In this document: positions 1-64,000 of the stretch, piece by piece
Position numbering within the stretch: position 1 is the stretch's first letter
How the letters are laid out: every line of letters begins with the position of its first letter
Source of the DNA: Escherichia coli
GTDB taxonomy: Bacteria > Pseudomonadota > Gammaproteobacteria > Enterobacterales > Enterobacteriaceae
Reading direction: 5' to 3' (one strand)
NCBI RefSeq assembly: GCF_029227855.1
Contig: NZ_CP074356.1
DNA: 64,000 bases
Made by a program: the position numbers and the translations under genes
Notes under the pieces: model-generated
What the model was told of the DNA's origin: nothing
The model's database searches: none
The model's input: only the letters and a program-made list of their open reading frames with translations

Positions 1-102
1 GACACTGCGCTGGATCGTCTGATGCAGGGTGCACCGGCACCGCTGGCTGCAGGTAACCCGGCATCTGATGCCGTTAACGATTTGCTGAACACACCAGTGT
101 AA
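1..102 (+). CDS. C: 3' end of lambda gpC/Nu3 (capsid protease/scaffold), truncated by the window edge
   Basis: Frame 1 is open from base 1 and ends ...DAVNDLLNTPV with TAA at 100-102, just upstream of D. The DNA matches my memory of lambda immediately before D. Confidence 0.75.
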   Translation, partial: DTALDRLMQGAPAPLAAGNPASDAVNDLLNTPV

Positions 103-111
103 GGGATGTTT

Positions 112-444
112 ATGACGAGCAAAGAAACCTTTACCCATTACCAGCCGCTGGGCAACAGTGACCCGGCTCATACCGCAACCGCGCCAGGCGGATTGAGTGC
201 GAAAGCGCCTGCAATGACCCCGCTGATGCTGGACACCTCCACCCGTAAGCTGGTTGCGTGGGATGGCACCACCGACGGTGCTGCTGTCGGCATTCTTGCT
301 GTTGCTGCTGACCAGACCAGCACCACGCTGACGTTCTACAAGTCCGGCACGTTCCGTTATGAGGATGTGCTCTGGCCGGAGGCTGCCAGCGACGAGACGA
401 AAAAACGGACCGCGTTTGCCGGAACGGCAATCAGCATCGTTTAA
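112..444 (+). CDS. D: Head decoration protein gpD
   Basis: [12 protein letters not shown]...FAGTAISIV is essentially the lambda gpD sequence (110 aa). The ATG at 112 is preferred over the ATG at 106 because lambda D starts MTSKE. Confidence 0.95.
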
Positions 445-465
445 CCTTACCCTTCATCACTAAAG

Positions 466-486
466 GCCGCCTGTGCGGCTTTTTTT
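466..486 (+). terminator. Small hairpin plus T-run between D and E, as in lambda
   Basis: GCCGC (466-470) pairs with GCGGC (475-479), followed by T7 at 480-486. Confidence 0.5.
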
Positions 487-499
487 ACGGGATTTTTTT

Positions 500-775
500 A
501 TGTCGATGTACACAACCGCCCAGCTGCTGGCGGCAAATGAGCAGAAATTTAAGTTTGATCCGCTGTTTCTGCGTCTCTTTTTCCGTGAGAGCTATCCCTT
601 CACCACGGAGAAAGTCTATCTCTCACAAATTCCGGGGCTGGTAAACATGGCGCTGTACGTTTCGCCGATTGTTTCCGGTGAGGTTATCCGCTCCCGTGGC
701 GGCTCCACCTCTGAATTTACGCCGGGATATGTCAAGCCGAAGCACTTAGCATGGCTTTCTGAGGCTTTCGTGTAG
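500..775 (+). pseudogene. E: Major capsid protein gpE, 5' fragment (codons 1-82) running into island DNA
   Basis: MSMYTTAQLLAANEQKFKFDPLFL...SEFTPGYVKPKH matches lambda gpE residues 1-82. After base 745 the frame reads LAWLSEAFV and stops at 773-775. The rest of E resumes at 11872. Confidence 0.93.
735..744 (+). repeat. Left copy of the 10-bp direct repeat AGCCGAAGCA (attL core)
   Basis: Identical 10-mer at 11864-11873. Both copies lie on the E codons for K-P-K-H. Confidence 0.8.
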
Positions 776-872
776 CTGCTGGTTTTTACACTTAATCTTT
801 TGATAATAAAGAATAAGTTTATCTGGCGCTTTCACTGAATTTTCCTCGTTATCTGTGTGTTGCAATCATCTC

Positions 873-893
873 TGTATTGCAGCTTGTATTGCT
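873..893 (+). repeat. Tandem TGTATTGC motif (TGTATTGCAGCTTGTATTGCT), candidate arm-type Int binding site, left arm
   Basis: A near-identical 21-mer (TGTATTGCAGCATGTATTGCT) lies in the same orientation at 11768-11788. A degenerate third copy, TGTGTTGCAA, lies at 857-866. Confidence 0.5.
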
Positions 894-907
894 TTTTGGG
901 GCTAAAA

Positions 908-2143
908 ATGGCTGGCGAGAACAAACTGAGCGACAAAGCGCTTAAAGGATATCTGGGGAAACCCAGAGAAAAGCAGATCACCATTGCTGATGGAAAGGGG
1001 CTTTCTATTCGTGTGAGTACTAAAGGGGCTGTGAGCTTTGTTTTCTTCTACAGGTTAGCAGGTGGCCGGGCTGCTCCGGTCTGGCTAACGTTGGGTAAAT
1101 ATCCTGATATGTCACTCAAACAGGCAAGGGAAAAGCGCGACGAGTGCCGTGGTTGGTTGGCTGACAAACGTGATCCGCGTATCCAGATTAAGATTCAGGC
1201 TGAAGAACGCTTAAAGCCGGTCACAGTGGAGGATGCACTAAATTACTGGTATGAAAATTACTGTAAGGTGCGTCGTAAAACTCATGCTGTAACGCTTGGC
1301 AGATTTCGAAAGCATATCTTTCCCTATATCGGTCATTTGCCCGTAAATGACACTCACCTATATGAATAGCTGGACTGTTTTGACCGAATTAAACGTAATG
1401 CACCAGTTATGGCGGCGTATGTTTTTTCTGACACTAAATTAGCTCTTCGTTTTTGTCGGGTACGCCAGTACGCGACGTGTGATGCTTTAAAGGATTTGCG
1501 CATGAGTGATGTGGGGCAGATTGCAGGTAAGCGGGATCGGGTTCTGGATGAGGTCGAACTCGGCCAGCTCTGGAAGGCAATTTTTGTCGAGCCTGATTTA
1601 AAACTAATGTCTGAATACACGCGAAAAATGTTTGTGCTTTGTACAGTATTTGGATGTCGAATGAGTGAAGCCCGATTATCAGAATGGAGCGAATGGGATC
1701 TCGAAAGTTGGGTTTGGACTGTGCCAAAAGATCACTCAAAAACTGGTGTTGAAATCGTCAGACCAGTACCTGAAATTCTACGACAGTGGGTAACGGATGT
1801 TCACGAAGAGACAAAACATACTGGTTATGTGCTGGGAAGTCTGCGAATTAGAGAAAGCGTAAGCAAGATTGGGGGGAAAATCGGTAAACGTTTGGGCCAT
1901 GAAAAACAATGGTCACTACACGACCTTAGAAGAACGCTATCTACTCATCTAAGTGATCTCGGTGTTGAATTTTATGTAGTAGAACAACTGTTAGGCCATG
2001 CGCTACCTGGCGTGGCAGGTGTTTACAACCGGAGTAAGTTTATGGCTAAAAAACTGGATGCTCTGGAACTCTGGACTACATATCTCAATAGCATCGCAGC
2101 TGCTGATTCAAAAGTGACAATCCTCAAACAAAAGGCTGGTTAG
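908..2143 (+). pseudogene. int: P4-family tyrosine integrase interrupted by one in-frame amber codon
   Basis: ORFs 857-1369 and 1409-2143 are in the same frame, separated only by TAG at 1367-1369 (context LYE*LDCFDRI; TGG/Trp would fit). The C-terminal part has HDLRRT, LLGH and GVYNRS catalytic-type motifs. The ATG at 908 gives MAGENKLSDKALK. Confidence 0.85.
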
Positions 2144-2144
2144 C

Positions 2145-2375
2145 ATGAAAAAAATGGCAATTGTTGATAAAAAGGGTCTGGAGTACATTCCTAACATTGA
2201 CCGAATGATCCGTGAGAAAGAATGTCGGGAGCTAACTACTCTTGCGAACAGCACACGCTGGAAGCTGGAGAAGGAAGGAAAATTTCCTAAGCGGATCAAG
2301 ATTGGTTCCACTGCTGTTGCATATCGTCTTTCAGAAGTGCAGGCATGGATTCGAGGTGAGTGGGAAACAACTTAA
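2145..2375 (+). CDS. alpA: AlpA-family HTH regulator/excisionase-like protein
   Basis: 76 aa. IREKECRELTTLANSTRWKLEKEGKFPKRIKIGSTAVAYRLSEVQAWI fits the AlpA pattern (G-FP-P-K-G ... W-x-x-EV-x-W). The ATG lies 1 nt after the int stop. Confidence 0.8.
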   Translation: MKKMAIVDKKGLEYIPNIDRMIREKECRELTTLANSTRWKLEKEGKFPKRIKIGSTAVAYRLSEVQAWIRGEWETT

Positions 2376-2382
2376 CTATTAG

Positions 2383-3213
2383 GTGGGCATTGTGGCTATA
2401 TTTCATTATACAGATCTTTTTGGTTTGAAAGGTATATTAGACTCTAATTCTTTATGGGCTACAAACATATATTTCTTAAATGATAAAGAGGAGTCTAACC
2501 ATGGATGTGAATGCTTTCGAAATACAATTAAAATAGTTGATGACAATATCATTCCAAAAGATAAGAAAACTATTTTGCTCAAGTCTCTTGACATGTATGA
2601 GAAAGGGAGGTTACAAAAAGAAAAAGGGATTGATAAACATGTTTATAGCATCTCTTTTTGTAAGGAAAACGATAAGTTAAGTCAGTGGAGAGGTTACGGA
2701 AATAAACAGGGTGTTTGCATTGAGTTTGATGCGGATGAACTTGTGAGCTTTTCTCAAAATATTTATTTAAATTGTGTTGCACATGATGTTATATATTCAA
2801 ATAATAACGATATTACTAAGATGAGTAAGGAGTTGGGAGAGTTTTTTTCTTGTAATGGTATTAATATTAAAGAAATGAATGATCATTTTGTAACAATGGT
2901 CTCTACGTATCAATTTATATCTAAATACATCCCATTTTTTAAACATCCTAGTTTTATCGAAGAGAATGAATTTAGATTGGTATTTACTCCGTGGATGCAA
3001 ATGCCAGATGTGCACTTCAGAATAAATAATAATGGGATCATCCCTTATATCATCATTGATAATAAAGATAATAGAAAGTTACCAATTAAAAGCATTACAA
3101 TTGGCCCGACAAACGATTATGATTTCATTGAGGCTGGTATAAAAATGTTCTTGGATTCAAGAGGATTTAGTTCTGTGGAAATTAAATCCTCATCAATTCC
3201 ATTCAGGGGGTAA
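2383..3213 (+). CDS. DUF2971-like protein (AT-rich cargo)
   Basis: 276 aa with a GTG start. Motifs FHYTD...GIL, FLNDKEE, SISFC...DKLSQWRGYG..GVCIEF and KHPSFIEENEFR resemble the DUF2971 signature. The gene is markedly AT-rich compared with its neighbours. Confidence 0.6.
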   Translation: MGIVAIFHYTDLFGLKGILDSNSLWATNIYFLNDKEESNHGCECFRNTIKIVDDNIIPKDKKTILLKSLDMYEKGRLQKEKGIDKHVYSISFCKENDKLSQWRGYGNKQGVCIEFDADELVSFSQNIYLNCVAHDVIYSNNNDITKMSKELGEFFSCNGINIKEMNDHFVTMVSTYQFISKYIPFFKHPSFIEENEFRLVFTPWMQMPDVHFRINNNGIIPYIIIDNKDNRKLPIKSITIGPTNDYDFIEAGIKMFLDSRGFSSVEIKSSSIPFRG

Positions 3214-3258
3214 GGATTAACACTTTTAATCTATGATATTATAAAAATGGTGGATAAA

Positions 3259-3278
3259 GGCGACCAGAATTGGTCGCC
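3259..3278. terminator. Hairpin between the convergent cargo genes
   Basis: GGCGACCA (3259-3266) pairs with TGGTCGCC (3271-3278). Confidence 0.4.
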
Positions 3279-3344
3279 AATGTGAGTATATAGTTAGCCT
3301 TAATCAGAATACGAGGTTATCGCCTGATAGGCAATGTGAACAGT

Positions 3345-3701
3345 TCAATATTTAGGTGGTTCAACAAGAGCGTTTATCATTGCTCTCAAATTATCGCGAA
3401 CACTTATCCAAGTCTGTTCTGCTCGTTCTAACTCATCAGTGTACAACTTTAATGTTTTATCTATGCCATATGTGGCTATTAAATTTATAGCTTCTTGTAA
3501 TTTTTCAGGATTATTCCTTCTTGGGGGAGTGAATATACCACGGATTTTTCCGGTAATTAAAGCTTTACGGTGTCTACATAGAATACCTTTACTTCCTGCT
3601 GGACAATTACAAGTCATGATTAGCGAGCCAGAATCGTTTGATACAGTGACTATGTATACATCCAAACTACTGCTACTTGTTGCGAAGAATTCGTATTTCA
3701 T
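3345..3701 (-). CDS. Small SWIM-type zinc-finger protein
   Basis: 118 aa. CNCPAGSKGILCRHRKAL fits the CxC...CxH SWIM motif. Convergent with the DUF2971-like gene. Confidence 0.6.
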   Translation of the reverse strand: MKYEFFATSSSSLDVYIVTVSNDSGSLIMTCNCPAGSKGILCRHRKALITGKIRGIFTPPRRNNPEKLQEAINLIATYGIDKTLKLYTDELERAEQTWISVRDNLRAMINALVEPPKY

Positions 3702-3728
3702 GTGTTAGCTCCTTGACTTCAATTATTC

Positions 3729-3920
3729 TTATCCTTTTGGTTCAATACCGCGCCGTAGCAGCTCTTTGCGCCCTAATTCTTTAAGCCAGTTGGCTAGGCT
3801 TATGCCGTCGCTCTGCGCTTCTTTGTCGAATTGCTCTTTTAGCTCTGGAGAAATTCGCATTCTGAATTGTGGAGATTGCCCATCACCCTTAGGACTTTTA
3901 TCGCGTTTGATCGTTGACAA
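3729..3920 (-). CDS. Arc/Mnt-like ribbon-helix-helix repressor candidate
   Basis: SPQFRMRISPELKEQFDKEAQSDGISLANWLKE resembles the Arc N-terminus (PQFNLRWPREVLDLV...). I prefer the TTG start at 3920, which is preceded by AGGTGG. The ATG at 4043 in the ORF track would add a low-complexity extension that overlaps the divergent leader. Confidence 0.55.
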   Translation of the reverse strand: MSTIKRDKSPKGDGQSPQFRMRISPELKEQFDKEAQSDGISLANWLKELGRKELLRRGIEPKG

Positions 3921-3965
3921 GTGACCACCTATTGAATTAGCCTTTTCATTGTTAGGTGACCACCT
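3921..3965. promoter_or_regulatory. Two direct copies of GTGACCACCT, candidate operators in the divergent control region
   Basis: Exact 10-mers at 3921-3930 and 3956-3965. The second copy lies within the palindrome AGGTGACCACCT. The first abuts the repressor start. Confidence 0.4.
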
Positions 3966-3991
3966 TAACACGGGGGCACTTAAAAAAGCAA

Positions 3992-4022
3992 AGCCCGAAG
4001 GTGCTGGGAACACCAACGGGCT
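3992..4022 (+). ncRNA. Structured hairpin in the leader of the early operon (possible C4/CI-like immunity RNA element)
   Basis: AGCCCG-AA-GGTG-CTGGGAA-CACC-AA-CGGGCT forms a two-tier stem with a symmetric AA/AA internal loop. It lies about 40 nt upstream of an icd-like gene, the position of c4 in P1 immI. Confidence 0.3.
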
Positions 4023-4059
4023 TCTAACCACCAACGATAGCAACAGTATCGAGGTAGCT

Positions 4060-4263
4060 ATGAGAAATCATACCACACACCCGCAAGGGCGGGACCCGCA
4101 CAACCTGAATAAATACATCTGGCGTTTTATCGCCTTGAGTACGGCACAACCGCGCATGATTACCATCGAGGCCATCAGCGAACAGGAAGCCCGCCAGCAA
4201 TCCCCAACTGGCTGCGTGATGGTATTCGCCGCCCGTATTCGTCAGGAGGTGTGCCGTGCTTAA
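4060..4263 (+). CDS. Icd-like (cell division inhibitor-like) small protein
   Basis: 67 aa. KYIWRFIALSTAQPRMITIEAISEQEARQQSP...FAARIRQEV matches my memory of Icd-like proteins from P4-type satellites. GAGGT lies 5 nt upstream of the ATG at 4060. Confidence 0.55.
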   Translation: MRNHTTHPQGRDPHNLNKYIWRFIALSTAQPRMITIEAISEQEARQQSPTGCVMVFAARIRQEVCRA

Positions 4264-4441
4264 AACCTTCCGTGTATTTGCCCGAGCTGTTAACCCACTG
4301 GGCCACACAATTGGTATCACTCAGAACGTGAAGGCTGTTAATGTTCAGACGGCTATTGCTGCGGTGAGAAGCGAATCATCAGAATATGGCTTATCACAAG
4401 TCATTATTTCAGCAGTGTATGAATTAAAAGAGGTGCATTAA
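4256..4441 (+). CDS. Hypothetical protein
   Basis: 61 aa with a GTG start overlapping the upstream stop. Part of a tightly packed same-strand operon. Confidence 0.45.
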   Translation: MLKTFRVFARAVNPLGHTIGITQNVKAVNVQTAIAAVRSESSEYGLSQVIISAVYELKEVH

Positions 4442-4632
4442 TGCAGGAAATCACATTACACGAAGCCGCTGAACGTGCGCACCAGACAGAAATTATTTGC
4501 CGCCTTCTTGAGGTATACCCGAACAAAATTACAGATGCTGATATATCCGCGCTGGCGAGCCTACTGGCGCGCCTTTCGGGAAGTGTCGCTAGTTTCCTGA
4601 TTGAGGAAGAAAGTAAGCTGGTGGGGGATTAA
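4441..4632 (+). CDS. Hypothetical protein
   Basis: 63 aa. TAATG overlap with the upstream gene suggests translational coupling. Confidence 0.5.
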   Translation: MQEITLHEAAERAHQTEIICRLLEVYPNKITDADISALASLLARLSGSVASFLIEEESKLVGD

Positions 4633-4854
4633 ATGAATACAGAACGGGAAGTCTTTTTTAAATTGTTAGCATGTGCAGAAAGTTCATTAACTTTAAATAA
4701 TTCAGCAAAAGCAATATTAAATATGTGGCTTGATTGCATAAATGACAATGAAGATGCAAATATTGCTTATGGCCTGTTGTCACTTATTGATGAATCAGCA
4801 GAAAAACTCAATGACGCAATAAATAGTGCCCTGCTATCAAATAAGTCGAGTTAA
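4633..4854 (+). CDS. Hypothetical protein (AT-rich)
   Basis: 73 aa. The ATG directly follows the upstream TAA. Confidence 0.5.
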   Translation: MNTEREVFFKLLACAESSLTLNNSAKAILNMWLDCINDNEDANIAYGLLSLIDESAEKLNDAINSALLSNKSS

Positions 4855-4871
4855 GTCGAGGAATAAATAAT

Positions 4872-5171
4872 ATGGAAATGAAAAATTCTGGCTTTATTGC
4901 CAGCGGCCCCGCTCGGCCTGAATTTATGAACGGCGATATTTACCGCGATAAATACGGCGGCACGGTAACGATTAAAGGCGTGGCAGAACGGCGCATCACT
5001 TACCGCCGTGAGGGGTATAGCTATGACTGCGTGATGCCTGTTTATCAGTTCCGGCGTGATTTTTCCCTGGTATATGCCGCACCCCGCAGTAAGCCCATCA
5101 GCAGGGAAAAAGCGCGGGGAAACATCCAGAAAATGAAAAGCATGATTAACGCATTCAGGGGCAAAAAATGA
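4872..5171 (+). CDS. Hypothetical protein
   Basis: 99 aa. ATGA overlap with the primase-helicase gene. Confidence 0.55.
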   Translation: MEMKNSGFIASGPARPEFMNGDIYRDKYGGTVTIKGVAERRITYRREGYSYDCVMPVYQFRRDFSLVYAAPRSKPISREKARGNIQKMKSMINAFRGKK

Positions 5172-6919
5172 AACTGGCACCGAACTTAAAAAAACAGCCA
5201 CGCGACAGACTGACAGAGGTAATCATCTTTGCAGGTAGTGATGCGTGGAGCCATGCGAAAGAGTGGCGGGAATGGGCGGGTAAACATATTGCCGCCGACG
5301 ATGTGCCGCCTGTCGTGCTGGCTGATGAGCAACTGAAAAATATCACCGATTACCGGATCATTGATGAAGATCGTCAGTGTGTGCGTGTTTACCGCGCAGG
5401 ACATATCACAGAGCACAGCATGACGCAGATTGTTACGTTACTGGCTGTGGCTGGAGTGAAGACCGTACACGAATACGCGGGGATTACTGACACCAGCCCA
5501 GTGGATTTATCCGAGCAGTTGCCGCGACTCAAAGAGGAATGCGAGCGTGGGGAAAGTCTGGTGCTTAATCTTCCGACGAAGCAAAAGGCGCAACTTTCAC
5601 AGATGGCAGACAGTGAACGTGCACAACTACTTGCCGATCGCTTTGATGGTGTGTGTGTTCATGCAGAAAGTGAAATCGTCCACGTATGGCGCGGCGGGGT
5701 ATGGTGTCCGGTCAGCACAATGGAGCTGAGCCGCGAAATGGTGGCGATCTATTCAGAGCACAGGGCCACGTTCAGCAAACGTGTAATCAATAACGCCGTG
5801 GAAGCGTTAAAAGTTATTGCCGACCCCATGGGGGAGCCGTCCGGTGATTTGCTACCGTTCACTAATGGTGTGCTTAACCTGAAAACGGGGGAATTTTCTC
5901 CGCACTCGCCGGAGCACTGGAGCACCACGCACAATGGCATTGAGTACACGCCACCAGTAGCAGGGGAAAACATCCGCGATAATGCGCCAAATTTCCATAA
6001 ATGGCTTGAACATGCTGCAAGAAAAGACCCGCGCAAGATGATGCGTATATGTGCCGCGTTATACATGATTATGGCGAACCGCTACGACTGGCAGATGTTC
6101 ATTGAGGCCACCGGAGACGGGGGAAGCGGTAAGAGTACATTTACCCATATTGCCACCCTGCTTGCTGGCAAACAGAACACCGTAAGCGCGGAGATGACAT
6201 CACTCGATGATGCAGGAGGGCGCGCGCAGGTTGTCGGGAGTCGTCTTATCGTCCTTGCCGATCAGCCGAAATATACGGGGGAAGGCACGGGCATCAAGAA
6301 AATCACGGGAGGCGATCCCGTTGAAATTAACCCGAAATATGAGAAGCGATTCACGACGATAATAAGGGCGGTGGTACTGGCAACCAATAACGACCCGATG
6401 ATCTTTACCGAACGGGCCGGAGGTGTGTCACGCCGTCGGGTGATTTTCCGGTTCGACAACATTGTAAGGGAGGACGAAAAAGACAAGGAATTACCGGAAA
6501 AGATAGCGGCAGAAATCCCCGTAATTATCCGCCGCTTGCTGGCTAATTTTGCTGACCCTGAAAAGGCACGGGCTTTATTACTGGAACAGCGTGACGGTGA
6601 TGAAGCTCTGGCAATAAAGCAGCAAACGGATCCGGTTGTTGAGCTTTGCGCGGCGCTGGAGTTTCTGGAGGAAGCTCGTGGGCTAATGATGGGCGGTGGT
6701 GGTGACACCGTGAAGTACACGACCAGAAACAGCCTTTACCGTGTCTATATGGCCTTCATGGCATACACAGGAAAGGGGAAATGTTTGAGCGTGAATGAGT
6801 TCGGAAAGGCTATGAGGTCAGCGGCGAAAGTTTACGGATATGAATATATTACGCGAAAAGTTAAGGGAGTCACGCAGACCAACGCAACGACTACTGATGA
6901 TTGCGATGCGTTTTTATAA
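5168..6919 (+). CDS. P4/D5-family primase-helicase (replication initiator, pri-rep type)
   Basis: 583 aa. FHKWLEHAARKD...YDWQMFIEATGDGGSGKSTF fits the phage/plasmid primase P4-family C-terminal NTPase with a Walker A motif. An iteron field lies immediately downstream. Confidence 0.8.
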   Translation: MKLAPNLKKQPRDRLTEVIIFAGSDAWSHAKEWREWAGKHIAADDVPPVVLADEQLKNITDYRIIDEDRQCVRVYRAGHITEHSMTQIVTLLAVAGVKTVHEYAGITDTSPVDLSEQLPRLKEECERGESLVLNLPTKQKAQLSQMADSERAQLLADRFDGVCVHAESEIVHVWRGGVWCPVSTMELSREMVAIYSEHRATFSKRVINNAVEALKVIADPMGEPSGDLLPFTNGVLNLKTGEFSPHSPEHWSTTHNGIEYTPPVAGENIRDNAPNFHKWLEHAARKDPRKMMRICAALYMIMANRYDWQMFIEATGDGGSGKSTFTHIATLLAGKQNTVSAEMTSLDDAGGRAQVVGSRLIVLADQPKYTGEGTGIKKITGGDPVEINPKYEKRFTTIIRAVVLATNNDPMIFTERAGGVSRRRVIFRFDNIVREDEKDKELPEKIAAEIPVIIRRLLANFADPEKARALLLEQRDGDEALAIKQQTDPVVELCAALEFLEEARGLMMGGGGDTVKYTTRNSLYRVYMAFMAYTGKGKCLSVNEFGKAMRSAAKVYGYEYITRKVKGVTQTNATTTDDCDAFL

Positions 6920-6932
6920 AAAATGGCAATGG

Positions 6933-7161
6933 TTATCTACCTTGTCTACCTGACTGAAAGAAAATACTTTTATTTCAATGTATTAATGCAGGTAGATAAC
7001 TATTTTTCACTGTCTACCTGTTATCTACCTTATCTACCCATTTTTGTAGACAGGTAAGGAGACGGGTAGAGATGAGGTAGACAGCTATTTGGGGCTGTCT
7101 ACCTCCCTGAAACCCGCGCCATTACTGGCCTGATAACTAATCAGGTAGACAAGGTAGACAA
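6933..7161. repeat. Iteron field, candidate satellite origin of replication
   Basis: At least 10 copies of GGTAGA(C/T)A or its complement, in both orientations: 6933-6941, 6942-6950, 6991-6999, 7011-7018, 7021-7029, 7030-7038, 7077-7085, 7095-7103, 7144-7152, 7153-7161. AT-rich spacers lie around 6955-6990. Confidence 0.75.
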
Positions 7162-7208
7162 GGTGGTGGTGCACAAAAAACTTTTTAAACGAGGGGGTAA
7201 AAATAAAA

Positions 7209-7466
7209 ATGCACACTTCAGGAAAACTGAACAAACATATAAAGCCACATTACCGCGCCCTTGATATGGCTGAACACTGGCTAAGGGTGGCGATTAAGGC
7301 AATAGACCGCAACGCCGGGGAAGGATACGCGAAAGCACATCCCGAACTGATAAGCGCATTCATGACAACGGCGGCTGCAAACTTTGCCACGCTGACCGAA
7401 CGGGAGATTGCTGAAGCGGAGGAAGTGACAACAATCAATATTAAGTCCGGAGAGCAGGCAGCATGA
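7209..7466 (+). CDS. Hypothetical protein
   Basis: 85 aa. ATGA overlap with the SSB gene. Confidence 0.5.
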   Translation: MHTSGKLNKHIKPHYRALDMAEHWLRVAIKAIDRNAGEGYAKAHPELISAFMTTAAANFATLTEREIAEAEEVTTINIKSGEQAA

Positions 7467-7912
7467 CGGCGCAAATATCAGTTTACGGGCGGTTGGTGGA
7501 CGACCCGCAGACAAAACAGACCAGCAAGGGCACCCCCATGACGCTGGCGCGTATGGCGGTATCACTGCCCTGCAGTCAGTCGGATGACGGTCTGGCGACG
7601 TTGTGGTTATCTGTCCTGGCGTTTGGCAGACAAGCCGACGCGCTGGCAAAGCATCACAAAGGCGAACTCCTGAGCGTGGCGGGTAACATGCAGATGAGCC
7701 AGTGGACTGGACAGAACGGCGAAACGCGGCAGGGCTGGCAGGTTATCGCAGACAGCGTAATCAGTGCGCGATCGGTGCGACCGGGCGGCAAAAAAGGCCA
7801 ACAGGGGCAGGCTACTGACGCACTGAACAGAGCAAAACAACAGGCAGATCAGCAAGGAAGCCAGCCACCAGAGGGAGATAATGAGCAATGGGGAGATGAT
7901 ATCCCGTTTTAA
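7463..7912 (+). CDS. ssb: Single-stranded DNA-binding protein (SSB family)
   Basis: 149 aa. OB-fold-type N-terminus (VYGRLVDDPQTKQT...WLSVLAFGRQAD...KGELLSVAGNMQMSQW), a Gln/Gly-rich linker, and the canonical acidic tip DDIPF. Confidence 0.8.
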   Translation: MTAQISVYGRLVDDPQTKQTSKGTPMTLARMAVSLPCSQSDDGLATLWLSVLAFGRQADALAKHHKGELLSVAGNMQMSQWTGQNGETRQGWQVIADSVISARSVRPGGKKGQQGQATDALNRAKQQADQQGSQPPEGDNEQWGDDIPF

Positions 7913-7923
7913 ATATTGCCAAT

Positions 7924-7954
7924 AAAAAAAGCCGGAAAAAATAAATTTTCCGGC
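7924..7954 (-). terminator. Hairpin with its T-run only on the minus strand, between the replication and capsid modules
   Basis: GCCGGAAAA (7931-7939) pairs with TTTTCCGGC (7946-7954). A7 at 7924-7930 gives a U-tract only for leftward transcription. Confidence 0.4.
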
Positions 7955-8128
7955 ATGCTACATAAATCCCGACCAAAGGGAGTGAAGATATTAACACTAA
8001 TTGTCCGCACTGAAGTTGTCACACCAAAACTTTATACAACATTGCACTCGGTTGCATGTGTTCGCATGACAAATATCGGTGATAGCATATATCCACAATT
8101 ATTTTTAATGAATGCAAAGAGGATGCGT

Positions 8129-9169
8129 ATGGTTGATTTATATTCGCCTACTCAGCTTGTACAGGTAGTTAATGCTGTAGATGTACAAAAACAACTAAAT
8201 GCGTTGTTTACCAGTTTGTTTTTTACTCGCTCGGTAATGTTTGAATCGCGCGATATTATTCTTGATACAATCGACGATCCAAATATCCCAATTGCAGCGT
8301 TTTGTTCTCCTATGGTGGGTAGTAAAGTTTCACGTGACGAAGGGTACGAATCAAAAACAATTCGTCCAGGCTATATGAAGCCGAAAAGCAGCATTGATCC
8401 AAATAAGTTAGCTGTGCGCCCTGCTGGTGTGTCACCTGAGCAATACAATGCTTTTGGGGCGCGTAATATTAAAGTTAAACAGGCGATTGTAAATCAGGCT
8501 AAAGCTATTCGTGCACGTATTGAATGGCTTGCTGTTCAGGCAATCACAACGGGGAAAAATATCATTGAGGGCGATGGTATTGAACGTTATGAGCTGGACT
8601 GGAATATAAAACCACAAAATATCATCACTCAGTCTGGCGGTACTGAGTGGTCAGGTAAGGATAAAGAAACTTTTGATCCAAATGATGATATTGAGAGCTA
8701 CGCAGAATTTAGTGAGGGCGTCACTAATATCATCATTATGGGTGGTAATGTATGGAAGAAATACCGTTCATTCAGAGCGATAAAAGAGGCTTTGGATACC
8801 CGTCGTGGTTCTAATTCCGAACTGGAAACGGCCCTTAAAGACCTTGGTGATTCGGTGAGTTTTAAAGGGTATATGGGCGATGTTGCGATTGTTGTTTACA
8901 GCGGGCGTTATACCGACGAGGACGGAACAGAAAAACATTTCCTTGATCCTGATTTGATGGTGCTTGGCAATACGGCTCTTCAGGGGATTGTCGCCTATGG
9001 CGGTATTCAGGATCCGGAGCTAATCCGAATGGGGCTGACTAAAGCCGAACTTGCACCGAAAAACTATATTGTGCCTGGTGATCCGGCTATTGAATATGTG
9101 CAGACACATTCAGCACCACAGCCAATACCGGCCCGCATCAATCGTTTTGTTACCGTTCGCATTGGCTAA
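8129..9169 (+). CDS. Satellite-encoded major capsid protein, gpE (lambda E) family
   Basis: 346 aa. The C-terminal half aligns by eye with lambda gpE: ITQSGGTEWSGKDKETFDPNDDIESYA, LDTRRGSNSELETALKDLG, YMGDVAIVVYSGRY, MVLGNTA, PGDPA. The N-terminal half is much more diverged. The ATG at 8129 has AAGAGGA 6 nt upstream. The longer ORF from 7916 has no homology support. Confidence 0.88.
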   Translation: MVDLYSPTQLVQVVNAVDVQKQLNALFTSLFFTRSVMFESRDIILDTIDDPNIPIAAFCSPMVGSKVSRDEGYESKTIRPGYMKPKSSIDPNKLAVRPAGVSPEQYNAFGARNIKVKQAIVNQAKAIRARIEWLAVQAITTGKNIIEGDGIERYELDWNIKPQNIITQSGGTEWSGKDKETFDPNDDIESYAEFSEGVTNIIIMGGNVWKKYRSFRAIKEALDTRRGSNSELETALKDLGDSVSFKGYMGDVAIVVYSGRYTDEDGTEKHFLDPDLMVLGNTALQGIVAYGGIQDPELIRMGLTKAELAPKNYIVPGDPAIEYVQTHSAPQPIPARINRFVTVRIG

Positions 9170-9178
9170 GGGGGAGCA

Positions 9179-9520
9179 ATGGCTACTCATTACACTGAAC
9201 TCATGGCTGGCACTGAAGCACTGGTGACTACGCTGGGGATATTTTCAGCTAATAAAGGGGTAATTCCTGCATTTACGCCACTGATGCAGGAAGATGCAAC
9301 AGGTGCACTGGTGGTATGGGATGGTTCGAGCGTAGGTAAAGCGGTTTATGTTTCCGCTGTACAAATCGACACCGCGAAAAAAACACAGGCTCAGGTCTAT
9401 AAGACAGGTGTCTTAAATGTTGATGCTCTGAACTGGCCTGAGTCTGTTAAAGAACTGTCAGTAAAGGTTGCAGCGTTTGTTGGCTCAGGTATTTCTGTTC
9501 AGCCGCTGGCTCGTGTGTAA
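9179..9520 (+). CDS. Satellite-encoded head decoration protein, gpD family
   Basis: 113 aa. Shares TPLM, LVxWDG, YKxG, LxWPE and AFxGxGIS with lambda gpD in the same order. Confidence 0.75.
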   Translation: MATHYTELMAGTEALVTTLGIFSANKGVIPAFTPLMQEDATGALVVWDGSSVGKAVYVSAVQIDTAKKTQAQVYKTGVLNVDALNWPESVKELSVKVAAFVGSGISVQPLARV

Positions 9521-9531
9521 AGGGGGATACA

Positions 9532-9915
9532 ATGCAGAATGATTACAATGACCTTAAGCCAATTGCCGAAATGATGTACCCGAATCAAGCTGTAGAGGAA
9601 TTAAAAGCTATCGCTGACAAAATGTGTTTAAGCGAGCGCCTTGTTGATATGAATCAGGTGATGGAAATTACAACCCTGAGTCGTCGTACACTGCTAAACC
9701 TTGAGGCTAGTGGAGAGTTCCCGGAGCGTGTGCAGGTTACGGAAGGGCGTAAGGCCTGGTATTTAAGTGAAGTGATCGACTGGATAAATAATATTCCTCG
9801 CGCTTCTGAATATTGCCGCGTACCTGTCCCAAAAAAGCCAGATGCGGCGCTATGCCTCAAGATTGAGCGTGTACGCCGCAATGCACGGGATGGTCGCTAT
9901 AAGCTGATTGGTTGA
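9532..9915 (+). CDS. AlpA/MerR-like winged-HTH protein immediately upstream of cos
   Basis: 127 aa. MNQVMEITTLSRRTLLNLEASGEFPERVQVTEGRKAWYLSEVIDWI fits the AlpA pattern. It is the last gene before the cos site. Confidence 0.65.
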   Translation: MQNDYNDLKPIAEMMYPNQAVEELKAIADKMCLSERLVDMNQVMEITTLSRRTLLNLEASGEFPERVQVTEGRKAWYLSEVIDWINNIPRASEYCRVPVPKKPDAALCLKIERVRRNARDGRYKLIG

Positions 9916-9922
9916 TGAAATT

Positions 9923-9948
9923 AGGACCCGCTCTGGCTGGCGGGTCCT
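9923..9948 (+). terminator. Hairpin after the capsid module
   Basis: AGGACCCGC (9923-9931) pairs with GCGGGTCCT (9940-9948), followed by TTCC (a weak T-run). Confidence 0.45.
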
Positions 9949-9954
9949 TTCCGG

Positions 9955-10140
9955 CGATCCAGAACGTTACGGGGCGTCAGGCGCGCAGTTTTTCGCTATT
10001 TGTGAAAATTTTCCTGTTTAAGGCGTTTCCGTTCTTCTTCGCCGTAACTTAATGTTTTTATTAAAAACACCCCCTAAAAAGAAAGGAAACGACAGGTGCT
10101 AAAAACAGGCTTTTTGGCCTCTGTCGTTTCCTTTCTCTGG
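9955..10140 (+). other. cos: Lambda-type cos site (cosN plus cosB R3-I1-R2-R1) with no adjacent terminase genes
   Basis: CGTTACG|GGGCGTCAGGCG|CGCAGTTTTTCGCTATTTGTGAAAATTTTCCTGTTTAAGGCGTTTCCGTTCTTCTTCG...GAAAGGAAACGACAGGTGCT...GGCTTTTTGGCCTCTGTCGTTTCCTTTCTCTG is collinear with my memory of the first ~180 bp of lambda. The R-site repeats CGTTTCC lie at about 10023-10034, 10081-10095 (inverted) and 10121-10135. The predicted 12-nt end at 9972-9983 matches lambda GGGCGGCGACCT at 7 of 12 positions. Confidence 0.85.
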
Positions 10141-10479
10141 TTTTGTTGCCATCCGTCGCGGTCTATCACCAGAAAAAATCTTATCCCTGAGTTGAATCAG
10201 GCCCTATTCAGAAGCGGCCAATAACGCGCCGCTAGCTTCACTTCATAGTTATGGCCTACTTCTGCGCCATTGCAATTGCTTTATGCGCCTTGATGGTGGA
10301 ATATAGAGCAAGCAGTTTGCGAATAACAAAGTTTCATATGTTTTTTGCTGTGTGGCTAGACAACTTTACAGCAGAGTTTTGTGTCAGTTCTTTATGTGTG
10401 CAAGCAAGCTTGAGGGGGAATTACTTCTGGCTGTATCTTTGCTTAAGAACAGCAATAATTTAATCATAAGGAAATGTAT

Positions 10480-10506
10480 ATAAGCCTGATTAAATTTCAG
10501 GCTTAT
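10480..10506 (-). terminator. Hairpin just downstream of the TIR gene
   Basis: ATAAGCCTGA (10480-10489) pairs with TCAGGCTTAT (10497-10506), 8 nt past the stop of the minus-strand gene. Confidence 0.5.
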
Positions 10507-10513
10507 TGAAATG

Positions 10514-11656
10514 TTAACTCCTTATTAGAGAGTAAATTCCATCCTCTTTAAGGAAGTCTATTACTTCAAAGAATGAGATAAAGAATTCCCAAGAACCAAA
10601 AGCATATGCATGAATTTCGTAAGGTGCAAAATGGAATCTAAATCCATCACTATTTATTGTGAACGAGTCTAAGTTACTATCCATGATACCCGTTGCAAAC
10701 GTACTAATGTCGTCCTCACTTGGTTTTTCACCAGTTTTCTCCCAAAATTCACGAGCTGATTCAGAGATTATTTTTTGTTTTATCTTATTAATCGCTTCTT
10801 GCTCTTTCCCTTCGGTAAATACATCCCATAAACTAAATTTGTATGCGTAGTCATCCTTGGTTATTACGAAATTACTAGTTTCAAAATGACTGTTAGGGTG
10901 TGCTGCTCCCGCACCATACCAATGTACGGAATGAAGGATGCTCATGACATTTTCGTTACAGTATGAGATGTTATAACTTTCATTATAGGAACTAGTGTAA
11001 GTGTGTTTATATTCTTCATCCCAATATGGTGTTCCTGGCCATAGTGATGTGCGTTCAGAAAAAATATGTAAAGCCGCTTTTCCTGAAAAGTAATCACTAA
11101 TGAGTTTTGCTGATTTCGGTAATGTATGGCTTTCAATTCTTGGATATGCTATTTCAATTTCATGCCCTGGGATCTTGTTATATTCTTCCTTGAAAACCTC
11201 GCTGCTAAAGTTAAATGGCCCATAAGTGATACCTTGAGATATTTCAAGTTTTTGTTGCGATGCTGCTAATCTTAAAGATCTAGATAAAATGTCCCAACCA
11301 TCATTTCTCTTAAAATCAATGAATTGGAGCTTGCTTGATATGTAGGCGGGTACTTCGCAATCATCAATAAGTAATGGTATCACGAACACATCATCTGGTT
11401 TGTAATACTTTAGTTTATCAATGGCGTCATTTATTTCGCGGCGAATATAACCATTTTTCTGAGTGCTCACTTTGCTAAGGATAAGGATTATCAAGTTTGA
11501 ATTAGCGAAGTTTTTTTGGATTTCATAATCCCAGTTTACGCCAGCGGGTATATCTTTTACATCCATCCAAGGGGAATATCCTCCACTTTTTAGCCTTTCA
11601 TAGATTTCTTCAGTTATCGTTTCATCTTCTTTTGCATGAGCAAGAAAAATTTTCAT
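10514..11656 (-). CDS. TIR-domain protein fused to a DUF4163/DUF3298 (RsiV-like) C-terminal domain
   Basis: 380 aa with no signal peptide or TM segment visible. The N-terminus (MKIFLAHAKEDE...GYSPWMDVKDIPAGVNWDYEI...SNLIILILSKVSTQKNGYIRREINDAI) fits the TIR_2 pattern, including the conserved Glu position. The C-terminus has IEIAYPRI... and HWYGAGAAHPNSHFETSNF...FSLWDVF, resembling the DUF4163 and DUF3298 motifs. AT-rich. Confidence 0.7.
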   Translation of the reverse strand: MKIFLAHAKEDETITEEIYERLKSGGYSPWMDVKDIPAGVNWDYEIQKNFANSNLIILILSKVSTQKNGYIRREINDAIDKLKYYKPDDVFVIPLLIDDCEVPAYISSKLQFIDFKRNDGWDILSRSLRLAASQQKLEISQGITYGPFNFSSEVFKEEYNKIPGHEIEIAYPRIESHTLPKSAKLISDYFSGKAALHIFSERTSLWPGTPYWDEEYKHTYTSSYNESYNISYCNENVMSILHSVHWYGAGAAHPNSHFETSNFVITKDDYAYKFSLWDVFTEGKEQEAINKIKQKIISESAREFWEKTGEKPSEDDISTFATGIMDSNLDSFTINSDGFRFHFAPYEIHAYAFGSWEFFISFFEVIDFLKEDGIYSLIRS

Positions 11657-11767
11657 TGAATATTCCTTTATAATTTAACTAATTAAGTGAAGGAGGCTTT
11701 ACTTGGCTGTGTTAGAAAAAATTCGGTTTGTTTTTTGTACGATGCCAAGAAGGCTTTTCCCTAACCA

Positions 11768-11788
11768 TGTATTGCAGCATGTATTGCT
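11768..11788 (+). repeat. Tandem TGTATTGC motif (TGTATTGCAGCATGTATTGCT), candidate arm-type Int site, right arm
   Basis: Matches 873-893 at 20 of 21 positions, in the same orientation. Confidence 0.5.
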
Positions 11789-11863
11789 ACGTAATTCTGC
11801 ACCCTCTCATTTATAAAATAAATCTCTGTTAAATCAAGTATCTTTTTTCTATTTGACTCATGT

Positions 11864-11873
11864 AGCCGAAGCA
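11864..11873 (+). repeat. Right copy of the 10-bp direct repeat AGCCGAAGCA (attR core)
   Basis: Identical to 735-744. Followed by TGAGGTGAATCCGCAG, the continuation of lambda E (H-E-V-N-P-Q). Confidence 0.8.
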
Positions 11874-12699
11874 TGAGGTGAATCCGCAGATGACCCTGCG
11901 TCGCCTGCCGGATGAAGATCCGCAGAATCTGGCGGACCCGGCTTACCGCCGCCGTCGCATCATTATGCAGAACATGCGTGACGAAGAGCTGGCCATTGCC
12001 CAGGTCGAAGAGATGCAGGCAGTTTCTGCCGTGCTTAAGGGCAAATACACCATGACCGGTGAAGCCTTCGATCCGGTTGAGGTGGATATGGGCCGCAGTG
12101 AGGCGAATAACATCACGCAGTCCGGCGGCACGGAGTGGAGCAAGCGTGACAAGTCCACGTATGACCCGACCGACGATATCGAAGCCTACGCGCTGAACGC
12201 CAGCGGAGTGGTGAATATCATCGTGTTTGATCCGAAAGGCTGGGCGCTGTTCCGTTCCTTCAAAGCCGTCAAGGAGAAGCTGGATACTCGTCGCGGCTCT
12301 CATTCCGAGCTGGAGACAGCGGTGAAAGACCTGGGCAAAGCGGTGTCCTACAAGGGGATGTATGGCGATGTGGCCATCGTCGTGTATTCCGGACAGTACG
12401 TGGAAAACGGCGTCAAAAAGAACTTCCTGCCGGACAACACGATGGTGCTGGGGAACACTCAGGCACGCGGTCTGCGCACCTATGGCTGCATTCAGGATGC
12501 GGACGCACAGCGCGAAGGCATTAACTCCTCTGCCCGTTACCCGAAAAACTGGGTGACCACCGGCGATCCGGCGCGTGAGTTCACCATGATTCAGTCAGCA
12601 CCGCTGATGCTGCTGGCTGACCCTGATGAGTTCGTGTCCGTACAACTGGCGCAATCGTGGCCCTTCGGGGCCATTTTCTCTCTGTGGAGGAGTCCATGA
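11872..12699 (+). pseudogene. E: Major capsid protein gpE, 3' fragment (codons 82-341), with loss of the normal stop
   Basis: HEVNPQMTLRRLPDEDPQNLADPAYRRRR...DPDEFVSVQLA matches lambda gpE 82-341. The expected TAA is CAA (12652-12654), so the frame runs 15 more codons (QSWPFGAIFSLWRSP) to TGA at 12697-12699. Confidence 0.93.
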
Positions 12700-13091
12700 C
12701 GAAAGATGAACTGATTGTCCGTCTCCGGTCGCTGGGTGAGCAACTGAACCGTGATGTCAGCCTGACGGGGACGAAAGAAGAACTGGCGCTCCGTGTGGCA
12801 GAGCTGGAAGAGGAGCTTGATGACACGGATGACGCTGCCGGTCAGGATACCCCTCTCAGACCGGAAAATGCGCTGACCGGACATGAAAATGAGGTGGTAT
12901 CAGAGCAGCCGGATACCATGATTGATACGGCTGCTCTGGTCACGGTCGTGGCACTGGTGACGCTGCATACTGATGCACTTCACGCCACGCGGGATGAACC
13001 TGTGGCATTTGTGCTGCCGGGAACGGCGTTTCGTGTCTCTGTCGGTGTGGCAGCCGAAATGACAGAACGTGGCCTGGCCAGAATGCAATAA
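12696..13091 (+). CDS. FI: DNA-packaging/head-completion protein FI
   Basis: MTKDELIVRLRSLGEQLNRDVSLTGTKEELALRVAELEEEL...MTERGLARMQ is close to lambda gpFI. Confidence 0.92.
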   Translation: MTKDELIVRLRSLGEQLNRDVSLTGTKEELALRVAELEEELDDTDDAAGQDTPLRPENALTGHENEVVSEQPDTMIDTAALVTVVALVTLHTDALHATRDEPVAFVLPGTAFRVSVGVAAEMTERGLARMQ

Positions 13092-13102
13092 CGGGAGGCG
13101 CT

Positions 13103-13456
13103 GTGGCTGATTTCGATAACCTGTTCGATGCTGCCATTGCCCGCGCCGATGAAACGATACGCGGGTACATGGGAACGTCAGCCACCATGACATCCGGTGA
13201 GCAGTCCGGCGCTGTGATACGTGGTGTTTTTGATGACCCTGAAAATATCAGCTATGCCGGACAGGGCGTACGCGTTGAAGGCTCCAGCCCGTCCCTGTTT
13301 GTCCGGACTGATGATGTGCGGCAACTGCGGCGTGGAGACACGCTGACCATCGGTGAGGAAAACTTCTGGATAGATCGTGTTTCGCCGGATGATGGCGGAA
13401 GCTGTCATCTCTGGCTTGGGCGGGGCGTACCGCCTGCCGTTAACCGTCGCCGCTGA
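13103..13456 (+). CDS. FII: Head-tail joining protein FII
   Basis: GTG start as in lambda. ADFDNLFDAAIARADETIRGYMG...GRGVPPAVNRRR. Confidence 0.92.
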   Translation: MADFDNLFDAAIARADETIRGYMGTSATMTSGEQSGAVIRGVFDDPENISYAGQGVRVEGSSPSLFVRTDDVRQLRRGDTLTIGEENFWIDRVSPDDGGSCHLWLGRGVPPAVNRRR

Positions 13457-13467
13457 AAGGGGGATGT

Positions 13468-14046
13468 ATGGCCATAAAAGGTCTTGAGCAGGCCGTTGAA
13501 AACCTCAGCCGTATCAGCAAAACGGCGGTGCCTGGTGCCGCCGCAATGGCCATTAACCGCGTTGCTTCATCCGCGATATCGCAGTCGGCGTCACAGGTTG
13601 CCCGTGAGACAAAGGTACGCCGGAAACTGGTAAAGGAAAGGGCCAGGCTGAAAAGGGCCACGGTTAAAAATCCGCAGGCCAGAATCAGGGTTAACCGGGG
13701 GGATTTGCCCGTAATCAGGCTGGGTAATGCGCGGGTTGTCCTGTCCCGACGCAGGCGTCGTAAAAAGGGGCAGCGTTCATCCCTGAAAGGTGGCGGCAGC
13801 GTGCTTGTGGTGGGAAACCGTCGTATTCCCGGCGCGTTTATTCAGCAACTGAAAAATGGCCGGTGGCATGTTATGCAGCGTGTGGCCGGGAAAAACCGTT
13901 ACCCCATTGATGTGGTGAAAATCCCGATGGCGGTGCCACTGACCACGGCGTTTAAACAGAATATTGAACGGATACGGCGTGAGCGTCTTCCGAAAGAGCT
14001 GGGCTATGCGCTGCAGCATCAACTGAGAATGGTAATAAAGCGATGA
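13468..14046 (+). CDS. Z: Tail completion protein Z
   Basis: 192 aa. MAIKGLEQAVENLSRISKTAVPGAAAMAINRV... matches lambda gpZ. Confidence 0.92.
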   Translation: MAIKGLEQAVENLSRISKTAVPGAAAMAINRVASSAISQSASQVARETKVRRKLVKERARLKRATVKNPQARIRVNRGDLPVIRLGNARVVLSRRRRRKKGQRSSLKGGGSVLVVGNRRIPGAFIQQLKNGRWHVMQRVAGKNRYPIDVVKIPMAVPLTTAFKQNIERIRRERLPKELGYALQHQLRMVIKR

Positions 14047-14438
14047 AACATACTGAACTCCGTGCAGCCGTACTGGATGCACTGGAGAAGCATGACACCG
14101 GGGCGACGCTTTTTGATGGTCGCCCCGCTGTTTTTGATGAGGCGGATTTTCCGGCAATTGCCGTTTATCTCACCGGCGCTGAATACACGGGCGAAGAGCT
14201 GGACAGCGATACCTGGCAGGCGGAGCTGCATATTGAAGTTTTCCTGCCTGCTCAGGTGCCGGATTCAGAGCTGGATTCGTGGATGGAGTCCCGGATTTAT
14301 CCGGTGATGAGCGATGTCCCGGCACTGTCAGATTTGATCACCAGTATGGTGGCCAGTGGCTATGACTACCGGCGCGACGATGATGCGGGCCTGTGGAGTT
14401 CAGCCGATCTGACTTATGTCATTACCTATGAAATGTGA
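14043..14438 (+). CDS. U: Tail tube terminator protein U
   Basis: 131 aa. [33 protein letters not shown]... matches lambda gpU. Confidence 0.92.
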
Positions 14439-14445
14439 GGACGCT

Positions 14446-15186
14446 ATGCCTGTACCAAATCCAGTAATGCCGGTGAAAGGGGCCGGGACCACACTGTGGG
14501 TTTATAAGGGGAACGGTGACCCTTATGCGAACCCGCTTTCAGACGTTGACTGGTCGCGTCTGGCTAAAGTTAAAGACCTGACGCCCGGCGAACTGACCGC
14601 TGAGTCCTATGACGACAGCTATCTCGATGATGAGGATGCGGACTGGACTGCGACCGGGCAGGGGCAGAAATCTGCCGGAGATACCAGCTTCACGCTGGCG
14701 TGGATGCCCGGAGAGCAGGGGCAGCAGGCGCTGCTGGCGTGGTTTAATGAAGGCGATACCCGTGCCTATAAAATCCGCTTCCCGAACGGCACGGTCGATG
14801 TGTTCCGTGGCTGGGTCAGCAGTATCGGTAAGGCGGTGACGGCGAAGGAAGTGATCACCCGCACGGTGAAAGTCACCAATGTGGGACGTCCGTCGATGGC
14901 AGAAGATCGCAGCATGGTAACAGCGGCAACCGGCATGACCGTGACGCCTGCCAGCACCTCGGTGGTGAAAGGGCAGAGCACCACGCTGACCGTGGCCTTC
15001 CAGCCGGAGGGCGTAACCGACAAGAGCTTTCGTGCGGTGTCTGCGGATAAAACAAAAGCCACCGTGTCGGTCAGTGGTATGACCATCACCGTGAACGGCG
15101 TTGCTGCAGGCAAGGTCAACATTCCGGTTGTATCCGGTAATGGTGAGTTTGCTGCGGTTGCAGAAATTACCGTCACCGCCAGTTAA
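14446..15186 (+). CDS. V: Major tail tube protein V
   Basis: 246 aa from the ATG at 14446. [22 protein letters not shown]...AEITVTAS matches lambda gpV, including the Ig-like C-terminus. Confidence 0.93.
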
Positions 15187-15201
15187 TCCGGAGAGTCAGC
15201 G

Positions 15202-15624
15202 ATGTTCCTGAAAACCGAATCATTTGAACATAACGGTGTGACCGTCACGCTTTCTGAACTGTCAGCCCTGCAGCGCATTGAGCATCTCGCCCTGATGAAA
15301 CGGCAGGCAGAACAGGCGGAGTCAGACAGCAACCGGAAGTTTACTGTGGAAGACGCCATCAGAACCGGCGCGTTTCTGGTGGCGATGTCCCTTTGGCATA
15401 ACCATCCGCAGAAGACGCAGATGCCGTCCATGAATGAAGCCGTTAAACAGATTGAGCAGGAAGTGCTTACCACCTGGCCCACGGAGGCAATTTCTCATGC
15501 TGAAAACGTGGTGTACCGGCTGTCCGGTATGTCTGAGTTTGTGGTGAATAATGCCCCTGAACAGACAGAGGACGCCGGGCCCGCAGAGCCTGTTTCTGCG
15601 GGAAAGTGTTCGACGGTGAGCTGA
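15202..15624 (+). CDS. G: Tail assembly chaperone G
   Basis: 140 aa. MFLKTESFEHNGVTVTLSELSALQRIEHLALMKRQ... matches lambda gpG. Confidence 0.92.
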   Translation: MFLKTESFEHNGVTVTLSELSALQRIEHLALMKRQAEQAESDSNRKFTVEDAIRTGAFLVAMSLWHNHPQKTQMPSMNEAVKQIEQEVLTTWPTEAISHAENVVYRLSGMSEFVVNNAPEQTEDAGPAEPVSAGKCSTVS

Positions 15625-16040
15625 GTTTTGCCCTGAAACTGGCGCGTGAGATGGGGCGACCCGACTGGCGTGCCATGCTTGCCGGGATGTCATCCACGGA
15701 GTATGCCGACTGGCACCGCTTTTACAGTACCCATTATTTTCATGATGTTCTGCTGGATATGCACTTTTCCGGGCTGACGTACACCGTGCTCAGCCTGTTT
15801 TTCAGCGATCCGGATATGCATCCGCTGGATTTCAGTCTGCTGAACCGGCGCGAGGCTGACGAAGAGCCTGAAGATGATGTGCTGATGCAGAAAGCGGCAG
15901 GGCTTGCCGGAGGTGTCCGCTTTGGCCCGGACGGGAATGAAGTTATCTCCGCTTCCCCGGATGTGGCGGACATGACGGAGGATGACGTAATGCTGATGAC
16001 AGTATCAGAAGGGATCGCAGGAGGAGTCCGGTATGGCTGA
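15202..16040 (+). CDS. T: Tail assembly chaperone fusion G-T (via -1 frameshift at 15600-15606)
   Basis: The T-frame ORF (15606-16040) reads ...LSFALKLAREMGRPDWRAMLAGMSSTEYADWHRFY..., matching lambda gpT. Confidence 0.85.
15600..15606 (+). other. Programmed -1 frameshift slippery heptamer G GGA AAG (G to G-T)
   Basis: GGGAAAG is in the correct phase of the G frame (codons GCG GGA AAG). The T frame is the -1 frame. Confidence 0.85.
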
Positions 16041-18594
16041 ACCGGTAGGCGATCTGGTCGTTGATTTGAGTCTGGATGCGGCCAGATTTGACGAGCAGAT
16101 GGCCAGAGTCAGGCGTCATTTTTCCGGTACGGAAAGTGATGCGAAAAAAACAGCGGCAGTCGTTGAACAGTCGCTGAGCCGACAGGCGCTGGCTGCACAG
16201 AAAGCGGGGATTTCCGTCGGGCAGTATAAAGCCGCCATGCGTATGCTGCCTGCACAGTTCACCGACGTGGCCACGCAGCTTGCAGGGGGGCAGAATCCGT
16301 GGCTCATCCTGCTGCAACAGGGGGGGCAGGTGAAGGACTCCTTCGGCGGGATGATCCCCATGTTCAGGGGGCTTGCCGGTGCGATCACCCTGCCGATGGT
16401 GGGGGCCACCTCGCTGGCGGTGGCGACCGGTGCACTGGCGTATGCCTGGTATCAGGGCAACTCAACCCTGTCCGATTTCAACAAAACGCTGGTCCTTTCC
16501 GGCAATCAGGCGGGACTGACGGCAGATCGTATGCTGGTCCTGTCCAGAGCCGGGCAGGCGGCAGGGCTGACGTTTAACCAGACCAGCGAGTCACTCAGCG
16601 CACTGGTTAAGGCGGGGGTAAGCGGTGAGGCTCAGATTGCGTCCATCAGCCAGAGTGTGGCGCGTTTCTCCTCTGCATCCGGCGTGGAGGTGGACAAGGT
16701 CGCTGAAGCCTTCGGGAAGCTGACCACAGACTCGACGTCGGGGCTGACGGCGATGGCACGCCAGTTCCATAACGTGACGGCGGAGCAGATTGCGTATGTT
16801 GCTCAGTTGCAGCGTTCCGGCGATGAAGCCGGGGCATTGCAGGCGGCGAACGAGGCCGCAACGAAAGGGTTTGATGACCAGACCCGCCGCCTGAAAGAGA
16901 ACATGGGCACGCTGGAGACCTGGGCAGACAGGACTGCGCGGGCATTCAAATCCATGTGGGATGCGGTGCTGGATATTGGTCGTCCTGATACCGCGCAGGA
17001 GATGCTGATTAAGGCAGAGGCTGCGTTTAAGAAAGCAGACGACATCTGGAATCTGCGCAAGGATGATTATTTTGTTAACGATGAAGCGCGGGCGCGTTAC
17101 TGGGATGATCGTGAAAAGGCCCGTCTTGCGCTTGAAGCCGCCCGAAAGAAGGCTGAGCAGCAGACTCAACAGGACAAAAATGCGCAGCAGCAGAGCGATA
17201 CCGAAGCGTCACGGCTGAAATATACCGAAGAGGCGCAGAAGGCTTACGAACGGCTGCAGACGCCGCTGGAGAAATATACCGCCCGTCAGGAAGAACTGAA
17301 CAAGGCACTGAAAGACGGGAAAATCCTGCAGGCGGATTACAACACGCTGATGGCGGCGGCGAAAAAGGATTATGAAGCGACGCTGAAAAAGCCGAAACAG
17401 TCCGGCGTGAAGGTGTCTGCGGGCGATCGTCAGGAAGACAGTGCTCATGCTGCCCTGCTGACGCTTCAGGCAGAACTCCGGACGCTGGAGAAGCATGCCG
17501 GAGCAAATGAGAAAATCAGCCAGCAGCGCCGGGATTTGTGGAAGGCGGAGAGTCAGTTCGCGGTACTGGAGGAGGCGGCGCAACGTCGCCAGCTGTCTGC
17601 ACAGGAGAAATCCCTGCTGGCGCATAAAGATGAGACGCTGGAGTACAAACGCCAGCTTGCTGCACTTGGCGACAAGGTTACGTATCAGGAGCGCCTGAAC
17701 GCGCTGGCGCAGCAGGCGGATAAATTCGCACAGCAGCAACGGGCAAAACGGGCCGCCATTGATGCGAAAAGCCGGGGGCTGACTGACCGGCAGGCAGAAC
17801 GGGAAGCCACGGAACAGCGCCTGAAGGAACAGTATGGCGATAATCCGCTGGCGCTGAATAACGTCATGTCAGAGCAGAAAAAGACCTGGGCGGCTGAAGA
17901 CCAGCTTCGCGGGAACTGGATGGCAGGCCTGAAGTCCGGCTGGAGTGAGTGGGAAGAGAGCGCCACGGACAGTATGTCGCAGGTAAAAAGTGCAGCCACG
18001 CAGACCTTTGATGGTATTGCACAGAATATGGCGGCGATGCTGACCGGCAGTGAGCAGAACTGGCGCAGCTTCACCCGTTCCGTGCTGTCCATGATGACAG
18101 AAATTCTGCTTAAGCAGGCAATGGTGGGGATTGTCGGGAGTATCGGCAGCGCCATTGGCGGGGCTGTTGGTGGCGGCGCATCCGCGTCAGGCAGTACAGC
18201 CATTCAGGCCGCTGCGGCGAAATTCCATTTTGCAACCGGAGGATTTACGGGAACCGGCGGCAAATATGAGCCAGCGGGGATTGTTCACCGTGGTGAGTTT
18301 GTCTTCACGAAGGAGGCAACCAGCCGGATTGGCGTGGGGAATCTTTACCGGCTGATGCGCGGCTATGCCACTGGTGGTTATGTCGGTGGCACCGGAAGTC
18401 CGGCACAAATGCGGCGTTCAGAGGGTATCAGATTTGAGCAGAACAACAACGTGGTGATTCAGAACGACGGTACGAATGGTCTGCCAGGTCCACAGATGCT
18501 GAAGGCGGTGTATGACATGGCCCGCAAGGGTGCCCGTGATGAAATTCAGGCACAGATGCGTGATGGTGGTCTGTTCTCCGGAGGTGGACGATGA
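16033..18594 (+). CDS. H: Tape measure protein H
   Basis: 853 aa, the same length as lambda gpH. MAEPVGDLVVDLSLDAARFDEQMARVRRHF... Confidence 0.93.
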   Translation: MAEPVGDLVVDLSLDAARFDEQMARVRRHFSGTESDAKKTAAVVEQSLSRQALAAQKAGISVGQYKAAMRMLPAQFTDVATQLAGGQNPWLILLQQGGQVKDSFGGMIPMFRGLAGAITLPMVGATSLAVATGALAYAWYQGNSTLSDFNKTLVLSGNQAGLTADRMLVLSRAGQAAGLTFNQTSESLSALVKAGVSGEAQIASISQSVARFSSASGVEVDKVAEAFGKLTTDSTSGLTAMARQFHNVTAEQIAYVAQLQRSGDEAGALQAANEAATKGFDDQTRRLKENMGTLETWADRTARAFKSMWDAVLDIGRPDTAQEMLIKAEAAFKKADDIWNLRKDDYFVNDEARARYWDDREKARLALEAARKKAEQQTQQDKNAQQQSDTEASRLKYTEEAQKAYERLQTPLEKYTARQEELNKALKDGKILQADYNTLMAAAKKDYEATLKKPKQSGVKVSAGDRQEDSAHAALLTLQAELRTLEKHAGANEKISQQRRDLWKAESQFAVLEEAAQRRQLSAQEKSLLAHKDETLEYKRQLAALGDKVTYQERLNALAQQADKFAQQQRAKRAAIDAKSRGLTDRQAEREATEQRLKEQYGDNPLALNNVMSEQKKTWAAEDQLRGNWMAGLKSGWSEWEESATDSMSQVKSAATQTFDGIAQNMAAMLTGSEQNWRSFTRSVLSMMTEILLKQAMVGIVGSIGSAIGGAVGGGASASGSTAIQAAAAKFHFATGGFTGTGGKYEPAGIVHRGEFVFTKEATSRIGVGNLYRLMRGYATGGYVGGTGSPAQMRRSEGIRFEQNNNVVIQNDGTNGLPGPQMLKAVYDMARKGARDEIQAQMRDGGLFSGGGR

Positions 18595-18920
18595 AAACCT
18601 TCCGCTGGAAAGTGAAACCCGGTATGGATGTGGCTTCGGCCCCTTCCGTAAGAAAGGTGCGCTTTGGTGATGGCTATTCCCAGCGAGCGCCTGCCGGGCT
18701 GAACGCTGACCTGAAAACGTACAGCGTGACGCTTTCTGTTCACCGTTGGGAGGCCACGGCGCTGGAGTCGTTTCTGGCTGAGCACGGGGGCTGGAAGGCC
18801 TTTCTGTGGACGCCGCCTTATGAGTGGCGGCAGATAAAGGTGACCTGCGCAAAATGGACGTCGCGGGTCAGTATGCTGCGTGTTGAGTTCAGCGCAGAGT
18901 TTGAACAGGTGGTGAACTGA
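18591..18920 (+). CDS. M: Tail tip protein M
   Basis: 109 aa. MKTFRWKVKPGMDVASAPSVRKVRFGDGYSQ... Confidence 0.92.
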   Translation: MKTFRWKVKPGMDVASAPSVRKVRFGDGYSQRAPAGLNADLKTYSVTLSVHRWEATALESFLAEHGGWKAFLWTPPYEWRQIKVTCAKWTSRVSMLRVEFSAEFEQVVN

Positions 18921-19618
18921 TGCAGGATATCCGGCAGGAAACACTGAATGAATGCACCCGTGCGGAGCAGTCGGCCAGCGTGGTGCTCTGGGAAATCGAT
19001 CTGACAGAGGTCGGTGGAGAACGTTATTTTTTCTGTAATGAGCAGAACGAAAAAGGTGAGCCGGTCACCTGGCAGGGGCGGCAGTATCTGGCGTATCCCA
19101 TTCAGGGGAGTGGTTTTGAACTGAATGGCAAAGGCACCAGTACGCGCCCCATGCTGGCAGTCTCTAACCTGTACGGCATGGTCACCGGGATGGCGGAAGA
19201 CCTGCAGAGTCTGGTCGGCGGAACGGTGGTCAGGCGTAAGGTTTACGCCCGTTTTCTGGATGCGGTGAACTTCGTCAACGGAAACAGCGATGCCGATCCG
19301 GAGCAGGAGGTGATCAGCCGCTGGCGCATCGAACAGTGCAGCGAACTGAGCGCGGTCAGTGCCTCTTTTGTACTGTCCACACCGACGGAAACGGACGGCG
19401 CTGTTTTTCCGGGGCGCATCATGCTGGCCAACACCTGCACCTGGACCTATCGCGGTGATGAGTGCGGTTATAACGGTCCGGCGGTCGCGGATGAATATGA
19501 CCAGCCGACGTCCGATATCACGAAGGATAAATGCAGCAAATGCCTGAGTGGCTGTAAGTTTCGCAATAATGTCGGCAACTTTGGCGGCTTCCTTTCCATT
19601 AACAAACTTTCGCAGTAA
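18920..19618 (+). CDS. L: Tail tip protein L
   Basis: 232 aa. MQDIRQETLNECTRAEQSASVVLWEIDLTEVGGERYFFCNE... Confidence 0.92.
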   Translation: MQDIRQETLNECTRAEQSASVVLWEIDLTEVGGERYFFCNEQNEKGEPVTWQGRQYLAYPIQGSGFELNGKGTSTRPMLAVSNLYGMVTGMAEDLQSLVGGTVVRRKVYARFLDAVNFVNGNSDADPEQEVISRWRIEQCSELSAVSASFVLSTPTETDGAVFPGRIMLANTCTWTYRGDECGYNGPAVADEYDQPTSDITKDKCSKCLSGCKFRNNVGNFGGFLSINKLSQ

Positions 19619-19623
19619 ATCCC

Positions 19624-20367
19624 ATGACAGAGACAGAATCAGCGATTCTGGCGCACGCCCGGCGATGTGCGCCAGCGGAGTCGTGCGGCTTCGTGGTGAG
19701 AACGCCGGAAGGGGAAAGATATTTTCCCTGCGTGAATATCTCCGGTGAGCCGGAGGCGTATTTCCGGATGTCGCCGGAGGACTGGCTGCGGGCAGAGATG
19801 CAGGGTGAGATTGTGGCGCTGGTCCACAGCCACCCCGGTGGCCTGCCCTGGCTGAGTGAGGCTGACAGGCGGCTGCAGGTGCAGAGCGATTTGCCTTGGT
19901 GGCTGGTCTGCCGGGGTGAGATTCATAAATTCCGCTGTGTGCCGCATCTTACCGGGCGGCGCTTTGAGCACGGGGCGACGGACTGTTACACGCTGTTCCG
20001 GGATGCTTATCATCTGGCGGGGATTGAGATGCCGGACTTTCATCGTGAGGATGACTGGTGGTGTAACGGCCAGAATCTCTATCTGGATAATCTGGAGGCC
20101 ACAGGGCTGTATCAGGTGCCGTTGTCAGCGGCGCAGCCGGGCGATGTGCTGCTGTGCTGTTTTGGTTCATCGGTGCCGAATCATGCCGCCATTTACTGCG
20201 GCGACGGTGAGCTGTTGCACCATATTCCTGAACAACTGAGCAAACGAGAGAGGTATACCGACAAATGGCAGCGACGCACACACTCCCTCTGGCGTCACCG
20301 GGCATGGCACGCATCTGCCTTTACGGGGATTTACAACGATTTGGCCGCCGCATCGACCTTCGTGTAA
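19624..20367 (+). CDS. K: Tail tip assembly protein K (JAB/MPN plus NlpC/P60-like)
   Basis: MTETESAILAHARRCAPAESCGFVV...HSHPGG...TDCYTLFRDAYH matches lambda gpK. The exact start was not verified. Confidence 0.85.
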   Translation: MTETESAILAHARRCAPAESCGFVVRTPEGERYFPCVNISGEPEAYFRMSPEDWLRAEMQGEIVALVHSHPGGLPWLSEADRRLQVQSDLPWWLVCRGEIHKFRCVPHLTGRRFEHGATDCYTLFRDAYHLAGIEMPDFHREDDWWCNGQNLYLDNLEATGLYQVPLSAAQPGDVLLCCFGSSVPNHAAIYCGDGELLHHIPEQLSKRERYTDKWQRRTHSLWRHRAWHASAFTGIYNDLAAASTFV

Positions 20368-20912
20368 AAACGGGGGCTGAAGCCATCCGGGCGTTGTCCA
20401 CACAGCTCCCGGCGTTTCGTCAGGAACTGAATGACGGCTGGTATCAGGTGCGCATTGCCGGGCGTGATGCAGGTGAAACCGAATTATCTGCCCGTCTTAA
20501 TGAGCCGCTGGCAAATGGTGCCGTGATCCACATCGTGCCGCGTCTGGCGGGAGCTAAAAGTGGCGGTGTGTTTCAGGTGGTGCTGGGGGCGGCGCTGATT
20601 GCGGTGGCATGGTGGAACCCTGTGGGCTGGCTGGGAGCCGCGGCTGTATCGGGTATGTATGCGGCAGGGGCCAGTATGATCCTGGGCGGAGTGGCGCAGA
20701 TGCTGGCACCGAAAGCCAGGACGCCCACGGCAGCAAGTACAGATAACGGCAAACAGAACACCTATTTCTCCTCACTGGATAACATGGTTGCCCAGGGCAA
20801 TGTTCTGCCCGTTCTGTACGGTGAAATGCGCGTGGGGTCGCGGGTGGTCTCTCAGGAGATCAGCACGGCAGACGAAGGGGATGGTGGTCAGGTTGTGGTG
20901 ATTGGCCGCTGA
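20265..20912 (+). CDS. I: Tail tip assembly protein I
   Basis: MAATHTLPLASPGMARICLYGDLQRFGRRIDLRVKTG...GGQVVVIGR. Overlaps the K 3' end as in lambda. The central Gly/Ala-rich region differs from lambda. Confidence 0.88.
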   Translation: MAATHTLPLASPGMARICLYGDLQRFGRRIDLRVKTGAEAIRALSTQLPAFRQELNDGWYQVRIAGRDAGETELSARLNEPLANGAVIHIVPRLAGAKSGGVFQVVLGAALIAVAWWNPVGWLGAAAVSGMYAAGASMILGGVAQMLAPKARTPTAASTDNGKQNTYFSSLDNMVAQGNVLPVLYGEMRVGSRVVSQEISTADEGDGGQVVVIGR

Positions 20913-20972
20913 TGCAAAATATTTCATGTGAAACCGCCTCCGGGCGGTTTTGTCGTTTATGGAGTATGACGA

Positions 20973-23900
20973 ATGGGCAAAGGAAGCAGTAAGGGGCATA
21001 CCCCGCGCGAAGCGAAGGACAACCTGAAGTCCACGCAACTGCTGAGTGTGATTGATGCCATCAGCGAAGGGCCGATTGAAGGTCCGGTGGATGGATTAAA
21101 AAGCGTGCTGCTGAACAGTACGCCAGTGCTGGACACTGAGGGGAATACCAACATCTCCGGCGTCACGGTGGTGTTCCGGGCCGGTGAGCAGGAGCAGACA
21201 CCGCCGGAGGGATTTGAATCCTCCGGCTCCGAGACGGTGCTGGGTACGGAAGTGAAATACGACACGCCGATCACCCGGACCATCACGTCGGCAAACATTG
21301 ACCGACTGCGTTTTACCTTCGGCGTGCAGGCACTGGTGGAAACCACCTCAAAGGGGGACAGGAATCCGTCGGAAGTCCGCCTGCTGGTTCAGATACAACG
21401 TAACGGTGGCTGGGTGACGGAAAAAGACATCACCATTAAAGGCAAAACCACCTCACAGTATCTGGCCTCGGTGGTGGTGGGTAACCTGCCGCCGCGCCCG
21501 TTCAATATCCGGATGCGCAGGATGACGCCGGACAGCACCACAGACCAACTGCAGAACAAAACGCTCTGGTCGTCATACACCGAAATCATCGATGTGAAAC
21601 AGTGCTACCCGAACACGGCACTGGTTGGCGTGCAGGTGGACTCGGAGCAGTTCGGCAGCCAGCAGGTGAGCCGTAATTATCATCTTCGCGGGCGCATTCT
21701 GCAGGTGCCGTCGAACTATAACCCGCAGACGCGGCAATACAGCGGTATCTGGGACGGAACGTTAAAACCGGCATACAGCAACAACATGGCCTGGTGTCTG
21801 TGGGATATGCTGACCCATCCGCGCTACGGCATGGGGAAACGTCTTGGTGCGGCGGATGTGGATAAATGGGCGCTGTATGTCATCGGCCAGAATTGCGACC
21901 AGTCAGTGCCGGACGGCTTTGGCGGCACGGAGCCACGCATCACCTGTAATGCATACCTGGCCACACAGCGCAAGGCGTGGGATGTGCTCAGTGATTTCTG
22001 CTCGGCGATGCGCTGTATGCCGGTATGGAACGGGCAGACGCTGACGTTCGTGCAGGACCGACCGTCCGATAAGGTGTGGACCTATAACCGCAGTAATGTG
22101 GTGATGCCGGATGATGGCGCGCCGTTCCGCTACAGCTTCAGCGCCCTGAAGGACCGCCATAATGCCGTTGAGGTGAACTGGATTGACCCGGATAACGGCT
22201 GGGAGACGGCGACAGAGCTTGTGGAGGACACGCAGGCCATTGCCCGTTACGGTCGTAACGTCACGAAAATGGATGCTTTTGGCTGTACCAGCCGGGGGCA
22301 GGCACACCGCGCCGGGCTGTGGCTGATTAAAACGGAGCTGCTGGAAACGCAGACCGTGGACTTCAGCGTGGGCGCAGAAGGGCTGCGCCATGTACCGGGT
22401 GATGTTATTGAAATCTGCGATGATGACTATGCGGGGATCAGCATTGGCGGGCGCGTGCTGGCGGTGAACAGCCAGACCCGGACGCTGACGCTCGACCGTG
22501 AAATCACGCTGCCATCCTCCGGTACCACGCTGATAAGCCTGGTTGACGGAAGTGGCAATCCGGTCAGCGTGGAGGTTCAGTCCGTCACCGACGGCGTGAA
22601 GGTAAAAGTGAGCCGTGTTCCTGACGGCGTTGCCGGATACAGCGTATGGGGGCTGAAGCTGCCGACGCTGCGCCAGCGCCTGTTCCGCTGCGTGAGTATC
22701 CGTGAGAACGACGACGGCACGTATGCCATCACCGCCGTGCAGCATGTGCCGGAAAAAGAGGCCATCGTGGATAACGGGGCGCACTTTGACGGCGAACAGA
22801 GTGGCACGGTGAATGGTGTCACGCCGCCAGCGGTGCAGCACCTGACCGCAGAAGTCACTGCAGACAGCGGGGAATATCAGGTGCTGGCGCGATGGGACAC
22901 ACCGAAGGTGGTGAAGGGCGTGAGCTTCCTGCTCCGTCTGACCGTAACAGCGGACGACGGCAGTGAGCGGCTGGTCAGCACGGCCCGGACGACGGAAACA
23001 ACATACCGCTTCAGGCAGCTGGCGCTGGGGAACTACAGGCTGACAGTCCGGGCAGTAAATGCCTGGGGGCAGCAGGGAGACCCGGCGTCGGTATCGTTCC
23101 GGATTGCCGCACCGGCAGCGCCGTCACAGATTGAGCTGACTCCGGGCTATTTTCAGATAACCGCCACGCCGCATCTTGCGGTTTATGATCCGACGGTACA
23201 GTTTGAGTTCTGGTTCTCGGAAAAGCGGATTGCGGATATCAGGCAGGTTGAAACCACAGCACGCTATCTTGGCACGGCGCTGTACTGGATAGCCGCCAGT
23301 ATCAATATCAAACCGGGCCATGATTATTATTTTTACATCCGCAGTGTGAACACCGTTGGCAAATCGGCATTTGTGGAGGCTGTTGGCCAGCCGAGTGATG
23401 ATGCATCCGGCTATCTGAATTTTTTCAAAGGAGAGATAGGGAAAACCCATCTGGCTCAGGAGCTGTGGACGCAGATTGATAACGGTCAGCTTGCGCCTGA
23501 CCTGGCGGAAATCAGAACGTCCATCACGGATGTCAGTAATGAAATCACGCAGACCGTCAATAAGAAACTGGAAGACCAGAGTGCGGCAATCCAGCAGATA
23601 CAGAAGGTTCAGGTTGATACAAATAATAACCTGAACAGCATGTGGGCTGTGAAGCTGCAGCAGATGCAGGACGGACGCCTTTATATCGCGGGTATTGGTG
23701 CCGGTATTGAGAATACCCCTGACGGTATGCAGAGTCAGGTGCTGCTGGCGGCGGACAGGATTGCGATGATTAATCCTGCGAATGGCAACACAAAACCGAT
23801 GTTTGTTGGTCAGGGCGATCAGATATTCATGAACGAAGTGTTCCTGAAATATCTGACGGCTCCCACCATTACCAGCGGCGGTAATCCTCCGGCATTTTCC

Positions 23901-24452
23901 CTGACACCGGACGGGCGGCTGACGGCGAAAAATGCCGATATTAGCGGTAACGTGAATGCGAACTCCGGGACGCTCAACAACGTCACGATTAACGAGAACT
24001 GCCGGGTTCTGGGAAAACTGTCCGCGAACCAGATTGAAGGCGATCTCGTTAAAACAGTGGGCAAAGCTTTCCCCCGGGACTCCCGTGCACCGGAACGGTG
24101 GCCATCAGGGACCATTACCGTCAGGGTTTATGACGATCAGCCGTTTGACCGGCAGATTGTTATTCCGGCGGTGGCATTCAGCGGCGCTAAACATGAGAGA
24201 GAGCATACTGATATTTACTCCTCATGCCGTCTGATAGTGCGGAAAAACGGTGCTGAAATTTATAACCGTACCGCGCTGGATAATACGCTGATTTACAGTG
24301 GCGTTATTGATATGCCTGCCGGTCACGGTCACATGACGCTGGAGTTTTCGGTGTCAGCATGGCTGGTAAATGACTGGTATCCCACAGCAAGTATCAGCGA
24401 TCTGCTGGTTGTGGTGATGAAGAAAGCCACCGCAGGCATCAGTATCAGCTGA
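20973..24452 (+). CDS. J: Central tail fibre / host specificity protein J
   Basis: 1159 aa. [37 protein letters not shown]... The lambda-like C-terminus reads ...[38 protein letters not shown]. Confidence 0.93.
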
Positions 24453-24470
24453 ATTTTATAACCCATATAC

Positions 24471-24495
24471 GGGCGCCAGAAATGGCGCCTTTTTT
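24471..24495 (+). terminator. Rho-independent terminator after J
   Basis: GGGCGCC ... GGCGCC followed by T6 (24490-24495). Confidence 0.6.
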
Positions 24496-24519
24496 ATTGC
24501 AGAAAAGCGAGAGGTAATT

Positions 24520-25119
24520 ATGCGTAAAGTTTGTGCCGCCATTTTTTCCGCAGCCATTTGTCTGGCCGTATCCGGTGCGCCTGCATGGGCATCTGAACAT
24601 CAGTCCACGCTGAGCGCGGGGTATCTTCATGCCTCGACGAACGTTCCCGGCAGCGATGATCTGAACGGGATTAACGTGAAATACCGTTATGAGTTTACGG
24701 ACACACTGGGGATGGTGACGTCATTCAGCTATGCAGGAGACAAGAATCGCCAGCTTACCCGTTACAGCGATACCCGCTGGCATGAAGATTCCGTGCGTAA
24801 CCGCTGGTTCAGCGTGATGGTGGGGCCGTCTGTGCGCGTGAATGAATGGTTCAGCGCGTATGCGATGGCGGGTATGGCTTACAGCCGTGTTTCGACTTTC
24901 TCCGGAGATTATATCCGCGTAACTGACAACAAGGGGAAAACGCACGATGTGCTGACCGGAAGTGATGACGGTCGCCACAGCGACACGTCTCTGGCATGGG
25001 GGGCTGGCGTGCAGTTTAACCCGACCGAATCCGTGGCCATTGATATTGCTTATGAAGGTTCCGGCAGTGGCGACTGGCGCACTGACGGTTTCATCGTGGG
25101 TGTCGGTTATAAATTCTGA
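24520..25119 (+). CDS. lom: Outer membrane beta-barrel protein Lom (Ail/Lom family)
   Basis: 199 aa with a signal peptide ([24 protein letters not shown]) and the terminal sequence ...FIVGVGYKF. Confidence 0.92.
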
Positions 25120-25145
25120 TTAGCCAGATAACACAGTGTTATGAC

Positions 25146-25172
25146 AGCCCGCCGGTTCAGGCGGGCTTTTTT
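25146..25172 (+). terminator. Rho-independent terminator after lom
   Basis: AGCCCGCC (25146-25153) pairs with GGCGGGCT (25160-25167), followed by a T-run. Confidence 0.7.
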
Positions 25173-25183
25173 GTGGAGTGGAT

Positions 25184-27583
25184 ATGGCAGCAGTAAAAAT
25201 CTCAGGTGTGCTGAAAGATGGTGCGGGAAAACCAATACAGAACTGCACTATTCAACTGAAGGCAAAGCGTAACAGCACCACGGTACTGGTGAACACGGTG
25301 GCCTCTGAAAATCCGGATGAAGCCGGGCGTTACAGCATGGATGTTGAGTATGGCCAGTACAGCGTCACCCTGCTGGTTGAAGGTTTTCCGCCTTCGCATG
25401 CCGGGACCATTACCGTCTATGAAGGTTCCAGACCAGGTACGCTGAATGATTTTCTCGGTGCCATGACGGAAGAGGATGTCATGCCGGAGGCATTGCGCCG
25501 TTTTGAGGAAATGGTGGAAGAAGCGGCACGCAACGCCGAAGCCGCCTCTCAGAGCGCAGCGGCGGCAAAGAAATCCGAAACGGCTGCGGCATCATCGAAG
25601 AACGCGGCGAAAACCTCAGAAACGAATGCAGCTAATAGTGCACAGGCGGCAGCGACCTCAAAGACTGCATCGGCAAACTCCGCGACAGCAGCCAAAAAAT
25701 CAGAAACCAACGCGAAAAATAGCGAGACAGCCGCAAAGACGAGCGAAACCAACGCAAAGTCCAGCCAGACGGCAGCGAAAACCAGCGAAACGAATGCCAA
25801 AGCCAGTGAAACTGCGGCAAAAAACAGCCAGGTTGCAGCAGCCCAAAGCGAGAGCGCGGCAGCCGGTTCTGCGACTTCAGCAGCTGGATCAGCAACTGCT
25901 GCGGCTAACAGCCAGAAAGCTGCGAAGACGAGTGAAACTAACGCAAAGTCCAGCCAGACGGCAGCGAAGACCAGCGAAACGAATGCCAAAGCCAGCGAAA
26001 CTGCGGCGAAAAACAGCCAGGTTGCAGCAGCCCAAAGCGAGAGCGCGGCAGCTGGTTCTGCAAGCGCGGCGGCTGCTTCTGCCACTGCATCAGCCAACAG
26101 TCAAAAAGCGGCAAAAACCAGTGAAACCAATGCAAAGACAAGCGAGACTGCAGCGGCGAACTCGGCGAAAGCATCGGCAGCAAGCCAGACAGCAGCTAAA
26201 GCAAGTGAAGACGCAGCCAGAGAGTATGCAAGTCAGGCAGCAGAGCCGTATAAATATGTCTTACAGCCACTGCCTGATGTGTGGATACCGTTTAACGATT
26301 CACTGGATATGATTACGGGCTTTTCGCCGTCATATAAAAAAATTGTTATTGGTGATGATGAAATAACGATGCCTGGCGACAAGGTTGTTAAGTTTAAACG
26401 CGCATCAACTGCCACATATATCAATAAATCAGGCGTATTTAGTGTTGCTAAAATTGATGAGCCACGATTTGAAAAAGAAGGTTTATTGATTGAAGGACAG
26501 CGCACTAACTATTTTGTTAAATCCAATACTCCCGCTGAATGGACGAGTACCAGCAATATCGATAAAACTAATAATGGTGTTGATGAATTTGGTTTTTCAT
26601 ATGCCAAAATGCGAACAAAAGATAATATGACAGGACAATCATCTGCACTTAGTCTGCATACATGCAGTGCATCCCGGGGGATTGATGTTAGTGGCGATAA
26701 TAAGTATTGCACTGTTTCATGCAGGGTTAAAGCTCCTGATGGTCTTCGTTGTCGTTTGCGTTTTGAAAAATACGATGGGTCGGTTTATACATTTTTAGGA
26801 GATGCTTATTTAACTTTCGGAACTCTGATAATAGAAAAAACTGGCGGAGCAGCCAATAGAATAGCAGCTACTGCAACTAAAGATCCGGTTACAGGGTGGA
26901 TTTTCTATGAGGCAACTATAGAAGCTGTTGAAGGTGAAGCCTTAATTGGCGCAATGATTCAGTATGCGCCGAAAAAAGGTGGTATAACTGAAGCGGGAGA
27001 TTATATTTACCTTGCAACACCACAATTTGAAAACGGCGGATGTGCTTCATCTTTTGTTATTACGACAACTGCACCCGCAACCCGCTCCAGTGATATGGTG
27101 ACGATCCCAACTGAAAATAATATCTATAATAGACCGCTTACGTGTCTTGTCGAGGTCAATAGAAATTGGGGCGATATTCCTCCTAATGTAGCACCGCGTA
27201 TTTTTGATTTTTCTGGTGTGCCACCTATTGAGTCAATTACATACGCTTTTAACACAACTGAGAAATATTACGGTCAGCTTTATATACAAACTTATAAAGC
27301 GTCGACAAGTACTTACGTTTCTAGTGTGTTTGCTGGTCGAACTGATGTTCGAAAATTCATTGGTGGTTTTAATATTTATTCTGATGGTACTAAACGAGTA
27401 GTTTCTAACGGTGAGGCTACTAAAACTATGAAAACGGAGTGGACGGGCGTAAAAACACGGACCTTTATTCGAATTGGAGGTCAAGCCACATCGGGAACTC
27501 GTCATCTATTCGGCCATTTGAGAAATCTTCGTCTCTGGCATAAAGAATTAACTGATGCGCAAATGGGGGAGAGTATTAAATGA
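25184..27583 (+). CDS. stf: Side tail fibre, mosaic (lambda Stf-like N-terminus, unrelated AT-richer C-terminal domain)
   Basis: MAAVKISGVLKDGAGKPIQNCTIQLKAKRNSTT...GRYSMDVEYGQYSV matches the lambda Stf N-terminus. An Ala/Ser/Thr-rich repeat region follows. From about 26230 a different domain ends ...GTRHLFGHLRNLRLWHKELTDAQMGESIK (LamG/concanavalin-like feel). Confidence 0.85.
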   Translation: MAAVKISGVLKDGAGKPIQNCTIQLKAKRNSTTVLVNTVASENPDEAGRYSMDVEYGQYSVTLLVEGFPPSHAGTITVYEGSRPGTLNDFLGAMTEEDVMPEALRRFEEMVEEAARNAEAASQSAAAAKKSETAAASSKNAAKTSETNAANSAQAAATSKTASANSATAAKKSETNAKNSETAAKTSETNAKSSQTAAKTSETNAKASETAAKNSQVAAAQSESAAAGSATSAAGSATAAANSQKAAKTSETNAKSSQTAAKTSETNAKASETAAKNSQVAAAQSESAAAGSASAAAASATASANSQKAAKTSETNAKTSETAAANSAKASAASQTAAKASEDAAREYASQAAEPYKYVLQPLPDVWIPFNDSLDMITGFSPSYKKIVIGDDEITMPGDKVVKFKRASTATYINKSGVFSVAKIDEPRFEKEGLLIEGQRTNYFVKSNTPAEWTSTSNIDKTNNGVDEFGFSYAKMRTKDNMTGQSSALSLHTCSASRGIDVSGDNKYCTVSCRVKAPDGLRCRLRFEKYDGSVYTFLGDAYLTFGTLIIEKTGGAANRIAATATKDPVTGWIFYEATIEAVEGEALIGAMIQYAPKKGGITEAGDYIYLATPQFENGGCASSFVITTTAPATRSSDMVTIPTENNIYNRPLTCLVEVNRNWGDIPPNVAPRIFDFSGVPPIESITYAFNTTEKYYGQLYIQTYKASTSTYVSSVFAGRTDVRKFIGGFNIYSDGTKRVVSNGEATKTMKTEWTGVKTRTFIRIGGQATSGTRHLFGHLRNLRLWHKELTDAQMGESIK
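25731..26108 (+). repeat. 189-bp (63-codon) tandem duplication inside stf
   Basis: AAKTSETNAKSSQTAAKTSETNAKASETAAKNSQVAAAQSESAAAGSA occurs twice. The DNA copies are offset by exactly 189 bp (for example AAGAC at 25736 and 25925). Confidence 0.85.
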
Positions 27584-27861
27584 AAGATTTAACACTCAAA
27601 TTTGCAGACAGGGCCGACTTTTCGGCCTTTATGGAGAGCATTGGCTATTATGATGACGAGTCGATGCAGGATGATATTCTTATTGACGTGATAGGTAATG
27701 TGTACAAAGAAACCGGAGAACTGACTGAAGATGGCGAACCGGTATGTGTTAAGGAAGACGGATATTTTGTAAACGTGCGCATCATTAATGATTCGCAAAT
27801 ATCGTCAATATTCGATGAATACGTGGTTGCTGTTGAGCATCAACTTCGTGGCTGGATGTGA
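27580..27861 (+). CDS. Hypothetical protein (fibre-module accessory)
   Basis: 93 aa. ATGA overlap with the stf stop. Confidence 0.55.
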   Translation: MKDLTLKFADRADFSAFMESIGYYDDESMQDDILIDVIGNVYKETGELTEDGEPVCVKEDGYFVNVRIINDSQISSIFDEYVVAVEHQLRGWM

Positions 27862-27870
27862 GGAAGAAAA

Positions 27871-28911
27871 ATGGCTACATCGACAGTAATTCCTGATGAC
27901 ATCAAAACGCTAAAATCCGACGTTAGCAAATTAAAAAACGATCAAGGAAGCTACGCAACAAAATTATATGTAGACAGCAAAGATGAAATCGTTGGTGACT
28001 GGTCTGTTTCATGGTATCAGCAGGTATTGCCAACTAGCGGAGCTATATTTGGGAGAAAACTCCGCTCAACTCACAGGACGGCAGGTGTTGAGGATGCGTA
28101 TTGCGAACTATACCTCAAAAAATGGATAGACAGTCCAGGTAACGCAATGGCGCGCCTTAACCTGAACGATAACGGGACAAACATTTGCTGGGACTTTACC
28201 AACCTTTATGGCGGTACGATGATTTTTCCCGGTGACAGCGGATACCTCAAAATGGGTAACTGCCTTATGTCATACAGCAAGCGTGGAAGTAACGCGCTTA
28301 TTAAATTTGATTACACCGACACATTACAGATCAAATATGCCAATCATGGGTCAACCATGACATTAAACACACAGGGAACCGCTTATGCTGGTGTTACTGC
28401 TCAATTGTGGGGCAACTCCAGCCGTCCTGTTGTTTATGAAGTCGGTGTTGATGGTGGCGCTTATATGTTCTATGCGCAGAAAAATACCGATAACACCTAT
28501 ATGTTAAGCGTTAATGGTGCATGTCATGCCACCGCATTTAACCAGCATTCCGACCGGGATCTGAAAGACAACATTCAGGTGATCGATAATGCAACCGACC
28601 GCATCCGTAAAATGAACGGCTATACATACACGCTTAAAGAAAACGGTATGCCCTATGCTGGTGTCATTGCACAGGAAGCTCTGGAAGCAATCCCAGAAGT
28701 TGTAGGTTCCGCAATGAAATATCAGGACGGTGCGAGCGGATCGGAAGGTGAAGAAGGTGAACGTTATTACACAGTAGATTATTCTGGTGTTACTGGCTTG
28801 CTTGTTCAGGTAGCCAGAGAGTCAGACGACAGAATAACAGCACTGGAAGAAGAAAACGCAGAATTAAGACAAAGATTATCTGCAATTGATGCGGCGCTTG
28901 CGTCTAAATAA
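27871..28911 (+). CDS. Tail fibre/spike protein with a C-terminal intramolecular chaperone (peptidase S74-type) domain
   Basis: 346 aa. SDRDLKDNIQVIDNATDRIRKMNGYTYTLKENGMPYAGVIAQEALEAIPEVV...YYTVDYSGVTGLLVQVARE... plus a terminal coiled coil resembles the endosialidase/T5 L-shaped-fibre chaperone domain. Confidence 0.75.
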   Translation: MATSTVIPDDIKTLKSDVSKLKNDQGSYATKLYVDSKDEIVGDWSVSWYQQVLPTSGAIFGRKLRSTHRTAGVEDAYCELYLKKWIDSPGNAMARLNLNDNGTNICWDFTNLYGGTMIFPGDSGYLKMGNCLMSYSKRGSNALIKFDYTDTLQIKYANHGSTMTLNTQGTAYAGVTAQLWGNSSRPVVYEVGVDGGAYMFYAQKNTDNTYMLSVNGACHATAFNQHSDRDLKDNIQVIDNATDRIRKMNGYTYTLKENGMPYAGVIAQEALEAIPEVVGSAMKYQDGASGSEGEEGERYYTVDYSGVTGLLVQVARESDDRITALEEENAELRQRLSAIDAALASK

Positions 28912-28917
28912 TATTAA

Positions 28918-28937
28918 GGGGCCGAGCGCCCCGTTTT
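28918..28937 (+). terminator. Rho-independent terminator after the fibre gene
   Basis: GGGGC (28918-28922) pairs with GCCCC (28928-28932), followed by GTTTT. Confidence 0.6.
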
Positions 28938-28953
28938 ATTGGGTAGGATGAAA

Positions 28954-29247
28954 ATGGATATAACACCTTTCCTTCATGCGCTTTGTGCTGTGGCTGCGCA
29001 GCTACTGATTGGTCTTTTTACCGGGAACTGGGCTTACGGGGCGATAGCCGGTTGTACGTTCTTCATTGCGCGTGAACACACCCAGGCAGAATATCGCTGG
29101 ATCGAAATGTTCGGGCATGGCAAGCGAATGAATATGCCGTGGTGGGGCGGTTTTGATCCACGCGCGTGGGATGTGGCAAGCCTGATGGATTTTGCTGTGC
29201 CGGTGGTGGCGTGTCTGCTGGTCTGGCTGTTGGTTAATCGTGGGTGA
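28954..29247 (+). CDS. Small predicted inner-membrane protein, function unknown
   Basis: About 97 aa with 2-3 hydrophobic segments ([45 protein letters not shown]). The start is ambiguous (28948 or 28954). Confidence 0.55.
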
Positions 29248-29257
29248 AAAAAGGTGG

Positions 29258-29386
29258 GCTGTATATGCAACGGAGGAAGAAACCACGTTGCTGGAAGCCT
29301 GGAAGAAGTATCGGGTGTTGCTGAACCGTGTTAATACAACAACTGCACCGGATATTGAATGGCCAACAGTACCCATTATCGAATAG
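29258..29386 (+). pseudogene. tfa: Tail fibre assembly protein (Tfa) C-terminal remnant
   Basis: [39 protein letters not shown] matches the conserved Tfa C-terminus. There is no matching N-terminal part or plausible start. Confidence 0.6.
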
Positions 29387-29459
29387 TGCATTACGAACTG
29401 CAGGATATTATATGGGATAATATTCTGCAGTTTATTGGGGCTGTATTTTAAAAAGGTGT

Positions 29460-30791
29460 TTATTTTGAGTGAATTATCACCTTGTTTTTTCCGGTTCTTT
29501 TGGCTTGATATAACGCTTTGTCGGCATTGACTAACATTTCAGATGGACTGAGATTATTCTCTTTTGAAGCAAAGCAACCAATACTGACAGTTATTTTCTC
29601 AGGTCCATGCGATAATAATTTTTCCGAGCATTGCTCTTCAATGTTTTTTCTGATTCGCTCTGCAATTGATAGCAAGAGTTTTTGAGTATTACCTTTAATG
29701 ATAATACCGAACTCCTCACCGCCTAAGCGCCCTAATATATCCTCTTTCCTGATGGATTTTTTTATTATTCTGGTAACCATTACTATGACTTGATCACCCA
29801 TATGATGCCCCCATTTGTCATTGATGCTTTTGAAACTGTCAATATCTAACATTATTACTGAGAAATCATGGTGTTTTGATATATTCTTCAATGAGTCAAT
29901 AAAGTATCTTCTATTGTATGTATTCGTTAGTGGATCATGAATTGCCATATGATTAGCATGATTTAATTTCCTGAAAACATAATACATGAGTGTTGAAATG
30001 ATATAAATCATTGATATCAATTCAAGAAATTTTGTCATGTACCATGCAGGATGGGATTTATCAATAAAATACAATAAAATTAGATTATTGCATACTGACA
30101 CTATACTAATAAGTATTATACACAACCATATTTTTGAGTAATTACGTATGCTGATGCATGAGCTGATAAGTAATACAAGCCAAAATACTGATATTATTTT
30201 GGTGTACACGATATTCCACGTCGACAAATGACGATTCAGCGAGTATTGTATAATATTAAGACTATATTTTATATGGTCACTGCTTAGATTTTTTGCTACA
30301 AACGGAGTAATAAAAAGAATTAATATTGACAAAACAACAATTATTATGTTTCTTTTATCTTCTAAAATACTTTTATTTTTAACATTGGTGGAATAAACAG
30401 CCAGAAAGATTATAGATATAAAGCTGAACTGACGGAATAGATAATATATTGCGATATCATTTGATTTCTGATAGATTGTAGATAAATCGTTACCTAACGG
30501 AGATAAAGAAATAATAGCCACTTCTAATAAATAATACGTGTTGCTCAAAAACGCGAATGAAAGAATTAAGAGATAACTTTGTCTCTGATTAGAAACATAG
30601 TAAAGCAATAGAAAAATAAAAATCATCAGGTTTATGAAAAAAAGCCCAATAATGAAAACACTATAACTTATTTGTGTTGTTTGTGTTATGTATATTCCAT
30701 TATTTTCATGCAGTAACAAAAATATAATAGAGATGCATGAAAATAAAAAGATGAAGATTTTTATTTTTATAGGTACCTGGTTGATAATCAT
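29460..30791 (-). CDS. Membrane-bound GGDEF diguanylate cyclase (AT-rich prophage-end cargo)
   Basis: 443 aa. About 8 TM segments, then HDPLTNTYNRRYF...DIDSFKSINDKWGHHMGDQV...GRLGGEEFGIII...ADKALYQAKRTGKNKV (intact GGEEF). Very AT-rich. Confidence 0.85.
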   Translation of the reverse strand: MIINQVPIKIKIFIFLFSCISIIFLLLHENNGIYITQTTQISYSVFIIGLFFINLMIFIFLLLYYVSNQRQSYLLILSFAFLSNTYYLLEVAIISLSPLGNDLSTIYQKSNDIAIYYLFRQFSFISIIFLAVYSTNVKNKSILEDKRNIIIVVLSILILFITPFVAKNLSSDHIKYSLNIIQYSLNRHLSTWNIVYTKIISVFWLVLLISSCISIRNYSKIWLCIILISIVSVCNNLILLYFIDKSHPAWYMTKFLELISMIYIISTLMYYVFRKLNHANHMAIHDPLTNTYNRRYFIDSLKNISKHHDFSVIMLDIDSFKSINDKWGHHMGDQVIVMVTRIIKKSIRKEDILGRLGGEEFGIIIKGNTQKLLLSIAERIRKNIEEQCSEKLLSHGPEKITVSIGCFASKENNLSPSEMLVNADKALYQAKRTGKNKVIIHSK

Positions 30792-31050
30792 GTACGCACC
30801 TGAGAATGATATATATATAATATGTATCGCTACAAATAACGATAATTTCTTACTGGTGATAGTATACTATTATTCTGGTTAATCGCTGTCAAATTGATGA
30901 TTTTGGTTAGTATTGCAATAGCGAAGGGTTTGATCCGGTAAGACTGGCTAGGCAAGGCTATACCAAAAAATCAGTGTAGGTTCAGAAAACGATGCACCAT
31001 ACAATCATCAATAATTTCAAATTGTCCATTGTGCATAAATCATAAAGAAA

Positions 31051-31085
31051 ACCGCAGCACGTCGTATGCAAGAACGTGCTGCGGT
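31051..31085 (-). terminator. 12-bp perfect-stem hairpin with a T-rich tail on the minus strand
   Basis: ACCGCAGCACGT (31051-31062) pairs with ACGTGCTGCGGT (31074-31085). On the minus strand it is followed by TTTCTTTATGAT. No obvious upstream gene. Confidence 0.35.
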
Positions 31086-31383
31086 TGGCTGGTGAGCTTT
31101 CGATAGTGCGAGTATTGAATGATTTCCAGACGTTACCGATTTTATATAACTGCAGTGGAATTATTCAACACACAGGCAAAACGGAATAAGCTGAGAAAAA
31201 AGCGTGCTTTCCCAATCTGGGGCAAATCACGTCTGAATGACACCTGAAAACAGGTGGTAGCCTCAAGAAGGCTTGGAATATTCTTCTTTAATGTTATGTA
31301 ATTCATTGATTTTTCTTGTACGATTTTAAGACATTTATTCCAAGAAAAATTTTTAACTCTTTGATTTTTCGACTCTGTATCAT

Positions 31384-31445
31384 CGGTCTCGAAAACCGGA
31401 GTAGGGGCAACTCTACCGGGGGTTCAAATCCCCCTCTCTCCGCCA
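31384..31445 (+). tRNA. serU: 3' 62-nt fragment of tRNA-Ser (serU-like), probable prophage attR core and not a functional tRNA
   Basis: CGGTCTCGAAAACCGGAGTAGGGGCAACTCTACCGGGGGTTCAAATCCCCCTCTCTCCGCCA covers the anticodon-stem 3' side, the long variable arm, the T-arm and the acceptor 3' end with CCA. The 5' half (GGAGAGATGCCGGAGCGG...) is absent. Confidence 0.8.
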
Positions 31446-31993
31446 CTTTATCAATGACTTATCTCCCGACTTCCCGCCTTGCTTTTCCTAAACAGAACAA
31501 TCGTAGAATATTCTTGAAGGGTTAGATCGTCACTGTTTTCTGTTCGATACTGTGACATTCAGCACTTGATTCGCTATGGATCTGACAGGAAGGTTTCGAG
31601 CGAAAATCTGCAATTATTCAGTCGTTTTCTTATCGGTCACCATTATTCTTTTAGACATTGATCCTACAAAGCTGCCGCAAAGTTGGTGGTGGGAACTGAA
31701 GTTGCGTAGAGAAGGGGGCAATAATTGAGCAAAAAAAGGAACGCGGCCGTCAGATTAAAGCCGCGGGACAAAGTCCATAATTTCCAAGAGTTGTTGAATT
31801 TCCCAGCTTTTTTGAAAGCCTTTGTATCATACTAACAAGTAAAAAAGGTTTAAATACCAAAATTAACCTATATTTCTGGTTAGCTTTACCATGACAGATG
31901 ACTTGCTCCTGGAGACATTGGCGCAGCCAGTCTGTATTGGTGAGTTGTGTATTTATTGTTCGCCGTTTTCTCAGTTTTTTTCTACAGACGTAA

Positions 31994-32027
31994 TAAAAAA
32001 GACACGTCTCAAGCATGAGCGTGTCTG
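31994..32027 (-). terminator. Rho-independent terminator downstream of zinT
   Basis: AGACACG (32000-32006) pairs with CGTGTCT (32020-32026). A6 at 31995-32000 gives a U-tract on the minus strand. Confidence 0.65.
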
Positions 32028-32114
32028 AGTTTGTCTTATTTATTTGTCTTGGTAAATTATTGTCGTTACTACCAGGCACTGTTCTGTTAAATAATTGAAG
32101 TCAGCGCAAAAAAA

Positions 32115-32765
32115 TCAATGAAACATCATCTCCTCGACCACTTCTTCGCTACTCAACTGATAGGGATAATACGTTGGCCAGTTTTCCATTTCATTTAATA
32201 AAGATTGTTGTGAATCATTACCCATAAAAATGTGAAAATGAGATGATTTTCGTGGTGCATTTATATGATCGCTAAATTGAATATATTTAGGGGCTTTGCT
32301 TTCAGGATCTTTACATTCGAATAAGTAACGAACACCTTTCTTGCCTGATTTATAGGTGAGTATTTTGTATCCATCGTAATCATATTTACAGGATGTTGTT
32401 TCATTATTTCTATGGAATTCAACAATGCCGTCCTCAATGCCAATCATCTCGATATCTGTCACATAACCTTTGCGATAATAATCTTTAATTTCAGCAAATG
32501 TTTTGGTTTTATCTGCATCCGCTTTTTTCTGAAAGACGGGGTCAAGTTTGCCACTTTGCAGTAAAGGATAAACGGATTGCCAGACTCCATCCCAGTCACT
32601 GAGCATTCGATTTTGTACATTGGCATCATCAAAAACACCATTAGCAGCTTTTTGTTCGATCTCTGTTAAAGGTTTGCCGTGTGAGTGATGACCATGCGAA
32701 AAGGCAGGAGCGCTAACAATAAAGACGCCTAAAGCAACAGCCAGTTTATGAAGACGAATCGCCAA
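32115..32765 (-). CDS. zinT: Periplasmic zinc/cadmium-binding protein ZinT (YodA)
   Basis: 216 aa. [35 protein letters not shown]... matches ZinT. Confidence 0.95.
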
Positions 32766-32801
32766 AACAGTTTCCTCCAGAGTTAATGTATATGATATGT
32801 A

Positions 32802-32818
32802 ATGTTATATTGTAACAT
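32802..32818. promoter_or_regulatory. Zur box in the zinT promoter
   Basis: The palindrome ATGTTA-TATTG-TAACAT lies about 40 bp upstream of the zinT start. zinT is a known Zur regulon member. Confidence 0.65.
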
Positions 32819-32954
32819 ATAACAAAATGCAACAACTCTTAGGAGACAAGAGAATAGTTCTCACAGGTGTGCTTATCTATCTTATTGAAATAAAATAAAT
32901 TATGTCGATGATTTGAGGTTGATGACAAACGAAACATAACTTGATGTGATCTGC

Positions 32955-32990
32955 GTAGGCCGGATAGGGCGCTCGCGCCGCATCCGGCAG
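32955..32990. repeat. REP (repetitive extragenic palindrome) element
   Basis: GTAGGCCGGATAGGGCGCTCGCGCCGCATCCGGCAG is a typical REP sequence. Confidence 0.8.
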
Positions 32991-33021
32991 GGATAACGCG
33001 TACTTTGTCGGCAATATGAAG

Positions 33022-33657
33022 TTATAGAGATAATTTGTTGTGAACCTGCTTGCGTAACCGGTTGAAAAGGGAAAGCAACTTCTTATACCGTAAGGCTAAA
33101 AGCAGTACCGCCAGCCCAGCGTAGATGAGTGGCTGCGGTGAAATAATCTTCACTGACCACAGATAATGTATTGGGGCCAGGATCGCGACAAGATAGACGA
33201 AGTTATGCAACTGTTGCCAGTGCTTGCCGAGTTTTCGCTGCATCGCCTGGGTTGAAGTAAACGCTAAAGCAAGCAAAATAACCCAGCTGATAATTCCTAA
33301 CGTTAAATAAGGCCGGGTAATTAACTCCTTACCTAATAACGCCAGATTATTCACGCCCAGCTCCAGTAATGCGTAACTGGTTAAATGCAGTGTCGCCCAG
33401 GCAAAGCACCATAAGCCTAACAGGCGGCGAGTGCGTATCAATAACGGCTGTTTTGCGTAGCGTGCCAGAGGTGTGATTAACAAGGTCGCCAGCAAAAATT
33501 TCAGTGCAGTGCGACCAGTAAAATGCTGAATATCTTTCACTGGATCGGCACCCAGTCCACCGTGATTGATCGCCCAGACCAGCCAGAGAAACGGCAACAA
33601 TCCGGCAAGATGCAGGCAAACTTTCATCCATGTCACCTGTTTTGCTGTCAGACGCAT
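33022..33657 (-). CDS. msrQ: Methionine sulfoxide reductase heme-binding membrane subunit MsrQ (YedZ)
   Basis: 211 aa. [48 protein letters not shown]... Confidence 0.95.
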
Positions 33658-34668
<1,011 letters not shown>

Positions 34669-34770
34669 TCACACTTTTTTGTCTTTAGCCAGAAAGAGCC
34701 GTTTACTGTTAATCTGTCAGGGAGTGTCCTCCCTAACAGTAGCAGAGATCTGCTTTTACATATTTATGCA

Positions 34771-35184
34771 TTAACTGCCACGATAGGTTGAATACCCATA
34801 TTGGCTAAGTAATAAAGGCACATGATAATGCTCGTTCACTTTATTAATATGAAATTCAACGGGGATCTCAGGGAAGAAACTTTCAAGATTTTGTTTCTTG
34901 AAATAGTCCCCGGTTTTAAATACGACACGGTAATCGCCCGTAGTCGCAGTTTGCTCGGGCCACAGTGCCTTAATTCGTCCATCCTTATCTGTTTTGGCGG
35001 TATTAAGTTGTAACCAGCCGTTATCCGCTTTCTTTTCAAGAGTGACTGTCACGTCGGCAGCGGGTTTTCCTGTTTGCTGGTTCAAAATGTGCACGCTAAG
35101 AATGTTTTGTTGTGCAGCATAGACCAAAGAAGGTAATGAAAATGCAGCCGTTACTACGGAGAGTACTAAATAACGCTTTAACAT
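34771..35184 (-). CDS. hiuH: 5-hydroxyisourate hydrolase, transthyretin-like (YedX)
   Basis: 137 aa ending ...[19 protein letters not shown]. Confidence 0.93.
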
Positions 35185-35253
35185 GTTTATATCCTTGTCA
35201 TGTGAATGAGTTTTGAGGATAGCGAAAAAACGTCTAGGGTAACCTTACAGCAG

Positions 35254-35271
35254 CATTACAATTTTGTAATG
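35254..35271. promoter_or_regulatory. HprR/CusR-type box in the hiuH-hprR intergenic region
   Basis: Inverted repeat CATTACA-ATTT-TGTAATG. The published HprR/CusR box, as I remember it, is CATTACAAAATTGTAATG. Confidence 0.55.
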
Positions 35272-35316
35272 AACCAGGCTGTTTCTATAACATATGATTT
35301 ATGGCATATTATTTTC

Positions 35317-35988
35317 ATGAAGATTTTACTTATTGAAGATAATCAAAGGACCCAGGAGTGGGTAACGCAGGGGCTTTCCGAAGCGGGTTATGTCATTGAT
35401 GCCGTTTCTGATGGCAGAGATGGGCTTTATCTTGCGCTGAAGGATGATTATGCATTGATCATTCTGGATATTATGCTTCCGGGTATGGATGGCTGGCAGA
35501 TCTTACAAACGTTAAGAACAGCAAAGCAAACCCCTGTTATTTGCCTTACTGCAAGGGATTCTGTCGATGACAGAGTCAGAGGGCTGGACAGTGGAGCAAA
35601 TGATTATCTGGTAAAACCTTTTTCATTTTCTGAGTTGCTGGCAAGGGTTCGGGCACAATTAAGGCAACATCACGCTTTGAATTCAACATTAGAAATCAGT
35701 GGCTTAAGAATGGACTCTGTTAGTCAAAGTGTGAGCAGGGACAATATCAGTATTACACTGACGCGCAAGGAGTTTCAGTTACTTTGGCTACTGGCCTCCA
35801 GAGCTGGCGAGATTATCCCCAGAACGGTTATTGCGAGTGAAATTTGGGGAATCAACTTTGATAGTGATACCAATACGGTGGACGTCGCCATTCGCAGGCT
35901 CCGCGCAAAAGTTGATGATCCTTTTCCTGAAAAGCTAATCGCCACAATCCGGGGGATGGGCTATTCATTCGTAGCGGTAAAAAAATAA
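35317..35988 (+). CDS. hprR: Response regulator HprR (YedW), OmpR family
   Basis: 223 aa from the ATG at 35317. MKILLIEDNQRTQEWVTQGLSEAGYVIDAVSDGRDG... Confidence 0.93.
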   Translation: MKILLIEDNQRTQEWVTQGLSEAGYVIDAVSDGRDGLYLALKDDYALIILDIMLPGMDGWQILQTLRTAKQTPVICLTARDSVDDRVRGLDSGANDYLVKPFSFSELLARVRAQLRQHHALNSTLEISGLRMDSVSQSVSRDNISITLTRKEFQLLWLLASRAGEIIPRTVIASEIWGINFDSDTNTVDVAIRRLRAKVDDPFPEKLIATIRGMGYSFVAVKK

Positions 35989-37346
35989 TGAAAAGATTAT
36001 CTATAACCGTCCGTTTAACCTTGCTTTTTATATTGCTGCTGTCTGTTGCTGGCGCTGGAATTGTCTGGACTCTCTATAATGGCCTGGCAAGTGAGTTGAA
36101 ATGGCGCGATGATACAACACTCATTAACCGGACAGCGCAGATCAAGCAGTTGTTAATTGATGGGGTAAATCCAGATACGTTACCTGTGTACTTTAACCGG
36201 ATGATGGATGTTAGTCAGGATATCTTGATCATTCATGGTGATAGCATCAACAAAATTGTTAACCGGACGAATGTCAGTGATGACATGTTAAATAACATAC
36301 CTGCTACTGAGACAATCAGCGCAGCTGGCATTTACAGAAGCATTATTAATGATACAGAGATAGATGCTTTACGAATTAATATTGATGAAGTTTCGCCATC
36401 ATTAACGGTTACTGTGGCTAAATTGGCTTCAGCCAGACATAACATGCTTGAACAGTATAAAATTAATAGCATTATAATTTGCATTGTCGCCATTATACTT
36501 TGCTCAGTATTAAGTCCGCTGTTAATCAGAACGGGGTTACGAGAGATCAAAAAGTTGAGTGGTGTAACGGAAGCGCTGAATTATAACGATAACCGGGAGC
36601 CTGTTGAGGTTAGCGCATTACCGAGAGAACTAAAACCTCTTGGGCAGGCGTTGAATAAAATGCACCAAGCCTTAGTCAAAGATTTTGAACGCCTAAGTCA
36701 ATTTGCTGACGATCTCGCTCATGAACTTAGAACGCCAATTAATGCATTACTGGGTCAGAATCAGGTTACGCTCAGTCAAACCAGAAGTATCGCTGAATAT
36801 CAAAAAACAATTGCCGGAAACATTGAAGAGCTGGAAAATATTTCGCGGTTAACAGAGAACATACTGTTTCTTGCCAGGGCAGATAAAAACAATGTTTTGG
36901 TGAAACTGGATTCGCTTTCTCTCAATAAGGAAGTCGAAAATTTGTTGGACTATCTTGAATACCTTTCAGACGAGAAAGAGATTTGCTTTAAGGTCGAGTG
37001 CAATCAGCAAATTTTTGCGGATAAAATTTTACTGCAACGAATGTTATCGAATCTTATTGTTAACGCTATTCGATATTCACCAGAAAAATCGCGCATTCTT
37101 ATAACCAGTTTTCTTGATACCAACGGCTCTCTTAATATTGATATCGCCAGCCCTGGAACGAAAATTAATGAGCCTGAAAAACTCTTCCGTAGATTTTGGC
37201 GCGGAGATAATTCGCGTCATTCCGTAGGTCAGGGACTTGGTCTTTCTTTAGTCAAAGCGATTGCCGAATTGCATGGAGGAAGTGCTACGTATCACTATCT
37301 CAATAAGCTTAATGTGTTCCGGATTACGTTACCGCAAAGAAATTAA
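35988..37346 (+). CDS. hprS: Sensor histidine kinase HprS (YedV)
   Basis: 452 aa. TAATG overlap with hprR. H-box FADDLAHELRTPINAL. Confidence 0.93.
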   Translation: MKRLSITVRLTLLFILLLSVAGAGIVWTLYNGLASELKWRDDTTLINRTAQIKQLLIDGVNPDTLPVYFNRMMDVSQDILIIHGDSINKIVNRTNVSDDMLNNIPATETISAAGIYRSIINDTEIDALRINIDEVSPSLTVTVAKLASARHNMLEQYKINSIIICIVAIILCSVLSPLLIRTGLREIKKLSGVTEALNYNDNREPVEVSALPRELKPLGQALNKMHQALVKDFERLSQFADDLAHELRTPINALLGQNQVTLSQTRSIAEYQKTIAGNIEELENISRLTENILFLARADKNNVLVKLDSLSLNKEVENLLDYLEYLSDEKEICFKVECNQQIFADKILLQRMLSNLIVNAIRYSPEKSRILITSFLDTNGSLNIDIASPGTKINEPEKLFRRFWRGDNSRHSVGQGLGLSLVKAIAELHGGSATYHYLNKLNVFRITLPQRN

Positions 37347-37453
37347 CATAGGGCTTCAGTACGCCATAAATTAACCGTGAAAAAACGCAGCCACGTCGTG
37401 AGTACTAACGCAGCTGCGATTGATTATGCGCTTACATTCAAACGTAACAGGGA

Positions 37454-38305
37454 TTAACCCGCGTAAGCTGCCAGCATTTCCTGCGCCGCCAGTTTACCCA
37501 ACGCATTCGCTGCGAAAGGACTGTCGCCGGTGAGAACTTTACGGTCCTTATGTACTCGCCCGGTGATGTCGTCATTAATAATGTTCATGCCCATTTTCTT
37601 CAGCTCTTCGCCGAAGTACCAGGTGAGATGACCCGGCATATAGCCTATCTCTGGCGTTTGTTTGTCTGCGGCGTCTGGGAATGCGCAAATGGAATAACCA
37701 TTCAGTGGGTTATCGCCGTGGCGAAGCGCCAGAAAAGCCGCCGGGCCGTGGCAAAGGGAGATAACAAAACGGTCATTTTTGATTGCCCACTGTAAAGCGG
37801 CAGCCACGTCCTGGCTTTCAGGTAAACCAATAAGTGCGCCATGACCACCAGGAACAAAGATTGCTGCATATTCGCTGTCTGCGTTGAGGCTGGCGACAAC
37901 ATCCGCGAGTTTCTTCGGATTGCGGAACAACGATTTATGCTGCTCAAAGAATGGCATTACTTTTTCATCTTTGTGCGGCATAGCCCAGTATTCAAACTTG
38001 GTCATCAGACCGGAAATGGTCGCCACTTCGAATTCGAAACCTGCAGCGTGGAGATGATACAACGGCAGCAACGTTTCAATCGGATGGTTACCGGTCGAGA
38101 ACAGTTTTCCGTTATCGGTCGGCAAATAACGTTCGTCCGCGGCGATCACCAGAATTTTATGTTTACCGCGATACGGTTTTGGATAGTCCACGCCATCAAG
38201 ATCAGAGACAGGACTGGTATATTGGCTAAGCGAATATTCTGAAGGGAAGAATGCATTATCTTCAGCAATATCGACCTGCGGATTTTTACTTGTTTGAACA
38301 GTCAT
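37454..38305 (-). CDS. hchA: Hsp31 glyoxalase III / protein deglycase HchA
   Basis: 283 aa. MTVQTSKNPQVDIAEDNAFFPSEYSLSQYTSPVSDLDG... Confidence 0.95.
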   Translation of the reverse strand: MTVQTSKNPQVDIAEDNAFFPSEYSLSQYTSPVSDLDGVDYPKPYRGKHKILVIAADERYLPTDNGKLFSTGNHPIETLLPLYHLHAAGFEFEVATISGLMTKFEYWAMPHKDEKVMPFFEQHKSLFRNPKKLADVVASLNADSEYAAIFVPGGHGALIGLPESQDVAAALQWAIKNDRFVISLCHGPAAFLALRHGDNPLNGYSICAFPDAADKQTPEIGYMPGHLTWYFGEELKKMGMNIINDDITGRVHKDRKVLTGDSPFAANALGKLAAQEMLAAYAG

Positions 38306-38816
38306 AGTGTATTCCTTATTGTTGCTTAGTTAGGGTAGTCACTATATTTGCGACTGAGCTGGTCGCTATTTTTAACCAGGCTGGAAAATTGAGTCAATAT
38401 ATCGAAAGCGGTAGTCGGCGGGTGTAAGTATGTAATGATGATGCTGCACTGGTGTTGAATATTATTCACGCCAAATTTTCCTTATTGAGCTACGTCGTCG
38501 CAAGTGGCCTCAATGATTTTAGACCATTATCAGAGGTACGGGGCGGCGGGGAGAGATTTAGTGCTGTGGAATATTGTGGTGCTGATGAATATTTATATCC
38601 CGGATTGGTAGAGAAAAAGCTTTTTCTATGCACTTTTTTTGCAAATATTTCTGTATGGGAGGCGGTTTTGTTGCAGATTAATTCATAAAGAAATGCATTT
38701 GGGTGTTGGCTGGAAGAGTCGCGGGTAGATGTTATTGTGCCAGCAGGGGCAGGGTAAGGTACTGTATCGATATGCTTTGGCAATTGCATGTGCCGCAGAG
38801 GGAGATGAAATGCCAA

Positions 38817-38853
38817 TAAAAAAGCCTGAGTTCGATGAGGGACGAACTCAGGC
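38817..38853 (-). terminator. Rho-independent terminator of the porin gene
   Basis: GCCTGAGTTCG (38824-38834) pairs with CGAACTCAGGC (38843-38853). The A-run at 38817-38823 gives a U-tract on the minus strand. Confidence 0.75.
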
Positions 38854-38896
38854 TAGTGTTAACTTTTACAGTAACACGCCGCGGCGCGTTGGCTGA

Positions 38897-40090
38897 TTAG
38901 AACTGGTAGACTAAGCCCACAGCAACGATATCATCGGTAGCGATGCCGTTTGCTTTGTAGAAGTCGTCGTCGTTGTCCAGCAGGTTGATTTTGTAATCAA
39001 CGTAGGTGGACATGTTTTTGTTGAAGTAGTAAGTCGCACCAATATCAACGTATTTAACCAGATCTTTATTGGTGTAACGTGGGTCGCCGTTGCCGTCATG
39101 AGCCCAACCACCTAAATCCTTACCTTTAGATTGCAGGTAAGCGATGGACGGGCGTAGGCCGAAGTCGAACTGATACTGAGCAACAACTTCAAAGTTTTGG
39201 GTTTTGTTCGCAATACCACCTCTGTCAATGTCGTTATTGTCTTTTCCGCTGCCATATGCAGTCATATTACGTGTTTCTGCATACATTGCCGCTAAATAGA
39301 CATTATTCGCATCATATTTAGCACCGACTGTCCATGCTTCAGCTGTTTCACCACCAGCATATTTATTCGAGCGTTGCTCACCTAAACCAGTAGCACGTTG
39401 GTTATCAGTACGGTCAGAGTTTGAATATGCAGCCCCGAGGCTTAACCCGAAGTCAAAGTCATAGGAAGTGGACATACCGAAACCGTCACCATTTTCTTTA
39501 GACAGTTTACGATTATTACCATTACCAGAACCTTCTTGATCCCAAAGCCCACCCGATCCTTCATTATTACCCTGATATTGCAGAGCAAAGTTCAGGCCAT
39601 CGACCTGACCAAAGAAGCCATTGTTACGGTAGGTTGCAACACCATTAGCACGACCGTTCATGAAGTTGTCGGCACCAGCATAGGTATCGCCACCAAATTC
39701 TGGCAGCATATCGGTCCATGCTTCGATGTCATATACGACACCGTAGTTACGACCATAGTCGAAAGTACCATTCTGACCAAAGCCTAAACCTGCAAATGCC
39801 AGACGCGTTGCGGTATTACCTTTGTCGCTTTCAGGACCGTTTGCGCCAATGTTAAATTCCCACTGACCATAACCAGTGAATTGGTCAGCGATCTGAGTTT
39901 CACCTTTGAAACCGATACGGGCATATGACATGTCGCCATCGCTGCCAGCATCATCAGAGAAGTAGTGCAGGCCCGCTACTTTTCCGTACAAATCCAGTTT
40001 ATTACCATCTTTATTATAGACTTCAGCCGCATTTGCTGCGCCAGCAACTAATAACGCCGGGACCAGCATTGCCAGAACTTTTCTTTTCAT
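38897..40090 (-). CDS. yedS: OmpC/OmpF-family general porin (intact yedS allele)
   Basis: 397 aa from the ATG at 40090. [38 protein letters not shown]...VGLVYQF. It sits at the yedS position between hchA and yedR. Confidence 0.88.
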
Positions 40091-40402
40091 TATGTATTCC
40101 CTTGTGATTATAATCTTCATGAATATATCAATAAGTGCCGTTATCCAAAAAAAAAGCACATTTGGATACTATTCTATGAAGTTCATTTTATTTTAAAGAT
40201 TACATGTAACAAATGTATTTAAAAGATTTCAAAATGTTTCTAATTTATTTAATATAATTCAGAATTATGAATTCTAAATATAAATATTCATGAAAATTAT
40301 AAATGTATATCAATATGTTATGAGTTGAGTGGAAACATGGGGGGTATCAATGAGTGTTGCGCCAAACGGCTGGTGTGATCACGCGCACATTAATGAAGGC
40401 AT

Positions 40403-40492
40403 AAAAAAAGCCGGCATCATGCCGGCCCAAAAAATATAAACAAGACGATAAAAGGCTAATAACGGAGGCATCATGACACAGAAAAATAAAAA
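40403..40492 (-). ncRNA. rseX: Candidate RseX sRNA
   Basis: The minus strand has TTCAAT-18 nt-TACAAT promoter-like hexamers (TACAAT = 40504-40499). About 90 nt downstream lies a terminator (GCCGGCA/TGCCGGC at 40410-40426, plus T7). From memory, K-12 rseX (about 91 nt) lies in the yedR-yedS intergenic region on the yedS strand. I cannot recall its sequence to confirm. Confidence 0.4.
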
Positions 40493-40719
40493 GGTATAAT
40501 TGTAATCAGTGCTAATATATTGATTGAATGAATTAATAAAGCCGATATCAAAGATAAATAAAATCGCTCAAAACGATTTTTCCTGTATTCACTGCCATTG
40601 CGCAAAAGTTATCTATTTGTTCAAAAAATGATTGAGTCTTGACTGGCTCATCCAATGTGGAAAAATGTGACTTTTATCACATAATAGTACTAAGTCTGAA
40701 TTTTCCGGGTTATCTCAAA

Positions 40720-41022
40720 ATGGAATACGGTTCGACAAAGATGGAAGAGAGACTCTCTCGCAGCCCTGGCGGCAAATTGGCTTTGTGGGCTTTCTATACA
40801 TGGTGTGGCTATTTTGTCTGGGCAATGGCGCGTTACATCTGGGTGATGAGCCGGATCCCCGATGCCCCCGTGTCGGGATTTGAAAGCGATTTAGGCTCTA
40901 CCGCGGGAAAGTGGTTAGGGGCACTGGTCGGATTTTTATTTATGGCTCTGGTCGGGGCATTGTTAGGCAGCATTGCCTGGTATACCCGACCTCGTCCCGC
41001 ACGTAGCAGACGCTATGAATAA
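40720..41022 (+). CDS. yedR: Small inner-membrane protein YedR
   Basis: MEYGSTKMEERLSRSPGGKLALWAFYTWCGYFVWAMARYIW... The start is uncertain among several ATGs. Confidence 0.8.
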   Translation: MEYGSTKMEERLSRSPGGKLALWAFYTWCGYFVWAMARYIWVMSRIPDAPVSGFESDLGSTAGKWLGALVGFLFMALVGALLGSIAWYTRPRPARSRRYE

Positions 41023-41061
41023 AAACTGCTAAGGTTGCGACTCTTTGGCAACGGGGCGCGT

Positions 41062-41757
41062 ATGGACGTACAACACTGGCAGGCACAGTTCGAAAACTGG
41101 TTGAAAAACCATCATCAGCACCAGGACGCGGCCCATGACGTATGTCATTTTCGCCGTGTCTGGGCTACGGCACAGAAGCTGGCGGCAGATGACGATGTCG
41201 ATATGCTGGTGATTTTAACCGCCTGTTATTTTCACGATATTGTGAGCCTGGCGAAAGATCATCCGCAACGGCAGCGTTCTTCAATCCTGGCGGCAGAAGA
41301 GACGCGTCGCCTGCTCCGTGAAGAGTTCGTGCAATTTCCGGCGGAGAAAATCGAGGCCGTTTGTCATGCCATTGCCGCTCACAGTTTCAGCGCGCAAATC
41401 GCCCCCTTAACAACGGAAGCTAAAATCGTCCAGGATGCGGATCGGCTGGAAGCCCTGGGGGCGATTGGCCTGGCGCGCGTGTTTGCCGTTTCAGGGGCAT
41501 TGGGCGTGGCGCTGTTTGATGGCGAAGATCCGTTCGCACAGCATCGCCCGCTGGATGATAAACGCTACGCGCTGGATCATTTCCAGACTAAGTTGCTGAA
41601 GCTACCGCAAACCATGCAAACCGCAAGAGGCAAGCAGCTGGCGCAGCACAACGCGCAATTTTTAGTCGAGTTTATGGCGAAGCTCAGTGCCGAACTGGCG
41701 GGGGAGAATGAAGGTGTCGATCACAAGGTGATAGATGCGTTTTCACCCGCGGGCTGA
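41062..41757 (+). CDS. yedJ: HD-domain phosphohydrolase YedJ
   Basis: 231 aa. [34 protein letters not shown]... Confidence 0.9.
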
Positions 41758-41823
41758 GCGCGTGGCCCTAAATGGCTGTAATTATGTTAACCTGTCGGCC
41801 ATCTCAGATGGCCGGTTAAATCT

Positions 41824-43242
41824 ATGCAGGAAAATATATCAGTAACCGATTCATACAGCACCGGGAATGCCGCACAGGCAATGCTGGAGAAACTGCTGCA
41901 AATTTATGATGTTAAAACGCTGGTGGCGCAGCTTAATGGTGTGGGTGAGAATCACTGGAGCGCGGCAATTTTAAAACGTGCACTGGCGAATGACTCGGCA
42001 TGGCACCGTTTAAGTGAGAAAGAGTTCGCCCATCTGCAAACGTTGTTACCCAAACCACCGGCACATCATCCGCATTATGCGTTTCGCTTTATCGATCTAT
42101 TCGCCGGAATTGGCGGCATTCGTCGCGGTTTTGAATCGATTGGCGGACAGTGCGTGTTTACCAGCGAATGGAACAAACATGCGGTTCGCACTTATAAAGC
42201 CAACCATTATTGCGATCCGGCGACGCATCATTTTAATGAAGATATCCGCGACATCACCCTCAGCCATAAAGAAGGCGTGAGTGATGAGGCGGCGGCGGAA
42301 CATATTCGTCAACACATTCCTGAACACGATGTATTACTGGCGGGTTTTCCTTGTCAGCCATTTTCGTTGGCTGGCGTATCGAAAAAGAACTCGCTCGGGC
42401 GGGCGCACGGTTTTGCCTGCGATACCCAGGGCACGCTGTTCTTTGATGTGGTGCGCATTATCGACGCGCGTCGTCCGGCGATGTTTGTGCTCGAAAACGT
42501 CAAAAACCTGAAAAGTCACGATAAAGGAAAAACGTTCCGCATCATCATGCAGACGCTGGACGAACTGGGCTATGACGTGGCTGATGCAGAAGATAACGGG
42601 CCAGACGATCCGAAAATCATCGACGGCAAACATTTTCTGCCGCAGCACCGTGAACGCATCGTGCTGGTGGGGTTTCGTCGCGATCTGAATCTGAAAGCCG
42701 ATTTTACCCTGCGTGATATCAGCGAATGTTTCCCTGCGCAGCGAGTGACGCTGGCGCAGCTGCTGGACCCGATGGTCGAGGCGAAATATATCCTGACGCC
42801 GGTGCTGTGGAAGTACCTCTATCGATATGCGAAAAAACATCAGGCGCGCGGTAACGGCTTCGGTTATGGAATGGTTTATCCGAACAATCCGCAAAGCGTC
42901 ACGCGTACGCTGTCTGCGCGTTATTACAAAGATGGCGCGGAAATTTTAATCGATCGCGGCTGGGATATGGCCACGGGTGAAAAAGACTTTGACGATCCGC
43001 TGAATCAGCAACATCGTCCACGTCGGTTAACGCCTCGTGAATGTGCGCGCTTAATGGGTTTTGAAGCGCCGGGAGAAGCGAAATTCCGCATTCCGGTTTC
43101 GGACACTCAGGCCTATCGCCAGTTCGGTAACTCGGTGGTCGTACCGGTCTTTGCCGCGGTGGCAAAACTGCTTGAGCCAAAAATCAAACAGGCGGTGGCG
43201 TTGCGTCAGCAAGAGGCACAACATGGCCGACGTTCACGATAA
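41824..43242 (+). CDS. dcm: DNA cytosine-5 methyltransferase Dcm
   Basis: 472 aa. [23 protein letters not shown] and ENVKNL motifs. Confidence 0.95.
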
Positions 43243-43693
43243 GGCCACTCGCAGCAAAAATATGCGCGCGATTGCCACGCGTGATACGGCGATTGAGAAG
43301 CGCCTCGCCAGTCTGTTAACCGGGCTGGGCCTGGCGTTTCGCGTTCAGGACGCCAGTCTGCCCGGACGCCCGGATTTTGTCGTTGATGAATATCGCTGCG
43401 TGATATTTACCCACGGCTGCTTCTGGCACCATCATCACTGCTATTTGTTTAAAGTGCCTGCGACTCGAACCGAGTTCTGGCTGGAGAAGATAGGTAAAAA
43501 TGTTGAACGCGATCGCCGCGATATCAGTCGCTTGCAGGAACTCGGCTGGCGCGTATTGATTGTCTGGGAGTGTGCGTTACGTGGGCGCGAGAAGCTGACG
43601 GATGAAGCGCTTAGCGAGCGTCTGGAAGAGTGGATCTGCGGCGAAGGTGCCAGCGCGCAGATCGACACGCAGGGGATTCATTTACTCGCTTGA
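43223..43693 (+). CDS. vsr: Very-short-patch repair endonuclease Vsr
   Basis: 156 aa. [32 protein letters not shown]... The 20-nt overlap with the dcm 3' end is the known arrangement. Confidence 0.95.
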
Positions 43694-44602
43694 TGCGTCC
43701 TGAATAACGGGCGCAACTACGGGTTTTGCCGGGAAGAGATATTTTCCCAACGTGACCAGTAACACCGCGAAGACAATCACGCCGAGCGCCAGCCATTCAA
43801 TCTTCGACAGCGTCTCTCCGCCCAGTCCCGTACCCAGCAAGACCGCGACCACCGGGTTAACGTAGGCGTAGCTGGTGGCGAGAGCCGGACTGACGTTGCG
43901 GATTAAATACATATAAGCGTTAATGGCGATAATCGAACCAAACAGCGCCAGATAGCCGACCGCAAGGAAGCCTGAAAGGGAAGGGAGCGCCGTCAGTTTT
44001 TCACCCGCAATCATCGACGCGATCATTAACACCACGCCTGCCGCCAGCATCTCAATCGCACCCGCCATCATCCCTACAGGTAAGGTAATGCGCGAGCCAT
44101 AAACCGAGCCAAACGCCCAGCTAATCGAGCCGATTAAAATCAGAATCGCGCCCCACGGATTGCCGCTTAAATTTCCACCGCTATTGAGCATGATGATTCC
44201 GGCAAGCCCAATGGCGATACCCACCCATTCCAGTTTGCGCGTTTTAATGCCAAACAGGCGGCTGAAGCACAGGGTAAAGAGGGGCACGGTTGCAACCACT
44301 ACGGCGGCGATGCCGGAAGGAACATTTTGATGCTCGGCAACCGTCACCATGCCATTACCGACAGCCAATAATAACAGGCCAATCAGTGCGGCATTGAGCA
44401 GCGGACGTAGCGGGGGGAGTTTGTGTCCGCGTAGTAGCAAAAATGCCAGCAATAAAATACCGGCTGCCAGGAATCGAACGCCCGCCATCATTAACGGCGG
44501 CCAGCTTTCCACGCCAATCCGAATGACAAAATAGGTTGAGCCCCAAATGATATACAACGCAAACAGCGCGCCAAAAAGCGGTAACAACTGGCGGAAACGC
44601 AT
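43682..44602 (-). CDS. yedA: EamA/DMT-family transporter YedA
   Basis: 306 aa, polytopic. MRFRQLLPLFGALFALYIIWGSTYFVIRIG... Confidence 0.93.
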   Translation of the reverse strand: MRFRQLLPLFGALFALYIIWGSTYFVIRIGVESWPPLMMAGVRFLAAGILLLAFLLLRGHKLPPLRPLLNAALIGLLLLAVGNGMVTVAEHQNVPSGIAAVVVATVPLFTLCFSRLFGIKTRKLEWVGIAIGLAGIIMLNSGGNLSGNPWGAILILIGSISWAFGSVYGSRITLPVGMMAGAIEMLAAGVVLMIASMIAGEKLTALPSLSGFLAVGYLALFGSIIAINAYMYLIRNVSPALATSYAYVNPVVAVLLGTGLGGETLSKIEWLALGVIVFAVLLVTLGKYLFPAKPVVAPVIQDASSE

Positions 44603-44774
44603 AATCCCTCACGGTGGAAATAAAAAGGTGGTTCATAGTAAACGTGAAAATCATTCTGCTGGCGAGAGATATAATTGCACTTGATTGTTAAAAAAATGTT
44701 GACCTGTGAAGCAAGTATCAGAGCTGCCGTTTTTGCTTCATACTTACACCCTTCAACAATAAAAATGAGAGGGA

Positions 44775-45692
44775 ATGCTTTTGGCCGGGAGTAGTTTACT
44801 GACGTTGCTCGATGATATCGCCACACTGCTGGACGATATCTCCGTGATGGGCAAACTGGCGGCGAAGAAAACCGCCGGTGTATTAGGGGATGACTTATCG
44901 CTCAATGCGCAACAAGTTTCAGGCGTGCGGGCCAACCGGGAACTTCCCGTGGTCTGGGGCGTGGCGAAAGGATCGCTGATCAATAAAGTGATTCTGGTGC
45001 CGCTGGCGCTGATCATCAGTGCGTTTATCCCGTGGGCGATTACGCCACTGTTGATGATTGGCGGCGCGTTTCTCTGCTTTGAAGGGGTAGAGAAAGTGCT
45101 GCATATGCTGGAGGCGCGTAAACATAAAGAAGATCCGGCGCAGAGTCAGCAGCGTCTGGAGAAGCTGGCGGCGCAGGATCCGCTGAAGTTTGAAAAAGAC
45201 AAAATAAAAGGGGCGATTCGTACCGATTTTATATTGTCTGCGGAAATCGTCGCCATCACGCTGGGGATTGTGGCAGAAGCGCCGTTGCTTAATCAGGTGC
45301 TGGTGCTTTCAGGCATCGCGCTGGTAGTGACCGTGGGCGTCTACGGTCTGGTAGGGGTTATCGTTAAGATTGATGACCTGGGGTATTGGCTGGTGGAAAA
45401 ATCCAGCGCGCTGATGCAGGCATTAGGTAAAGGGTTATTGATCATTGCGCCCTGGTTGATGAAGGCGTTATCGATTGTCGGCACGCTGGCGATGTTCCTC
45501 GTCGGCGGCGGGATTGTGGTACATGGTATTGCGCCGCTGCATCACGCCATTGAACATTTCGCCGGGCAGCAAAGTGCGGTGGTGGCGATGATATTACCGA
45601 CTGTTATAAATCTGATTCTTGGATTTATCATCGGCGGCATCGTGGTGCTGGGAGTGAAAGCAGTAGCGAAAATGCGCGGTCAGGCACATTAA
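44775..45692 (+). CDS. yedI: DUF808 inner-membrane protein YedI
   Basis: 305 aa. [41 protein letters not shown]... Confidence 0.92.
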
Positions 45693-45770
45693 TACTCGCA
45701 CTGGCTATTATGCAAAATTCGCCATCTTCAACTAAGGTGAACAAGTTTCACTCGAAAAAAGGAGGCGAGT

Positions 45771-45953
45771 ATGAGCTTTATGGTTAGTGAGGAAGTTACG
45801 GTTAAAGAGGGCGGCCCGCGGATGATTGTCACCGGATACTCCAGCGGTATGGTTGAGTGTCGTTGGTATGACGGTTACGGGGTCAAGCGGGAAGCTTTTC
45901 ATGAAACCGAGCTTGTTCCGGGGGAGGGGAGTCGTTCTGCGGAAGAAGTTTGA
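45771..45953 (+). CDS. yodC: Small protein YodC (DUF2158)
   Basis: 60 aa. MSFMVSEEVTVKEGGPRMIVTGYSSGMVECRWYDGYGVKREAFHETELV... Confidence 0.9.
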   Translation: MSFMVSEEVTVKEGGPRMIVTGYSSGMVECRWYDGYGVKREAFHETELVPGEGSRSAEEV

Positions 45954-46123
45954 AAGGGTATCATTTACACCAGGCCGGATCACATCCGGCCTGGTGTGCC
46001 AATGCCTGCAATGAATGATAGTCGCGTCTTATCATGCCACCATTATAAAATTATCGCTGTTTTGCGGTACGTTATCGCCGGGTTATGCCAGAATCATAAA
46101 AAAGCAGGTTGGGAGTCGTCAGG

Positions 46124-48648
<2,525 letters not shown>

Positions 48649-48827
48649 TTACCAGGATGATTCTCAAAACAGCACAAATTATCAAAGATGATTTTTTCGG
48701 GAGCGATCCCGTTGACGCCAGAGCCACCAAGGGGTGACGCGCGTCACATTTCTATTCATAAGTAGCGTTAATCATTCATATCACGAATATTTTCTTGTCA
48801 GCGAAAAAAATTGCGGATAAGGTGATG

Positions 48828-48914
48828 AACACATCAGATTTCCTGGTGTAACGAATTTTTTAAGTGCTTCTTGCTTAAGCAAGTTTCATCCCGACCCCCT
48901 CAGGGTCGGGATTT
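48828..48914 (+). ncRNA. dsrA: DsrA small regulatory RNA
   Basis: AACACATCAGATTTCCTGGTGTAACGAATTTTTTAAGTGCTTCTTGCTTAAGCAAGTTTCATCCCGACCCCCTCAGGGTCGGGATTTTTTT matches the DsrA sequence from memory, including the terminator hairpin. Confidence 0.93.
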
Positions 48915-48927
48915 TTTTATTGTGCAT

Positions 48928-49155
48928 TCAACGATTCACTTCAGAGACGCTGAAGTCATGAATATCCAGTTCGAAGGCATCCGCCAATTCACGCCATGTA
49001 TGATATTCACGTCCATCGACGCTAACGTGTTCAGAATCGTTCTGGCTGCGATGAACTTCGCTTTCGCTAATTTCATTGATCGCCGCCAGCAGGGCATCGA
49101 CATCGACGCTGACCTCACGTTTTGCGGTATCGCTGTACTCTTTTGCGGTTTTCAT
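48928..49155 (-). CDS. yodD: Stress-induced small protein YodD
   Basis: 75 aa. MKTAKEYSDTAKREVSVDVDALLAAINEISESEV... Confidence 0.9.
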   Translation of the reverse strand: MKTAKEYSDTAKREVSVDVDALLAAINEISESEVHRSQNDSEHVSVDGREYHTWRELADAFELDIHDFSVSEVNR

Positions 49156-49227
49156 CATCTTTCCTCGCAACCGTTACTCTGTTGTTGCCGCCAGTCGTTA
49201 AGTCCGCCTGGCATCTCTTAAGTATAG

Positions 49228-49506
<279 letters not shown>

Positions 49507-49549
49507 TCTAATTCAGCCTGACTGGTGGGAAGCCACCAGTCAGAATGTG

Positions 49550-50173
49550 TTAGCGCATGTTGACAAAAATACCATTAGTCACATTATCCGTCAGTCGGAC
49601 GACATGGTAGATAACCTGTTTATTATGCGTTTTGATCTTACGTTTAATATTACCTTTATGCGATGAAACGGTCTTGGCTTTGATATTCATTTGGTCGGAG
49701 ATTTGAATGGTTCCCTGACCTGCCATCCACATTCGCAACATACTCGATTCGGTTCGGCTCAATGATAACGTCGGCATATTTAAAAACGAGGTTATCGTTG
49801 TCTCTTTTTTCAGAATATCGCCAAGGATATCGTCGAGAGATTCCGGTTTAATCGATTTAGAACTGATCAATAAATTTTTTCTGACCAATAGATATTCATC
49901 AAAATGAACATTGGCAATTGCCATAAAAACGATAAATAACGTATTGGGATGTTGATTAATGATGAGCTTGATACGCTGACTGTTAGAAGCATCGTGGATG
50001 AAACAGTCCTCATTAATAAACACCACTGAAGGGCGCTGTGAATCACAAGCTATGGCAAGGTCATCAACGGTTTCAATGTCGTTGATTTCTCTTTTTTTAA
50101 CCCCTCTACTCAACAGATACCCGGTTAAACCTAGTCGGGTGTAACTACATAAATCCATAATAATCGTTGACAT
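49550..50173 (-). CDS. rcsA: Colanic acid capsule co-activator RcsA (LuxR-type HTH)
   Basis: 207 aa. [38 protein letters not shown]... Confidence 0.95.
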
Positions 50174-50462
50174 GGCATACCCTCACTCAATGCGTAACGA
50201 TAATTCCCCTTACCTGAATATTTCATCATGACTAAACGGAACAACATGGGTCACCTAATGCGCCACTCTCGCGATTTTTCAGGCGGACTTACTATCCCGT
50301 AAAGTACTGTATAATTTGCCTGGAATTGTCTTAAAGTAAAGTAAATGTTGCGATATGTGAGTGAGCTTAAAACAAATATTTCGCCGCAGGAGTATCCTGG
50401 AAGATGTTCGTAGGTATTATTTTTCGGATAATCCTTAGGATAACATGATAAACGTTACGGAA

Positions 50463-51248
50463 TTATATTAATGGCAATTCACTAATAATATCAGCCAGCA
50501 AATTAAACATCTCACTGAATAAATGTTCGCAAAAAGGCGCAATTAACGGCATTAATGCCGCCATTAAAGAGATACCGACAGTCAGAGTTAATGGAAATCC
50601 AATAACAAAAATGGATAATTGCGGGGCCATACGATTCAGTAAACCTAATGCCAGATTCAGGGTCAGCAGCAGAGTAATGAGCGGTAACGCCAGCATCAGC
50701 CCGTTAAGGAAAATCAAACTCCCTGCTTTGGTGAGTGCCAGAAACGCATTGCTGTTCAACGGTTCGCCACCAATTGGCAGGGTGTGAAAGGTATCGACCA
50801 GCAGTGAAATCAACCATAAATGACCGTTAAATGTCAGGAACAGCAGTAACGCCAGCATATCCATGATACGCGCTAAAACGGGCATATTGAGATGGCTGGC
50901 CGGATCGACAAACGTCGCAAATGACAGCCCCATTTGCAGACCGATAATTTCACCAGCGGTTCGCACAGCGGCAAAGGCAAATTGCATGGTAAAACCAAGC
51001 GCAATGCCGATCAGGATCTGCTGCACGGCCAGCCACAGAGCAAAGAACGAAAAAACAGGAACATCGTTGGCAGGTAATGATGGGGCAATAGCGAACGTGA
51101 TCATCATTGCCAGACCCAGTTTTACCCGTTTCGGCACGCTGCGTTCGCTCAGAATTGGCGCGGTAGAAATGAGCGCCAGCACGCGCAGTAACGGCCAGAA
51201 GTACAGACTTAGCCAGGATAGCCATTGATCGCTTGTCACCTGCAACAT
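50463..51248 (-). CDS. fliR: Flagellar export apparatus protein FliR
   Basis: 261 aa, polytopic. Position and sequence as in fli region III. Confidence 0.95.
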
Positions 51249-51256
51249 TGTACGGG

Positions 51257-51526
51257 CTACCCGATGATATACGGCAGGTTAGTGAACAAGGTGCGGACGT
51301 AATCCAGCAACAGATTGAGCATCCACGGTCCGGCAATAATAATGGCGATAAATACGGCGATGATTTTCGGAATAAACGACAGCGTCATTTCGTTAATCTG
51401 CGTGGCGGCCTGCAAAATACTGATGATAAGGCCCGTGACCAACGCCACCAGCAACAGCGGGGCAGCCAGTGCCAGCGCGACTTTCATCGCTTCAGTCCCC
51501 ATCATCATGACCGATTCAGGTGTCAT
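51257..51526 (-). CDS. fliQ: Flagellar export apparatus protein FliQ
   Basis: 89 aa. [46 protein letters not shown]... Confidence 0.95.
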
Positions 51527-51535
51527 TTTGCCTCT

Positions 51536-52273
51536 CTAGCTGTAAAAGCTCTGCGCCAGCGAACCGACCAGCAATTGCCAGCCATCCACCAGTACAAACA
51601 GCATCAGTTTAAAGGGCAGAGCAATGGTGGCTGGGGGAACCATCATCATCCCCAATGCCATCAACACGCTGGCAATCACCAGGTCGATAATCAAAAAAGG
51701 AATGAAAATCGTGAAGCCTATCTGAAATGCGGTTTTCAACTCGCTGGTCACGTAGGCCGGGAGCAAAATGCGCATCGGCACGGCTTCAGGTCCCTGCAAC
51801 GGGCCGGTATTCGCTAGTCTGGCAAACAACCCTAAATCCGCCTCACGGGTCTGACGCAGCATAAACTCACGTAGCGGCTGCGCCCCTTTTTCCAGCGCCT
51901 CCTGCATTGATATTTTCTCTTCGCTAAATGGCTGGTACGCATCGACATAAATTTTGTCGATCACCGGCGACATAATAAAAAAGGTCAAAAACAGTGCCAG
52001 CCCCAGCAATACCTGGTTAGGTGGCGCGGAGGGTGTTCCCAGTGCGTTACGCAATAAACCAAAAACAATGATGATGCGGGTGAAACTGGTCATCATCAGT
52101 AAAATTGCCGGAATAAACGTCAACGAGGTAATGAACACCAGCGTCTGCACCGGGAGCGACCAGCTTTGTCCACCGCCAGGCAGCGGCTGGCTGGTGATAC
52201 CCGGCAGTTGCGCGAAGGCGAGGGGCGTAACCAGCCAGAGAAGGACAGGTGCGACAGACAACAAACGACGCAT
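51536..52273 (-). CDS. fliP: Flagellar export apparatus protein FliP
   Basis: 245 aa with a signal sequence and TM segments. Confidence 0.95.
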
Positions 52274-52638
52274 CAGGATCTCCCGCTACGCTTAAGCAAG
52301 TTTTTCATGACCGACTGAAAATCGGTCTGCGGTATCTCTTCCGTTGGTGCTGAAGGGGGAAGTTTATGCAGCAGATTGATTTGCCCAGCGGTAACGCCGA
52401 GCACCAGCCGTGCATCTTCCACATCGACCACCACGACCCGTTCACGCGCGCCCAGCGAAGCACTGGCGCTAATTTTCAGACCGTTAACGCCAGTGCGTTT
52501 CGGGGCAAATCCCAGCCGTTTTACCAGCCAGGCAGCAGCGAGGATCAGGGCAATAATGGCGATGAGTGCGCCGCTCACCTGCAGCAGTGGCGCAGCAGAA
52601 ACCGGCGCGGAAGATTGCACAGTAGCGTGGTTATTCAT
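52273..52638 (-). CDS. fliO: Flagellar protein FliO
   Basis: 121 aa from the ATG at 52638 (the GTG at 52641 is an alternative). [43 protein letters not shown]... Confidence 0.92.
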
Positions 52639-52640
52639 CA

Positions 52641-53054
52641 CTAACGGCTCAGGCGGCGCATCCGCTCAGACGGAGTAATGATATCGGTGATCCGCACGCC
52701 ATATTTATCAGCGACTACGACAACTTCGCCCTGAGCAATTAAATAACCGTTGATCAGAATATCCAGCGGTTCGCCCGCCAGACCGTCCAGCGCCACGACG
52801 GACCCTTGCGTCAGACGCAACAGCTCTTTGATGGTCATCCGCGTACGGCCCAGCTCGACGGTCAGCTTGACCGGAATATCCATAATCAGGTCGATATCCT
52901 GCAACGTTCCGCTGACATCACCACCGCCAAATTGCTGGAACACCGCGTCGGCAGCGCTTTTGCTGCTGGTTGATTTTTGTTCGCTCAACGCTTCAGCCCA
53001 CAGATCGTCCATTGCACCGTTGTTGTCATCGGCCGGATTATTCATGTCACTCAT
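52641..53054 (-). CDS. fliN: Flagellar motor switch protein FliN
   Basis: 137 aa. MSDMNNPADDNNGAMDDLWAEALSEQKS... Confidence 0.95.
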   Translation of the reverse strand: MSDMNNPADDNNGAMDDLWAEALSEQKSTSSKSAADAVFQQFGGGDVSGTLQDIDLIMDIPVKLTVELGRTRMTIKELLRLTQGSVVALDGLAGEPLDILINGYLIAQGEVVVVADKYGVRITDIITPSERMRRLSR

Positions 53055-54055
53055 TTGGGCTGTTCCTCGTTCAGAGAATTTAAAATCGGGTTAATCAAAT
53101 GTTCTATCCGTAACGCATATTGACCGTTGAGGGTGCCGTACTGACTGGTCAGCACCGGGACACCGTCAACATGGGCGATGATGCGGTCGGGTTTTTCTAT
53201 CGGCAGGACGTCACCTGGTTTCAGTTTTAAAATCTGCGACAGACGTAGCGAGATATCGGCAAAGTTGGCGACCAGCTCCAGCTGTGAATGCTGCACCTGG
53301 CGCACCAGGTTATCGCGCCAGTTCTGATCTTCATTACGCGAGTTTTCCAGCGGCGGGTTAACCAACAATTCCCGTAGCGGCTCGATCATGCTGAATGGCA
53401 GGCAGATATTAAATTCGCCGGTCAGGTTGCCAATCTCCACATGGAACGGCGTGTTAACCACAATGTCATTTGGTGAGGTGGTGATATTGGTAAATTTCAC
53501 CTGCATTTCCGAACGCACGTACTCAACTTCCAGCGGATTAATCGCCTTCCAGGCATCGCTATAGCCTTCAAGCGCCAGCTTTAACATGCGGTTGATGACG
53601 CGCTGTTCGGTATGGGTAAACTCGCGACCTTCCACTTTGGTCGGGAAGCGTCCATCGCCGCCAAACAGGTTATCCACGGCGATAAACACCAGACTCGGCG
53701 AGAACACCACCAGCCCAGTGCCGCGCAGCGGTTTCAGATGGATAAGGTTCAGGTTGGTCGGCACCGGCAGGTTGCGGGCAAATTCATGGTACGGCTGAAT
53801 GCGGATGGCCCCGACGGTAATGTCCGGGCTACGGCGCAGCAGGTTGAACAGCCCCATACGAAAATGGCGGGCAAAGCGCTCATTAATGATTTCCAGCGCC
53901 TGCAAACGTTCGCGCACAACCCGTCGTTGGGTATTCGGATCGTACGGACGAATGTCACTTTCGCCGCTAACACTGGCTGTCGGTTCGTCTTTGACTTCGC
54001 TGTCGCCATTCAACAGCGCATCAATTTCAGCTTGAGAAAGAATACTATCGCCCAT
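53051..54055 (-). CDS. fliM: Flagellar motor switch protein FliM
   Basis: 334 aa from the ATG at 54055. MGDSILSQAEIDALLNGDSEVKDEP... Confidence 0.95.
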   Translation of the reverse strand: MGDSILSQAEIDALLNGDSEVKDEPTASVSGESDIRPYDPNTQRRVVRERLQALEIINERFARHFRMGLFNLLRRSPDITVGAIRIQPYHEFARNLPVPTNLNLIHLKPLRGTGLVVFSPSLVFIAVDNLFGGDGRFPTKVEGREFTHTEQRVINRMLKLALEGYSDAWKAINPLEVEYVRSEMQVKFTNITTSPNDIVVNTPFHVEIGNLTGEFNICLPFSMIEPLRELLVNPPLENSRNEDQNWRDNLVRQVQHSQLELVANFADISLRLSQILKLKPGDVLPIEKPDRIIAHVDGVPVLTSQYGTLNGQYALRIEHLINPILNSLNEEQPK

Positions 54056-54059
54056 GTCG

Positions 54060-54524
54060 TTATCGCAGAATAAAAGCGGTATACAGCACGTCGGTGACAT
54101 CCTGTTTCGGTTGCCCGGCAACAAGCGGGGTGGAAAGTGTGGTTTTAATCTCGGCAATCAGTTTTTTCTTGCCTTCTTCTGTCGCCAGTACGGCAGCATC
54201 CTGACGCGAAAACAGTAACAGCAAGCGACTACGGACTTCCGGCAAATACTCACTCAGCCGCGAGCGGGTTGCTTCATCTTTCAGTCGCAGGGTTATGCCG
54301 ATATAAAGTACGCGATCCGCATCGCCCAGATTGACCGTAAAGGTATCCAGCGCATAGAAGACCGGGGAGGGCACGACGCGTTGCTGCGCTTTGTCGTCAG
54401 CGGCAACCTGATGCGAATGCCAGTAGCTGTAACCTGCGCTGGCACAGGCCGCGAGGGTAATGAATACCAGAATCGGGATCCAAAGCGATCGCTTGCTTTT
54501 CTTGCTTATCGCGTAATCAGTCAT
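54060..54524 (-). CDS. fliL: Flagellar basal-body-associated protein FliL
   Basis: 154 aa. [35 protein letters not shown]... Confidence 0.95.
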
Positions 54525-54628
54525 GTGTTGCGGTCTTCCTGTGTCGCTACTGCTTATCGGCTAATTATCCTGCGTCTTGAGCGCAACAAAGCGGGGAAAA
54601 GACGCGGATTACGGTGCTACCTCTGACA

Positions 54629-55756
54629 TTAGGCGAAAATATCAACGCCGCTGTTGCCTGTTACACGCCCTTGTAAAGAGACGGGAACCGGAAGCGTATC
54701 GTCGTCTTCCCCCGCCAGAGGTTCATGGTTTGCTGTGCGTTGGCTTTGCTGTTGCTGGGAAGCGGCCTGCTGCTGACCACTAAAGCTTTCGCCACTGATG
54801 TTGCTTTGCCCTAACTGAATGCCACTCTCGGCCAGCTGCGTACGCAGTACCGGCAGCGCTGCTTCCAGGGCGGCGCGCACGTGCTGATGCGGTGAAACCA
54901 TCTGGATTTGTGCCTGGTTATCATCCACTTTGAGGGAGATTTGCACTTCACCTAAATCCTGTGGGTGCAGACGCAACTCTGCACTTTGTTGCCCCTGGCG
55001 GGTGAACAGCGAAATATGCTGGCTTAATGATTGTTGCCATTCGTGAGAACCCAGCGGTTCACTCAAGACAGGCGCGGCGACGGTGGGCAGTGGCTGTGTC
55101 TGGTGTGGAGTGATTAGCGGGCTGGCGGCAGCGGTCACCGACGAAGGCGTGCTGATGACTTCCGCTTTACTCTGGGCTTCTGCTACCAGCGGTGTTAATG
55201 GCTGAGCTGGTGTGCCGGGGGCGTCATCAGGCTGTGCTGTTGTGAGTTGCGCAGAAGTCAGTTTTGTGAAGACCGTTGGTTTCTCTGCCGGTAACACGGT
55301 TGACGGCGCATCAGTCACTTTGGGCGTATTGTCAAAACCCGGCAACATCGCAAAAAGGGCACTCAGGCTTGCGGTGACGTCTTCATTCAGATCATCCGCT
55401 TTTTCGTCTTTTGCCGTATTGTTGTCAGCCACCGCAGCCAACGTCATCGCCTGAGCGGTGGTTAACGGTGTTGATGTGGATTGTTCGTCGTTGATGACAG
55501 GAAGTGTTTCATCCACAGGGATCAGTAAATCCGCTTGTTGCGCGTCGGAAACAATATCGCTGACCAGCGGCTCGCCTTTTGCCGTGGGCTTATCTGTTGC
55601 CACCAGCAACTGGGGAGTCGCTTTGTCGGTTGTTGCCTCGCCTGTTAATGCTTCGCTCAACAACGCGAGAAAATCTTGTGCAGCATCGCTGGCTTTGCCG
55701 CCAGGCAATGTGGCGTTATCAACGTCGGCGGTAATCAAGGGCGCTAAGCGAATCAT
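54629..55756 (-). CDS. fliK: Flagellar hook-length control protein FliK
   Basis: 375 aa. [33 protein letters not shown]... Confidence 0.95.
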
Positions 55757-56196
55757 TCAGGTTTCCTCATGGCGGCGCGCTGGGCGAACTCATCCATCTT
55801 TTTCTGATCGAGGCGGTTTTCTGCAAGCAGTGCCGCCGTGGATTGCCGTTCCTGCAGTGTCTGCCAGGCCTGCAAACGTTGTTTCTTTTCTCGCCAGCTG
55901 TTCAGGGCAATGTCAACTTTCTGCGTCCACTGATTAAGTTGCTGGCGATGCTGAGTAATGGCTTTTTCCAGCGTCTGGATAAACTGCTGATAGTTGATCC
56001 AGCGGTTGCTGGTCATCCCGGCACTCATATCGCTATTGAGGTTATTGCGATATTCATTCTGATAATCGATCAGCATTTTGAGCTGTTCTTCCGCCTGCTG
56101 ACATCCGCGACGCATTTCACCCAGCAGGCGCGCGGCATCCTCTACCTCTTTTTCTGCCAGATCTTTCAGGGTCGCCAGCGCACCATGTTCTGCCAT
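55753..56196 (-). CDS. fliJ: Flagellar export chaperone/stalk protein FliJ
   Basis: 147 aa. [31 protein letters not shown]... Confidence 0.95.
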
Positions 56197-56214
56197 CTGC
56201 CGTTATCTCCTGGG

Positions 56215-57587
56215 TTATGACACTGTCGGGAAAATACGCTCCAGCCCCTGGAGAGACGCTTCCCAGTCCGCGCGTTCAAAAATGCCTTGTTGCAAATAGC
56301 CCTCCAGCTGCGGCCACAGGGCGATGGCTTTGTCGAGCATCGGATCGCTGCCTTTGGCATACGCGCCGACGCTAACCAGATCGCGGTTACGCTGAAAACT
56401 CGACAACAGCTGTTTGAAGGTGCGCACTCGCGCATAATGTTGCTCGCTGATCAACGCCGTCATTGCGCGGCTGATCGACGCTTCAATATCGATAGCCGGA
56501 TAGTGCCCGGCTTCCGCCAGTCGGCGAGACAGCACAATATGACCGTCGAGGATGGCCCGCGCGGAGTCGGCAATGGGGTCCTGCTGGTCATCGCCTTCGG
56601 TGAGCACGGTATAAAACGCGGTAATCGAGCCGCCGCCGCTAATGCCATTTCCGGCACGCTCGACCAGTGCCGGTAATTTGGCAAACACCGACGGTGGATA
56701 ACCTTTAGTGGCAGGTGGTTCGCCAATCGCCAGCGCAATCTCACGCTGGGCCATCGCGTAGCGGGTGAGGGAGTCCATAATCAGCAACACATGCTGACCA
56801 CGATCGCGAAAATCTTCGGCAATGCGCGTGGCATAGGCGGCACCCTGCATTCGCAGGAGCGGAGAAACATCCGCCGGAGCGGCAATCACCACGGAGCGTG
56901 CACGCCCTTCGGCACCGAGGATATTCTCAATAAAATCTTTTACTTCGCGTCCGCGTTCACCAATCAAACCCACGACAATGACATCGGCGCGGGTGTAACG
57001 TGCCATCATCCCCAGCAGCACACTTTTACCAACGCCCGACCCGGCAAACAGCCCCATACGCTGCCCGCGCCCGACGGTAAGCAGGGCATTGATTGGGCGC
57101 ACGCCGGTGTCCAGCACATGTTCAATCGGTGTACGTTGCAACGGGTTAAATGGCGGGGTAATCAGCGCACCGGTTTCCGTCGTATCGGGGGAGGGGAGGC
57201 CATCGAGCGGTTTACCGCTGCCGTCCAGAACGCGACCTAATAACGCCGGACCGAGCGGCAACTGCTTGCCGCTTTGCAGCCCTTCTGCCGAAATGTTTTT
57301 GGCATAAACACGCGCGCCGGGCAGGACACCTTCCACTTCCTCCAGCGGCATTAAAAACAGCCGTTGGCCGTTAAAGCCAACGACTTCGCTTTCTACTTCG
57401 TGCGTTTCGCTGCCGTTCTGGCGTTCAATGACACAGGTTGCGCCGAGCGGCAATTGTAATCCGGTGGCTTCCAGCACCAGCCCGGTAGCGCGGGTTAATC
57501 GCCCGTAGCGACGTACCGCAGGCAACTGCGCCATTTTGGCTTCAAAGTTATCCAGCGTGGTTAGCCAGCGAGTCAGACGCGTGGTCA

Positions 57588-57588
<1 letters not shown>
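56215..57588 (-). CDS. fliI: Flagellum-specific ATPase FliI
   Basis: 457 aa. Walker A motif [13 protein letters not shown]. Confidence 0.95.
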
Positions 57589-60913
<3,325 letters not shown>

Positions 60914-61127
60914 CGCGCACCTCGTGGCTGATTATGGACGGCGTTAATGGCAAAGTGGAACAAGACTCACTCCCGGGTCAGCAAACTCGAAAAATTGACG
61001 CTGCCATTATTTGTGCTTTCGTTTTTTTCTATCCGCCAATAAACCCGTTTTTTTGTTGCTATTTAGCGCCTTTGTCTTATTGACTTACTGGTAGGCTTTG
61101 CTACCAGAAATTATCCGGGAGATGAAA

Positions 61128-61442
61128 ATGTCAGCGATACAGGGGATTGAAGGGGTTATCAGCCAGTTACAGACCACGGCGATGAGTGCACGTGCGCAGG
61201 AATCACTGCCGCAACCGACCATTAGTTTTGCCGGGCAGCTGCACGCCGCGCTCGATCGCATAAGCGATACACAAACAGCCGCCCGCACGCAGGCAGAAAA
61301 ATTCACTCTCGGTGAACCCGGCGTGGCGTTAAACGATGTGATGACCGATATGCAAAAAGCCTCAGTTTCAATGCAAATGGGGATTCAGGTGCGTAATAAG
61401 CTGGTGGCGGCGTATCAGGAAGTGATGAGCATGCAGGTGTAG
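61128..61442 (+). CDS. fliE: Flagellar hook-basal body protein FliE
   Basis: 104 aa from the ATG at 61128. [39 protein letters not shown]... Confidence 0.95.
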
Positions 61443-61792
61443 GTTGTGTAACCTGTTGTTAATTACATCCGATCTCACCGCGTGGGGCATGGATGGGGCA
61501 AACTCACTCTATTTCTGGTTTAAAATGGATACCTGATCCTGAACGTTTTCTGCCATCCACGATCCGTAAACGCAATAAACCCTTTGACCATCAGAGTGTC
61601 TCATTTGACACTCATCACCACGTCGGATGTTGTTACGACCACAGACGCAACAGTAACCTCTGGATAATTTAATCTTCGTTCTTATTTTTATTAATATACT
61701 GCGTTATAAAAATGAGCGATTTTTGATAGTGGTAATTTTATTGTGTTTTAGAATGCTCCCTGGGCAATATAATTTATTAAACAGGAGTGTAA

Positions 61793-62790
61793 ATGTTTCC
61801 ATTAAATGATCTGTCGTTAAAAGCTCAGTCGGTTCAATTAAATAAAATCACATCTAATACTGAGTCTACGATAAAACAACAAGATTTAGTATCTGATGAT
61901 GCAATGATAAATGAATTATCAAGTGAGTTAGTCAGTTGTCTTGGAAATGGTAGGTTTACACCAATTAGTGAAGACAGCAAATTACTGAATATGCTGTCAG
62001 AATTTAAGTTGTTGCACTCAGAATATTTCGGATGGGGTGATTATAGTCTCTGGTTTCAAGGTTTCTCGATTTATGATAAGACAGGTTTTATCATGATAGA
62101 AAAAAGTCAGGGAGCTGGTAATCCACCCATTCGGCATACATTAGAGTTTATATCGACTAATATTGCAGAGTTTCTAGACAAGTTAACGAAAATTACAGAT
62201 GCCAGACTTTGCAAAGGTTTCAGTGACTGGGCTAATTCAGTCAAAGAAGGCGCATCGAATGACTTCAAAGAAAATGTGGATATAGCATTGGTGAGATTGT
62301 TTAAATGTGTTGAACTCCACAATAGTAAACTTGACTTAACAGATCTTCACTTGGGGTCTTTGCCACCTCTTCCAGACTGGATTGAGGTGCTTTCTCTTCG
62401 TCATAATGGCCTTGCCACAATACAAATTCCCAAATTCTGCAAAGAATTAGAACTCGATTTTAATAATTATATGGTATTTCCAAAAGTATCCGATGGAATT
62501 ACCCAGGTCTCCGTAGATAATAATCTGATATCGCGTGTTGACTCATCTCCGTCAAAGGCTATGAAAATTTTTATTTATCGCAATAAAATATGGTAAATAC
62601 CAGCAATGCCTGAGACTACTAATCTGTTTAATTGTGGCGATAATAAGATAAAAAAATTCAATACTTCCCAAATCATCTGGAGACAGCACTTATGGAGTAT
62701 AATATTGAGGTTGTCCCTGCGATGCATAGCAATTTAAAATTCTTTTTTACAGGATGTAATCCTGTTGAAGAGACATTTTTATATCATGGG
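61793..62790 (+). pseudogene. yedN: IpaH/SspH-like leucine-rich-repeat effector remnant (yedN/yedM-like)
   Basis: ORF 61793-62596 ends in LPX-type LRRs (LDLTDLHLGSLPPLPDWIEVLSLRHNGLATIQIP...). After the stop, LRR-like coding continues in other frames to about 62790. No E3-ligase (NEL) domain is present. Confidence 0.6.
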
Positions 62791-63064
62791 CTTTGACAGG
62801 GATTTGCTATGAAAGATCGCAGCGAAAATATATTATTACGAATCCCGCCGATTATGATAAATATTCCGATATGGTTAAAAAGTATGTAATAGATGGTGAG
62901 GATCACATAATTAAATATTTTATGTAAGTAATTAGGCGTAATTGTGTCACTGGAATAGAGGTTTCTTGTGGCGCATGTGGAAGGGGCGTCTAGAGACAAG
63001 GCGTTTCCGGCTGGTGATAAATAAAGGCGCAGCGCGTCGAATGCAAGAATGTGCTGCGTCTGGC

Positions 63065-63544
63065 TCATGGCAATTCATTATTTTCGCATAGCGTCAATGA
63101 TAAAAATCGACTGTGTGGATCAAATCGATAATCAGCAAACGGTTCGCAATCAACGAAACCATGCTTCAAATAAAGTTGATGGCAGGCCGTAAATCCAGCC
63201 TGTGTACCCGTTTCTAAGCTCAGGCGATGAAGACATCTGTCCTGGGCGACCTGCAAAATGTGGCGTAAAATCAGACTGGCGACACCTCGACGTAAATAAT
63301 TTGGCGCGGTACGCATTGATTTCAGTTCGCCATGTTTATCATCCAGCAACTTCAGCGCACCAATTCCTGCGAGTTGTTCGCCTTCCCATACTGACCAGAA
63401 TGTTACTTTCGGGTTACGTAATTTTTGCACATCTAAAGCATGACTGCTTTCGGGGGGAGACTGCTGCAGCATGCCGGAAATATGGTAAGCCACTAATGCT
63501 TGCACTGCTGGATGGGTGAGATCATCTGTTTTAATCGTGAACAT
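63065..63544 (-). CDS. yedL: GNAT-family N-acetyltransferase YedL
   Basis: 159 aa. MFTIKTDDLTHPAVQALVAYHISGMLQQSPPESSHALD... Confidence 0.92.
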   Translation of the reverse strand: MFTIKTDDLTHPAVQALVAYHISGMLQQSPPESSHALDVQKLRNPKVTFWSVWEGEQLAGIGALKLLDDKHGELKSMRTAPNYLRRGVASLILRHILQVAQDRCLHRLSLETGTQAGFTACHQLYLKHGFVDCEPFADYRFDPHSRFLSLTLCENNELP

Positions 63545-63654
63545 AACGATTCCGCATTGGTGTTATTTTTGCAATATGCCAACAGGTAATGAAATCTTTG
63601 TCTAATAGAGATTTCTTATGACGCAGTATTGTTGATCAATAATCTTCAGGCTTG

Positions 63655-64000
63655 TCAAACAGGTTGAATTAACTCCGCGCCCTGGTTTTTGACATTACCC
63701 ACCGCGCGCGATACCGGGTGCCAGGTGAACTGGTTTGCTGGCACACAGCCACTGGTAGCGATTTCTGAGGCTTCTTTACCGCCAATATCTTGCCGCATCC
63801 ATTCCCGCGCAGCTTCTGGCGACAGTACCAGTGGGCGGCGGTCATGAATATCTACCAGACCCTGGTCTGCTGCTGCAGTGACAATCAAAAATCCTTCGGC
63901 TTCGTCACCGCGCTCGAACGGTGTGCTACCTATCGCGGCCAGAAAAACAGGTTGTCCATCAGCACGATAGATAAAATAAGGCTGCTTTTTGTCGCCTTCT
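63655..64000 (-). CDS. yedK: SRAP-domain abasic-site DNA-protein crosslink protein YedK, 3' part (continues beyond the window)
   Basis: The C-terminus reads ...IVTAAADQGLVDIHDRRPLVLSPEAAREWMRQ...VKNQGAELIQPV. The frame stays open to base 64000. Confidence 0.88.
   Translation of the reverse strand, partial: EGDKKQPYFIYRADGQPVFLAAIGSTPFERGDEAEGFLIVTAAADQGLVDIHDRRPLVLSPEAAREWMRQDIGGKEASEIATSGCVPANQFTWHPVSRAVGNVKNQGAELIQPV

Follow-up and report, generated by a model that had tools for sequence, protein, structure and literature searches.

A satellite island in the capsid gene of a lambda-like Escherichia coli prophage lies in line with the helper late operon

INTRODUCTION

Why does a satellite island that interrupts the major capsid gene of its helper prophage lie on the same strand as the helper late operon, and does helper late transcription read into it? 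This question is raised by a locus in a window of 64,000 nucleotides from Escherichia coli (the whole stretch of DNA that was analyzed; contig NZ_CP074356.1). An earlier note on this DNA had proposed that Q-antiterminated late transcription passes straight through the island and expresses its excision, replication, and capsid genes. The family of helper-embedded PICIs (HE-PICIs) was described by Tommasini, Mageeney & Williams (NAR Genom Bioinform 2023; PMC10111431), and the same paper already proposed that transcription of the helper late genes carries on into the satellite. With both the satellite-in-capsid-gene arrangement and the read-through idea in print since 2023, the observation is correct but not new.

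RESULTS

The island spans 11,129 bp (window positions 745-11873) and is an HE-PICI of the published E:Phage_cap_E:80 group (Table 1). It splits the lambda-E-type capsid gene of a lambda-like prophage at the 10-bp repeat AGCCGAAGCA. The 5' fragment is helper sequence up to this crossover, where its reading frame enters the island and stops at 773-775, 29 nt inside. On the island side, the attL text equals that in the supplementary alignment of E_Phage_cap_E_80 HE-PICIs (PMC10111431). Joining position 744 to 11874 reconstructs an unbroken lambda-E reading frame, and for the type element, Eco567.11capE, the att cores are known to recombine into an intact E (PMC10111431). Because the island supplies no replacement sequence for helper E, the gene stays split until precise excision.

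TABLE 1 Coordinates of island and helper features in the window
Feature	Position	Strand	Basis
Head decoration gene D	106-444	+	Pfam HDPD, E=4e-22
D-E intergenic hairpin, then U7	462-490	+	Fold -12.4 kcal/mol, z=-2.3; terminator scan
E', 5' fragment of major capsid gene E	500-775	+	Pfam Phage_cap_E profile positions 1-78
attL copy of 10-bp identity block AGCCGAAGCA	735-744	.	Sequence; block and attL text in PMC10111431 supplement
int-proximal doubled motif TGTATTGCAGCTTGTATTGCT, probable arm-type site	873-893	+	Direct-repeat family D5
P4-type tyrosine integrase gene int	908-2143	+	Pfam Arm-DNA-bind_3 and Phage_integrase
alpA, activator/excisionase-type wHTH gene	2145-2375	+	Pfam Phage_AlpA, E=3e-15
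DUF2971 cargo gene, first variable slot	2383-3213	+	Pfam DUF2971
Hairpin 3' of SWIM/RHH unit, leftward	3259-3280	-	-15.2 kcal/mol, z=-6.3
SWIM zinc-finger gene	3345-3701	-	Pfam SWIM
Small RHH/HicB-like gene, candidate island repressor	3729-3860	-	Pfam HicB, E=4.5e-4
Divergent control region	3911-3965	.	Direct-repeat family D8; sequence
Strong leftward hairpin	3987-4026	-	-24.9 kcal/mol, U6
Structured leader of icd-like operon	3987-4054	.	RNA folds -24.9 (- strand) and -17 (+ strand) kcal/mol
Early operon: icd-like gene, three small ORFs, DUF4222	4060-5171	+	ORFs, L001 RefSeq annotation, Pfam
icd-like gene	4060-4263	+	
DUF4222 gene	4872-5171	+	Pfam
Primase/helicase gene (D5_N, DUF5906, Pox_D5)	5168-6919	+	Pfam
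Iteron-like repeats, probable replication origin	6932-7104	.	Repeat families D1 and D6
Single-strand DNA-binding protein gene ssb	7463-7912	+	Pfam SSB
Leftward hairpin between replication and late zones	7931-7954	-	Pattern scan; folds -14.5 and -13.9 kcal/mol
Satellite major capsid gene	8129-9169	+	Pfam Phage_cap_E, E=1e-41
Satellite head decoration gene	9179-9520	+	Pfam HDPD
Second AlpA-like wHTH gene adjoining cos	9532-9915	+	Pfam Phage_AlpA, E=7.5e-9
Lambda-type cos (cosQ hairpin, cosN, cosB)	~9923-10145	+	89% identity to L001 helper cos
Island cosN GGGCGTCAGGCG	9972-9983	+	
3' hairpin of TIR gene	10479-10506	-	-13.5 kcal/mol, z=-6.7
TIR-DUF3298 cargo gene, second variable slot	10514-11656	-	Pfam TIR_2 and DUF3298
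Distal doubled TGTATTGC motif	11768-11788	+	Repeat family D5; ends ~81 bp before att centre
attR copy of AGCCGAAGCA	11864-11873	.	Sequence
'E, 3' fragment of helper E	11874-12654, frame open to 12699	+	Phage_cap_E profile positions 94-328
FI, FII, Z, U, V, G, T, H, M, L, K, I, J, lom, stf	12696-27583	+	ORF map

The island has the sequence features by which HE-PICIs are recognized. First, it disrupts a late gene of a prophage (the break in the Phage_cap_E profile falls between positions 78 and 94), and its int, alpA, and primase genes share the orientation of that gene. Second, int is assigned by the att and motif matches to the HE-PICI integrase clade of the P4-like tyrosine recombinases, and its domains agree. 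Third, HE-PICIs carry the doubled motif tgTGTATTGCantgTGTATTGCa on both sides of the attP centre, ~81 bp away upstream and 132 bp away downstream (PMC10111431), and the corresponding distances here are ~81 and 133 bp. The int-proximal copy begins ~133 bp away from the att centre, and 15 nt separate its end from the int ATG; sister clades have another doubled repeat at this position. With Eco567.11capE and its group (PMC10111431) the island also shares the target codon in a lambda-E-type capsid gene, the identity block (given as 'agccgaagca' for several members), the attL sequence, the doubled TGTATTGC motif at the same distances, a size of ~11 kb, the gene order, a capsid gene of its own, a cos in common with the helper, and the direction of the late operon. 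It differs from that group in its helper, which here adjoins zinT (the serU site, judging by a relative at the same locus) and is not in icd, in its cargo (DUF2971, SWIM, and TIR-DUF3298), and in two lesions, an int amber codon and the loss of the helper E stop. Near-full-length copies of the island occupy split capsid genes in ~25 complete E. coli genomes, and the int segment is present in 175 E. coli genomes. In one relative, the int segment differs from ours by a single base over the region that was compared; this int shows 99% identity to a cluster of 1098 E. coli sequences.

The gene layout is that of Gram-negative PICIs, with int-alpA at one end, a primase gene with an adjacent origin, and a packaging signal at the opposite end, all within ~10-15 kb. 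Behind int-alpA come a variable zone, a replication zone (icd-like, primase, ssb), and a late zone (capsid, decoration, AlpA-like, cos). We annotated the early operon with the help of L001, a near-identical relative in RefSeq. The probable origin lies 3' of the primase gene, its usual place in such islands (PMC6092414). The model for Gram-negative PICIs of the cos type, EcCICFT073 (Fillol-Salom et al. 2018, PMC6092414; 2019, PMC6739421), likewise has a left-end int-alpA that reads with the rest of the island, a primase gene and origin, homologues of the capsid and head-decoration genes, a small gene for a DNA-binding protein adjoining a lambda-type cos, and lambdoid helpers. Unlike our island, it sits in the chromosome away from its helper, with which it interacts only in trans. 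The second AlpA-like gene occupies the Rpp position of EcCICFT073-type islands and may by that token have an Rpp-like role; Rpp function has been tested in EcCICFT073, and the likeness is one of position only.

Two other kinds of satellite were considered and rejected. Like capsid-forming PICIs (cf-PICIs), the satellite has a gene for a major capsid protein of its own, but ORFs and Pfam searches gave only capsid and decoration genes and no portal, protease, terminase, or connector gene. The island resembles P4 in its related integrase family, AlpA/Vis-type regulator, primase-helicase, and cos packaging by a helper. In contrast to P4, its helper is lambdoid rather than P2-like and the island is embedded in it; we found no sid, psu, or delta ORFs and, by Rfam, no CI/C4/isrK-type RNA.

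The helper carries D, E, and FI to J in lambda order, all on one strand. It thus has the gene order and strand of the lambda late operon, but with an 11-kb foreign segment inside E. Its genes from FI to stf (names transferred from the annotation of L001 and a second relative, L083) are all intact and co-oriented with the island. The D-E and E-FI hairpins and cos match those of lambda, with the lambda sequence checked against the L001 helper cos. We take the D-E hairpin to be terminator-like, as in lambda, so that only antiterminated polymerase should get past it efficiently. Q and pR' lie outside the window; a Pfam Antiterm protein is encoded upstream of E', in the same orientation, in two related composites, namely L001 and strain E1 (L084), where this Q-family gene lies ~12 kb upstream.

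Polymerase that enters the island from D would find an open path. Pattern and terminator scans gave no + strand intrinsic terminator between 776 and ~9900, up to cos, and the + strand hairpins that occur are shared with the cos and gene junctions of the helper itself. As the earlier note had stated, int, alpA, the icd-like operon, the primase-helicase, ssb, capsid, decoration, and second wHTH genes and cos all lie on the + strand, like D, E, and the tail genes (ORFs, Pfam). It had also placed only the cargo and repressor genes (SWIM, RHH, TIR) on the minus strand; this is correct for these three, but one further cargo gene, DUF2971, is on the + strand.

Four hairpins in the island serve leftward transcription. 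Two of them had been read as having U-tracts for leftward transcription only and as insulating against antisense reads. Both points hold for the hairpin between the replication and late zones, which has a U7 tract and is conserved (100% in L001, 97% in IAI39). Neither holds for the other: it is no more than the hairpin at the 3' end of the TIR gene, and a canonical U-tract is absent from both strands. The remaining two leftward hairpins, at 3259-3280 (without a U-tract on the + strand) and 3987-4026, had not been listed in the earlier note.

The island also has a control region of its own. Here GTGACCACCT occurs twice, with starts 35 bp apart, alongside a TTGACA hexamer; these are candidate operators and a candidate early promoter. 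The adjoining RHH gene matches HicB just under the curated cut-off (20.5 versus 21 bits), and its counterpart in strain E1 is annotated as a HicB-family antitoxin. Downstream, in the leader of the icd-like operon, hairpin 1 (3991-4022) is joined by the single-stranded run CUAACCACCAAC to hairpin 2 (4035-4051), which abuts the Shine-Dalgarno GAGG. On the minus strand, hairpin 1 and its U6 tract form a predicted strong intrinsic terminator. The leader is conserved, with 5 compensatory pairs, in 12 further islands; within 3200-4700, Rfam gave no match of any family, C4 and isrK included, at E<=10. Upstream of int, we found no convincing sigma-70 promoter (the best candidate matches 9 of 12 positions).

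In the late zone, the satellite capsid protein is 42% identical to helper E (BLASTP, reconstructed E) and the decoration protein 38% identical to helper D (BLASTP). The island cos aligns Plus/Plus with the helper cos of L001, with the differences concentrated in and beside cosN; the L001 helper cosN is GGGCGGCGACCT, from which the island cosN differs at most of the 12 cohesive-end positions. The island and helper cos are ~15.6 kb apart in a related composite. Cargo varies among relatives: in strain E1 another gene replaces DUF2971 in the first slot, and the slot 3' of cos holds genes in either orientation. The TIR-DUF3298 gene is a probable anti-phage defence gene; PADLOC hits to the Aga_TIR and ThsB models are confined to their TIR domain.

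This copy appears to be damaged at two points. An alignment with three intact relatives revealed an in-frame amber codon in int (1367-1369, TGG to TAG, W154*) at a tryptophan that is invariant in 24 integrases; the amber is private, being found in none of the 175 E. coli genomes that carry the segment. In addition, the helper E stop is lost (TAA to CAA at 12652-12654, with the frame continuing to 12699, versus L001, L002, and L083), and none of 2973 genomes has an exact match to this sequence. With int truncated, excision and repair of E are probably lost. It is quite possible, if short of probable, that the satellite is locked in, that the composite is decaying, and that read-through is without biological consequence here. 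Both private lesions fit such a dead end, as does the decay of related composites: helpers of these islands are often truncated, in IAI39 both helper and int have been cut short by IS3, and strain E1 has a frameshift in the helper int. Against it, the other island genes and helper FI to stf are all intact, and only 22 positions in 9.9 kb differ from an intact relative, which makes the lesions recent; an error in sequencing or an amber suppressor is also possible.

Within one att site, the asymmetric core fixes the orientation of the island. This locus is therefore a single coin flip, statistically uninformative, and only comparison across independent sites carries information. All eight informative related loci that we surveyed, at seven sites (E twice, then C, B, A, G/T, L, and Mu gp45/46), face the same way as the late gene, and so do all 491 published HE-PICIs at 14 of 14 late-gene sites (PMC10111431). 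Among fis islands of a sister clade (n = 33), by contrast, the fis-terminus block is on the strand opposite to int, and in L073 fis itself is convergent with the island. One further island, L074, has fis-type arm repeats, yet is co-oriented in tail gene L, which suggests an independent origin. The eight co-oriented loci, set against the 33 opposed fis islands, support selection on orientation.

DISCUSSION

We think it likely that this island is an E:Phage_cap_E:80 HE-PICI in which late read-through acts as a trigger or boost beside the island's own promoter region. Before the island excises, Q-modified polymerase that started at the helper late promoter would pass the D-E hairpin into int and alpA, AlpA would then start the island's own programme and excision, and the same late polymerase would continue to FI-J. 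The island keeps its own regulated early promoter region, and read-through is for this reason best seen as a trigger or boost and not the sole source of expression; it would end after excision. Since the excised circle is cut off from pR', read-through may trigger int and alpA but cannot sustain capsid-gene expression. The reasoning of the earlier note is sound and agrees with the published hypothesis (PMC10111431).

Published work bears on several of these steps. In EcCICFT073, AlpA is an auto-activating inducer whose over-expression induces the island; expression of alpA needs the helper phage, and its own promoter is helper-responsive (PMC6092414). Among HE-PICIs, excision and replication after helper induction have been shown for the type element only (qPCR and sequencing), with excision late and only after the composite has replicated (qPCR; PMC10111431). 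We found no transcript data for any HE-PICI in the literature. The read-through interpretation is partly supported: the open path in our sequence, the orientation across sites, the upstream Q in relatives, and the late excision of the type element agree with it.

Alternatively, a helper early or late protein might activate the island alpA and early promoters in trans, leaving read-through without a regulatory role. Co-orientation would then have been selected only against antisense late transcripts and head-on polymerase collisions, and avoidance of such transcription explains it equally well. We regard induction in trans as possible but somewhat doubtful. It would account for the island's own control region, with its RHH gene, two operator-like repeats, and conserved leader, and in EcCICFT073, an island separate from its helper, int and alpA have promoters of their own (PMC6092414). 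Moreover, HE-PICI integrases also insert off-target in chromosomal genes (L015, L018; PMC10111431), so HE-PICIs may manage without cis transcription. It fits less well with the weakness of the best promoter candidate upstream of int, with the late excision in the published time course, and with the fis islands, which tolerate convergence with a highly expressed gene, though there a terminator follows fis.

It is very unlikely that packaging sets the orientation, in that the island cos must parallel the helper cos for terminase to act on composite concatemers. The two cos are 89% identical and in the same orientation, and the composite replicates before satellite excision (PMC10111431). However, the orientation of cos relative to int is a general feature of PICI layout, non-embedded islands included; the excised circle forms its own concatemers, for which helper orientation is irrelevant; and the divergent cosN sequences argue against mixed cos-to-cos cutting. 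That co-orientation arose by chance in the history of the attP-int module, without selection, would suit the single clade of all HE-PICI integrases (PMC10111431) and the asymmetric core, but is extremely improbable given 14/14 published and 7/7 surveyed sites, the opposite orientation of the nearest sister clade at its 33 fis loci, and L074.

Returning to read-through as a trigger or boost, a stronger form of the idea is that HE-PICIs are induced purely in cis, with Q-dependent read-through into int-alpA as the sole signal and no trans-acting helper inducer. We consider this unlikely. If it were true, HE-PICIs would be the first satellites to sense their helper by a shared transcript and not by protein-protein or protein-DNA contact. 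As a corollary for this copy, in which int is truncated, the late transcript would express only the satellite capsid and decoration genes intact, and any head made would have a satellite-encoded shell.

An embedded satellite in a split capsid gene

The first 27.6 kb of the window is the right two-thirds of a lambda-like late operon, which lies on the + strand throughout in the ORF map. Across the whole window, Rfam at gathering thresholds matched only two sRNA genes, rseX and DsrA, in the chromosomal flank. These lie at 40403-40492 and 48828-48914, which places the prophage beside zinT, in a region equivalent to ~2.0 Mb on the K-12 map rather than at icd, the site of the type element. The helper capsid gene E is split. 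Its 5' part (E'; 500-744) holds 81 codons plus the first two bases of codon 82 and matches positions 1-78 of Pfam Phage_cap_E, and its 3' part, from 11874, matches positions 94-328. Both break points share the 10-bp block AGCCGAAGCA (735-744 and 11864-11873), and joining the halves in a reconstructed sequence gives a lambda-E reading frame without interruption. The insert (745-11873; 11,129 bp) is lower in G+C than the sequence around it.

Tommasini, Mageeney & Williams (2023; PMC10111431) described 'Eco567.11capE', an 11-kb PICI within the lambda-E-like capsid gene of a prophage and one of the helper-embedded PICIs (HE-PICIs). The identity block 'agccgaagca' is the entry for several E_Phage_cap_E_80 members in their supplement, where window 745-840 reads as the attL alignment. 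A doubled motif specific to HE-PICIs, tgTGTATTGCantgTGTATTGCa, flanks the attP centre at distances of 81 and 132 bp (PMC10111431), and a window repeat (11768-11788 and 873-893) corresponds to it. Near-full-length island copies sit in split capsid genes of ~25 complete E. coli genomes, and the integrase segment is carried by 175 of 5426 genomes. The island is a typical representative of the most common HE-PICI group.

The earlier note had placed all island genes on the + strand except the cargo and repressor genes. This map held for all but one gene, the DUF2971 cargo gene, which was found on the + strand. Two cargo slots, after alpA and after cos, vary in content among otherwise near-identical islands, on either strand, with DUF2971, TIR-DUF3298 or hypothetical genes; the gene in the slot after cos is on the + strand in strain H1, and on the - strand in both IAI39 and strain E1. 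Among PADLOC defence models, the TIR-DUF3298 protein matched by its TIR domain alone.

The island and helper cos sites are 89% identical and point in the same direction. cosQ and cosB are nearly identical, and the differences are concentrated within and immediately next to the 12-nt cohesive end, which differs at most positions (GGGCGTCAGGCG at 9972-9983 in the island versus GGGCGGCGACCT in the helper, at 9371-9382 of the near-identical E. coli composite L001). The lambda cohesive end has the same sequence as that of the helper.

Features of the window and of related loci (L-numbers; L001, L002 and L083 are E. coli composites, the last two from IAI39 and strain E1)
Feature	Location	Strand	Details
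Helper late genes	1-27.6 kb	+	In order: D, E, FI, FII, Z, U, V, G, T, H, M, L, K, I, J, lom, stf
Chromosomal genes after prophage	beyond 27.6 kb		zinT, msrQP, hiuH, hprRS, hchA, rseX, DsrA, rcsA, fli operon
P4-type integrase (int)	908-2143	+	ORF, Pfam
alpA	2145-2375	+	ORF, Pfam
DUF2971 cargo gene	2383-3213	+	ORF, Pfam
Leftward hairpin	3259-3280	-	After SWIM
SWIM gene	3345-3701	-
RHH/HicB-like gene	3729-3860	-	43 codons
Leftward hairpin	3987-4026	-	-24.9 kcal/mol, U6
Leader hairpin 1	3991-4022
Leader single-stranded run CUAACCACCAAC	between hairpins 1 and 2		Conserved
Leader hairpin 2	4035-4051		Abuts Shine-Dalgarno of icd-like gene
icd-like gene, small ORFs, DUF4222	4060-5171	+	ORF, Pfam
D5_N/DUF5906 primase	5168-6919	+	ORF, Pfam; followed by iteron-like repeats
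ssb	7463-7912	+	ORF, Pfam
Leftward hairpin	7931-7954	-	-14.5 kcal/mol, U7
Second Phage_cap_E capsid gene	8129-9169	+	42% identity to helper E
Second HDPD decoration gene	9179-9520	+	38% identity to helper D
AlpA-like wHTH gene	9532-9915	+	ORF, Pfam
Lambda-type cos	about 9923-10145	+
Leftward hairpin	10479-10506	-	After TIR; without real U-tract
TIR-DUF3298 gene	10514-11656	-
Cargo-slot genes	window 2383-3213, 10514-11656; L001 25842-26777; L083 6530-7327, 14820-15578; L002 16115-17257
Structured leader	window 3987-4075; L031, L033, L035, L039, L044, L049, L050, L053, L075, L076, L077, L079
Late gene upstream of int	L003		Kosakonia; E
Late gene upstream of int	L004		Cedecea; E
Late gene upstream of int	L005		Rahnella; ClpP-type protease (C)
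Late gene upstream of int	L006		Erwinia; portal (B), cut at residue 278
Late gene upstream of int	L012		Xenorhabdus; terminase A
Late gene upstream of int	L013		Xenorhabdus; tail chaperone (G/T)
Late gene upstream of int	L074 (7332-9209)		Xenorhabdus japonica; tail gene L, cut at residue 138
Late genes upstream of int	L042 (6706-9161)		Symbiopectobacterium; Mu gp45/gp46-type baseplate genes

Orientation of embedded islands across insertion sites

In every HE-PICI, the integrase, AlpA and primase genes share the direction of the late gene (PMC10111431, Fig. 3 legend), and the read-through interpretation of this orientation has been in print since 2023 (PMC10111431). Because the asymmetric core fixes orientation at any one att site, the window locus amounts to a single coin flip. 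We surveyed 80 loci with related integrases, one genome per species, and asked which gene lies directly upstream of int. A recognizable late gene held that position in eight loci, at seven different sites. The co-orientation with late genes that had been noted for the island recurred there, with late gene and int running in the same direction in 8/8 loci; if the seven sites are taken as independent events, the chance of full co-orientation is ~0.008. Four further loci (L007, L008, L009 and L010), whose flanks were uninformative by PHROGs and Pfam, were left out of the count. Two others, L015 and L018, were rejected as counter-examples and taken as off-target insertions beside chromosomal genes (AraC-type, EamA); the doubled motif is full in L018, and L015 has a near copy with one exact TGTATTGC unit. 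The L074 and L042 integrases are more distant (44% and 51% identity, respectively), with late genes directly upstream.

As a control, we used the fis-targeting sister clade, located through the att block published for fis. Thirty-three loci have the published fis-terminus block on the strand opposite to int, ~190 bp upstream of it, and in one of the surveyed loci (L073) fis itself is convergent, at the far end. A tblastn search with E. coli Fis recovered the gene from a single locus, the flank on that side being too short. The arrangement in this clade therefore shows that the integrase family has no built-in rule for co-orientation with its target gene. We dropped the explanation that co-orientation is just the tRNA-then-int layout of the P4 family and took the fis islands as control instead, since tRNA scans of the window and 60 related loci placed no tRNA beside int.

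The arm repeats of L074 are of the fis-clade type rather than the HE-PICI motif, yet this island is co-oriented in a tail gene, which hints that late-gene targeting arose more than once, with L074 as a second, independent origin. Selection does appear to act on orientation relative to late transcription. These data do not reveal which feature is selected.

The predicted path of helper late transcription

The D-E spacer contains a terminator-like hairpin (462-490; U7; -12.4 kcal/mol by fold; also picked up in a terminator scan), which lambda has as well. It should be passed efficiently only by antiterminated polymerase. From E' to about 9900, pattern and terminator scans of the + strand returned no noteworthy hairpin-plus-U-tract. 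The next + strand hairpins lie in cos (9923-9948 and about 10090-10126) and at the E-FI junction (12657-12674); these regions are also present in the helper's own cos and at the E-FI junction of related helpers, and the hairpins match those of lambda. Two related composites carry a Pfam Antiterm (Q) gene that precedes E' in the same orientation (by ~12 kb in strain E1). One of these composites is at the Qin locus, and that of strain E1 shares the zinT-side locus with the prophage in the window; Q and the late promoter pR' of the latter are outside the window. The sequence shows a clear path for late read-through.

Two hairpins had been described as carrying U-tracts for leftward transcription only, consistent with insulation against antisense reads. 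The U-tract description holds for 7931-7954 and was overstated for the hairpin that follows the TIR gene. Of the four leftward hairpins on the - strand, only 7931-7954 is without a neighboring leftward gene, and it alone is a plausible insulator. The most economical interpretation gives every leftward unit a stop of its own, with the rightward genes forming long operons.

A candidate control region within the island

Between the RHH and icd-like genes are two copies of GTGACCACCT, 35 bp from start to start, and a TTGACA hexamer. The structured leader is conserved in 12 further islands, all of other genera, and five of its pairs show compensatory changes. In most of these islands, a U-rich run follows hairpin 1 on the - strand. 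A TAnnnT hexamer is also conserved within icd codons 3-5. Given the hairpin and U-run on the - strand and the kept hexamer, a leftward antisense RNA of ~80 nt from the leader is a reasonable guess; if made, it would be antisense to the ribosome-binding site. The leader matched no Rfam family (3200-4700, E ≤ 10), and because that search returned no C4, isrK or CI-type RNA, a P4- or P1-type immunity RNA is not supported. Alignment of int upstream regions across clades gave no common -35/-10 elements, which does not settle the int promoter. A simple promoter scan found fewer sites (19) than in shuffled sequence (23.5), and its promoter calls carry no weight. The repeats and the leader are evidence that the island also has regulation of its own.

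State of this copy

The window's int has an in-frame amber codon at 1367-1369 (TGG to TAG, W154*) that is absent from all 175 complete E. coli genomes with the segment; W154 is invariant in an alignment of 24 related integrases. The stop codon of helper E (12652-12654) has changed from TAA to CAA, extending the frame to 12699, past the FI start. This loss is absent from 2973 genomes, and hence private to the window, and fits decay of a gene that is no longer restorable. All else is intact. The island has 22 differences from that of an intact relative over 9.9 kb, and the lesions are therefore either recent or sequencing errors. The satellite is probably unable to excise. At face value, it would be locked in place with E no longer restorable, which would leave the satellite capsid and decoration genes as the only ones in working form on the late transcript. 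The window is best annotated as a catalogued HE-PICI with a TIR defence-type cargo gene, probably immobilized by the nonsense mutation.

Helpers of such satellites are often damaged, as in IAI39 (L002 5665-18255) and strain E1 (L084 17000-18050). The left half of the IAI39 helper has been lost to an IS3 element, which also truncated the satellite int, and a stop codon interrupts the primase; the strain E1 helper carries a frameshift in its own integrase.

Induction in cis or in trans

In EcCICFT073, a PICI integrated away from its helper, AlpA activates its own promoter and AlpA overexpression induces the island, and alpA expression requires a helper phage (PMC6092414). For an embedded island, read-through would make AlpA in cis, and AlpA would then drive the island's own promoters. 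Alternatively, a helper protein could switch on the island promoters in trans, with read-through incidental; sequence cannot separate these two models. In a mitomycin time course, the composite excised and replicated first and satellite excision came only at ~2 h, indirect support for read-through (PMC10111431). Our search of the later literature found no transcriptomics of helper-embedded satellites, and a paper on LF82 prophages with RNA-seq (PMC9928086) has neither satellite nor split capsid gene in its text.

The proposal that helper late transcription would express the island is reasonable and partly supported, by co-orientation across sites and by the lack of a noteworthy + strand terminator from E' to about 9900. 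Under either model, read-through would act only before excision, so the claim of automatic capsid-gene expression would hold for copies still integrated and not for those already excised.

Embedding in the helper would bring three free gains, namely, passenger replication, a timing signal and control over the timing of helper capsid protein. The significance of embedding and of a cis trigger was already laid out in 2023. If late read-through is indeed the trigger, satellites would have a new kind of regulatory logic that works in cis and not in trans, and this would also explain why one integrase clade has repeatedly acquired new targets in late operons.

Follow-up and report, generated by a model that had tools for sequence, protein, structure and literature searches.

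The 64-kb window, by which we mean the whole stretch of Escherichia coli DNA analyzed here, contains the late half of a lambda-like prophage that has its right end near 29.4 kb and adjoins dgc/zinT in the chromosome. Its lambda-type major capsid gene E is interrupted after codon 82 by an 11,129-bp island. The 5' fragment of E (codons 1-82; 500..745, + strand) covers positions 1-78 of the Pfam Phage_cap_E profile and is a 100% tblastn match to residues 1-82 of restored E, and the 3' fragment (codon 82 onward; 11872..12699, +) covers profile positions 80-328. Between them, the frame of the 5' fragment continues for nine codons of island sequence before a stop at 775. The break is flanked by two exact copies of the 10-bp identity block AGCCGAAGCA, which lie at 735..744 (attL, +) and 11864..11873 (attR, +) and are the only two in the window, where the chance mean is 0.29. 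The preliminary description of this locus, which had E normal through codon 82 and the insert bounded by exact 10-bp repeats, is thus borne out. Joining 500-744 to 11874-12699 yields a single open frame, and residues 1-341 of this restored E align with lambda gpE (PDB 7vi9) with three substitutions (E = 1.4e-227). The expected stop at codon 342 is CAA rather than TAA (12652-12654), and the frame runs 15 codons further to a TGA at 12697-12699, so the restored protein would be 356 amino acids long instead of 341. Therefore, E resumes at 11872 as had been described but does not end at residue 341, and recombination between the repeats would regenerate an open E gene but not one of normal length. 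An exact match to the 75-nt stretch with the altered stop was found in 0 of 2,915 genomes; the change fits ongoing decay as well as poor sequence quality. A lambda D-type head decoration gene (106..444, +), an open reading frame at the same position as the head decoration annotation in relatives, lies just upstream of E, and the genes from FI to the tail follow E on the same strand, so that the island is co-oriented with the operon in which it sits. The tail genes within the window have the expected lengths.

The gene order of the island is int-alpA, accessory genes, pri-ori-ssb, E and D homologues, cos and cargo. These genes fall into the four ordered zones of the general Gram-negative PICI layout (int-alpA; variable Bro/accessory; replication, with pri and ori; late), and the length of the island lies within 10-20 kb. 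A tyrosine integrase gene (908..2143, +; Pfam Arm-DNA-bind_3, Phage_int_SAM_3 and Phage_integrase), interrupted in this copy, is followed by alpA (2145..2375, +; Pfam Phage_AlpA, E = 3e-15), which encodes an excisionase/transcription regulator 96% identical to that of the published element Eco567.11capE (11capE) discussed below. The variable accessory zone (2383..3701; Pfam) holds a DUF2971 gene (2383-3213, +) and a SWIM zinc-finger gene (3345-3701, -), and two relatives carry other genes here. Small early genes follow (4060..5171, +), which were assigned using PHROGs, Pfam and the RefSeq annotation of a relative and comprise an Icd-like/repressor-type gene (4060-4263, +), a DUF4222 gene (4872-5171, +) and three with no assigned function. 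The primase-helicase gene (5168..6919, +) encodes D5_N, DUF5906 and Pox_D5 domains (Pfam) and is a different allele from that of 11capE (47% amino acid identity). Downstream of pri, where the published PICI layout places ori, a cluster of GGTAGACA/TGTCTACC iterons in both orientations (6928..7164) is, from motif and layout, the likely replication origin. The zone at 7209..7912, for which PHROG 1231 is listed, contains a gene with no assigned function (7209-7466, +) and one for SSB (7463-7912, +; Pfam SSB).

The late part of the island begins with the satellite's own E-family major capsid gene (8129..9169, +; 346 amino acids), the product of which is 42% identical to helper E and 99.4% identical to the 11capE copy. 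Its nearest solved structure is PDB 3bqw (E = 2.6e-121), which was deposited as a putative prophage capsid protein, and the att core is missing from the gene, where the homologous stretch is AGCCGAAAAGCA. Next is a head decoration gene of the lambda D family (9179..9520, +; Pfam HDPD, PHROG 49), with a product 99.1% identical to that of 11capE. Just upstream of cos, a second AlpA-family DNA-binding protein of 127 amino acids is encoded at 9532..9915 (+; Pfam Phage_AlpA, PHROG 2790). This gene was considered as a candidate Rpp and rejected, for its PDB match is AlpA (8c3t) and none was to Rpp. The variable slot beside attR holds a cargo gene on the reverse strand (10514..11656, -; 380 amino acids) that encodes a TIR domain (Pfam TIR_2, E = 2.8e-21) and DUF3298, and different copies of the island carry TIR, HEPN+DUF262 or Abi-type genes in this slot. 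From its domains, the TIR-DUF3298 product is presumed to act in anti-phage defence; PADLOC found no complete known defence system among the cargo genes, and similarity is at the level of the TIR domain. An Rfam scan of 400-12800 (E <= 0.1) revealed no RNA family, including P4-type or other curated immunity RNAs. No strong terminator pattern was found on the + strand between the E fragment and int, and promoter and terminator scan counts were not above those of shuffled sequence, which makes them otherwise uninformative on read-through.

The cos region (9926..10146, +) shares approximately 90% identity with cos from a related helper prophage, with matching cosQ and cosB repeats, and no terminase gene follows it. 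Together with AlpA, the D5/P4-type primase-helicase and the iterons, this feature supports the satellite hallmarks reported initially. With nick positions inferred by alignment to lambda-type cos, the 12-nt cohesive end of the satellite lies at 9972-9983 and reads GGGCGTCAGGCG, as it does in five of five islands read. The embedding helpers have the lambda-type cosN GGGCGGCGACCT (4/4 read), which differs from that of the islands at 5 of 12 positions, whereas cosQ and cosB are common to both. These comparisons raise the idea that satellites of this group keep a private, functional cohesive-end sequence as a packaging-compatibility layer, which we consider improbable. If functional, a private cosN would keep satellite ends from annealing with helper ends, and, in an unexcised composite, DNA packaged starting at the satellite cos and ending at the helper cos would be unable to circularize, which would be a layer not described in the paper on this family. 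As a barrier to helper terminase, the cosN difference is weakened by three IMG/VR phage-type loci in which satellite-type cosN occurs together with a Nu1 that has 99% identity to a helper Nu1. A Nu1-like gene has been added in some relatives of the island.

Although the preliminary description took a satellite inside its helper's capsid gene to be undescribed, the arrangement is already known, and reports of it date from 2022-2023: Tommasini, Mageeney and Williams (NAR Genom Bioinform 2023 5:lqad036; PMC10111431) described "helper-embedded PICIs" (HE-PICIs), the type element of which is Eco567.11capE in E. coli NRG857c. Their group E_Phage_cap_E_80 comprises 201 instances, and its core, agccgaagca, and left-end sequence are given in the supplement. 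The island has the marks of this family, i.e., an att at approximately position 80 of the Phage_cap_E profile, a 10-bp block and no replacement 3' end in attP; its integrase, which has 99.0% amino acid identity to that of the type element over 411 positions, probably belongs to the HE-PICI clade. Like 11capE, it targets the same codon of a lambda-type E at a 10-bp identity block, is co-oriented with the late operon and spans approximately 11 kb, and the AlpA, SSB, E homologue, D homologue, second AlpA-like gene and cos of the two elements are 95-99% identical. In contrast, the core of 11capE is AACCCAAGCA rather than AGCCGAAGCA (both are catalogued in PMC10111431), the replication module here is of a different allele (DUF4222, 43%), other genes fill the accessory zone, TIR-DUF3298 takes the cargo position that HEPN+DUF262 has in 11capE, the helper of 11capE is at icd whereas the helper here occupies another chromosomal site, and the premature integrase stop and lost E stop codon are found here.

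The integrase also places the island in this family through its presumptive binding sites. HE-PICIs carry a doubled motif, tgTGTATTGCantgTGTATTGCa, on both sides of the attP centre, at 81 +/- 2 bp upstream and 132 +/- 2 bp downstream (PMC10111431). A search for the doubled TGTATTGC motif returned two matches in the window, where 0 are expected. On the P' side, TGTATTGCAGCTTGTATTGC (873..892, +) is a proposed arm-type binding site that, with the published tg prefix, starts at 871, which is 131.5 bp from the core centre; on the P side, TGTATTGCAGCATGTATTGC (11768..11787, +) ends at 11788 once the published trailing base is included, which puts it 80.5 bp from the core centre. These are the same core distances as in 11capE. 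The integrase start codon (ATG, 908) is 163 bp inside the left junction, in agreement with the roughly 160 bp first reported, but the gene is not intact: at 1367-1369, where TGG is present in relatives, there is an in-frame TAG (W154*) that precedes the catalytic domain. Among the 175 genomes that hold this integrase segment (of 5,426 complete E. coli genomes), none matched the version in the window exactly. The premature stop suggests that the excision-dependent switch is probably broken in this copy.

Several other satellites resemble the island in part. The cos PICIs of the EcCICFT073 type (Fillol-Salom et al. 2018, 2019) share the int-alpA-pri-ori layout, an E-family capsid gene, a cos without its own large terminase and lambdoid helpers. 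However, EcCICFT073 occupies a chromosomal locus, from which it acts in trans only, and it pairs the helper cosQ and cosN with a different cosB that its Rpp protein reads; the island here has helper-like cosQ and cosB, a differing cosN 12-mer and no detected Rpp homologue, and thus lacks the rpp beside cos and PICI-specific cosB that define that type. P4 is similar in its integrase, AlpA-type regulator, D5/alpha-type primase-helicase, Icd-like gene, length of approximately 11 kb and helper-packaged cos, but it integrates in a tRNA gene, exploits P2-type helpers and uses Sid and Psu to change capsid size. General Pfam and PHROG scans of the island genes gave no match to sid, psu or delta, and the Rfam scan likewise matched no P4-type RNA. 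The cf-PICIs also have their own major capsid gene; theirs belongs to a full head module (capsid, portal, protease, connectors and small terminase), whereas this island has E and D homologues only. The Bacillus skin element and the Listeria prophage in comK are elements of regulated gene integrity, or active lysogeny, in which, as here, a gene is split without a replacement end and precise excision restores it at a defined time. What differs here is the owner of the split gene, which is itself a mobile element, the helper prophage; according to the proposal in PMC10111431, it is the satellite and not the cell that benefits from the switch.

Based on these findings, we are confident that the island is an HE-PICI of group E:Phage_cap_E:80, a mosaic relative of Eco567.11capE, in the E gene of a lambda-like prophage, and that this copy is most likely locked. 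Because the satellite sits inside helper E and is co-oriented with it, helper E would not be made until the satellite excises; this dependence had been proposed in the preliminary description and stands, and the same cis-dependence argument appears in PMC10111431. In a working element, SOS induction would cause the whole helper-satellite composite to excise and replicate, and the satellite would later excise precisely at the identity block to restore E, as qPCR and deep sequencing showed for 11capE after mitomycin C (PMC10111431). Helper late transcripts would extend past D and the 5' part of E into the satellite genes, which point the same way, and such read-through may supply Int and AlpA late in the cycle. 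The freed satellite would then replicate from its own primase and iteron origin, and helper terminase would package it via its cos into helper-built particles, which the satellite E and D homologues possibly help to build, with the reverse-strand TIR gene carried as cargo. We treat as a hypothesis the idea that the satellite substitutes its own capsid protein; PMC10111431 presents the satellite capsid gene as a backup copy and refers to previous work in which transfer did not require a PICI capsid gene. That study recovered neither helper nor satellite virions, so helper dependence, packaging and transfer of the HE-PICI group remain inferred.

The population data bear on whether the integration is real and whether the element moves. 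An assembly chimera or a chance repeat would explain the split E without integration, which is almost inconceivable given that the same E-to-island left junction occurs in 172 of 5,426 independently assembled complete E. coli genomes and the right junction with the same TIR cargo in 15, that the core is present at two junctions only, that arm motifs lie at fixed distances from it and that precise excision was measured for the type element. The genome search that had been advised also recovered the predicted empty site as continuous sequence in 3,100 genomes, in one with 100% identity over 400 nt, and every IMG/VR copy with a readable end (among 61 loci that carry satellite-type cosN) sits in an E-family gene. 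No whole-island match was found among complete RefSeq E. coli genomes, for which the best matches cover only 87% of the island, which indicates a mosaic of modules found separately in other strains. In 50,697 deposited phage records the island was absent, and only the cos stretch matched, to lambdoid phages. A different reading is that the element mainly serves the host or itself as a prophage brake and defence island, spread vertically or by riding in the prophage rather than in particles. The failure to obtain virions in the sole experimental study, the absence of attP junctions (free satellite circles) from all 61 of those IMG/VR loci, the variable cargo slot and the many truncated helpers, which PMC10111431 also notes, all favor it. 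Nevertheless, we judge it very unlikely, because a complete cos, replication module and capsid genes kept at 95-99% identity across strains are hard to explain without packaging and transfer, and because the same island family occupies different prophages at different sites (icd in NRG857c, dgc/zinT here), which points to horizontal movement.

Whether this particular HE-PICI still excises is less certain. The premature stop comes down to one base in one sequence and may reflect a sequencing error, and the genome may carry, beyond the window, an intact HE-PICI integrase able to act in trans. Accordingly, one may suppose a fully active copy, in which the TAG is an error of sequencing or assembly, is suppressed or is bypassed by a trans-acting integrase, and which excises and restores E as in NRG857c. 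All other island genes read are open, the integrase segment is open in its 175 relatives and the helper tail genes are of expected length, as this would predict. Weighed against it are the second private function-altering change nearby (the lost E stop), the absence of a suppressor tRNA and of a second related integrase from the window and the existence of decayed relatives, such as IAI39, where IS3 disrupts the integrase and the primase contains an internal stop. We therefore regard full activity as possible but rather unlikely. The most likely state, judged from sequence, is a locked composite: barring a trans-acting source of Int or an erroneous TAG call, the satellite probably cannot excise and helper E would remain interrupted. 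An int-null copy with a private cosN could be a natural locked composite in which head proteins come only from the satellite's own E and D homologues.

Taken together, these results add another member of a catalogued type, possibly a dead one, to the HE-PICIs. For annotation, three "major capsid protein" calls and two partial E pseudogenes resolve into one HE-PICI in one E gene, and the cargo slot beside attR is worth searching for defence genes. By residing within an essential structural gene of its helper, a satellite of this family represents one parasite that physically gates the reproduction of another.

Gene E, the lambda-type major capsid gene of the embedding lambda-like helper prophage, has its start codon at 500 and is normal as far as codon 82, and E homology is lost after 745. 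The frame of this left fragment runs on to a stop at 775, nine codons past the break, and E homology picks up again at 11872. Of the Pfam Phage_cap_E profile, the left fragment matches positions 1-78 and the right fragment positions 80-328. Both breaks carry the 10-mer AGCCGAAGCA (735-744 and 11864-11873), which has no third copy in the 64-kb window and a mean chance expectation of 0.29. Removal of 745-11873, which corresponds to 11,129 bp, left a single open frame that aligns to residues 1-341 of lambda gpE (PDB 7vi9) with three substitutions (E = 1.4e-227), which bears out the preliminary description of an E gene split by an insert of this length. Excision is predicted to yield GTCAAGCCGAAGCATGAG at the restored E junction and an attP on the island that reads right end-AGCCGAAGCA-left end. 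For L047, an integrated copy in IMG/VR, attL is AGCCGAAGCA but attR is AACCCAAGCA, a mismatch that assigns strand exchange to the right-hand half of this block. Three other IMG/VR loci (L012, L016 and L061) are integrated in a more divergent E-family gene with the core AGCCGAAACA or AACCCAAACA and then CGAATTTAATTACCAG, which suggests that the integrase tolerates variant capsid targets.

The preliminary description had proposed a search of E. coli genomes for the junctions and the empty site, and both recur there. Of 5,426 complete E. coli genomes, 172 have the left junction, in which E meets the island end, and the right junction together with the island's TIR cargo was found in 15. The predicted empty site was unbroken in 3,100 genomes, once with 100% identity over 400 nt. 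These counts led us to reject an assembly artefact as the source of the split E gene. Because a segment of the integrase gene was found in 175 genomes, nearly every copy of this integrase lies at the E site.

Read from left to right, the island opens with genes for a tyrosine integrase that has an Arm-DNA-binding domain (908-2143) and for AlpA (2145-2375). Next come a variable accessory zone, made up of a DUF2971 gene and, on the reverse strand, a SWIM gene, and small early genes, among them DUF4222 and one of Icd-like/repressor type. A gene for a D5/P4-type primase-helicase (5168-6919) precedes a dense cluster of the iterons GGTAGACA/TGTCTACC (6928-7164), and an SSB gene lies between the iterons and an E-family capsid gene (8129-9169) whose product is 42% identical to that of helper E. 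These are followed by a decoration gene of the lambda D family (9179-9520), another gene of the AlpA family (9532-9915) and a cos region (about 9926-10146), after which no terminase gene was found in the island. Thus, all of the satellite hallmarks noted previously (AlpA, P4-type primase-helicase, iteron origin and cos without terminase) are present. A TIR-DUF3298 cargo gene (10514-11656, - strand) occupies a variable slot adjoining attR, which in relatives holds HEPN plus DUF262 or a 311-aa protein of unknown function. PADLOC returned only TIR-domain-level matches for this gene and recognised no known complete defence system.

The preliminary description had regarded this arrangement as undescribed, which proved incorrect: the site, the excision and the same inferences have been published. 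The 11-kb island Eco567.11capE (11capE) of E. coli NRG857c lies in capsid gene E of prophage 50icd with a 10-bp identity block and brings its own capsid gene, and the name helper-embedded PICI (HE-PICI) was coined for such elements (Tommasini et al., 2023; PMC10111431). Using qPCR and read counting, that study found that mitomycin C leads to precise excision of the composite, replication of the composite and then satellite excision at 2 h, and its catalogue has 201 elements integrated at the E site, with a further 290 spread over 13 other late-gene sites (PMC10111431). Its discussion argues that E cannot be expressed before satellite excision, that late transcription and replication enter the satellite in cis and that the satellite capsid gene may serve as a backup copy (PMC10111431); our earlier interpretation of a satellite within a helper capsid gene was therefore correct, yet already in print.

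We evaluated whether the window island belongs to this family. The doubled motif tgTGTATTGCantgTGTATTGCa, which is unique to HE-PICIs, is reported on both sides of the attP centre, 81 +/- 2 bp upstream of it and 132 +/- 2 bp downstream (PMC10111431). The window contains exactly two copies (873-892 and 11768-11787; 0 expected), at 131.5 bp and 80.5 bp from the core centre when the published flanking bases are counted. Furthermore, the supplementary table of that paper gives "agccgaagca" as the identity block of a group E_Phage_cap_E_80, together with a left-end sequence that matches window 745-840 (PMC10111431). Gene-by-gene comparison with 11capE, taken from NC_017634.1, revealed high amino acid identity for the integrase (99.0%), AlpA (96%), SSB (95%), the capsid homologue (99.4%), the decoration homologue (99.1%) and the second AlpA-like protein (99.2%). 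In contrast, the primase (47%) and DUF4222 (43%) represent different alleles, and the accessory and cargo zones are also unlike those of 11capE, a pattern that fits the "dynamic zones" described for HE-PICIs (PMC10111431). Taken together, we assign the window island to the published group as a mosaic member, and not to a new kind of element.

The island cos shows about 90% aligned identity to the helper-prophage cos of a related strain, including cosQ and the cosB R repeats. However, the inferred 12-nt cohesive ends differ at 5 of 12 positions: alignment to lambda-type cos gives GGGCGTCAGGCG for the island (9972-9983), which is common to all five islands read (the window, L001, L002, L003 and L006, with 11capE among them), whereas the lambda sequence GGGCGGCGACCT is present in all four embedding helpers read (L002, L008, L009 and L010), including 50icd. 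This pattern is the opposite of that of EcCICFT073-type PICIs, which keep the helper cosN, carry a changed cosB and use the cosB-reading protein Rpp (Fillol-Salom et al., 2018, 2019); no Rpp homologue was detected for the island. A scan of IMG/VR for the exact satellite-type cosN returned 61 loci, which comprise 51 of satellite type, 3 with a true phage cos and 7 that are unclear. The three phage loci (L022, L059 and L070) place the satellite-type cosN beside a Nu1 99% identical to that of a helper, and this variant is therefore within the natural range used by the same terminase family. In 17 of the 51 satellite-type loci (e.g., L012, L016, L020, L026, L027 and L031), a gene for a Nu1-like small terminase, with about 71% or about 37% identity to a helper Nu1, lies 163-192 nt downstream of cos. 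This gene is absent from 11capE and from the window island, in which the TIR gene fills the slot.

Of the helper, the window includes the late half alone, and the tail genes, up to and including J, lom and the tail fibres, are of the lengths expected. Past the tail fibre genes the prophage comes to an end near 29.4 kb, and it is followed (about 29400-36000) by genes for a diguanylate cyclase, zinT, msrQP, hiuH and hprRS. Unlike 50icd, which sits at icd, the window helper occupies another chromosomal site, which indicates that one satellite family resides in helpers at different chromosomal sites. The annotation of one relative shows a 72-bp "capsid protein" remnant in the interval from the cyclase gene to zinT; this remnant is unrelated to E.

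For the HE-PICI family, the composite's excision and its replication, followed, after a delay, by a precise satellite excision through which E is restored, have been shown (PMC10111431). Q-dependent late transcription of the helper may run into int-alpA, as the core satellite genes all share the orientation of E; no strong + strand terminator pattern was found between the E fragment and int, although this is a weak test. The satellite would replicate from its iteron origin and be packaged at its own cos by the helper terminase. A lambda-sized head would be filled by four 11.1-kb units, or about 44.5 kb, in agreement with the report for the E. coli model PICI (PMC10111431).

Truncated helpers have been noted among HE-PICIs (PMC10111431). 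E. coli IAI39 (L072; NC_011750.1, 532500-546500) has a decayed relative that shares the TIR cargo; in it, an IS3 element cuts short the integrase and the helper, the left part of the helper is gone beside a tRNA-Arg gene and an internal stop interrupts the primase. In the window, integrase codon 154 is TAG (1367-1369; W154*) where relatives have TGG, a position that precedes the catalytic domain, and no second related integrase and no tRNA was found within the window. A 71-nt query centred on this codon had no perfect match among the 175 complete E. coli genomes, which indicates that the TAG allele is private to the window sequence. In addition, helper E codon 342 is CAA (12652-12654) and not TAA, such that a restored E would gain 15 residues, to a TGA that overlaps the start of FI; a perfect match to this stop-loss stretch was absent from 2,915 genomes. 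Either the TAG or the CAA could be a sequencing error. Read at face value, both substitutions are consistent with a decaying composite, and a locked state is the most likely condition of the window copy because of the integrase nonsense codon. The island is of a catalogued HE-PICI type, of which this copy has probably become immobilised.

What the first reader, a model, noticed from the sequence alone, without database searches (positions are those of the whole stretch)
873..893. Same-orientation 21-bp double motif near both island ends: candidate arm-type integrase sites
Seen in sequence:
- TGTATTGCAGCTTGTATTGCT lies at 873-893, about 130 bp inside attL, just upstream of the int start at 908.
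- TGTATTGCAGCATGTATTGCT lies at 11768-11788, about 75 bp inside attR.
- Each is a tandem of TGTATTGC. A degenerate copy, TGTGTTGCAA, lies at 857-866.

Established knowledge: lambda- and P4-type integrases bind arm-type repeats flanking the core through their N-terminal domain.

Inference: these are the P and P' arm sites. The left set overlaps the int promoter region, suggesting autoregulation.
Basis: partly seen in the sequence, partly recalled or inferred. Interest (0 to 1): 0.5.

Follow-up and report, generated by a model that had tools for sequence, protein, structure and literature searches.

The report
Integrase arm sites of embedded satellite
The repeated 21-bp motif near both ends of this 11-kb phage satellite, which sits inside a prophage capsid gene, is real and is most likely where the satellite's integrase grips the DNA arms, but motif and idea were published in 2023.

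Summary
TGTATTGCAGCTTGTATTGCT (873-893) and TGTATTGCAGCATGTATTGCT (11768-11788) are the only two matches in 64 kb; none is expected by chance.

They lie inside an 11.1-kb island flanked by the 10-bp repeat AGCCGAAGCA (735-744, 11864-11873). The island interrupts a lambda-like major capsid gene E.

[quoted passage not shown] Tommasini, Mageeney and Williams (2023, PMC10111431) already described this doubled motif, its positions (81 +/- 2 bp and 132 +/- 2 bp from the attP centre) and the arm-site hypothesis. They left integrase (Int), AlpA or an unknown protein open as the binder.

My comparisons favour Int:
- Relatives at 42-53% Int identity, mostly fis PICIs, carry 12-bp-period doublets at the same distances from the core, with six other half-site sequences.
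- Half-site type tracks Int residues 1-61, the predicted beta-sheet part of the arm-binding domain, not AlpA. AlpA can be 97-100% identical between elements with different doublets.
- In a natural swap in Proteus, only the doublet, the 5'UTR and int codons 1-61 differ.

Autoregulation of int is plausible by precedent but is not shown. Int in this window carries an amber stop (W154).

The finding is already known; interest is low to moderate.

The parts
735..744 (+). attL identity block (core), AGCCGAAGCA, inside the lambda-like capsid gene E
   Evidence: Longest shared string between the two junctions. It is the same 10-bp block reported for Eco567.11capE.
793..805 (-). IHF-consensus-like site TATCAAAAGATTA between the core and the P' doublet
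   Evidence: The only WATCARNNNNTTR match in either arm. Consensus match only; function not tested.
785..814 (+). Only sigma-70-like promoter match upstream of int (TTTACA-18-AAGAAT)
   Evidence: It is weak (9 of 12 positions) and lies upstream of the doublet, not over it.
856..863 (+). Degenerate third half-site TGTGTTGC, 17 bp upstream of the doublet
   Evidence: One mismatch to TGTATTGC. A CGTTGCA-like remnant sits at the same place in other site groups. Its role is unknown.
873..893 (+). P' (int-proximal) doublet: two TGTATTGC half-sites 12 bp apart; candidate arm-type Int sites
   Evidence: The first half-site starts 133.5 bp from the core centre. It matches the published motif tgTGTATTGCantgTGTATTGCa.
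908..1090 (+). int codons 1-61, the predicted beta-sheet part of the arm DNA-binding domain; the segment that covaries with half-site type
   Evidence: Pfam PF13356 covers residues 7-93. PDB 3ju0/3jtz match residues 17-98. Covariation.
908..2143 (+). P4-type tyrosine integrase gene, interrupted here by an in-frame amber codon at 1367-1369 (W154 to stop)
   Evidence: Other copies have TGG at this codon.
2145..2375 (+). alpA (Phage_AlpA, candidate excisionase/regulator); the rival reader of the motif
   Evidence: Pfam PF05930, E = 3e-15.
11768..11788 (+). P (int-distal) doublet, co-oriented with the proximal one; candidate arm-type Int sites
   Evidence: The second half-site ends 81.5 bp before the core centre.
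11864..11873 (+). attR identity block (core), AGCCGAAGCA; capsid gene E resumes here

Best explanation
The two doublets are the arm-type binding sites of the satellite's own P4-family tyrosine integrase. After excision the island ends join into one attP. In it the distal doublet ends about 81 bp upstream of the crossover centre, and the proximal doublet starts about 133 bp downstream. The N-terminal arm-binding domain of each Int protomer would hold one 8-9-bp half-site (four half-sites, four protomers) while the C-terminal domains hold the core. A DNA bend, perhaps at the IHF-like site at 793-805, would help form the recombination complex that inserts the satellite into, or removes it from, capsid gene E of the helper prophage.

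Shown here: the sites, their geometry, their conservation, and their covariation with Int residues 1-61.

Inferred: physical binding by Int, one protomer per half-site, and the bend. A side effect, repression of int by Int bound 15 bp upstream of its start codon, is plausible but untested.

In this window Int is truncated by an amber codon, so the sites are probably idle unless Int is supplied in trans.
For: 1. Int has the arm DNA-binding domain (PF13356, E = 2.6e-20). It matches the solved arm-binding domains 3ju0 and 3jtz.

2. The same doublet is present at both ends, co-oriented, in elements whose Int is about 52-54% identical in protein (about 66% in DNA) and which target other genes: terL (L004), portal (L005) and ClpP protease (L006). 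The distances are the same: about 132-135 bp and 77-81 bp.

3. Across 13 HE-PICI integrases, 38 of 95 arm-domain positions are invariant against 61 of 316 elsewhere.

4. All 80 relatives from other species (Int 42-89% identical) have a 12-bp-period doublet upstream of int. Seven half-site types occur.

5. For types A, B, C, E and F the distal end carries the same type at the same geometry.

6. In 40 fis-targeting elements of five types, the core-to-doublet distance is 140-144 bp (sd 1.0). The doublet-to-ATG distance is 28-133 bp (sd 20). The sites are therefore positioned relative to the crossover site, not to int.

7. Half-site type follows Int residues 1-61:
- Int 1-61: 0 of 1404 different-type pairs are >=90% identical (maximum 64%); the nearest neighbour has the same type in 59 of 60 cases.
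- AlpA: 62 different-type pairs are >=90% identical (maximum 100%); nearest neighbour same type in 43 of 60.
- Int 96-end reaches 96% identity between types.

8. Natural cassette swap, L173 versus L174. The DNA is 88.9% identical from the fis core to the doublet and 96.7% identical from int codon 62 onward, and AlpA is 97% identical. Only the doublet, the 5'UTR and codons 1-61 are unrelated. The pattern repeats in L152/L183 and in L272 versus L338/L374.

9. One host genome can hold several types: Xenorhabdus innexi has A, E and B. This argues against a host factor.
Against: - No binding or recombination data exist for this motif, here or in the literature I could search.
- The proximal doublet lies within about 30-130 bp of int codons 1-61. 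One recombination tract would move both, so part of the covariation could be hitch-hiking.
- For the actual swap pairs (L173/L174, L152/L183) the distal ends lie beyond the DNA I could fetch. Both-end concordance is shown on other elements of the same types.
- Both doublets point the same way, unlike lambda, where to my recollection the P and P' sites are inverted relative to each other.
- The single-sequence structure model of Int residues 1-102 was of low confidence (pLDDT 45) and cannot support claims about individual residues.
- Int in this window is a pseudogene.
Confidence: 0.8

Rival explanations
1. The doublets are binding sites for AlpA, the Xis-like regulator encoded just after int. 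AlpA would act as a recombination directionality factor or as an activator of int transcription.
For: AlpA homologues lie within 1-3 kb of int in nearly all relatives. Tommasini et al. list AlpA as a possible binder. RDFs of this fold commonly bind tandem direct repeats (my own knowledge).
Against: AlpA is 97-100% identical in elements whose doublets are unrelated, GTGGGGTAA versus TGTATAAACA. Conversely, TGTATTGC doublets are kept where AlpA is only 40% identical. To my knowledge, RDF sites normally lie in one arm only. Here identical doublets lie in both arms.
Confidence: 0.07
2. The proximal doublet is purely an operator controlling int expression, and the distal copy is incidental. The sites would have no role in recombination.
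For: The proximal doublet ends 15 bp before the int ATG. Integrases that read away from attL are often negatively autoregulated through sites in this interval (PMC2951348).
Against: The distal copy is conserved at a fixed distance from the core in five half-site types. The proximal copy keeps its distance to the core (sd 1.0 bp) while its distance to the ATG varies from 28 to 133 bp. No promoter-like site overlaps the motif.
Confidence: 0.05
3. A host protein, or an unidentified element-encoded protein, binds the doublets.
For: No protein has been shown to bind them. The 2023 paper keeps this option open.
Against: Different half-site types coexist in one host genome, which argues against a host factor. 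The swapped cassette encodes nothing except Int residues 1-61. The motif does not fit the IHF consensus.
Confidence: 0.06
4. The repeats are a chance or relic duplication with no function.
For: None beyond the short length of each half-site.
Against: No matches are expected by chance. The repeats are conserved in position and sequence in elements whose Int proteins are about 50% identical.
Confidence: 0.01

Closest known systems
Doubled attP motif of helper-embedded PICIs (Tommasini, Mageeney and Williams 2023, NAR Genom Bioinform 5:lqad036; PMC10111431)
   Same: Same sequence (tgTGTATTGCantgTGTATTGCa). Two co-oriented copies, the same distances from the attP centre (81 +/- 2 and 132 +/- 2 bp) and the same element type (11capE in capsid gene E). 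The same hypothesis (Int arm domains) is among three offered.
   Different: Nothing about the sites themselves; this window is another instance. The paper calls the motif unique to HE-PICIs and leaves the binder open. I find equivalent doublets of other sequences in fis PICIs, and covariation that points to Int.
Lambda Int arm-type sites P1, P2, P'1-P'3
   Same: A heterobivalent tyrosine recombinase has short repeats, unrelated to the core, in both arms of attP. They include tandem copies about one helical turn apart next to int. IHF-type bending is probably needed (established knowledge).
   Different: The half-site sequence differs. There are 2+2 sites rather than 2+3. Both sets are co-oriented. 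The distances differ (about -81 and +133). The arm domain belongs to a different Pfam family (PF13356, P4/CP4 type).
KplE1 (CPS-53) IntS/TorI module, with the attL region overlapping the intS promoter (Panis et al. 2010, PMC2951348)
   Same: int reads away from attL, so the P' arm sites lie between the core and the int start. IntS bound to arm-type sites represses its own promoter.
   Different: In KplE1 the promoter and binding sites were mapped experimentally. Here no promoter is mapped, and the one consensus match lies upstream of the doublet.
Arm-type binding domains of the HPI and HAI7 integrases (PDB 3jtz, 3ju0)
   Same: Int residues 17-98 align with these solved domains (E = 4.7e-6 and 3.8e-5).
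   Different: Sequence similarity is modest. These entries have no DNA-bound structure that I could use to map contacts.
Satellite phage P4 Int/attP
   Same: Same integrase family. The paper's tree places HE-PICI Int in a larger clade of mostly PICI integrases that also contains P4 Int. From memory, not checked here: P4 attP has arm repeats, and P4 Int represses Pint through its N-terminal part (Piazzolla et al. 2006).
   Different: P4 targets a tRNA-Leu gene and uses Vis rather than AlpA. I did not retrieve or compare P4 attP.

Membership tests
HE-PICI doubled attP motif (PMC10111431) | Tandem TGTATTGC core, tgTGTATTGCantgTGTATTGCa | tested here: met
   873-893 and 11768-11788. All four 8-mers are exact. 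The base after the second half-site is T rather than A in both copies.
HE-PICI doubled attP motif (PMC10111431) | Two co-oriented copies, 81 +/- 2 bp upstream and 132 +/- 2 bp downstream of the attP centre | tested here: met
   Both are on the + strand. The distances are 81.5 bp (end of distal doublet to core centre) and 133.5 bp (core centre to first T of proximal doublet), or 131.5 bp counted from the preceding 'tg'.
HE-PICI doubled attP motif (PMC10111431) | Element integrated in, and co-oriented with, a prophage late gene, with Int in the HE-PICI clade | tested here: met
   The island splits a lambda-like gene E. Int differs from the NRG857c 11capE Int at 4 of 411 positions, including the stop.
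Arm-type sites of heterobivalent tyrosine integrases | The integrase carries an N-terminal arm DNA-binding domain | tested here: met
   PF13356, E = 2.6e-20, residues 7-93. PDB 3ju0/3jtz.
Arm-type sites of heterobivalent tyrosine integrases | Repeats unrelated to the core sequence, present in both arms of attP at fixed distances from the crossover | tested here: met
   The core AGCCGAAGCA is unrelated to TGTATTGC. Distances are fixed across site groups and half-site types.
Arm-type sites of heterobivalent tyrosine integrases | Site sequence co-evolves with the arm-binding domain | tested here: met
   Int 1-61: nearest neighbour of the same type in 59 of 60 cases, and no different-type pair above 64% identity. 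Cassette swap. Caveat: the proximal site is physically linked to these codons.
Arm-type sites of heterobivalent tyrosine integrases | Direct, specific binding by the Int N-domain, and a requirement for recombination | not testable with these tools
   Needs EMSA or footprinting and att-site mutagenesis. No such data were found.
RDF (AlpA/Xis) binding sites | Site sequence follows the RDF protein | tested here: not met
   62 different-type pairs have AlpA >=90% identical, up to 100%.
IHF binding site | Match to WATCARNNNNTTR | tested here: not met
   The doublets do not match. The only match in the arms is at 793-805, minus strand.
Autoregulated int promoter overlapping attL (KplE1 type) | Int sites overlap the -35/-10 elements of the int promoter | tested here: inconclusive
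   There is one weak consensus match, at 785-814, 59 bp upstream of the doublet. The transcription start is not known.

The most novel reading that the evidence does not exclude
The doublets and Int residues 1-61 may form an exchangeable specificity cassette used across the whole PICI integrase clade, fis PICIs and HE-PICIs alike. The attP geometry is fixed: the first half-sites of the two doublets lie about 233 bp apart, at about -81 and +133 from the crossover. At least seven half-site 'dialects' exist. Lineages can switch dialect at all four half-sites while keeping the same core target and the same AlpA. This would give orthogonal recombination modules. Satellites that share one attachment site or one host could then avoid cross-excising each other. 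Xenorhabdus innexi, for example, holds three dialects. The 2023 paper states that the doubled motif is unique to HE-PICIs, so this generalisation appears not to have been described.
Probability: 0.5. Interest if true: 0.5.

Novelty: already known. Interest (0 to 1): 0.3.

Why it matters
For the finding as given, not much: it re-discovers a published motif, and the arm-site reading is what one expects of a P4-type integrase.

It is useful in two ways. First, it gives comparative evidence on a question the 2023 paper left open (Int, AlpA or something else) and points to Int residues 1-61. Second, it shows that the architecture is not peculiar to helper-embedded satellites but is shared by fis PICIs with other half-site sequences. 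If confirmed, these natural arm-domain and arm-site pairs are ready-made orthogonal parts for integrase engineering. They would also help explain how this clade changes core targets, among them 14 sites in prophage late genes, while keeping one recombination scaffold.

Tried and rejected
- tRNA search of the window found none. The island is not at a tRNA gene.
- Promoter and terminator scans gave one weak promoter-like site upstream of the left motif and none at the right end. They give no support for a promoter overlapping the motif.
- I first thought many relatives lacked AlpA, because a quick ORF scan found it next to int in only 34 of 80 loci. An HMM scan then found AlpA within 1-3 kb in nearly all. 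Absence of AlpA cannot be used as an argument.
- The single-sequence AlphaFold model of Int 1-102 had pLDDT 45. Only the rough strand/helix order is noted, and no residue-level claim is made.
- The far doublet of L179 (type B, not at fis) gave no clean direct repeat (6 bp only; spacing 292 bp). It is left out of the geometry.
- Anchored consensus of 42 proximal HE-PICI arms showed little conserved sequence beyond the doublet. No further protein site could be defined.
- Searches failed on input errors. One search was an incomplete script that printed nothing.
- I did not retrieve P4 attP. Statements about P4 rest on memory.

Full report
**1. The observation**

- A search for TGTATTGCAGCWTGTATTGCT with up to three mismatches finds only 873-893 and 11768-11788. 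No shuffle of the window gives a single match.
- The bare 8-mer occurs six times against 3.1 expected. Four of the six are these two doublets.
- Each doublet is two TGTATTGC units with a 12-bp period.
- A one-mismatch copy, TGTGTTGC, lies at 856-863.

**2. Context**

The window is a lambdoid prophage.
- Its decoration gene D and the start of capsid gene E run to position 744. Gene E resumes at 11864.
- The same 10 bp, AGCCGAAGCA, occur at 735-744 and 11864-11873. The 11,129 bp between them are an island.
- The island encodes:
  - a P4-type tyrosine integrase (908-2143; Arm-DNA-bind_3, SAM-like and catalytic domains);
  - AlpA (2145-2375);
  - a D5-type primase and an SSB;
  - its own E-like capsid protein and D-like decoration protein;
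  - a second AlpA-like protein;
  - a TIR-domain protein on the opposite strand.
- There is no tRNA gene in the window.
- About 176 of 5,426 complete E. coli genomes carry an int and left arm at least 95% identical, and in every listed genome they lie next to a split major capsid gene.
- In this window int has an in-frame TAG at 1367-1369 where other copies have TGG (W154).

**3. Already published**

A full-text search found Tommasini, Mageeney and Williams 2023 (PMC10111431).
- They describe helper-embedded PICIs (HE-PICIs). Their model element, Eco567.11capE of E. coli NRG857c, sits in capsid gene E with the same 10-bp identity block. Its Int differs from the window's at four positions, including the stop.
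- Their 'Attachment sites' section reports the doubled motif tgTGTATTGCantgTGTATTGCa. It has two co-oriented copies per element, 81 +/- 2 bp upstream and 132 +/- 2 bp downstream of the attP centre.
- They call the motif unique to HE-PICIs and absent from the closely related fis PICIs.
- None of the other papers that mention HE-PICIs tests the motif, judging by their titles and abstracts.
- The finding is therefore a re-discovery, and its main hypothesis is one of the three already on the table.

**4. Independent check of conservation and geometry**

- More distant int genes in E. coli (about 66% DNA identity) lie in a split terminase large-subunit gene (E. coli 042), a split portal gene (SCU-106) and a split ClpP-type protease gene of another satellite (ETEC-2264).
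- All three have GTGTATTGCA doublets just upstream of int and again at the far end, co-oriented.
- Measured to the centre of the identity block:

| Element | Core centre to proximal doublet (bp) | Distal doublet to core centre (bp) |
|---|---|---|
| window | 131.5-133.5 | 80.5-81.5 |
| terL element | 134 | 78 |
| portal element | 132.5 | 77.5 |
| protease element | 134.5 | 76.5 |

- A scan of IMG/VR for the doubled motif returned 80 stretches. About 35 have an int gene (50-99.5% protein identity) directly downstream of the motif.

**5. The wider family**

- I aligned 13 HE-PICI integrases. In this alignment 38 of 95 arm-domain positions are invariant, against 61 of 316 in the rest.
- I used the alignment to fetch 80 related loci from species-representative genomes (Int 42-89% identical; Enterobacterales, Vibrionaceae, Shewanella).
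- Every one has a tandem doublet upstream of int, with a 12-bp period in all but one (11 bp). Three degenerate cases were typed by eye. The half-site differs by lineage:

| Type | Half-site |
|---|---|
| A | TGTATTGC |
| B | TGTATAAA(CA) |
| C | GTGTATCA |
| D | GTGTAGTC |
| E | GTGGGGTA |
| F | GGGTACAT |
| G | TGAACCGA |

- Most non-A elements have TTCATGCCGTA, the reverse complement of the end of fis, about 140 bp upstream of the doublet. They are fis PICIs.
- Where both ends could be seen, the distal doublet is of the same type and in the same place:
  - type C (L154) and type F (L189, L202), with distal-start to proximal-start spacing of 232-234 bp;
  - type E (L229 and L282, on one contig);
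  - type B (in IMG/VR, 24 proximal copies with the fis core 141 bp before the doublet and 38 distal copies with the fis core 72 bp after it).
- Some loci show the two doublets 233 bp apart around one fis core. This is an attP-like junction, probably from tandem elements.
- In 40 fis-type loci the core-to-doublet distance is 140-144 bp (sd 1.0). The doublet-to-ATG distance ranges from 28 to 133 bp (sd 20). The sites are placed relative to the crossover point, not to the gene.

**6. Who reads the sites?**

For 61 loci with both proteins I compared half-site type with sequence identity:

| Region | Different-type pairs >=90% identical (of 1404) | Maximum identity between types | Nearest neighbour of the same type |
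|---|---|---|---|
| Int residues 1-61 | 0 | 64% | 59 of 60 |
| Int residues 96-end | 2 | 96% | 50 of 60 |
| AlpA | 62 | 100% | 43 of 60 |

- The clearest case is L173 (Proteus mirabilis, GTGGGGTAC doublet) against L174 (P. hauseri, TGTATAAACA doublet).
  - The DNA is 88.9% identical from the fis core up to the doublet.
  - It is 96.7% identical from int codon 62 onward, and AlpA is 97% identical.
  - The stretch between cannot be aligned. It holds the doublet, the 5'UTR and codons 1-61.
- The same pattern is seen in Xenorhabdus (L152/L183: AlpA 100%, Int 1-95 59%). It also appears in IMG/VR contigs (L272 versus L338/L374: Int 62-end 94-95%, AlpA 94%, Int 1-61 46-47%).
- Residues 1-61 are the predicted strand-rich part of the arm-binding domain. 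Residues 62-95 are its helix. This rests on the Pfam match and the 3ju0/3jtz alignment. The low-confidence model gives the same order of elements.
- One genome can hold several types: Xenorhabdus innexi has A, E and B. A host factor is therefore unlikely.
- The motif does not fit the IHF consensus. The one IHF-like match in the arms is at 793-805.

**7. Limits**

- All of this is comparative. The proximal doublet is physically close to codons 1-61, so a single exchange would carry both.
- The argument that this is more than linkage rests on the distal doublet, which is kilobases away in the integrated state. It always matches in the elements where both ends were visible. Those are not the same individual elements as the cleanest swap pairs, whose far ends lie beyond the 10-kb flanks.
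- In the circular form the two doublets and codons 1-61 are contiguous, but the conserved core lies between the doublets. One tract replacing both would also have to replace the core.

**8. Autoregulation**

- The proximal doublet ends 15 bp before the int start codon, so bound Int could hinder expression.
- KplE1 IntS does exactly this through P' arm sites that overlap its promoter (PMC2951348).
- In the window the only sigma-70-like match, at 785-814, lies upstream of the doublet. The variable doublet-to-ATG distance shows no constraint tied to the gene.

**9. Verdict**

- The interpretation as arm-type Int sites is the best-supported one (about 0.8).
- The finding itself is already known.
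- What may be new is the generalisation: equivalent doublets with other half-site sequences in fis PICIs, and an exchangeable cassette made of the doublet plus Int residues 1-61.

Noticed in passing
window 1367-1369: int carries an in-frame amber codon (TGG to TAG, W154) that is absent from two other E. coli copies checked, NRG857c and VCSW7. This satellite is probably locked in place, leaving the helper's capsid gene E permanently split.
   Followed up: partly
window 10514-11656 (- strand): The cargo gene at the attR end encodes a TIR_2 + DUF3298 protein (Pfam E = 2.8e-21), probably anti-phage defence. Related islands carry other cargo at this position: HEPN + DUF262 in NRG857c, and abortive-infection proteins in others.
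   Followed up: partly
window 9940-10146: A 207-bp non-coding stretch of the island is 90-92% identical to the unannotated region just upstream of Nu1 in lambdoid phages. It is presumably a cos site that lets the helper terminase package the satellite.
   Followed up: partly
window 8102-9169 and 9179-9520: The island encodes its own homologues of lambda capsid protein E (Pfam Phage_cap_E, E = 1.2e-41) and decoration protein D while interrupting the helper's E gene. The paper's model element 11capE likewise bears its own capsid gene.
   Followed up: no
window 2383-3213 and 3345-3701: Accessory genes next to the integration module encode a DUF2971 protein and, on the opposite strand, a SWIM zinc-finger protein. 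Their function here is unknown.
   Followed up: no
L198, L200, L207 (Shewanella) about -283 to -44 relative to int; L357, L372 (IMG/VR): Two co-oriented doublets lie about 233 bp apart around a single fis core. This is an attP-like junction inside chromosomal or viral contigs, most simply explained by tandem PICIs at fis or by excised circles.
   Followed up: partly
L139, L145, L148-L152, L154, L157-L161, L164, L170, L173 (between doublet and int ATG): A conserved box ATGAACTGA/ATGAACTAA lies between the proximal doublet and the int start in fis PICIs of types C, D and E. It is duplicated in L173, along with about 90 extra bp of 5'UTR. Its function is unknown.
   Followed up: no
L006 (E. coli ETEC-2264, NZ_CP023349.1 3525174-3535420): An HE-PICI is inserted in the ClpP-protease/capsid fusion gene of another satellite that lies next to a tRNA-Ile gene: a satellite nested in a satellite. 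The 2023 paper also reports this arrangement.
   Followed up: no
L235 (IMG/VR) 10384-10403: A GTGGGGTA doublet lies directly upstream of an integrase only about 24% identical to the type-E Int. The same half-site may be used by much more distant P4-like integrases, or this may be chance.
   Followed up: no

Follow-up and report, generated by a model that had tools for sequence, protein, structure and literature searches.

The int gene of a satellite lying within the capsid gene of a lambda-like prophage was found to carry an amber codon in place of a tryptophan codon in the window, i.e. the whole stretch of 64,000 nucleotides of Escherichia coli DNA that was analysed. We consider it highly probable that this is a real, clone-confined nonsense allele of an 11capE-type HE-PICI (helper-embedded PICI), that the satellite is unable to excise itself, and that the composite prophage is in recent decay. 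The course of events that we propose would have started, in one clone, with a G-to-A transition at position 1368, changing TGG into TAG (Trp154 to amber) in a satellite located at its normal site, codon 82/83 of the helper's lambda-like E. Translation would then end after residue 153, so that the product would retain the arm-binding domain, together with half of the core-binding domain, and lack the whole catalytic domain. Excision requires a tyrosine recombinase acting on attL and attR with AlpA; the cis sites and alpA are intact. The satellite would be unable to excise by its own means, the helper E would stay split, and the composite prophage, with two other private lesions in the helper head genes, would be in ordinary, recent decay.

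The interruption lies in the context TAT GAA TAG CTG GAC (letters 1361-1375 of the window). Translation of int (908-2143, + strand) gave 411 codons, interrupted internally only by the stop at codon 154 (...NDTHLYE*LDCFDRI...), and in the program-made ORF list the ORFs 857..1369 and 1409..2143 share one frame. Both results confirm what the initial annotation had reported, namely 5' and 3' ORFs in the same frame, split by a sole TAG at 1367-1369, and a product ending at residue 153. The features of the gene are the following:

908..2143, + strand: int, a P4/CP4-like tyrosine recombinase gene of 411 codons, now a pseudogene via W154amber (translation and Pfam)
1367..1369, + strand: amber codon, TAG in place of TGG (Trp154), midway through the core-binding domain
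908..1366, + strand: predicted N-terminal product of 153 aa, comprising the arm-type DNA-binding domain plus roughly half of the core-binding domain, without catalytic domain
1409..2143, + strand: downstream in-frame ORF of 244 aa (residues 168-411), encoding the catalytic residues

When the TGG-repaired Int was submitted to Pfam analysis, Arm-DNA-bind_3 was matched at residues 7-93, Phage_int_SAM_3 / Phage_int_M at 106-198 (113-198 for the Phage_int_M match alone) and Phage_integrase at 232-377. The catalytic residues, located by alignment, are R251, K278, H338, R341, H364 and Y373. None of them varies among homologs of 28-99% identity, and all are encoded 3' of codon 154, in agreement with the earlier remark that the catalytic motifs are intact. 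A search of solved structures returned arm-domain matches and a weak XerC-like match only, which was enough for locating the catalytic residues. The gene belongs to the Phage_integrase PF00589 family, and the catalytic R-K-H-R-H/W-Y set, though encoded, is absent from the translated product; gene callers annotate the 153-aa product on Logan contigs. The predicted Int product would not be an active tyrosine recombinase. Since the truncated Int lacks the catalytic domain, excision is predicted to be lost, and the enzymology of tyrosine recombinases makes the loss of self-excision by the satellite a strong inference. A scan for promoters and terminators around int revealed no more sites than shuffled sequence.

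The satellite was compared with the published HE-PICIs and with the HE-PICI of VCSW7 (NZ_CP082357.1), the complete E. coli genome that best matches the int region. Its features are:

745..11873, + strand: satellite of about 11.1 kb, splitting a lambda-like major capsid gene E (Pfam)
735..744, + strand: attL core, the 10-bp block AGCCGAAGCA, located in helper gene E at the left junction
11864..11873, + strand: attR core, the identical 10-bp block AGCCGAAGCA, at the right junction
873..893, + strand: doubled motif TGTATTGCAGCTTGTATTGCT (repeat family), a possible arm-type site about 133 bp from the core centre, just 5' of the int start codon
11768..11788, + strand: second copy of the doubled motif, in the same orientation, at about 81 bp from the core centre
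2145..2375, + strand: alpA, intact, an AlpA-family excisionase/regulator partner of Int (Pfam Phage_AlpA, 3e-15; 100% identity to VCSW7)
8129..9520, + strand: satellite capsid gene (8129-9169; 346 aa) and decoration gene (113 aa), both intact (Pfam Phage_cap_E, 2e-41; HDPD, 4.5e-15)
9532-9915: AlpA-like HTH, differing in one residue from that of VCSW7
10514-11656, - strand: cargo gene with a TIR domain, without VCSW7 counterpart, which matches defence-system models

The gene order in the satellite is int, alpA, DUF2971, SWIM (- strand), icd-like and small ORFs, DUF4222, D5_N primase and SSB, followed by the satellite's own major capsid gene, the decoration protein gene, the AlpA-like HTH, a cos-like stretch and the TIR cargo (- strand). 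HE-PICIs were described by Tommasini, Mageeney and Williams (NAR Genom Bioinform 2023; PMC10111431), the founder being Eco567.11capE from E. coli NRG857c. The 11capE site is E:Phage_cap_E:80, with 201 instances; a 10-bp identity block is present at attL and attR, and the doubled TGTATTGC motif (published form tgTGTATTGCantgTGTATTGCa) is located 81 +/- 2 bp upstream and 132 +/- 2 bp downstream of the attP centre (PMC10111431).

Each of these features has its equivalent in the window. The island is flanked by the two parts of E (500-745 and 11866-12651), and beyond these, all on the + strand, by helper D upstream and FI, FII, Z, U, V, G, T, H and so on downstream. Its integrase shares 99% protein identity with the NRG857c Int, a degree of identity that puts it in the same subclade. 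The 10-bp block is found at both junctions, and recombination between the two copies would rebuild E: the joined flanks restore GTC AAG CCG AAG CAT GAG GTG (VKPKHEV), the sequence of intact E. The doubled TGTATTGC motif is present twice in the same orientation, at about 81 and 133 bp from the core centre. The zones follow the PICI order, with Int-AlpA, a dynamic zone (DUF2971/SWIM), a replication zone (primase) and a late zone with Phage_cap_E and HDPD. Judged by its sequence, then, the element is an HE-PICI of the 11capE type, i.e. of a known kind. As to the junctions, the restored E junction (attB) is expected to be GTCAAGCCGAAGCATGAGGTG and attP CATGTAGCCGAAGCACTTAGCATGG; in the excision junction sequences, attB would contain GGGATATGTCAAGCCGAAGCATGAGGTGAATCCGCAG and attP TTGACTCATGTAGCCGAAGCACTTAGCATGGCTTTC.

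It should be noted that the initial annotation had regarded the loss of Int as locking the satellite in the capsid gene. However, E is the normal site of the family, and since copies with intact Int occupy the same site, the mutation does not account for the location in the capsid gene.

The island shows 99.68% identity to that of VCSW7 over 10,040 bp, with 31 base differences, only three of which change a protein (two in int, one in the HTH). The proteins shared with VCSW7 (through the HTH) are, Int excepted, all of full length, and all but the HTH, which differs in one residue, are 100% identical. Such a small number of protein changes among 31 differences indicates that purifying selection acted until recently and that the null allele is young. 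Int is the only lesion in the island, which in turn indicates that the null allele is recent, as had been surmised earlier.

The origin of the stop codon is clear from the comparison with orthologs. Among 5,426 complete E. coli genomes, the best match to positions 850-2200 was VCSW7 (99.8% identity), and over these 1,351 nt only three bases differ:

1368: A in the window, G in VCSW7; TAG in place of TGG (Trp154)
1552: synonymous difference
1554: Val216 in the window, Ala in VCSW7

The VCSW7 ortholog (WP_000896722.1), which is annotated as a full protein of 411 aa, differs from the Int of the window in two residues, W154* and A216V. The proposal that the stop arose by a G-to-A change of TGG is therefore well founded: VCSW7 has TGG, and the orthologs encode Trp.

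The TAG allele is rare. A 41-mer across the TAG, which seeds a megablast match only where the TAG is present, had no matches in the 5,426 complete E. coli genomes. In the same set, an 81-mer with the stop at its centre matched 175 genomes, none of them exactly, while its TGG-repaired version was exact in 159 of the 175 genomes with the gene. In addition, 95 other copies were inspected (26 metagenome contigs, chosen by carrying a 40-mer with either allele allowed, 68 IMG/VR loci, VCSW7 and NRG857c). Their protein identities range from 88 to 100%; all 95 have Trp at codon 154, and none has any stop in the gene. The 40-mer, with either allele, had no match among GTDB species-representative genomes.

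A stop at codon 154 was thus present in none of the 175 genomes and in none of the 95 other copies, and a conserved stop, as expected for programmed readthrough or for a conserved split gene, was not found in either set, so that both are excluded. The alternative mentioned in the initial annotation, that orthologs universally carry the stop with a restart downstream, is ruled out by these results, because the orthologs encode Trp and have no stop. The stop is a mutation and not a design. Phage integrases that are more distant (28-51% identity) have Trp at this position in four cases, Tyr in one (Moraxella phage Mcat9 Int) and Phe in one (Stenotrophomonas phage S1 Int), which indicates that residue 154 is an aromatic position of the core-binding domain.

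The extent to which the mutation abolishes excision depends on the fate of the UAG codon. In E. coli, termination at UAG depends on the context and is never complete, and the context found here, TAG C, is not the strongest. It is conceivable, though in our opinion improbable, that near-cognate tRNAs, or a suppressor tRNA of the strain or the helper, read through the codon, so that Int would retain a residual function and excision would be reduced and not abolished. Position 154 tolerates Tyr or Phe in the distant integrases, and a Tyr-inserting suppressor would probably give an active enzyme. Moreover, lambdoid prophages often have tRNA genes downstream of Q. In VCSW7, a tRNA-Asn and a tRNA-Thr gene are found there, and the corresponding region of the helper falls outside the 64-kb window. 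Within the 64-kb window, however, no tRNA gene was detected. Strong amber suppressors are rare in natural isolates, basal readthrough is normally a small fraction of termination, and Gln, the usual near-cognate insertion, may not be tolerated at a position where Trp is invariant in all the 95 close copies. If a little integrase suffices and UAG is somewhat leaky, rare excision is possible. A related integrase provided in trans by another HE-PICI would probably be functional, given that the att sites are intact. Recoding of the TAG as pyrrolysine or selenocysteine was rejected: E. coli is not known to have a pyrrolysine system, and selenocysteine uses UGA.

The preferred reading, namely loss of self-excision in a decaying composite, is also consistent with the state of the helper, whose E gene is present in two parts:

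500..745, + strand: N-terminal part of helper E, 82 codons (tblastn with the VCSW7 E fragment, 100% identity)
11866..12699, + strand: C-terminal part of helper E, with the stop TAA changed to CAA at 12652-12654, which would add 16 residues up to a TGA at 12697-12699

The matching E fragment is annotated as a partial major capsid protein in VCSW7 and NRG857c. The C-terminal part differs from IAI39 in a single base (12652, C vs T). The resulting stop-loss occurs in none of the 2,925 genomes matching its 81-mer, and was found in the same SRA runs as the TAG (see below). A second lesion, a 7-nt deletion in the portal gene B leaving 509 aa vs 533 aa, was observed in contigs reaching upstream of the window, where the gene lies, and was assigned to the genome of the window through their 100% identity to the window in the overlap; it is present in none of 2,507 genomes. 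These clone-private lesions in head genes fit decay of the composite prophage. The closest relative of the helper in the complete-genome set is 96.9% identical over the tail region, and is too distant for a comparison lesion by lesion or of their order and tempo.

The initial annotation had also stated that E stays split and that the prophage cannot make a capsid. The first part holds, as a consequence that may be inferred from the loss of excision, while the second is overstated, because the island contains intact and co-oriented homologs of E and D. The satellite capsid protein is about 45% identical to helper E and the decoration protein about 37% identical to helper D, both being 100% identical to the VCSW7 proteins. 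It has been suggested that the captured capsid copy may serve as a backup (PMC10111431). Whichever capsid protein is made, the helper would probably be non-transmissible while the satellite stays in, because the whole composite exceeds the lambda packaging limit (PMC10111431).

Ordinary, recent decay of the composite prophage is the most likely evolutionary reading of these data. The suggestion that the host may have domesticated both elements is unsupported, as the two further lesions in helper head genes fit plain decay equally well. Domestication by selection would mean that loss of Int was favoured, with the helper permanently disabled and the host keeping cargo such as the TIR-domain gene. 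The match of this gene to defence-system models speaks for it, as do the intactness of the other island genes (all but one of the shared proteins being identical to those of the mobile relative), the two helper lesions, and the persistence of the allele long enough for clone mates to acquire private SNPs. However, a single clone with few isolates is also what a neutral recent mutation would produce, and intact neighbours simply mean that the event is recent. The allele is absent from the 175 genomes and the 95 copies, and there is neither recurrence nor any parallel int-null allele among these roughly 270 copies. Selected domestication is therefore quite doubtful. With a small chance of being right, one may imagine that loss of int acts as a one-step, irreversible padlock on two nested elements, whereby the satellite could not leave, the capsid gene of the helper could never be rebuilt and the composite would be too large for a head of lambda size, so that the helper would decay (E stop-loss, portal truncation) and the host would keep the defence cargo. 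If this were true, and if int-null alleles were selected, the island would exemplify in nature the domestication of a prophage by means of a satellite.

The reading preferred here, of decay following a real nonsense mutation, presupposes that base 1368 is correct. A look-up of the exact 153-aa and 244-aa products identified five independently assembled SRA runs (Logan contigs):

TAG-carrying Logan assemblies: SRR5866348, SRR24058701, SRR18105866, DRR063306, SRR10254033

All five run contigs carry the TAG and are 100% identical to the window across 1.6-7.7 kb. The SRR18105866 contig is common to one further sample. Of the seven contigs obtained with the 153-aa product, three (L007-L009) are TGG or undetermined copies whose partial product, cut by the contig end, happens to stop at residue 153, and these were discarded. 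The 244-aa product gave only two contigs, a number that is no measure of rarity, as gene callers elsewhere chose the start of a 213-aa product on identical DNA.

The same runs and NCBI GCA_017075055.1 also provided clone-mate contigs that overlap the window further downstream, with 1-4 SNPs in 8.5-20.8 kb, some of these SNPs being private to a single isolate. The private SNPs indicate that the clone mates are separate isolates which have inherited the TAG allele, and not one data set. Over the chromosomal flank, no complete E. coli genome is more than 99.0% identical to the window, and membership of the clone is visible solely through Logan and NCBI draft contigs. Because five independent run assemblies carry the TAG and the isolates differ by SNPs, the sequences exclude a one-off sequencing error, an option that had been left open by the initial annotation. 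The more general idea of a sequencing or assembly error, with G as the true base at 1368 and the integrase intact, could appeal to the absence of the TAG from all complete genomes and to a single-base substitution being the simplest type of error. Nevertheless, it is extremely improbable, considering that five separately sequenced and assembled runs have the TAG on DNA identical to the window, that private SNPs elsewhere keep these runs apart as data sets, and that base 1368 lies outside homopolymers and outside the GATC and CCWGG methylation (Dam/Dcm) motifs.

Two in-frame ATG codons follow the stop. The one at 1409 shows no Shine-Dalgarno pairing (+0.6 kcal/mol), whereas that at 1502 (M199) is preceded by AAGGA (-5.4 kcal/mol), a pairing energy resembling that of real genes nearby, and could yield a 213-aa fragment with the catalytic domain only. 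A two-part or restarted integrase, in which the 153-aa piece and a C-terminal piece from either ATG act jointly or apart, is hardly credible in spite of the preserved frame, the intact downstream ORF, the Shine-Dalgarno-like sequence and the 213-aa or 244-aa products predicted by gene callers, since the stop is in no ortholog and the arrangement is not conserved, ATG 1409 is without Shine-Dalgarno pairing, the break falls inside the core-binding domain with residues 154-167 or 154-198 missing, and catalytic-domain fragments of lambda Int lack arm-dependent site-specific recombination.

In itself, a pseudogene produced by a point mutation in a published family of mobile elements is a minor finding. 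Published work already covers the element, its site and att architecture, and its excision, and what is added here is a defective member with an ordinary type of mutation. No mention of an integrase-null HE-PICI was found in the literature searched. The clone nevertheless represents a natural integrase knockout, in which the satellite differs from a mobile relative essentially only by the int null, the att sites, alpA and the rest being intact. It is therefore suited to asking whether excision of the satellite needs its own Int, whether the captured capsid gene replaces the split helper E, and what becomes of a helper with a permanently interrupted late gene. As to the last question, the two private lesions in head genes suggest that such a helper decays.

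Among the closest known systems is Eco567.11capE of NRG857c, which resembles the satellite of the window in its site in gene E, the 10-bp block, the spacing of the TGTATTGC motifs and an Int that is 99% identical, as well as in the succession of int, alpA, variable zone, primase, SSB, capsid and decoration genes, AlpA-like HTH and cargo. NRG857c has an intact Int of 411 aa and its excision has been demonstrated, whereas the copy in the window is W154amber. After mitomycin C, the NRG857c satellite excises in 42-98% of excised composites (PMC10111431); this is the one experimental strain on which HE-PICI biology rests, and no virions could be recovered from it. The two elements also differ in their cargo (TIR-DUF3298 in the window vs HEPN and DUF262 in NRG857c), and the helper of the window appears to be located beside the dgc/zinT/msrPQ/hprRS/hchA region, while that of NRG857c is in icd. 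The HE-PICI of VCSW7 is alike at 99.68% over 10 kb with identical attL and attR, but has TGG at codon 154, an abortive-infection family protein as cargo, an E with the normal TAA and a portal protein of 533 aa.

Like the satellite, classical Gram-negative PICIs (e.g. EcCICFT073) and P4 use a P4/CP4-like integrase that has an arm-binding domain and is partnered by AlpA; they also share with it a D5_N-type primase, packaging of the cos type by a helper, and the capture of capsid genes. They differ in using chromosomal gene sites and in interacting with the helper in trans only, whereas the HE-PICI described here splits one of its helper's late genes. Decaying cryptic prophages and islands offer a further parallel, in that a point mutation in the recombinase immobilizes the element and further lesions are found nearby. 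In contrast to ordinary decayed islands, however, the immobile satellite would also keep an essential gene of a second element split, so that one mutation would disable two nested elements.

The capsid gene E of the helper prophage has CAA in place of its TAA stop codon at 12652-12654, and the next stop is found at 12697-12699. A restored E would still gain 16 C-terminal residues from the stop loss and would end at a new stop codon that overlaps the start codon of FI. Among the complete genomes matching the 81-mer that spans this site, none of 2,925 carried the CAA version, and the same SRA runs contained both this codon and the integrase TAG.

The helper portal gene B, whose site lies upstream of the left end of the window, was read from contigs of clone mates; the parts of these contigs that overlap the window match it at 100% identity. 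A 7-nt deletion was observed in L004 (3475-3555) and also in L005 and L006, shortening the product from 533 to 509 aa with the new end ...GLKPPA*. This deletion was present in 0 of 2,507 complete genomes.

Two positions carry a base unique to the window when compared with all four clone-mate contigs spanning them, namely A instead of G at 9926, directly after the HTH gene, and T instead of G at 15393, within tail gene G. Other isolates have private SNPs of their own (14212, 21548 and 21695), and therefore the clone has diversified.

The helper appears to adjoin the following region:

~29000-41000, chromosomal flank: GGDEF/MASE4 cyclase, zinT, msrQ, msrP, hprR, hprS, hchA and a 420-aa porin ORF

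The best identity of this flank among 5,426 complete E. coli genomes was 99.0%, and the source strain belongs to a lineage absent from complete genomes. In contrast to this apparent location, the helper of NRG857c, the strain of the founding 11capE satellite, sits in icd.

Within the satellite, iteron-like repeats directly 3' of the primase gene (6932-7104) comprise two copies of GTTATCTACCTT(G/A)TCTACC and two of a 30-nt palindromic unit (AGGTAGA...TCTACCT), with a spacing given as 85-88 bp, and probably represent a replication origin. A cos-like stretch at ~9945-10010 shows 82% identity over 73 nt to the helper cos region (L005:1172-1244), whereas the 12-nt cosN core is unlike in the two (GGGCGTCAGGCG in the satellite, GGGCGGCGACCT in the helper). 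A similar segment shared by satellite and helper is also found in the HE-PICI paper (Tommasini, Mageeney and Williams, 2023; PMC10111431). The satellite capsid gene reads as follows:

7916-9169, open frame of the capsid gene, with TTG 7916 lying 71 codons upstream of ATG 8129

In relatives, the annotated start is ATG 8129 (346 aa), and the 71-codon upstream stretch is probably just open frame.

The remaining satellite genes considered here are:

10090-11845, chiefly 10514-11656, minus strand, cargo end, 380-aa TIR + DUF3298 protein
2383-3213, plus strand, DUF2971 protein, variable zone after alpA
3345-3701, minus strand, SWIM zinc-finger protein, same zone

The 380-aa protein gave PADLOC matches to TIR-domain defence models, and the DUF2971 and SWIM proteins each gave weak PADLOC matches to candidate systems (PDC-S31, PDC-S62). 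The cargo end constitutes a swap-in module and looks like a defence hotspot of the 11capE-type satellite family. Where the window has TIR + DUF3298, the related satellite of strain VCSW7 encodes an abortive-infection family protein and that of NRG857c HEPN + DUF262; the variable zone of NRG857c likewise holds genes other than those for the DUF2971 and SWIM proteins.

Follow-up and report, generated by a model that had tools for sequence, protein, structure and literature searches.

A DUF2971 cargo gene and an adjacent ribbon-helix-helix/SWIM operon as probable independent modules of a helper-embedded PICI satellite in Escherichia coli

Aristaios is a tested single-gene abortive-infection system, a DUF2971 protein encoded on the Lactococcus plasmid pUCCL641_199 (Grafakou et al. 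2024, PMC11381338). Its phenotype is abortive infection in which phage transcription and protein production are blocked (PMC11381338, PMC13064643, PMC12967558). DUF2971 proteins have been described as predicted ADP-ribosyltransferases (ARTs) of the H-Y-E clade, resembling DarT and AbiGi and differing from DarT in the large helical inserts between their core strands (PMC12522546).

The satellites that concern us here are the helper-embedded PICIs of the 11capE type, which were defined together with their four-zone layout by Tommasini, Mageeney and Williams (2023, PMC10111431). P4-like satellites and PICIs carry defence hotspots (Rousset et al. 2022 and Fillol-Salom et al., as cited in PMC13612085), fixed backbone slots with interchangeable low-GC anti-phage genes.

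The window, a 64,000-nt stretch of E. coli contig NZ_CP074356.1, holds an 11capE island within a lambdoid prophage. The island genes int, alpA and primase run in the same direction, and an SSB and the island's own capsid and decoration genes are also present. Insertion is into the prophage late genes, at the lambda-E-like capsid gene, and a 10-bp identity block (AGCCGAAGCA) stands at each end. Island type, insertion site with its identity block, capsid gene, and the succession of int-alpA, dynamic, replication and late zones all agree with the published satellites (PMC10111431). The difference lies in the dynamic zone, which holds mostly Bro-network genes and immunity RNAs in the published islands (PMC10111431) and here holds an ART-like gene and an operon of ribbon-helix-helix (RHH) and SWIM zinc-finger genes. 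Across positions 1-12500 of the window, an Rfam search (E up to 0.1) returned no P4-type immunity RNA and no C4/isrK RNA.

We favour, with rather better than even confidence, a reading of this region as two independent modules of one satellite. The first would be a DUF2971 cargo gene encoding a stand-alone abortive-infection effector, and the second the RHH-SWIM operon. The features are as follows.

2145..2375, plus strand: alpA (AlpA-family regulator/excisionase; Pfam Phage_AlpA, E = 3e-15), last gene of the satellite integration zone
about 2376..3255, no strand: cargo slot of variable content, corresponding to the 'Bro/dynamic zone' of Gram-negative PICIs (name after PMC10111431), delimited by homology boundaries between islands; one gene here
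2392..3213, plus strand: DUF2971 gene (Pfam PF11185), 273 aa, predicted ADP-ribosyltransferase-fold effector, starting 16 nt past the alpA stop on the same strand
3259..3278, minus strand: GC-rich hairpin, predicted terminator stem of the RHH-SWIM transcript, conserved 3' of SWIM in islands that lack DUF2971
3345..3701, minus strand: SWIM zinc-finger protein (PF04434), 118 aa, second gene of the RHH operon
3729..3920, minus strand: Arc-like RHH protein, 63 aa, TTG start; phrog_228 Arc-like repressor at E = 1.2e-6, weak HicB match
3921..3965, minus strand: putative operator directly upstream of the RHH start, with two exact copies of AGGTGGTCAC, one of them within the palindrome TAAGGTGGTCACCTAA

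The initial annotation had described two convergent low-GC genes flanking a hairpin at 3259-3278, one with DUF2971-type motifs and the other with a CxC...CxH SWIM finger, and all of this holds. The open reading frames at 2383..3213 (+) and 3345..3701 (-) converge, with GC contents of 30.7% and 36.1% and a spacer of 36.6%. By comparison, alpA and int stand at 43.7-45.1%, the primase gene at 51.7%, the whole island at 43.8% and the prophage to its right at 57.6%. The DUF2971 gene likely starts at the GTG at 2392 rather than at 2383, because an AGGTGG Shine-Dalgarno sequence lies 5 nt upstream and 273 aa is the length of both the RefSeq product and the nearest homologues.

The DUF2971 protein matches PF11185 with 46.2 bits against a cut-off of 22 (E = 1.2e-11), as do all 74 aligned homologues. 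Its predicted model contains the ART core in a DarT-like arrangement, and the nearest solved structural relatives are DarT DNA ADP-ribosyltransferases (PDB 7yk3, 7omv, 7omu, 8baq) and the RNA 2'-phosphotransferase Tpt1. H5 is conserved in over 90% of the alignment, and Y102 and the E191/E193 pair (ExE, at a strand start) are invariant; these putative catalytic positions, taken from the alignment, agree with the motif description in PMC12522546. Weak matches to Tox-ART-HYD1 occur in 18 of the 74 family members and to AbiGi in nine. A search of PDB sequences with the DUF2971 profile returned only chance matches to GABA receptors and no DarT. The gene is present in 35 complete E. coli genomes and is under purifying selection (dN/dS 0.11-0.45). 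Homologues were found on 547 plasmids as well as in a satellite from Streptococcus; Lactococcus is absent from the organisms named in the plasmid match summary.

Despite the fold, the locus is not a DarT system. With the threshold at E up to 1, the window protein did not match the Pfam DarT family (DUF4433), nor is DarT one of the families that most members match. DarT also differs in its adjacent antitoxin: no DarG macrodomain gene lies by the DUF2971 gene in the window, where the neighbours are alpA and the SWIM and RHH genes. Aristaios shares the single DUF2971 (PF11185) domain, the ADP-ribosyltransferase fold, carriage on a mobile element and the lack of a partner gene; the link is one of Pfam family and fold. 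The two differ in length and setting, Aristaios having 316 aa and a Gram-positive plasmid and the window protein 273 aa and an E. coli satellite. As with Aristaios, the gene stands alone: neighbours differ from one orthologous island to the next and also at 80 distant DUF2971 loci, among whose immediate neighbours there is no conserved partner and no partner family that recurs across lineages.

A further relative is the PADLOC candidate PDC-S31, likewise a single-gene system and a computational candidate only. Its HMMs match 50 of the 74 family members (best E = 1.4e-9) and match the window protein weakly and partially (E = 1.2e-4, 19.9 bits, 73 of 259 profile positions); our literature search found no paper describing it. 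The initial annotation could name no defence system that either protein matches; for DUF2971 this is out of date, given Aristaios (PMC11381338) and these PDC-S31 matches. The gene adds to a family that is already known, in a type of satellite that is already published. As an E. coli representative of the DUF2971/Aristaios family, it comes with a host that is easy for genetics and phage panels.

The slot that holds the gene has sharp edges. On the left it begins at the alpA stop codon, directly past which islands with the same alpA diverge in alignment, and on the right homology between related islands returns at the hairpin. Because homology is lost and regained at these two points, the slot here contains the DUF2971 gene alone. 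Elsewhere it holds a 273-aa phrog_16034 protein (two islands), a 265-aa membrane protein (island L016) or a Bro-N gene (four islands), and in five islands it is empty. Among islands encoding the same or a near-identical SWIM protein, all these alternatives are seen: Bro-N, either of the two unrelated genes of unknown function, or an empty slot. Conversely, DUF2971 orthologues fill the equivalent slot in islands of Klebsiella and Enterobacter from which SWIM is absent. The cargo gene of L016 shares 71% identity with a gene adjoining DUF2971 in the Enterobacter islands, evidence that cassettes are shuffled. DUF2971 is therefore a single swappable cargo gene of the satellite variable zone. The accessory slot between core modules that the initial annotation had proposed does exist, with varying genes between the alpA stop and the hairpin, but SWIM lies outside it as part of the RHH operon.

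This arrangement resembles the hotspots of P4-like satellites and PICIs (cited in PMC13612085), where a fixed backbone position likewise takes interchangeable low-GC anti-phage genes. The satellite family and the position of the slot are different: the P4 slot lies between psu and int, whereas the slot here lies directly past alpA. A cleanly bounded cargo slot, from the alpA stop to the predicted RHH-SWIM terminator, in the little-studied helper-embedded PICIs, of which 491 have been published, invites a census. Such a census could yield single-gene anti-phage candidates, among them the phrog_16034 protein and the 265-aa membrane protein, for which PADLOC and NCBIfam gave no usable match. The island's second low-GC slot, with a TIR-domain gene (TIR-DUF3298), offers another candidate and supports the portable-cargo reading.

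The DUF2971 gene is probably a single-gene anti-phage ADP-ribosyltransferase. We picture its product as an Aristaios-like, stand-alone abortive-infection effector. Upon phage infection, the enzyme would spend NAD+ to ADP-ribosylate nucleic acid or a component of transcription or translation, phage gene expression would be blocked, and the lysogen, together with the helper prophage and satellite it carries, would be shielded from competing phages. Lying only 16 nt past alpA in the same orientation, with no terminator separating the two, the gene probably shares a transcript with alpA and is probably also reached by late read-through from the helper. Among the neighbours of distant DUF2971 genes are defence-like families (AAA_21/AriA, Abi_C/AbiJ, DpnII, LmuB, dCTPase, PycC, Old, GajA) as well as housekeeping ones (GGDEF/EAL, MGMT, radical SAM), a tally that, having no background set, is weak evidence. 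The anti-phage function suggested by the initial annotation is plausible for this gene, and not for the two genes as a pair. A housekeeping role for either gene, which that annotation had named as counting against its reading, was not found.

A role for the DUF2971 gene in the satellite's own life cycle is less likely than defence overall, and we regard it as the strongest of the alternatives. The protein would be produced when AlpA or the late transcription of the helper fires, and its ADP-ribosylation of some component of host or helper would arrest the cell or bias helper development towards the satellite. By position after alpA, such a role is as natural as defence, because this spot holds eta/kil in P4, at an alpA-coupled position, and Bro genes in PICIs. 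Bro-N genes fill the equivalent slot of sister islands, and the gene shares its strand with int, alpA and the helper late genes. Induction-coupled expression would also be odd timing for a defence gene, which counts against the defence reading. The zone has been described as a regulatory/immunity one, with helper late read-through into the satellite (PMC10111431). A more specific version, to which we give somewhat less weight again, is that the protein is a satellite weapon fired on induction, translated behind AlpA in helper late transcription and ADP-ribosylating helper or host nucleic acid or transcription machinery. If true, this weapon would be a DarT-like ART without an antitoxin, at the position of P4 eta/kil, and would tilt the conflict between helper and satellite. 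Three observations weigh on the other side. First, close homologues are common on plasmids and at chromosomal sites without satellite context, which suits a portable protein acting alone better than one specific to satellites. Second, the slot is empty in many sister islands. Third, the sole tested member of the family is an anti-phage abortive-infection protein (PMC11381338).

The second module runs leftward. It is headed by the RHH gene, in which TTG replaces the ATG start and whose product is 58-63% identical to the same-position RHH proteins of other islands, SWIM-less ones included. Other RHH alleles have different repeated palindromes at the position of the repeats upstream of the RHH start here, and these repeats may well form an operator. 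The SWIM gene follows 27 nt downstream (27-30 nt in every instance examined), with an AAGGAG ribosome-binding site ahead of its ATG. The module would thus consist of a repressor with its own operator repeats, then SWIM, and would end at the 3259-3278 hairpin.

SWIM membership is clear (24.1 bits against a cut-off of 19.6, E = 2.6e-5, with the CxCxnCxH signature), and all seven sequences compared keep C31, C33, C42 and H44. In a weak AF2 model (pLDDT 66.8), three strands and a CxC..CxH helix are followed by a long C-terminal helix; Foldseek matches of this model all had E above 2 and are meaningless. The gene occurs in 52 complete E. coli genomes. Between the window and L016 it shows 15 synonymous and no nonsynonymous changes, and dN/dS ranges over 0-0.27, again pointing to purifying selection. 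PHROGs assigns the protein to a family of unknown function, and neither it nor the RHH protein had a usable PADLOC or NCBIfam match. The SWIM protein would most likely be an accessory of the satellite regulatory region that binds DNA or protein in a zinc-dependent manner.

The hairpin, described in the initial annotation as shared by both genes, appears to belong to the SWIM side. It reads GGCGACCA-GAAT-TGGTCGCC, a perfect 8-bp stem at exactly 3259-3278. Islands without DUF2971 keep it 66-112 nt past the SWIM stop, followed by TTTGTTTTATG on the SWIM strand, and its stem varies in compensatory fashion (GGCGACC/GGTCGCC, GGCCACC/GGTGGCC, GGCGGCC/GGCCGCC). In the window its T-tract is degraded. 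A strict terminator scan of 2000-4400 called none, this hairpin included, and the fold of the spacer is unremarkable (z = -1.65). With the scan negative and the comparison between islands assigning the hairpin to the SWIM side, a bidirectional terminator was ruled out, and we read the hairpin as the predicted terminator of the RHH-SWIM operon, not one common to both genes.

It is improbable that the satellite uses RHH and SWIM as a type II toxin-antitoxin-like addiction module, RHH being the antitoxin, SWIM the toxin and DUF2971 an unrelated neighbour. The layout is typical of such modules, with a small RHH gene 27 nt upstream of a small second gene and palindromic repeats over the promoter. 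Some RHH alleles are labelled 'HicB family antitoxin' in RefSeq, and the RHH protein has weak HicB matches. However, its top match is an Arc-like repressor. SWIM is not a known toxin fold, and it matched no toxin family in Pfam or NCBIfam, with only a weak PADLOC match to the candidate PDC-S62. Enterobacter islands also carry orthologous RHH genes alone, with no downstream gene, and solitary orthologues suit a repressor better than an antitoxin. A separate and rather unlikely possibility is that the operon serves helper-embedded PICIs as an immunity switch made of protein, of a kind not yet described, which would replace the absent RNA-based P4-type immunity.

More improbable still is a two-gene system in which SWIM senses, restrains or neutralises the ADP-ribosyltransferase. 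The initial annotation had proposed a convergent cargo or toxin-modulator pair on grounds that are real: the genes are adjacent, convergent and both low in GC. Within E. coli the DUF2971 allele of the window occurs only in islands that also carry SWIM, and one distant island, Buttiauxella L010, has both genes. Recent common descent accounts for the E. coli co-occurrence, however (at least 96% nucleotide identity). The co-occurrence across lineages that had been suggested as a check does not hold, as DUF2971 is missing next to SWIM in four of the six SWIM lineages, and SWIM next to DUF2971 in four of the six lineages of DUF2971 orthologues. In L016 an unrelated cargo gene adjoins the identical SWIM protein (WP_000872983.1). 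An HMM search found no significant SWIM gene within 8 kb of any of the 80 distant DUF2971 loci, with one weak match (E = 1.8e-4). SWIM is tied to the upstream RHH gene in an operon with its own predicted terminator, convergent genes cannot share a transcript, and Aristaios works by itself (PMC11381338). Each family occurs without the other, so we rejected the pair hypothesis, which these genomic contexts largely refute. Adjacency and a common low GC content are insufficient to call a two-gene system.

An intact island is present, for example, in strain 10 (NZ_CP048330). Lastly, the integrase gene has a nonsense codon in the present strain, so the island may be decaying, but with both ORFs intact, the dN/dS values and invariant motif residues given above, and near-identical copies of both genes in dozens of genomes, it is scarcely credible, even with the degraded T-tract of the hairpin, that one or both genes are decaying passengers without current function.

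A bounded cargo slot is present in the island, and its gene here is a single ART-fold gene under selection, the DUF2971 gene. This gene is independent of the neighboring SWIM gene, and the RHH-SWIM operon has its own terminator. The features concerned are:

Roughly 741-11873: island of ~11 kb containing both genes
2383..3213, plus strand: DUF2971 ORF, convergent with the SWIM ORF
3345..3701, minus strand: SWIM ORF, convergent with the DUF2971 ORF
3729-3920, minus strand: RHH gene, TTG start (ATG in other alleles), best match to Arc-like repressors
About 8129-9169: capsid E gene
About 9179-9520: decoration gene

The initial annotation described two convergent low-GC genes with DUF2971-type and CxC..CxH SWIM motifs and a hairpin at 3259-3278, and this description holds. 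GC content is 30.7% in DUF2971, 36.1% in SWIM and 36.6% in the spacer between them, against 43.8% for the whole island, 43.7-45.1% for int and alpA, 51.7% for the primase and 57.6% for the right-hand prophage. Pfam matches to DUF2971 (E = 1.2e-11) and SWIM (E = 2.6e-5) both lie above the curated cut-off, and the CxC..CxH residues are invariant across all SWIM homologues. The hairpin, GGCGACCA-GAAT-TGGTCGCC, is positioned exactly at 3259-3278. Several complete genomes share positions 2383-3701 of this Escherichia coli DNA at 100% identity; one of them is strain 10 (NZ_CP048330), whose annotation names the genes 'DUF2971 domain-containing protein' and 'SWIM zinc finger family protein'. The DUF2971 translation start is probably the GTG at 2392, which has AGGTGG 5 nt upstream and yields the 273-aa product seen in RefSeq and the closest homologues.

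The island is a phage satellite, a helper-embedded PICI that corresponds to the '11capE' type of Tommasini, Mageeney and Williams (PMC10111431). These authors distinguish four zones in such satellites: Integration (int, alpA), Bro/dynamic, Replication and Late. DUF2971 and SWIM fall within the dynamic zone. The gene order is int, alpA, DUF2971, SWIM and the Arc-like RHH gene, then Icd-like and DUF4222 genes, a D5_N primase and SSB, and finally a lambda-E-type capsid gene, a decoration gene, a second AlpA-like HTH gene and a TIR-DUF3298 gene. The insertion site is the major capsid gene (lambda-E-like) of a lambdoid prophage, and the 10-bp identity block AGCCGAAGCA occurs at both junctions (741-750 and 11864-11873).

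An accessory slot between core modules had been proposed, and the island alignments bear this out: homology stops at the alpA stop codon and returns at the hairpin, and the cargo varies between islands. These breaks delimit a swappable cassette at about 2376-3255 that holds only the DUF2971 gene. Sister islands carry other slot genes:

L015, 3276-4097: 273-aa protein, phrog_16034
L016, 3342-4139: 265-aa protein with a predicted membrane helix
L017, 3821-4402: Bro-N
L114, 4212-4976: slot gene

The Enterobacter slot consists of two cassettes side by side, DUF2971 and the membrane-protein gene that stands alone in L016. The slot membrane proteins of sister islands (254-265 aa, predicted membrane helix) and the 273-aa phrog_16034 protein, which has zero Pfam or PADLOC matches, are defence candidates. 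Already published were the island type, the idea of a satellite cargo slot, the placing of DUF2971 among the ARTs and a DUF2971 protein with anti-phage activity. New here are the precise placing and bounding of the slot, the enterobacterial DUF2971 gene as one of its interchangeable cassettes, and the reassignment of SWIM to a repressor operon.

Across a 74-homologue alignment of the DUF2971 protein, T7, N30, D31, E34, W99, R100, Y102, K184, F188, E191, E193, R195, R210 and P239 are invariant and H5 and Y6 nearly so; conserved residues fall in FHYT, SQWRGYG and EExExR motifs. Foldseek placed DarT on top (E = 8e-3, probability 0.93), and structural comparison of the model gave these leading scores, with other ADP-ribosyltransferases below them:

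DarT, M. tuberculosis (7yk3_C): 7.6
DarT, Thermus (7omv): 7.6
DarTG, Thermosipho (7omu): 7.1
Tpt1, yeast (7yw4): 6.7
DarT1, E. coli (8baq): 6.7

Weak sequence matches to Tox-ART-HYD1 (18/74 members) and AbiGi (9/74) point the same way, to an ART. All this agrees with a published bioinformatic analysis that places DUF2971 among the H-Y-E-clade ARTs, close to DarT and AbiGi (PMC12522546). The gene is not DarTG itself, since the protein has no DarT Pfam match and no macrodomain gene is among the neighbors. Selection on the gene is seen in its dN/dS of 0.11-0.45 against diverged E. coli alleles.

The initial annotation held that neither protein matches a nameable defence system. This fails for DUF2971, as Aristaios, from a Lactococcus plasmid, is the one tested DUF2971 protein; it acts as a single-gene abortive infection system in which transcription and protein production of the phage are blocked (PMC11381338, PMC13064643, PMC12967558). 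The PADLOC candidate PDC-S31 matches 50/74 family members, and the window protein weakly. By analogy with Aristaios, the DUF2971 protein would respond to phage infection with NAD+-dependent ADP-ribosylation of a nucleic acid or of a component of transcription or translation, and infection would abort. Only 16 nt, and no terminator, separate the alpA stop from the start of the gene, so it is probably transcribed together with alpA and also through late read-through from the helper. The main rival reading, which we consider unlikely, gives the protein a role in the conflict between the satellite and its helper prophage, since Bro genes and P4 eta/kil are found at this position; we prefer an Aristaios-like function.

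That DUF2971 and SWIM form a two-gene pair, as first proposed, is very improbable and was rejected, as each family occurs in islands without the other. At 90% identity the SWIM homologues fall into 17 clusters, a small enterobacterial family. For the E. coli SWIM allele P0123 (74% identical, 372 contigs) the island is of the same kind and lacks DUF2971; this allele invariably follows a 63-aa RHH gene after 27 nt and faces alpA in convergent orientation. Klebsiella michiganensis, Buttiauxella agrestis and Rahnella show the same arrangement. In strain MLI106K3 the neighbor of the identical SWIM protein, WP_000872983.1, is an unrelated membrane protein of 265 aa, and near-identical alleles adjoin the phrog_16034 or Bro-N protein. 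Among complete E. coli genomes, SWIM occurs in 52 and DUF2971 in 35.

Conversely, DUF2971 orthologues (43-59% identity) directly follow int-alpA in RHH-containing islands without SWIM in Klebsiella aerogenes, Enterobacter ludwigii, Enterobacter sp. and E. kobei; Buttiauxella gaviniae has the only such island outside E. coli with both. The families also dissociate across lineages. DUF2971 genes of the DxLSQWRGY-motif subfamily occur at a minimum of 549 loci in many phyla, and at the best 80 of these there was no significant SWIM homologue within 8 kb and no neighbor family recurring across lineages. Plasmids (547), a few phages and a Streptococcus satellite also carry DUF2971 homologues.

Two local observations concern DUF2971 neighbors. 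In L096, a Marinicaulis MAG, a 151-aa ORF (9690-10145, minus strand), convergent with DUF2971 and about 0.9 kb downstream, matches the SWIM profile weakly (E = 1.8e-4), perhaps by chance or through a generic SWIM domain. At nine loci (L040, L046, L048, L054, L064, L065, L080, L085 and L089; 8/9 in Riflebacteria-type genomes) a homologous convergent gene of ~175-215 aa lies directly downstream and may be a lineage-specific partner.

SWIM starts 27 nt after RHH and has its own AAGGAG site. Orthologous RHH genes in Enterobacter islands stand without a downstream SWIM, which argues that SWIM is an optional second member of the RHH repressor operon. Two exact copies of AGGTGGTCAC lie just upstream of the RHH gene (3921-3930 and 3956-3965), one of them inside the 16-nt palindrome TAAGGTGGTCACCTAA, and would form an autoregulated operator. 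In other RHH alleles this position is taken by different repeated palindromes, which suggests that alleles and operators co-evolve. SWIM differs from its L016 counterpart by 15 synonymous and 0 nonsynonymous changes, indicating strong purifying selection. The protein is part of a wider SWIM-plus-helix set that comprises 187 clusters at 50% identity (E up to 1e-3), mostly 105-125 aa. The SWIM model was poor (pLDDT 66.8), and a structural search with it gave no meaningful match.

The hairpin had been thought to be shared by both genes, and this did not hold. Where islands lack DUF2971, the SWIM stop is followed 66-112 nt later by a GC-rich stem and then by TTTGTTTTATG on the SWIM strand, and stem variants show compensatory changes (GGCGACC/GGTCGCC, GGCCACC/GGTGGCC, GGCGGCC/GGCCGCC). 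On these grounds we read the hairpin as the terminator of the RHH-SWIM transcript. The window's T-tract on the SWIM side reads TTTATCCACCATTTT; the DUF2971 strand has no T-tract after the stem, and a strict terminator scan called no terminator at this hairpin.

C4/isrK immunity RNAs occur in the dynamic zones of some PICIs. An Rfam scan of 1-12500 (E up to 0.1) returned zero family matches, these RNAs included, so any island immunity function would need to be protein-based. A second low-GC slot (10514-11656, minus strand, 35.6% GC) encodes a 380-aa TIR_2 + DUF3298 protein, likely the island's second defence cargo; the matches of its TIR domain to PADLOC Aga_TIR and ThsB-type profiles are confined to the N-terminal 120 residues. 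The second AlpA-like HTH protein (9532-9915, plus strand, 127 aa, Phage_AlpA E = 7.5e-9) follows the capsid and decoration genes.

Relative to strain 10 and IMG/VR copies, where the satellite integrase is one full-length ORF, a TGG-to-TAG nonsense codon at 1367-1369 splits it here into ORFs 857-1369 and 1409-2143, and because of this interruption the island of this strain may be unable to excise. In K. aerogenes, the 10,541-bp record L012 (CP142848), deposited as a plasmid, has the gene order of the chromosomal satellite L011 (CP142846) of the same assembly, with which it also shares the DUF2971 protein. This record probably represents the satellite excised as a circle, which would point to an active element.
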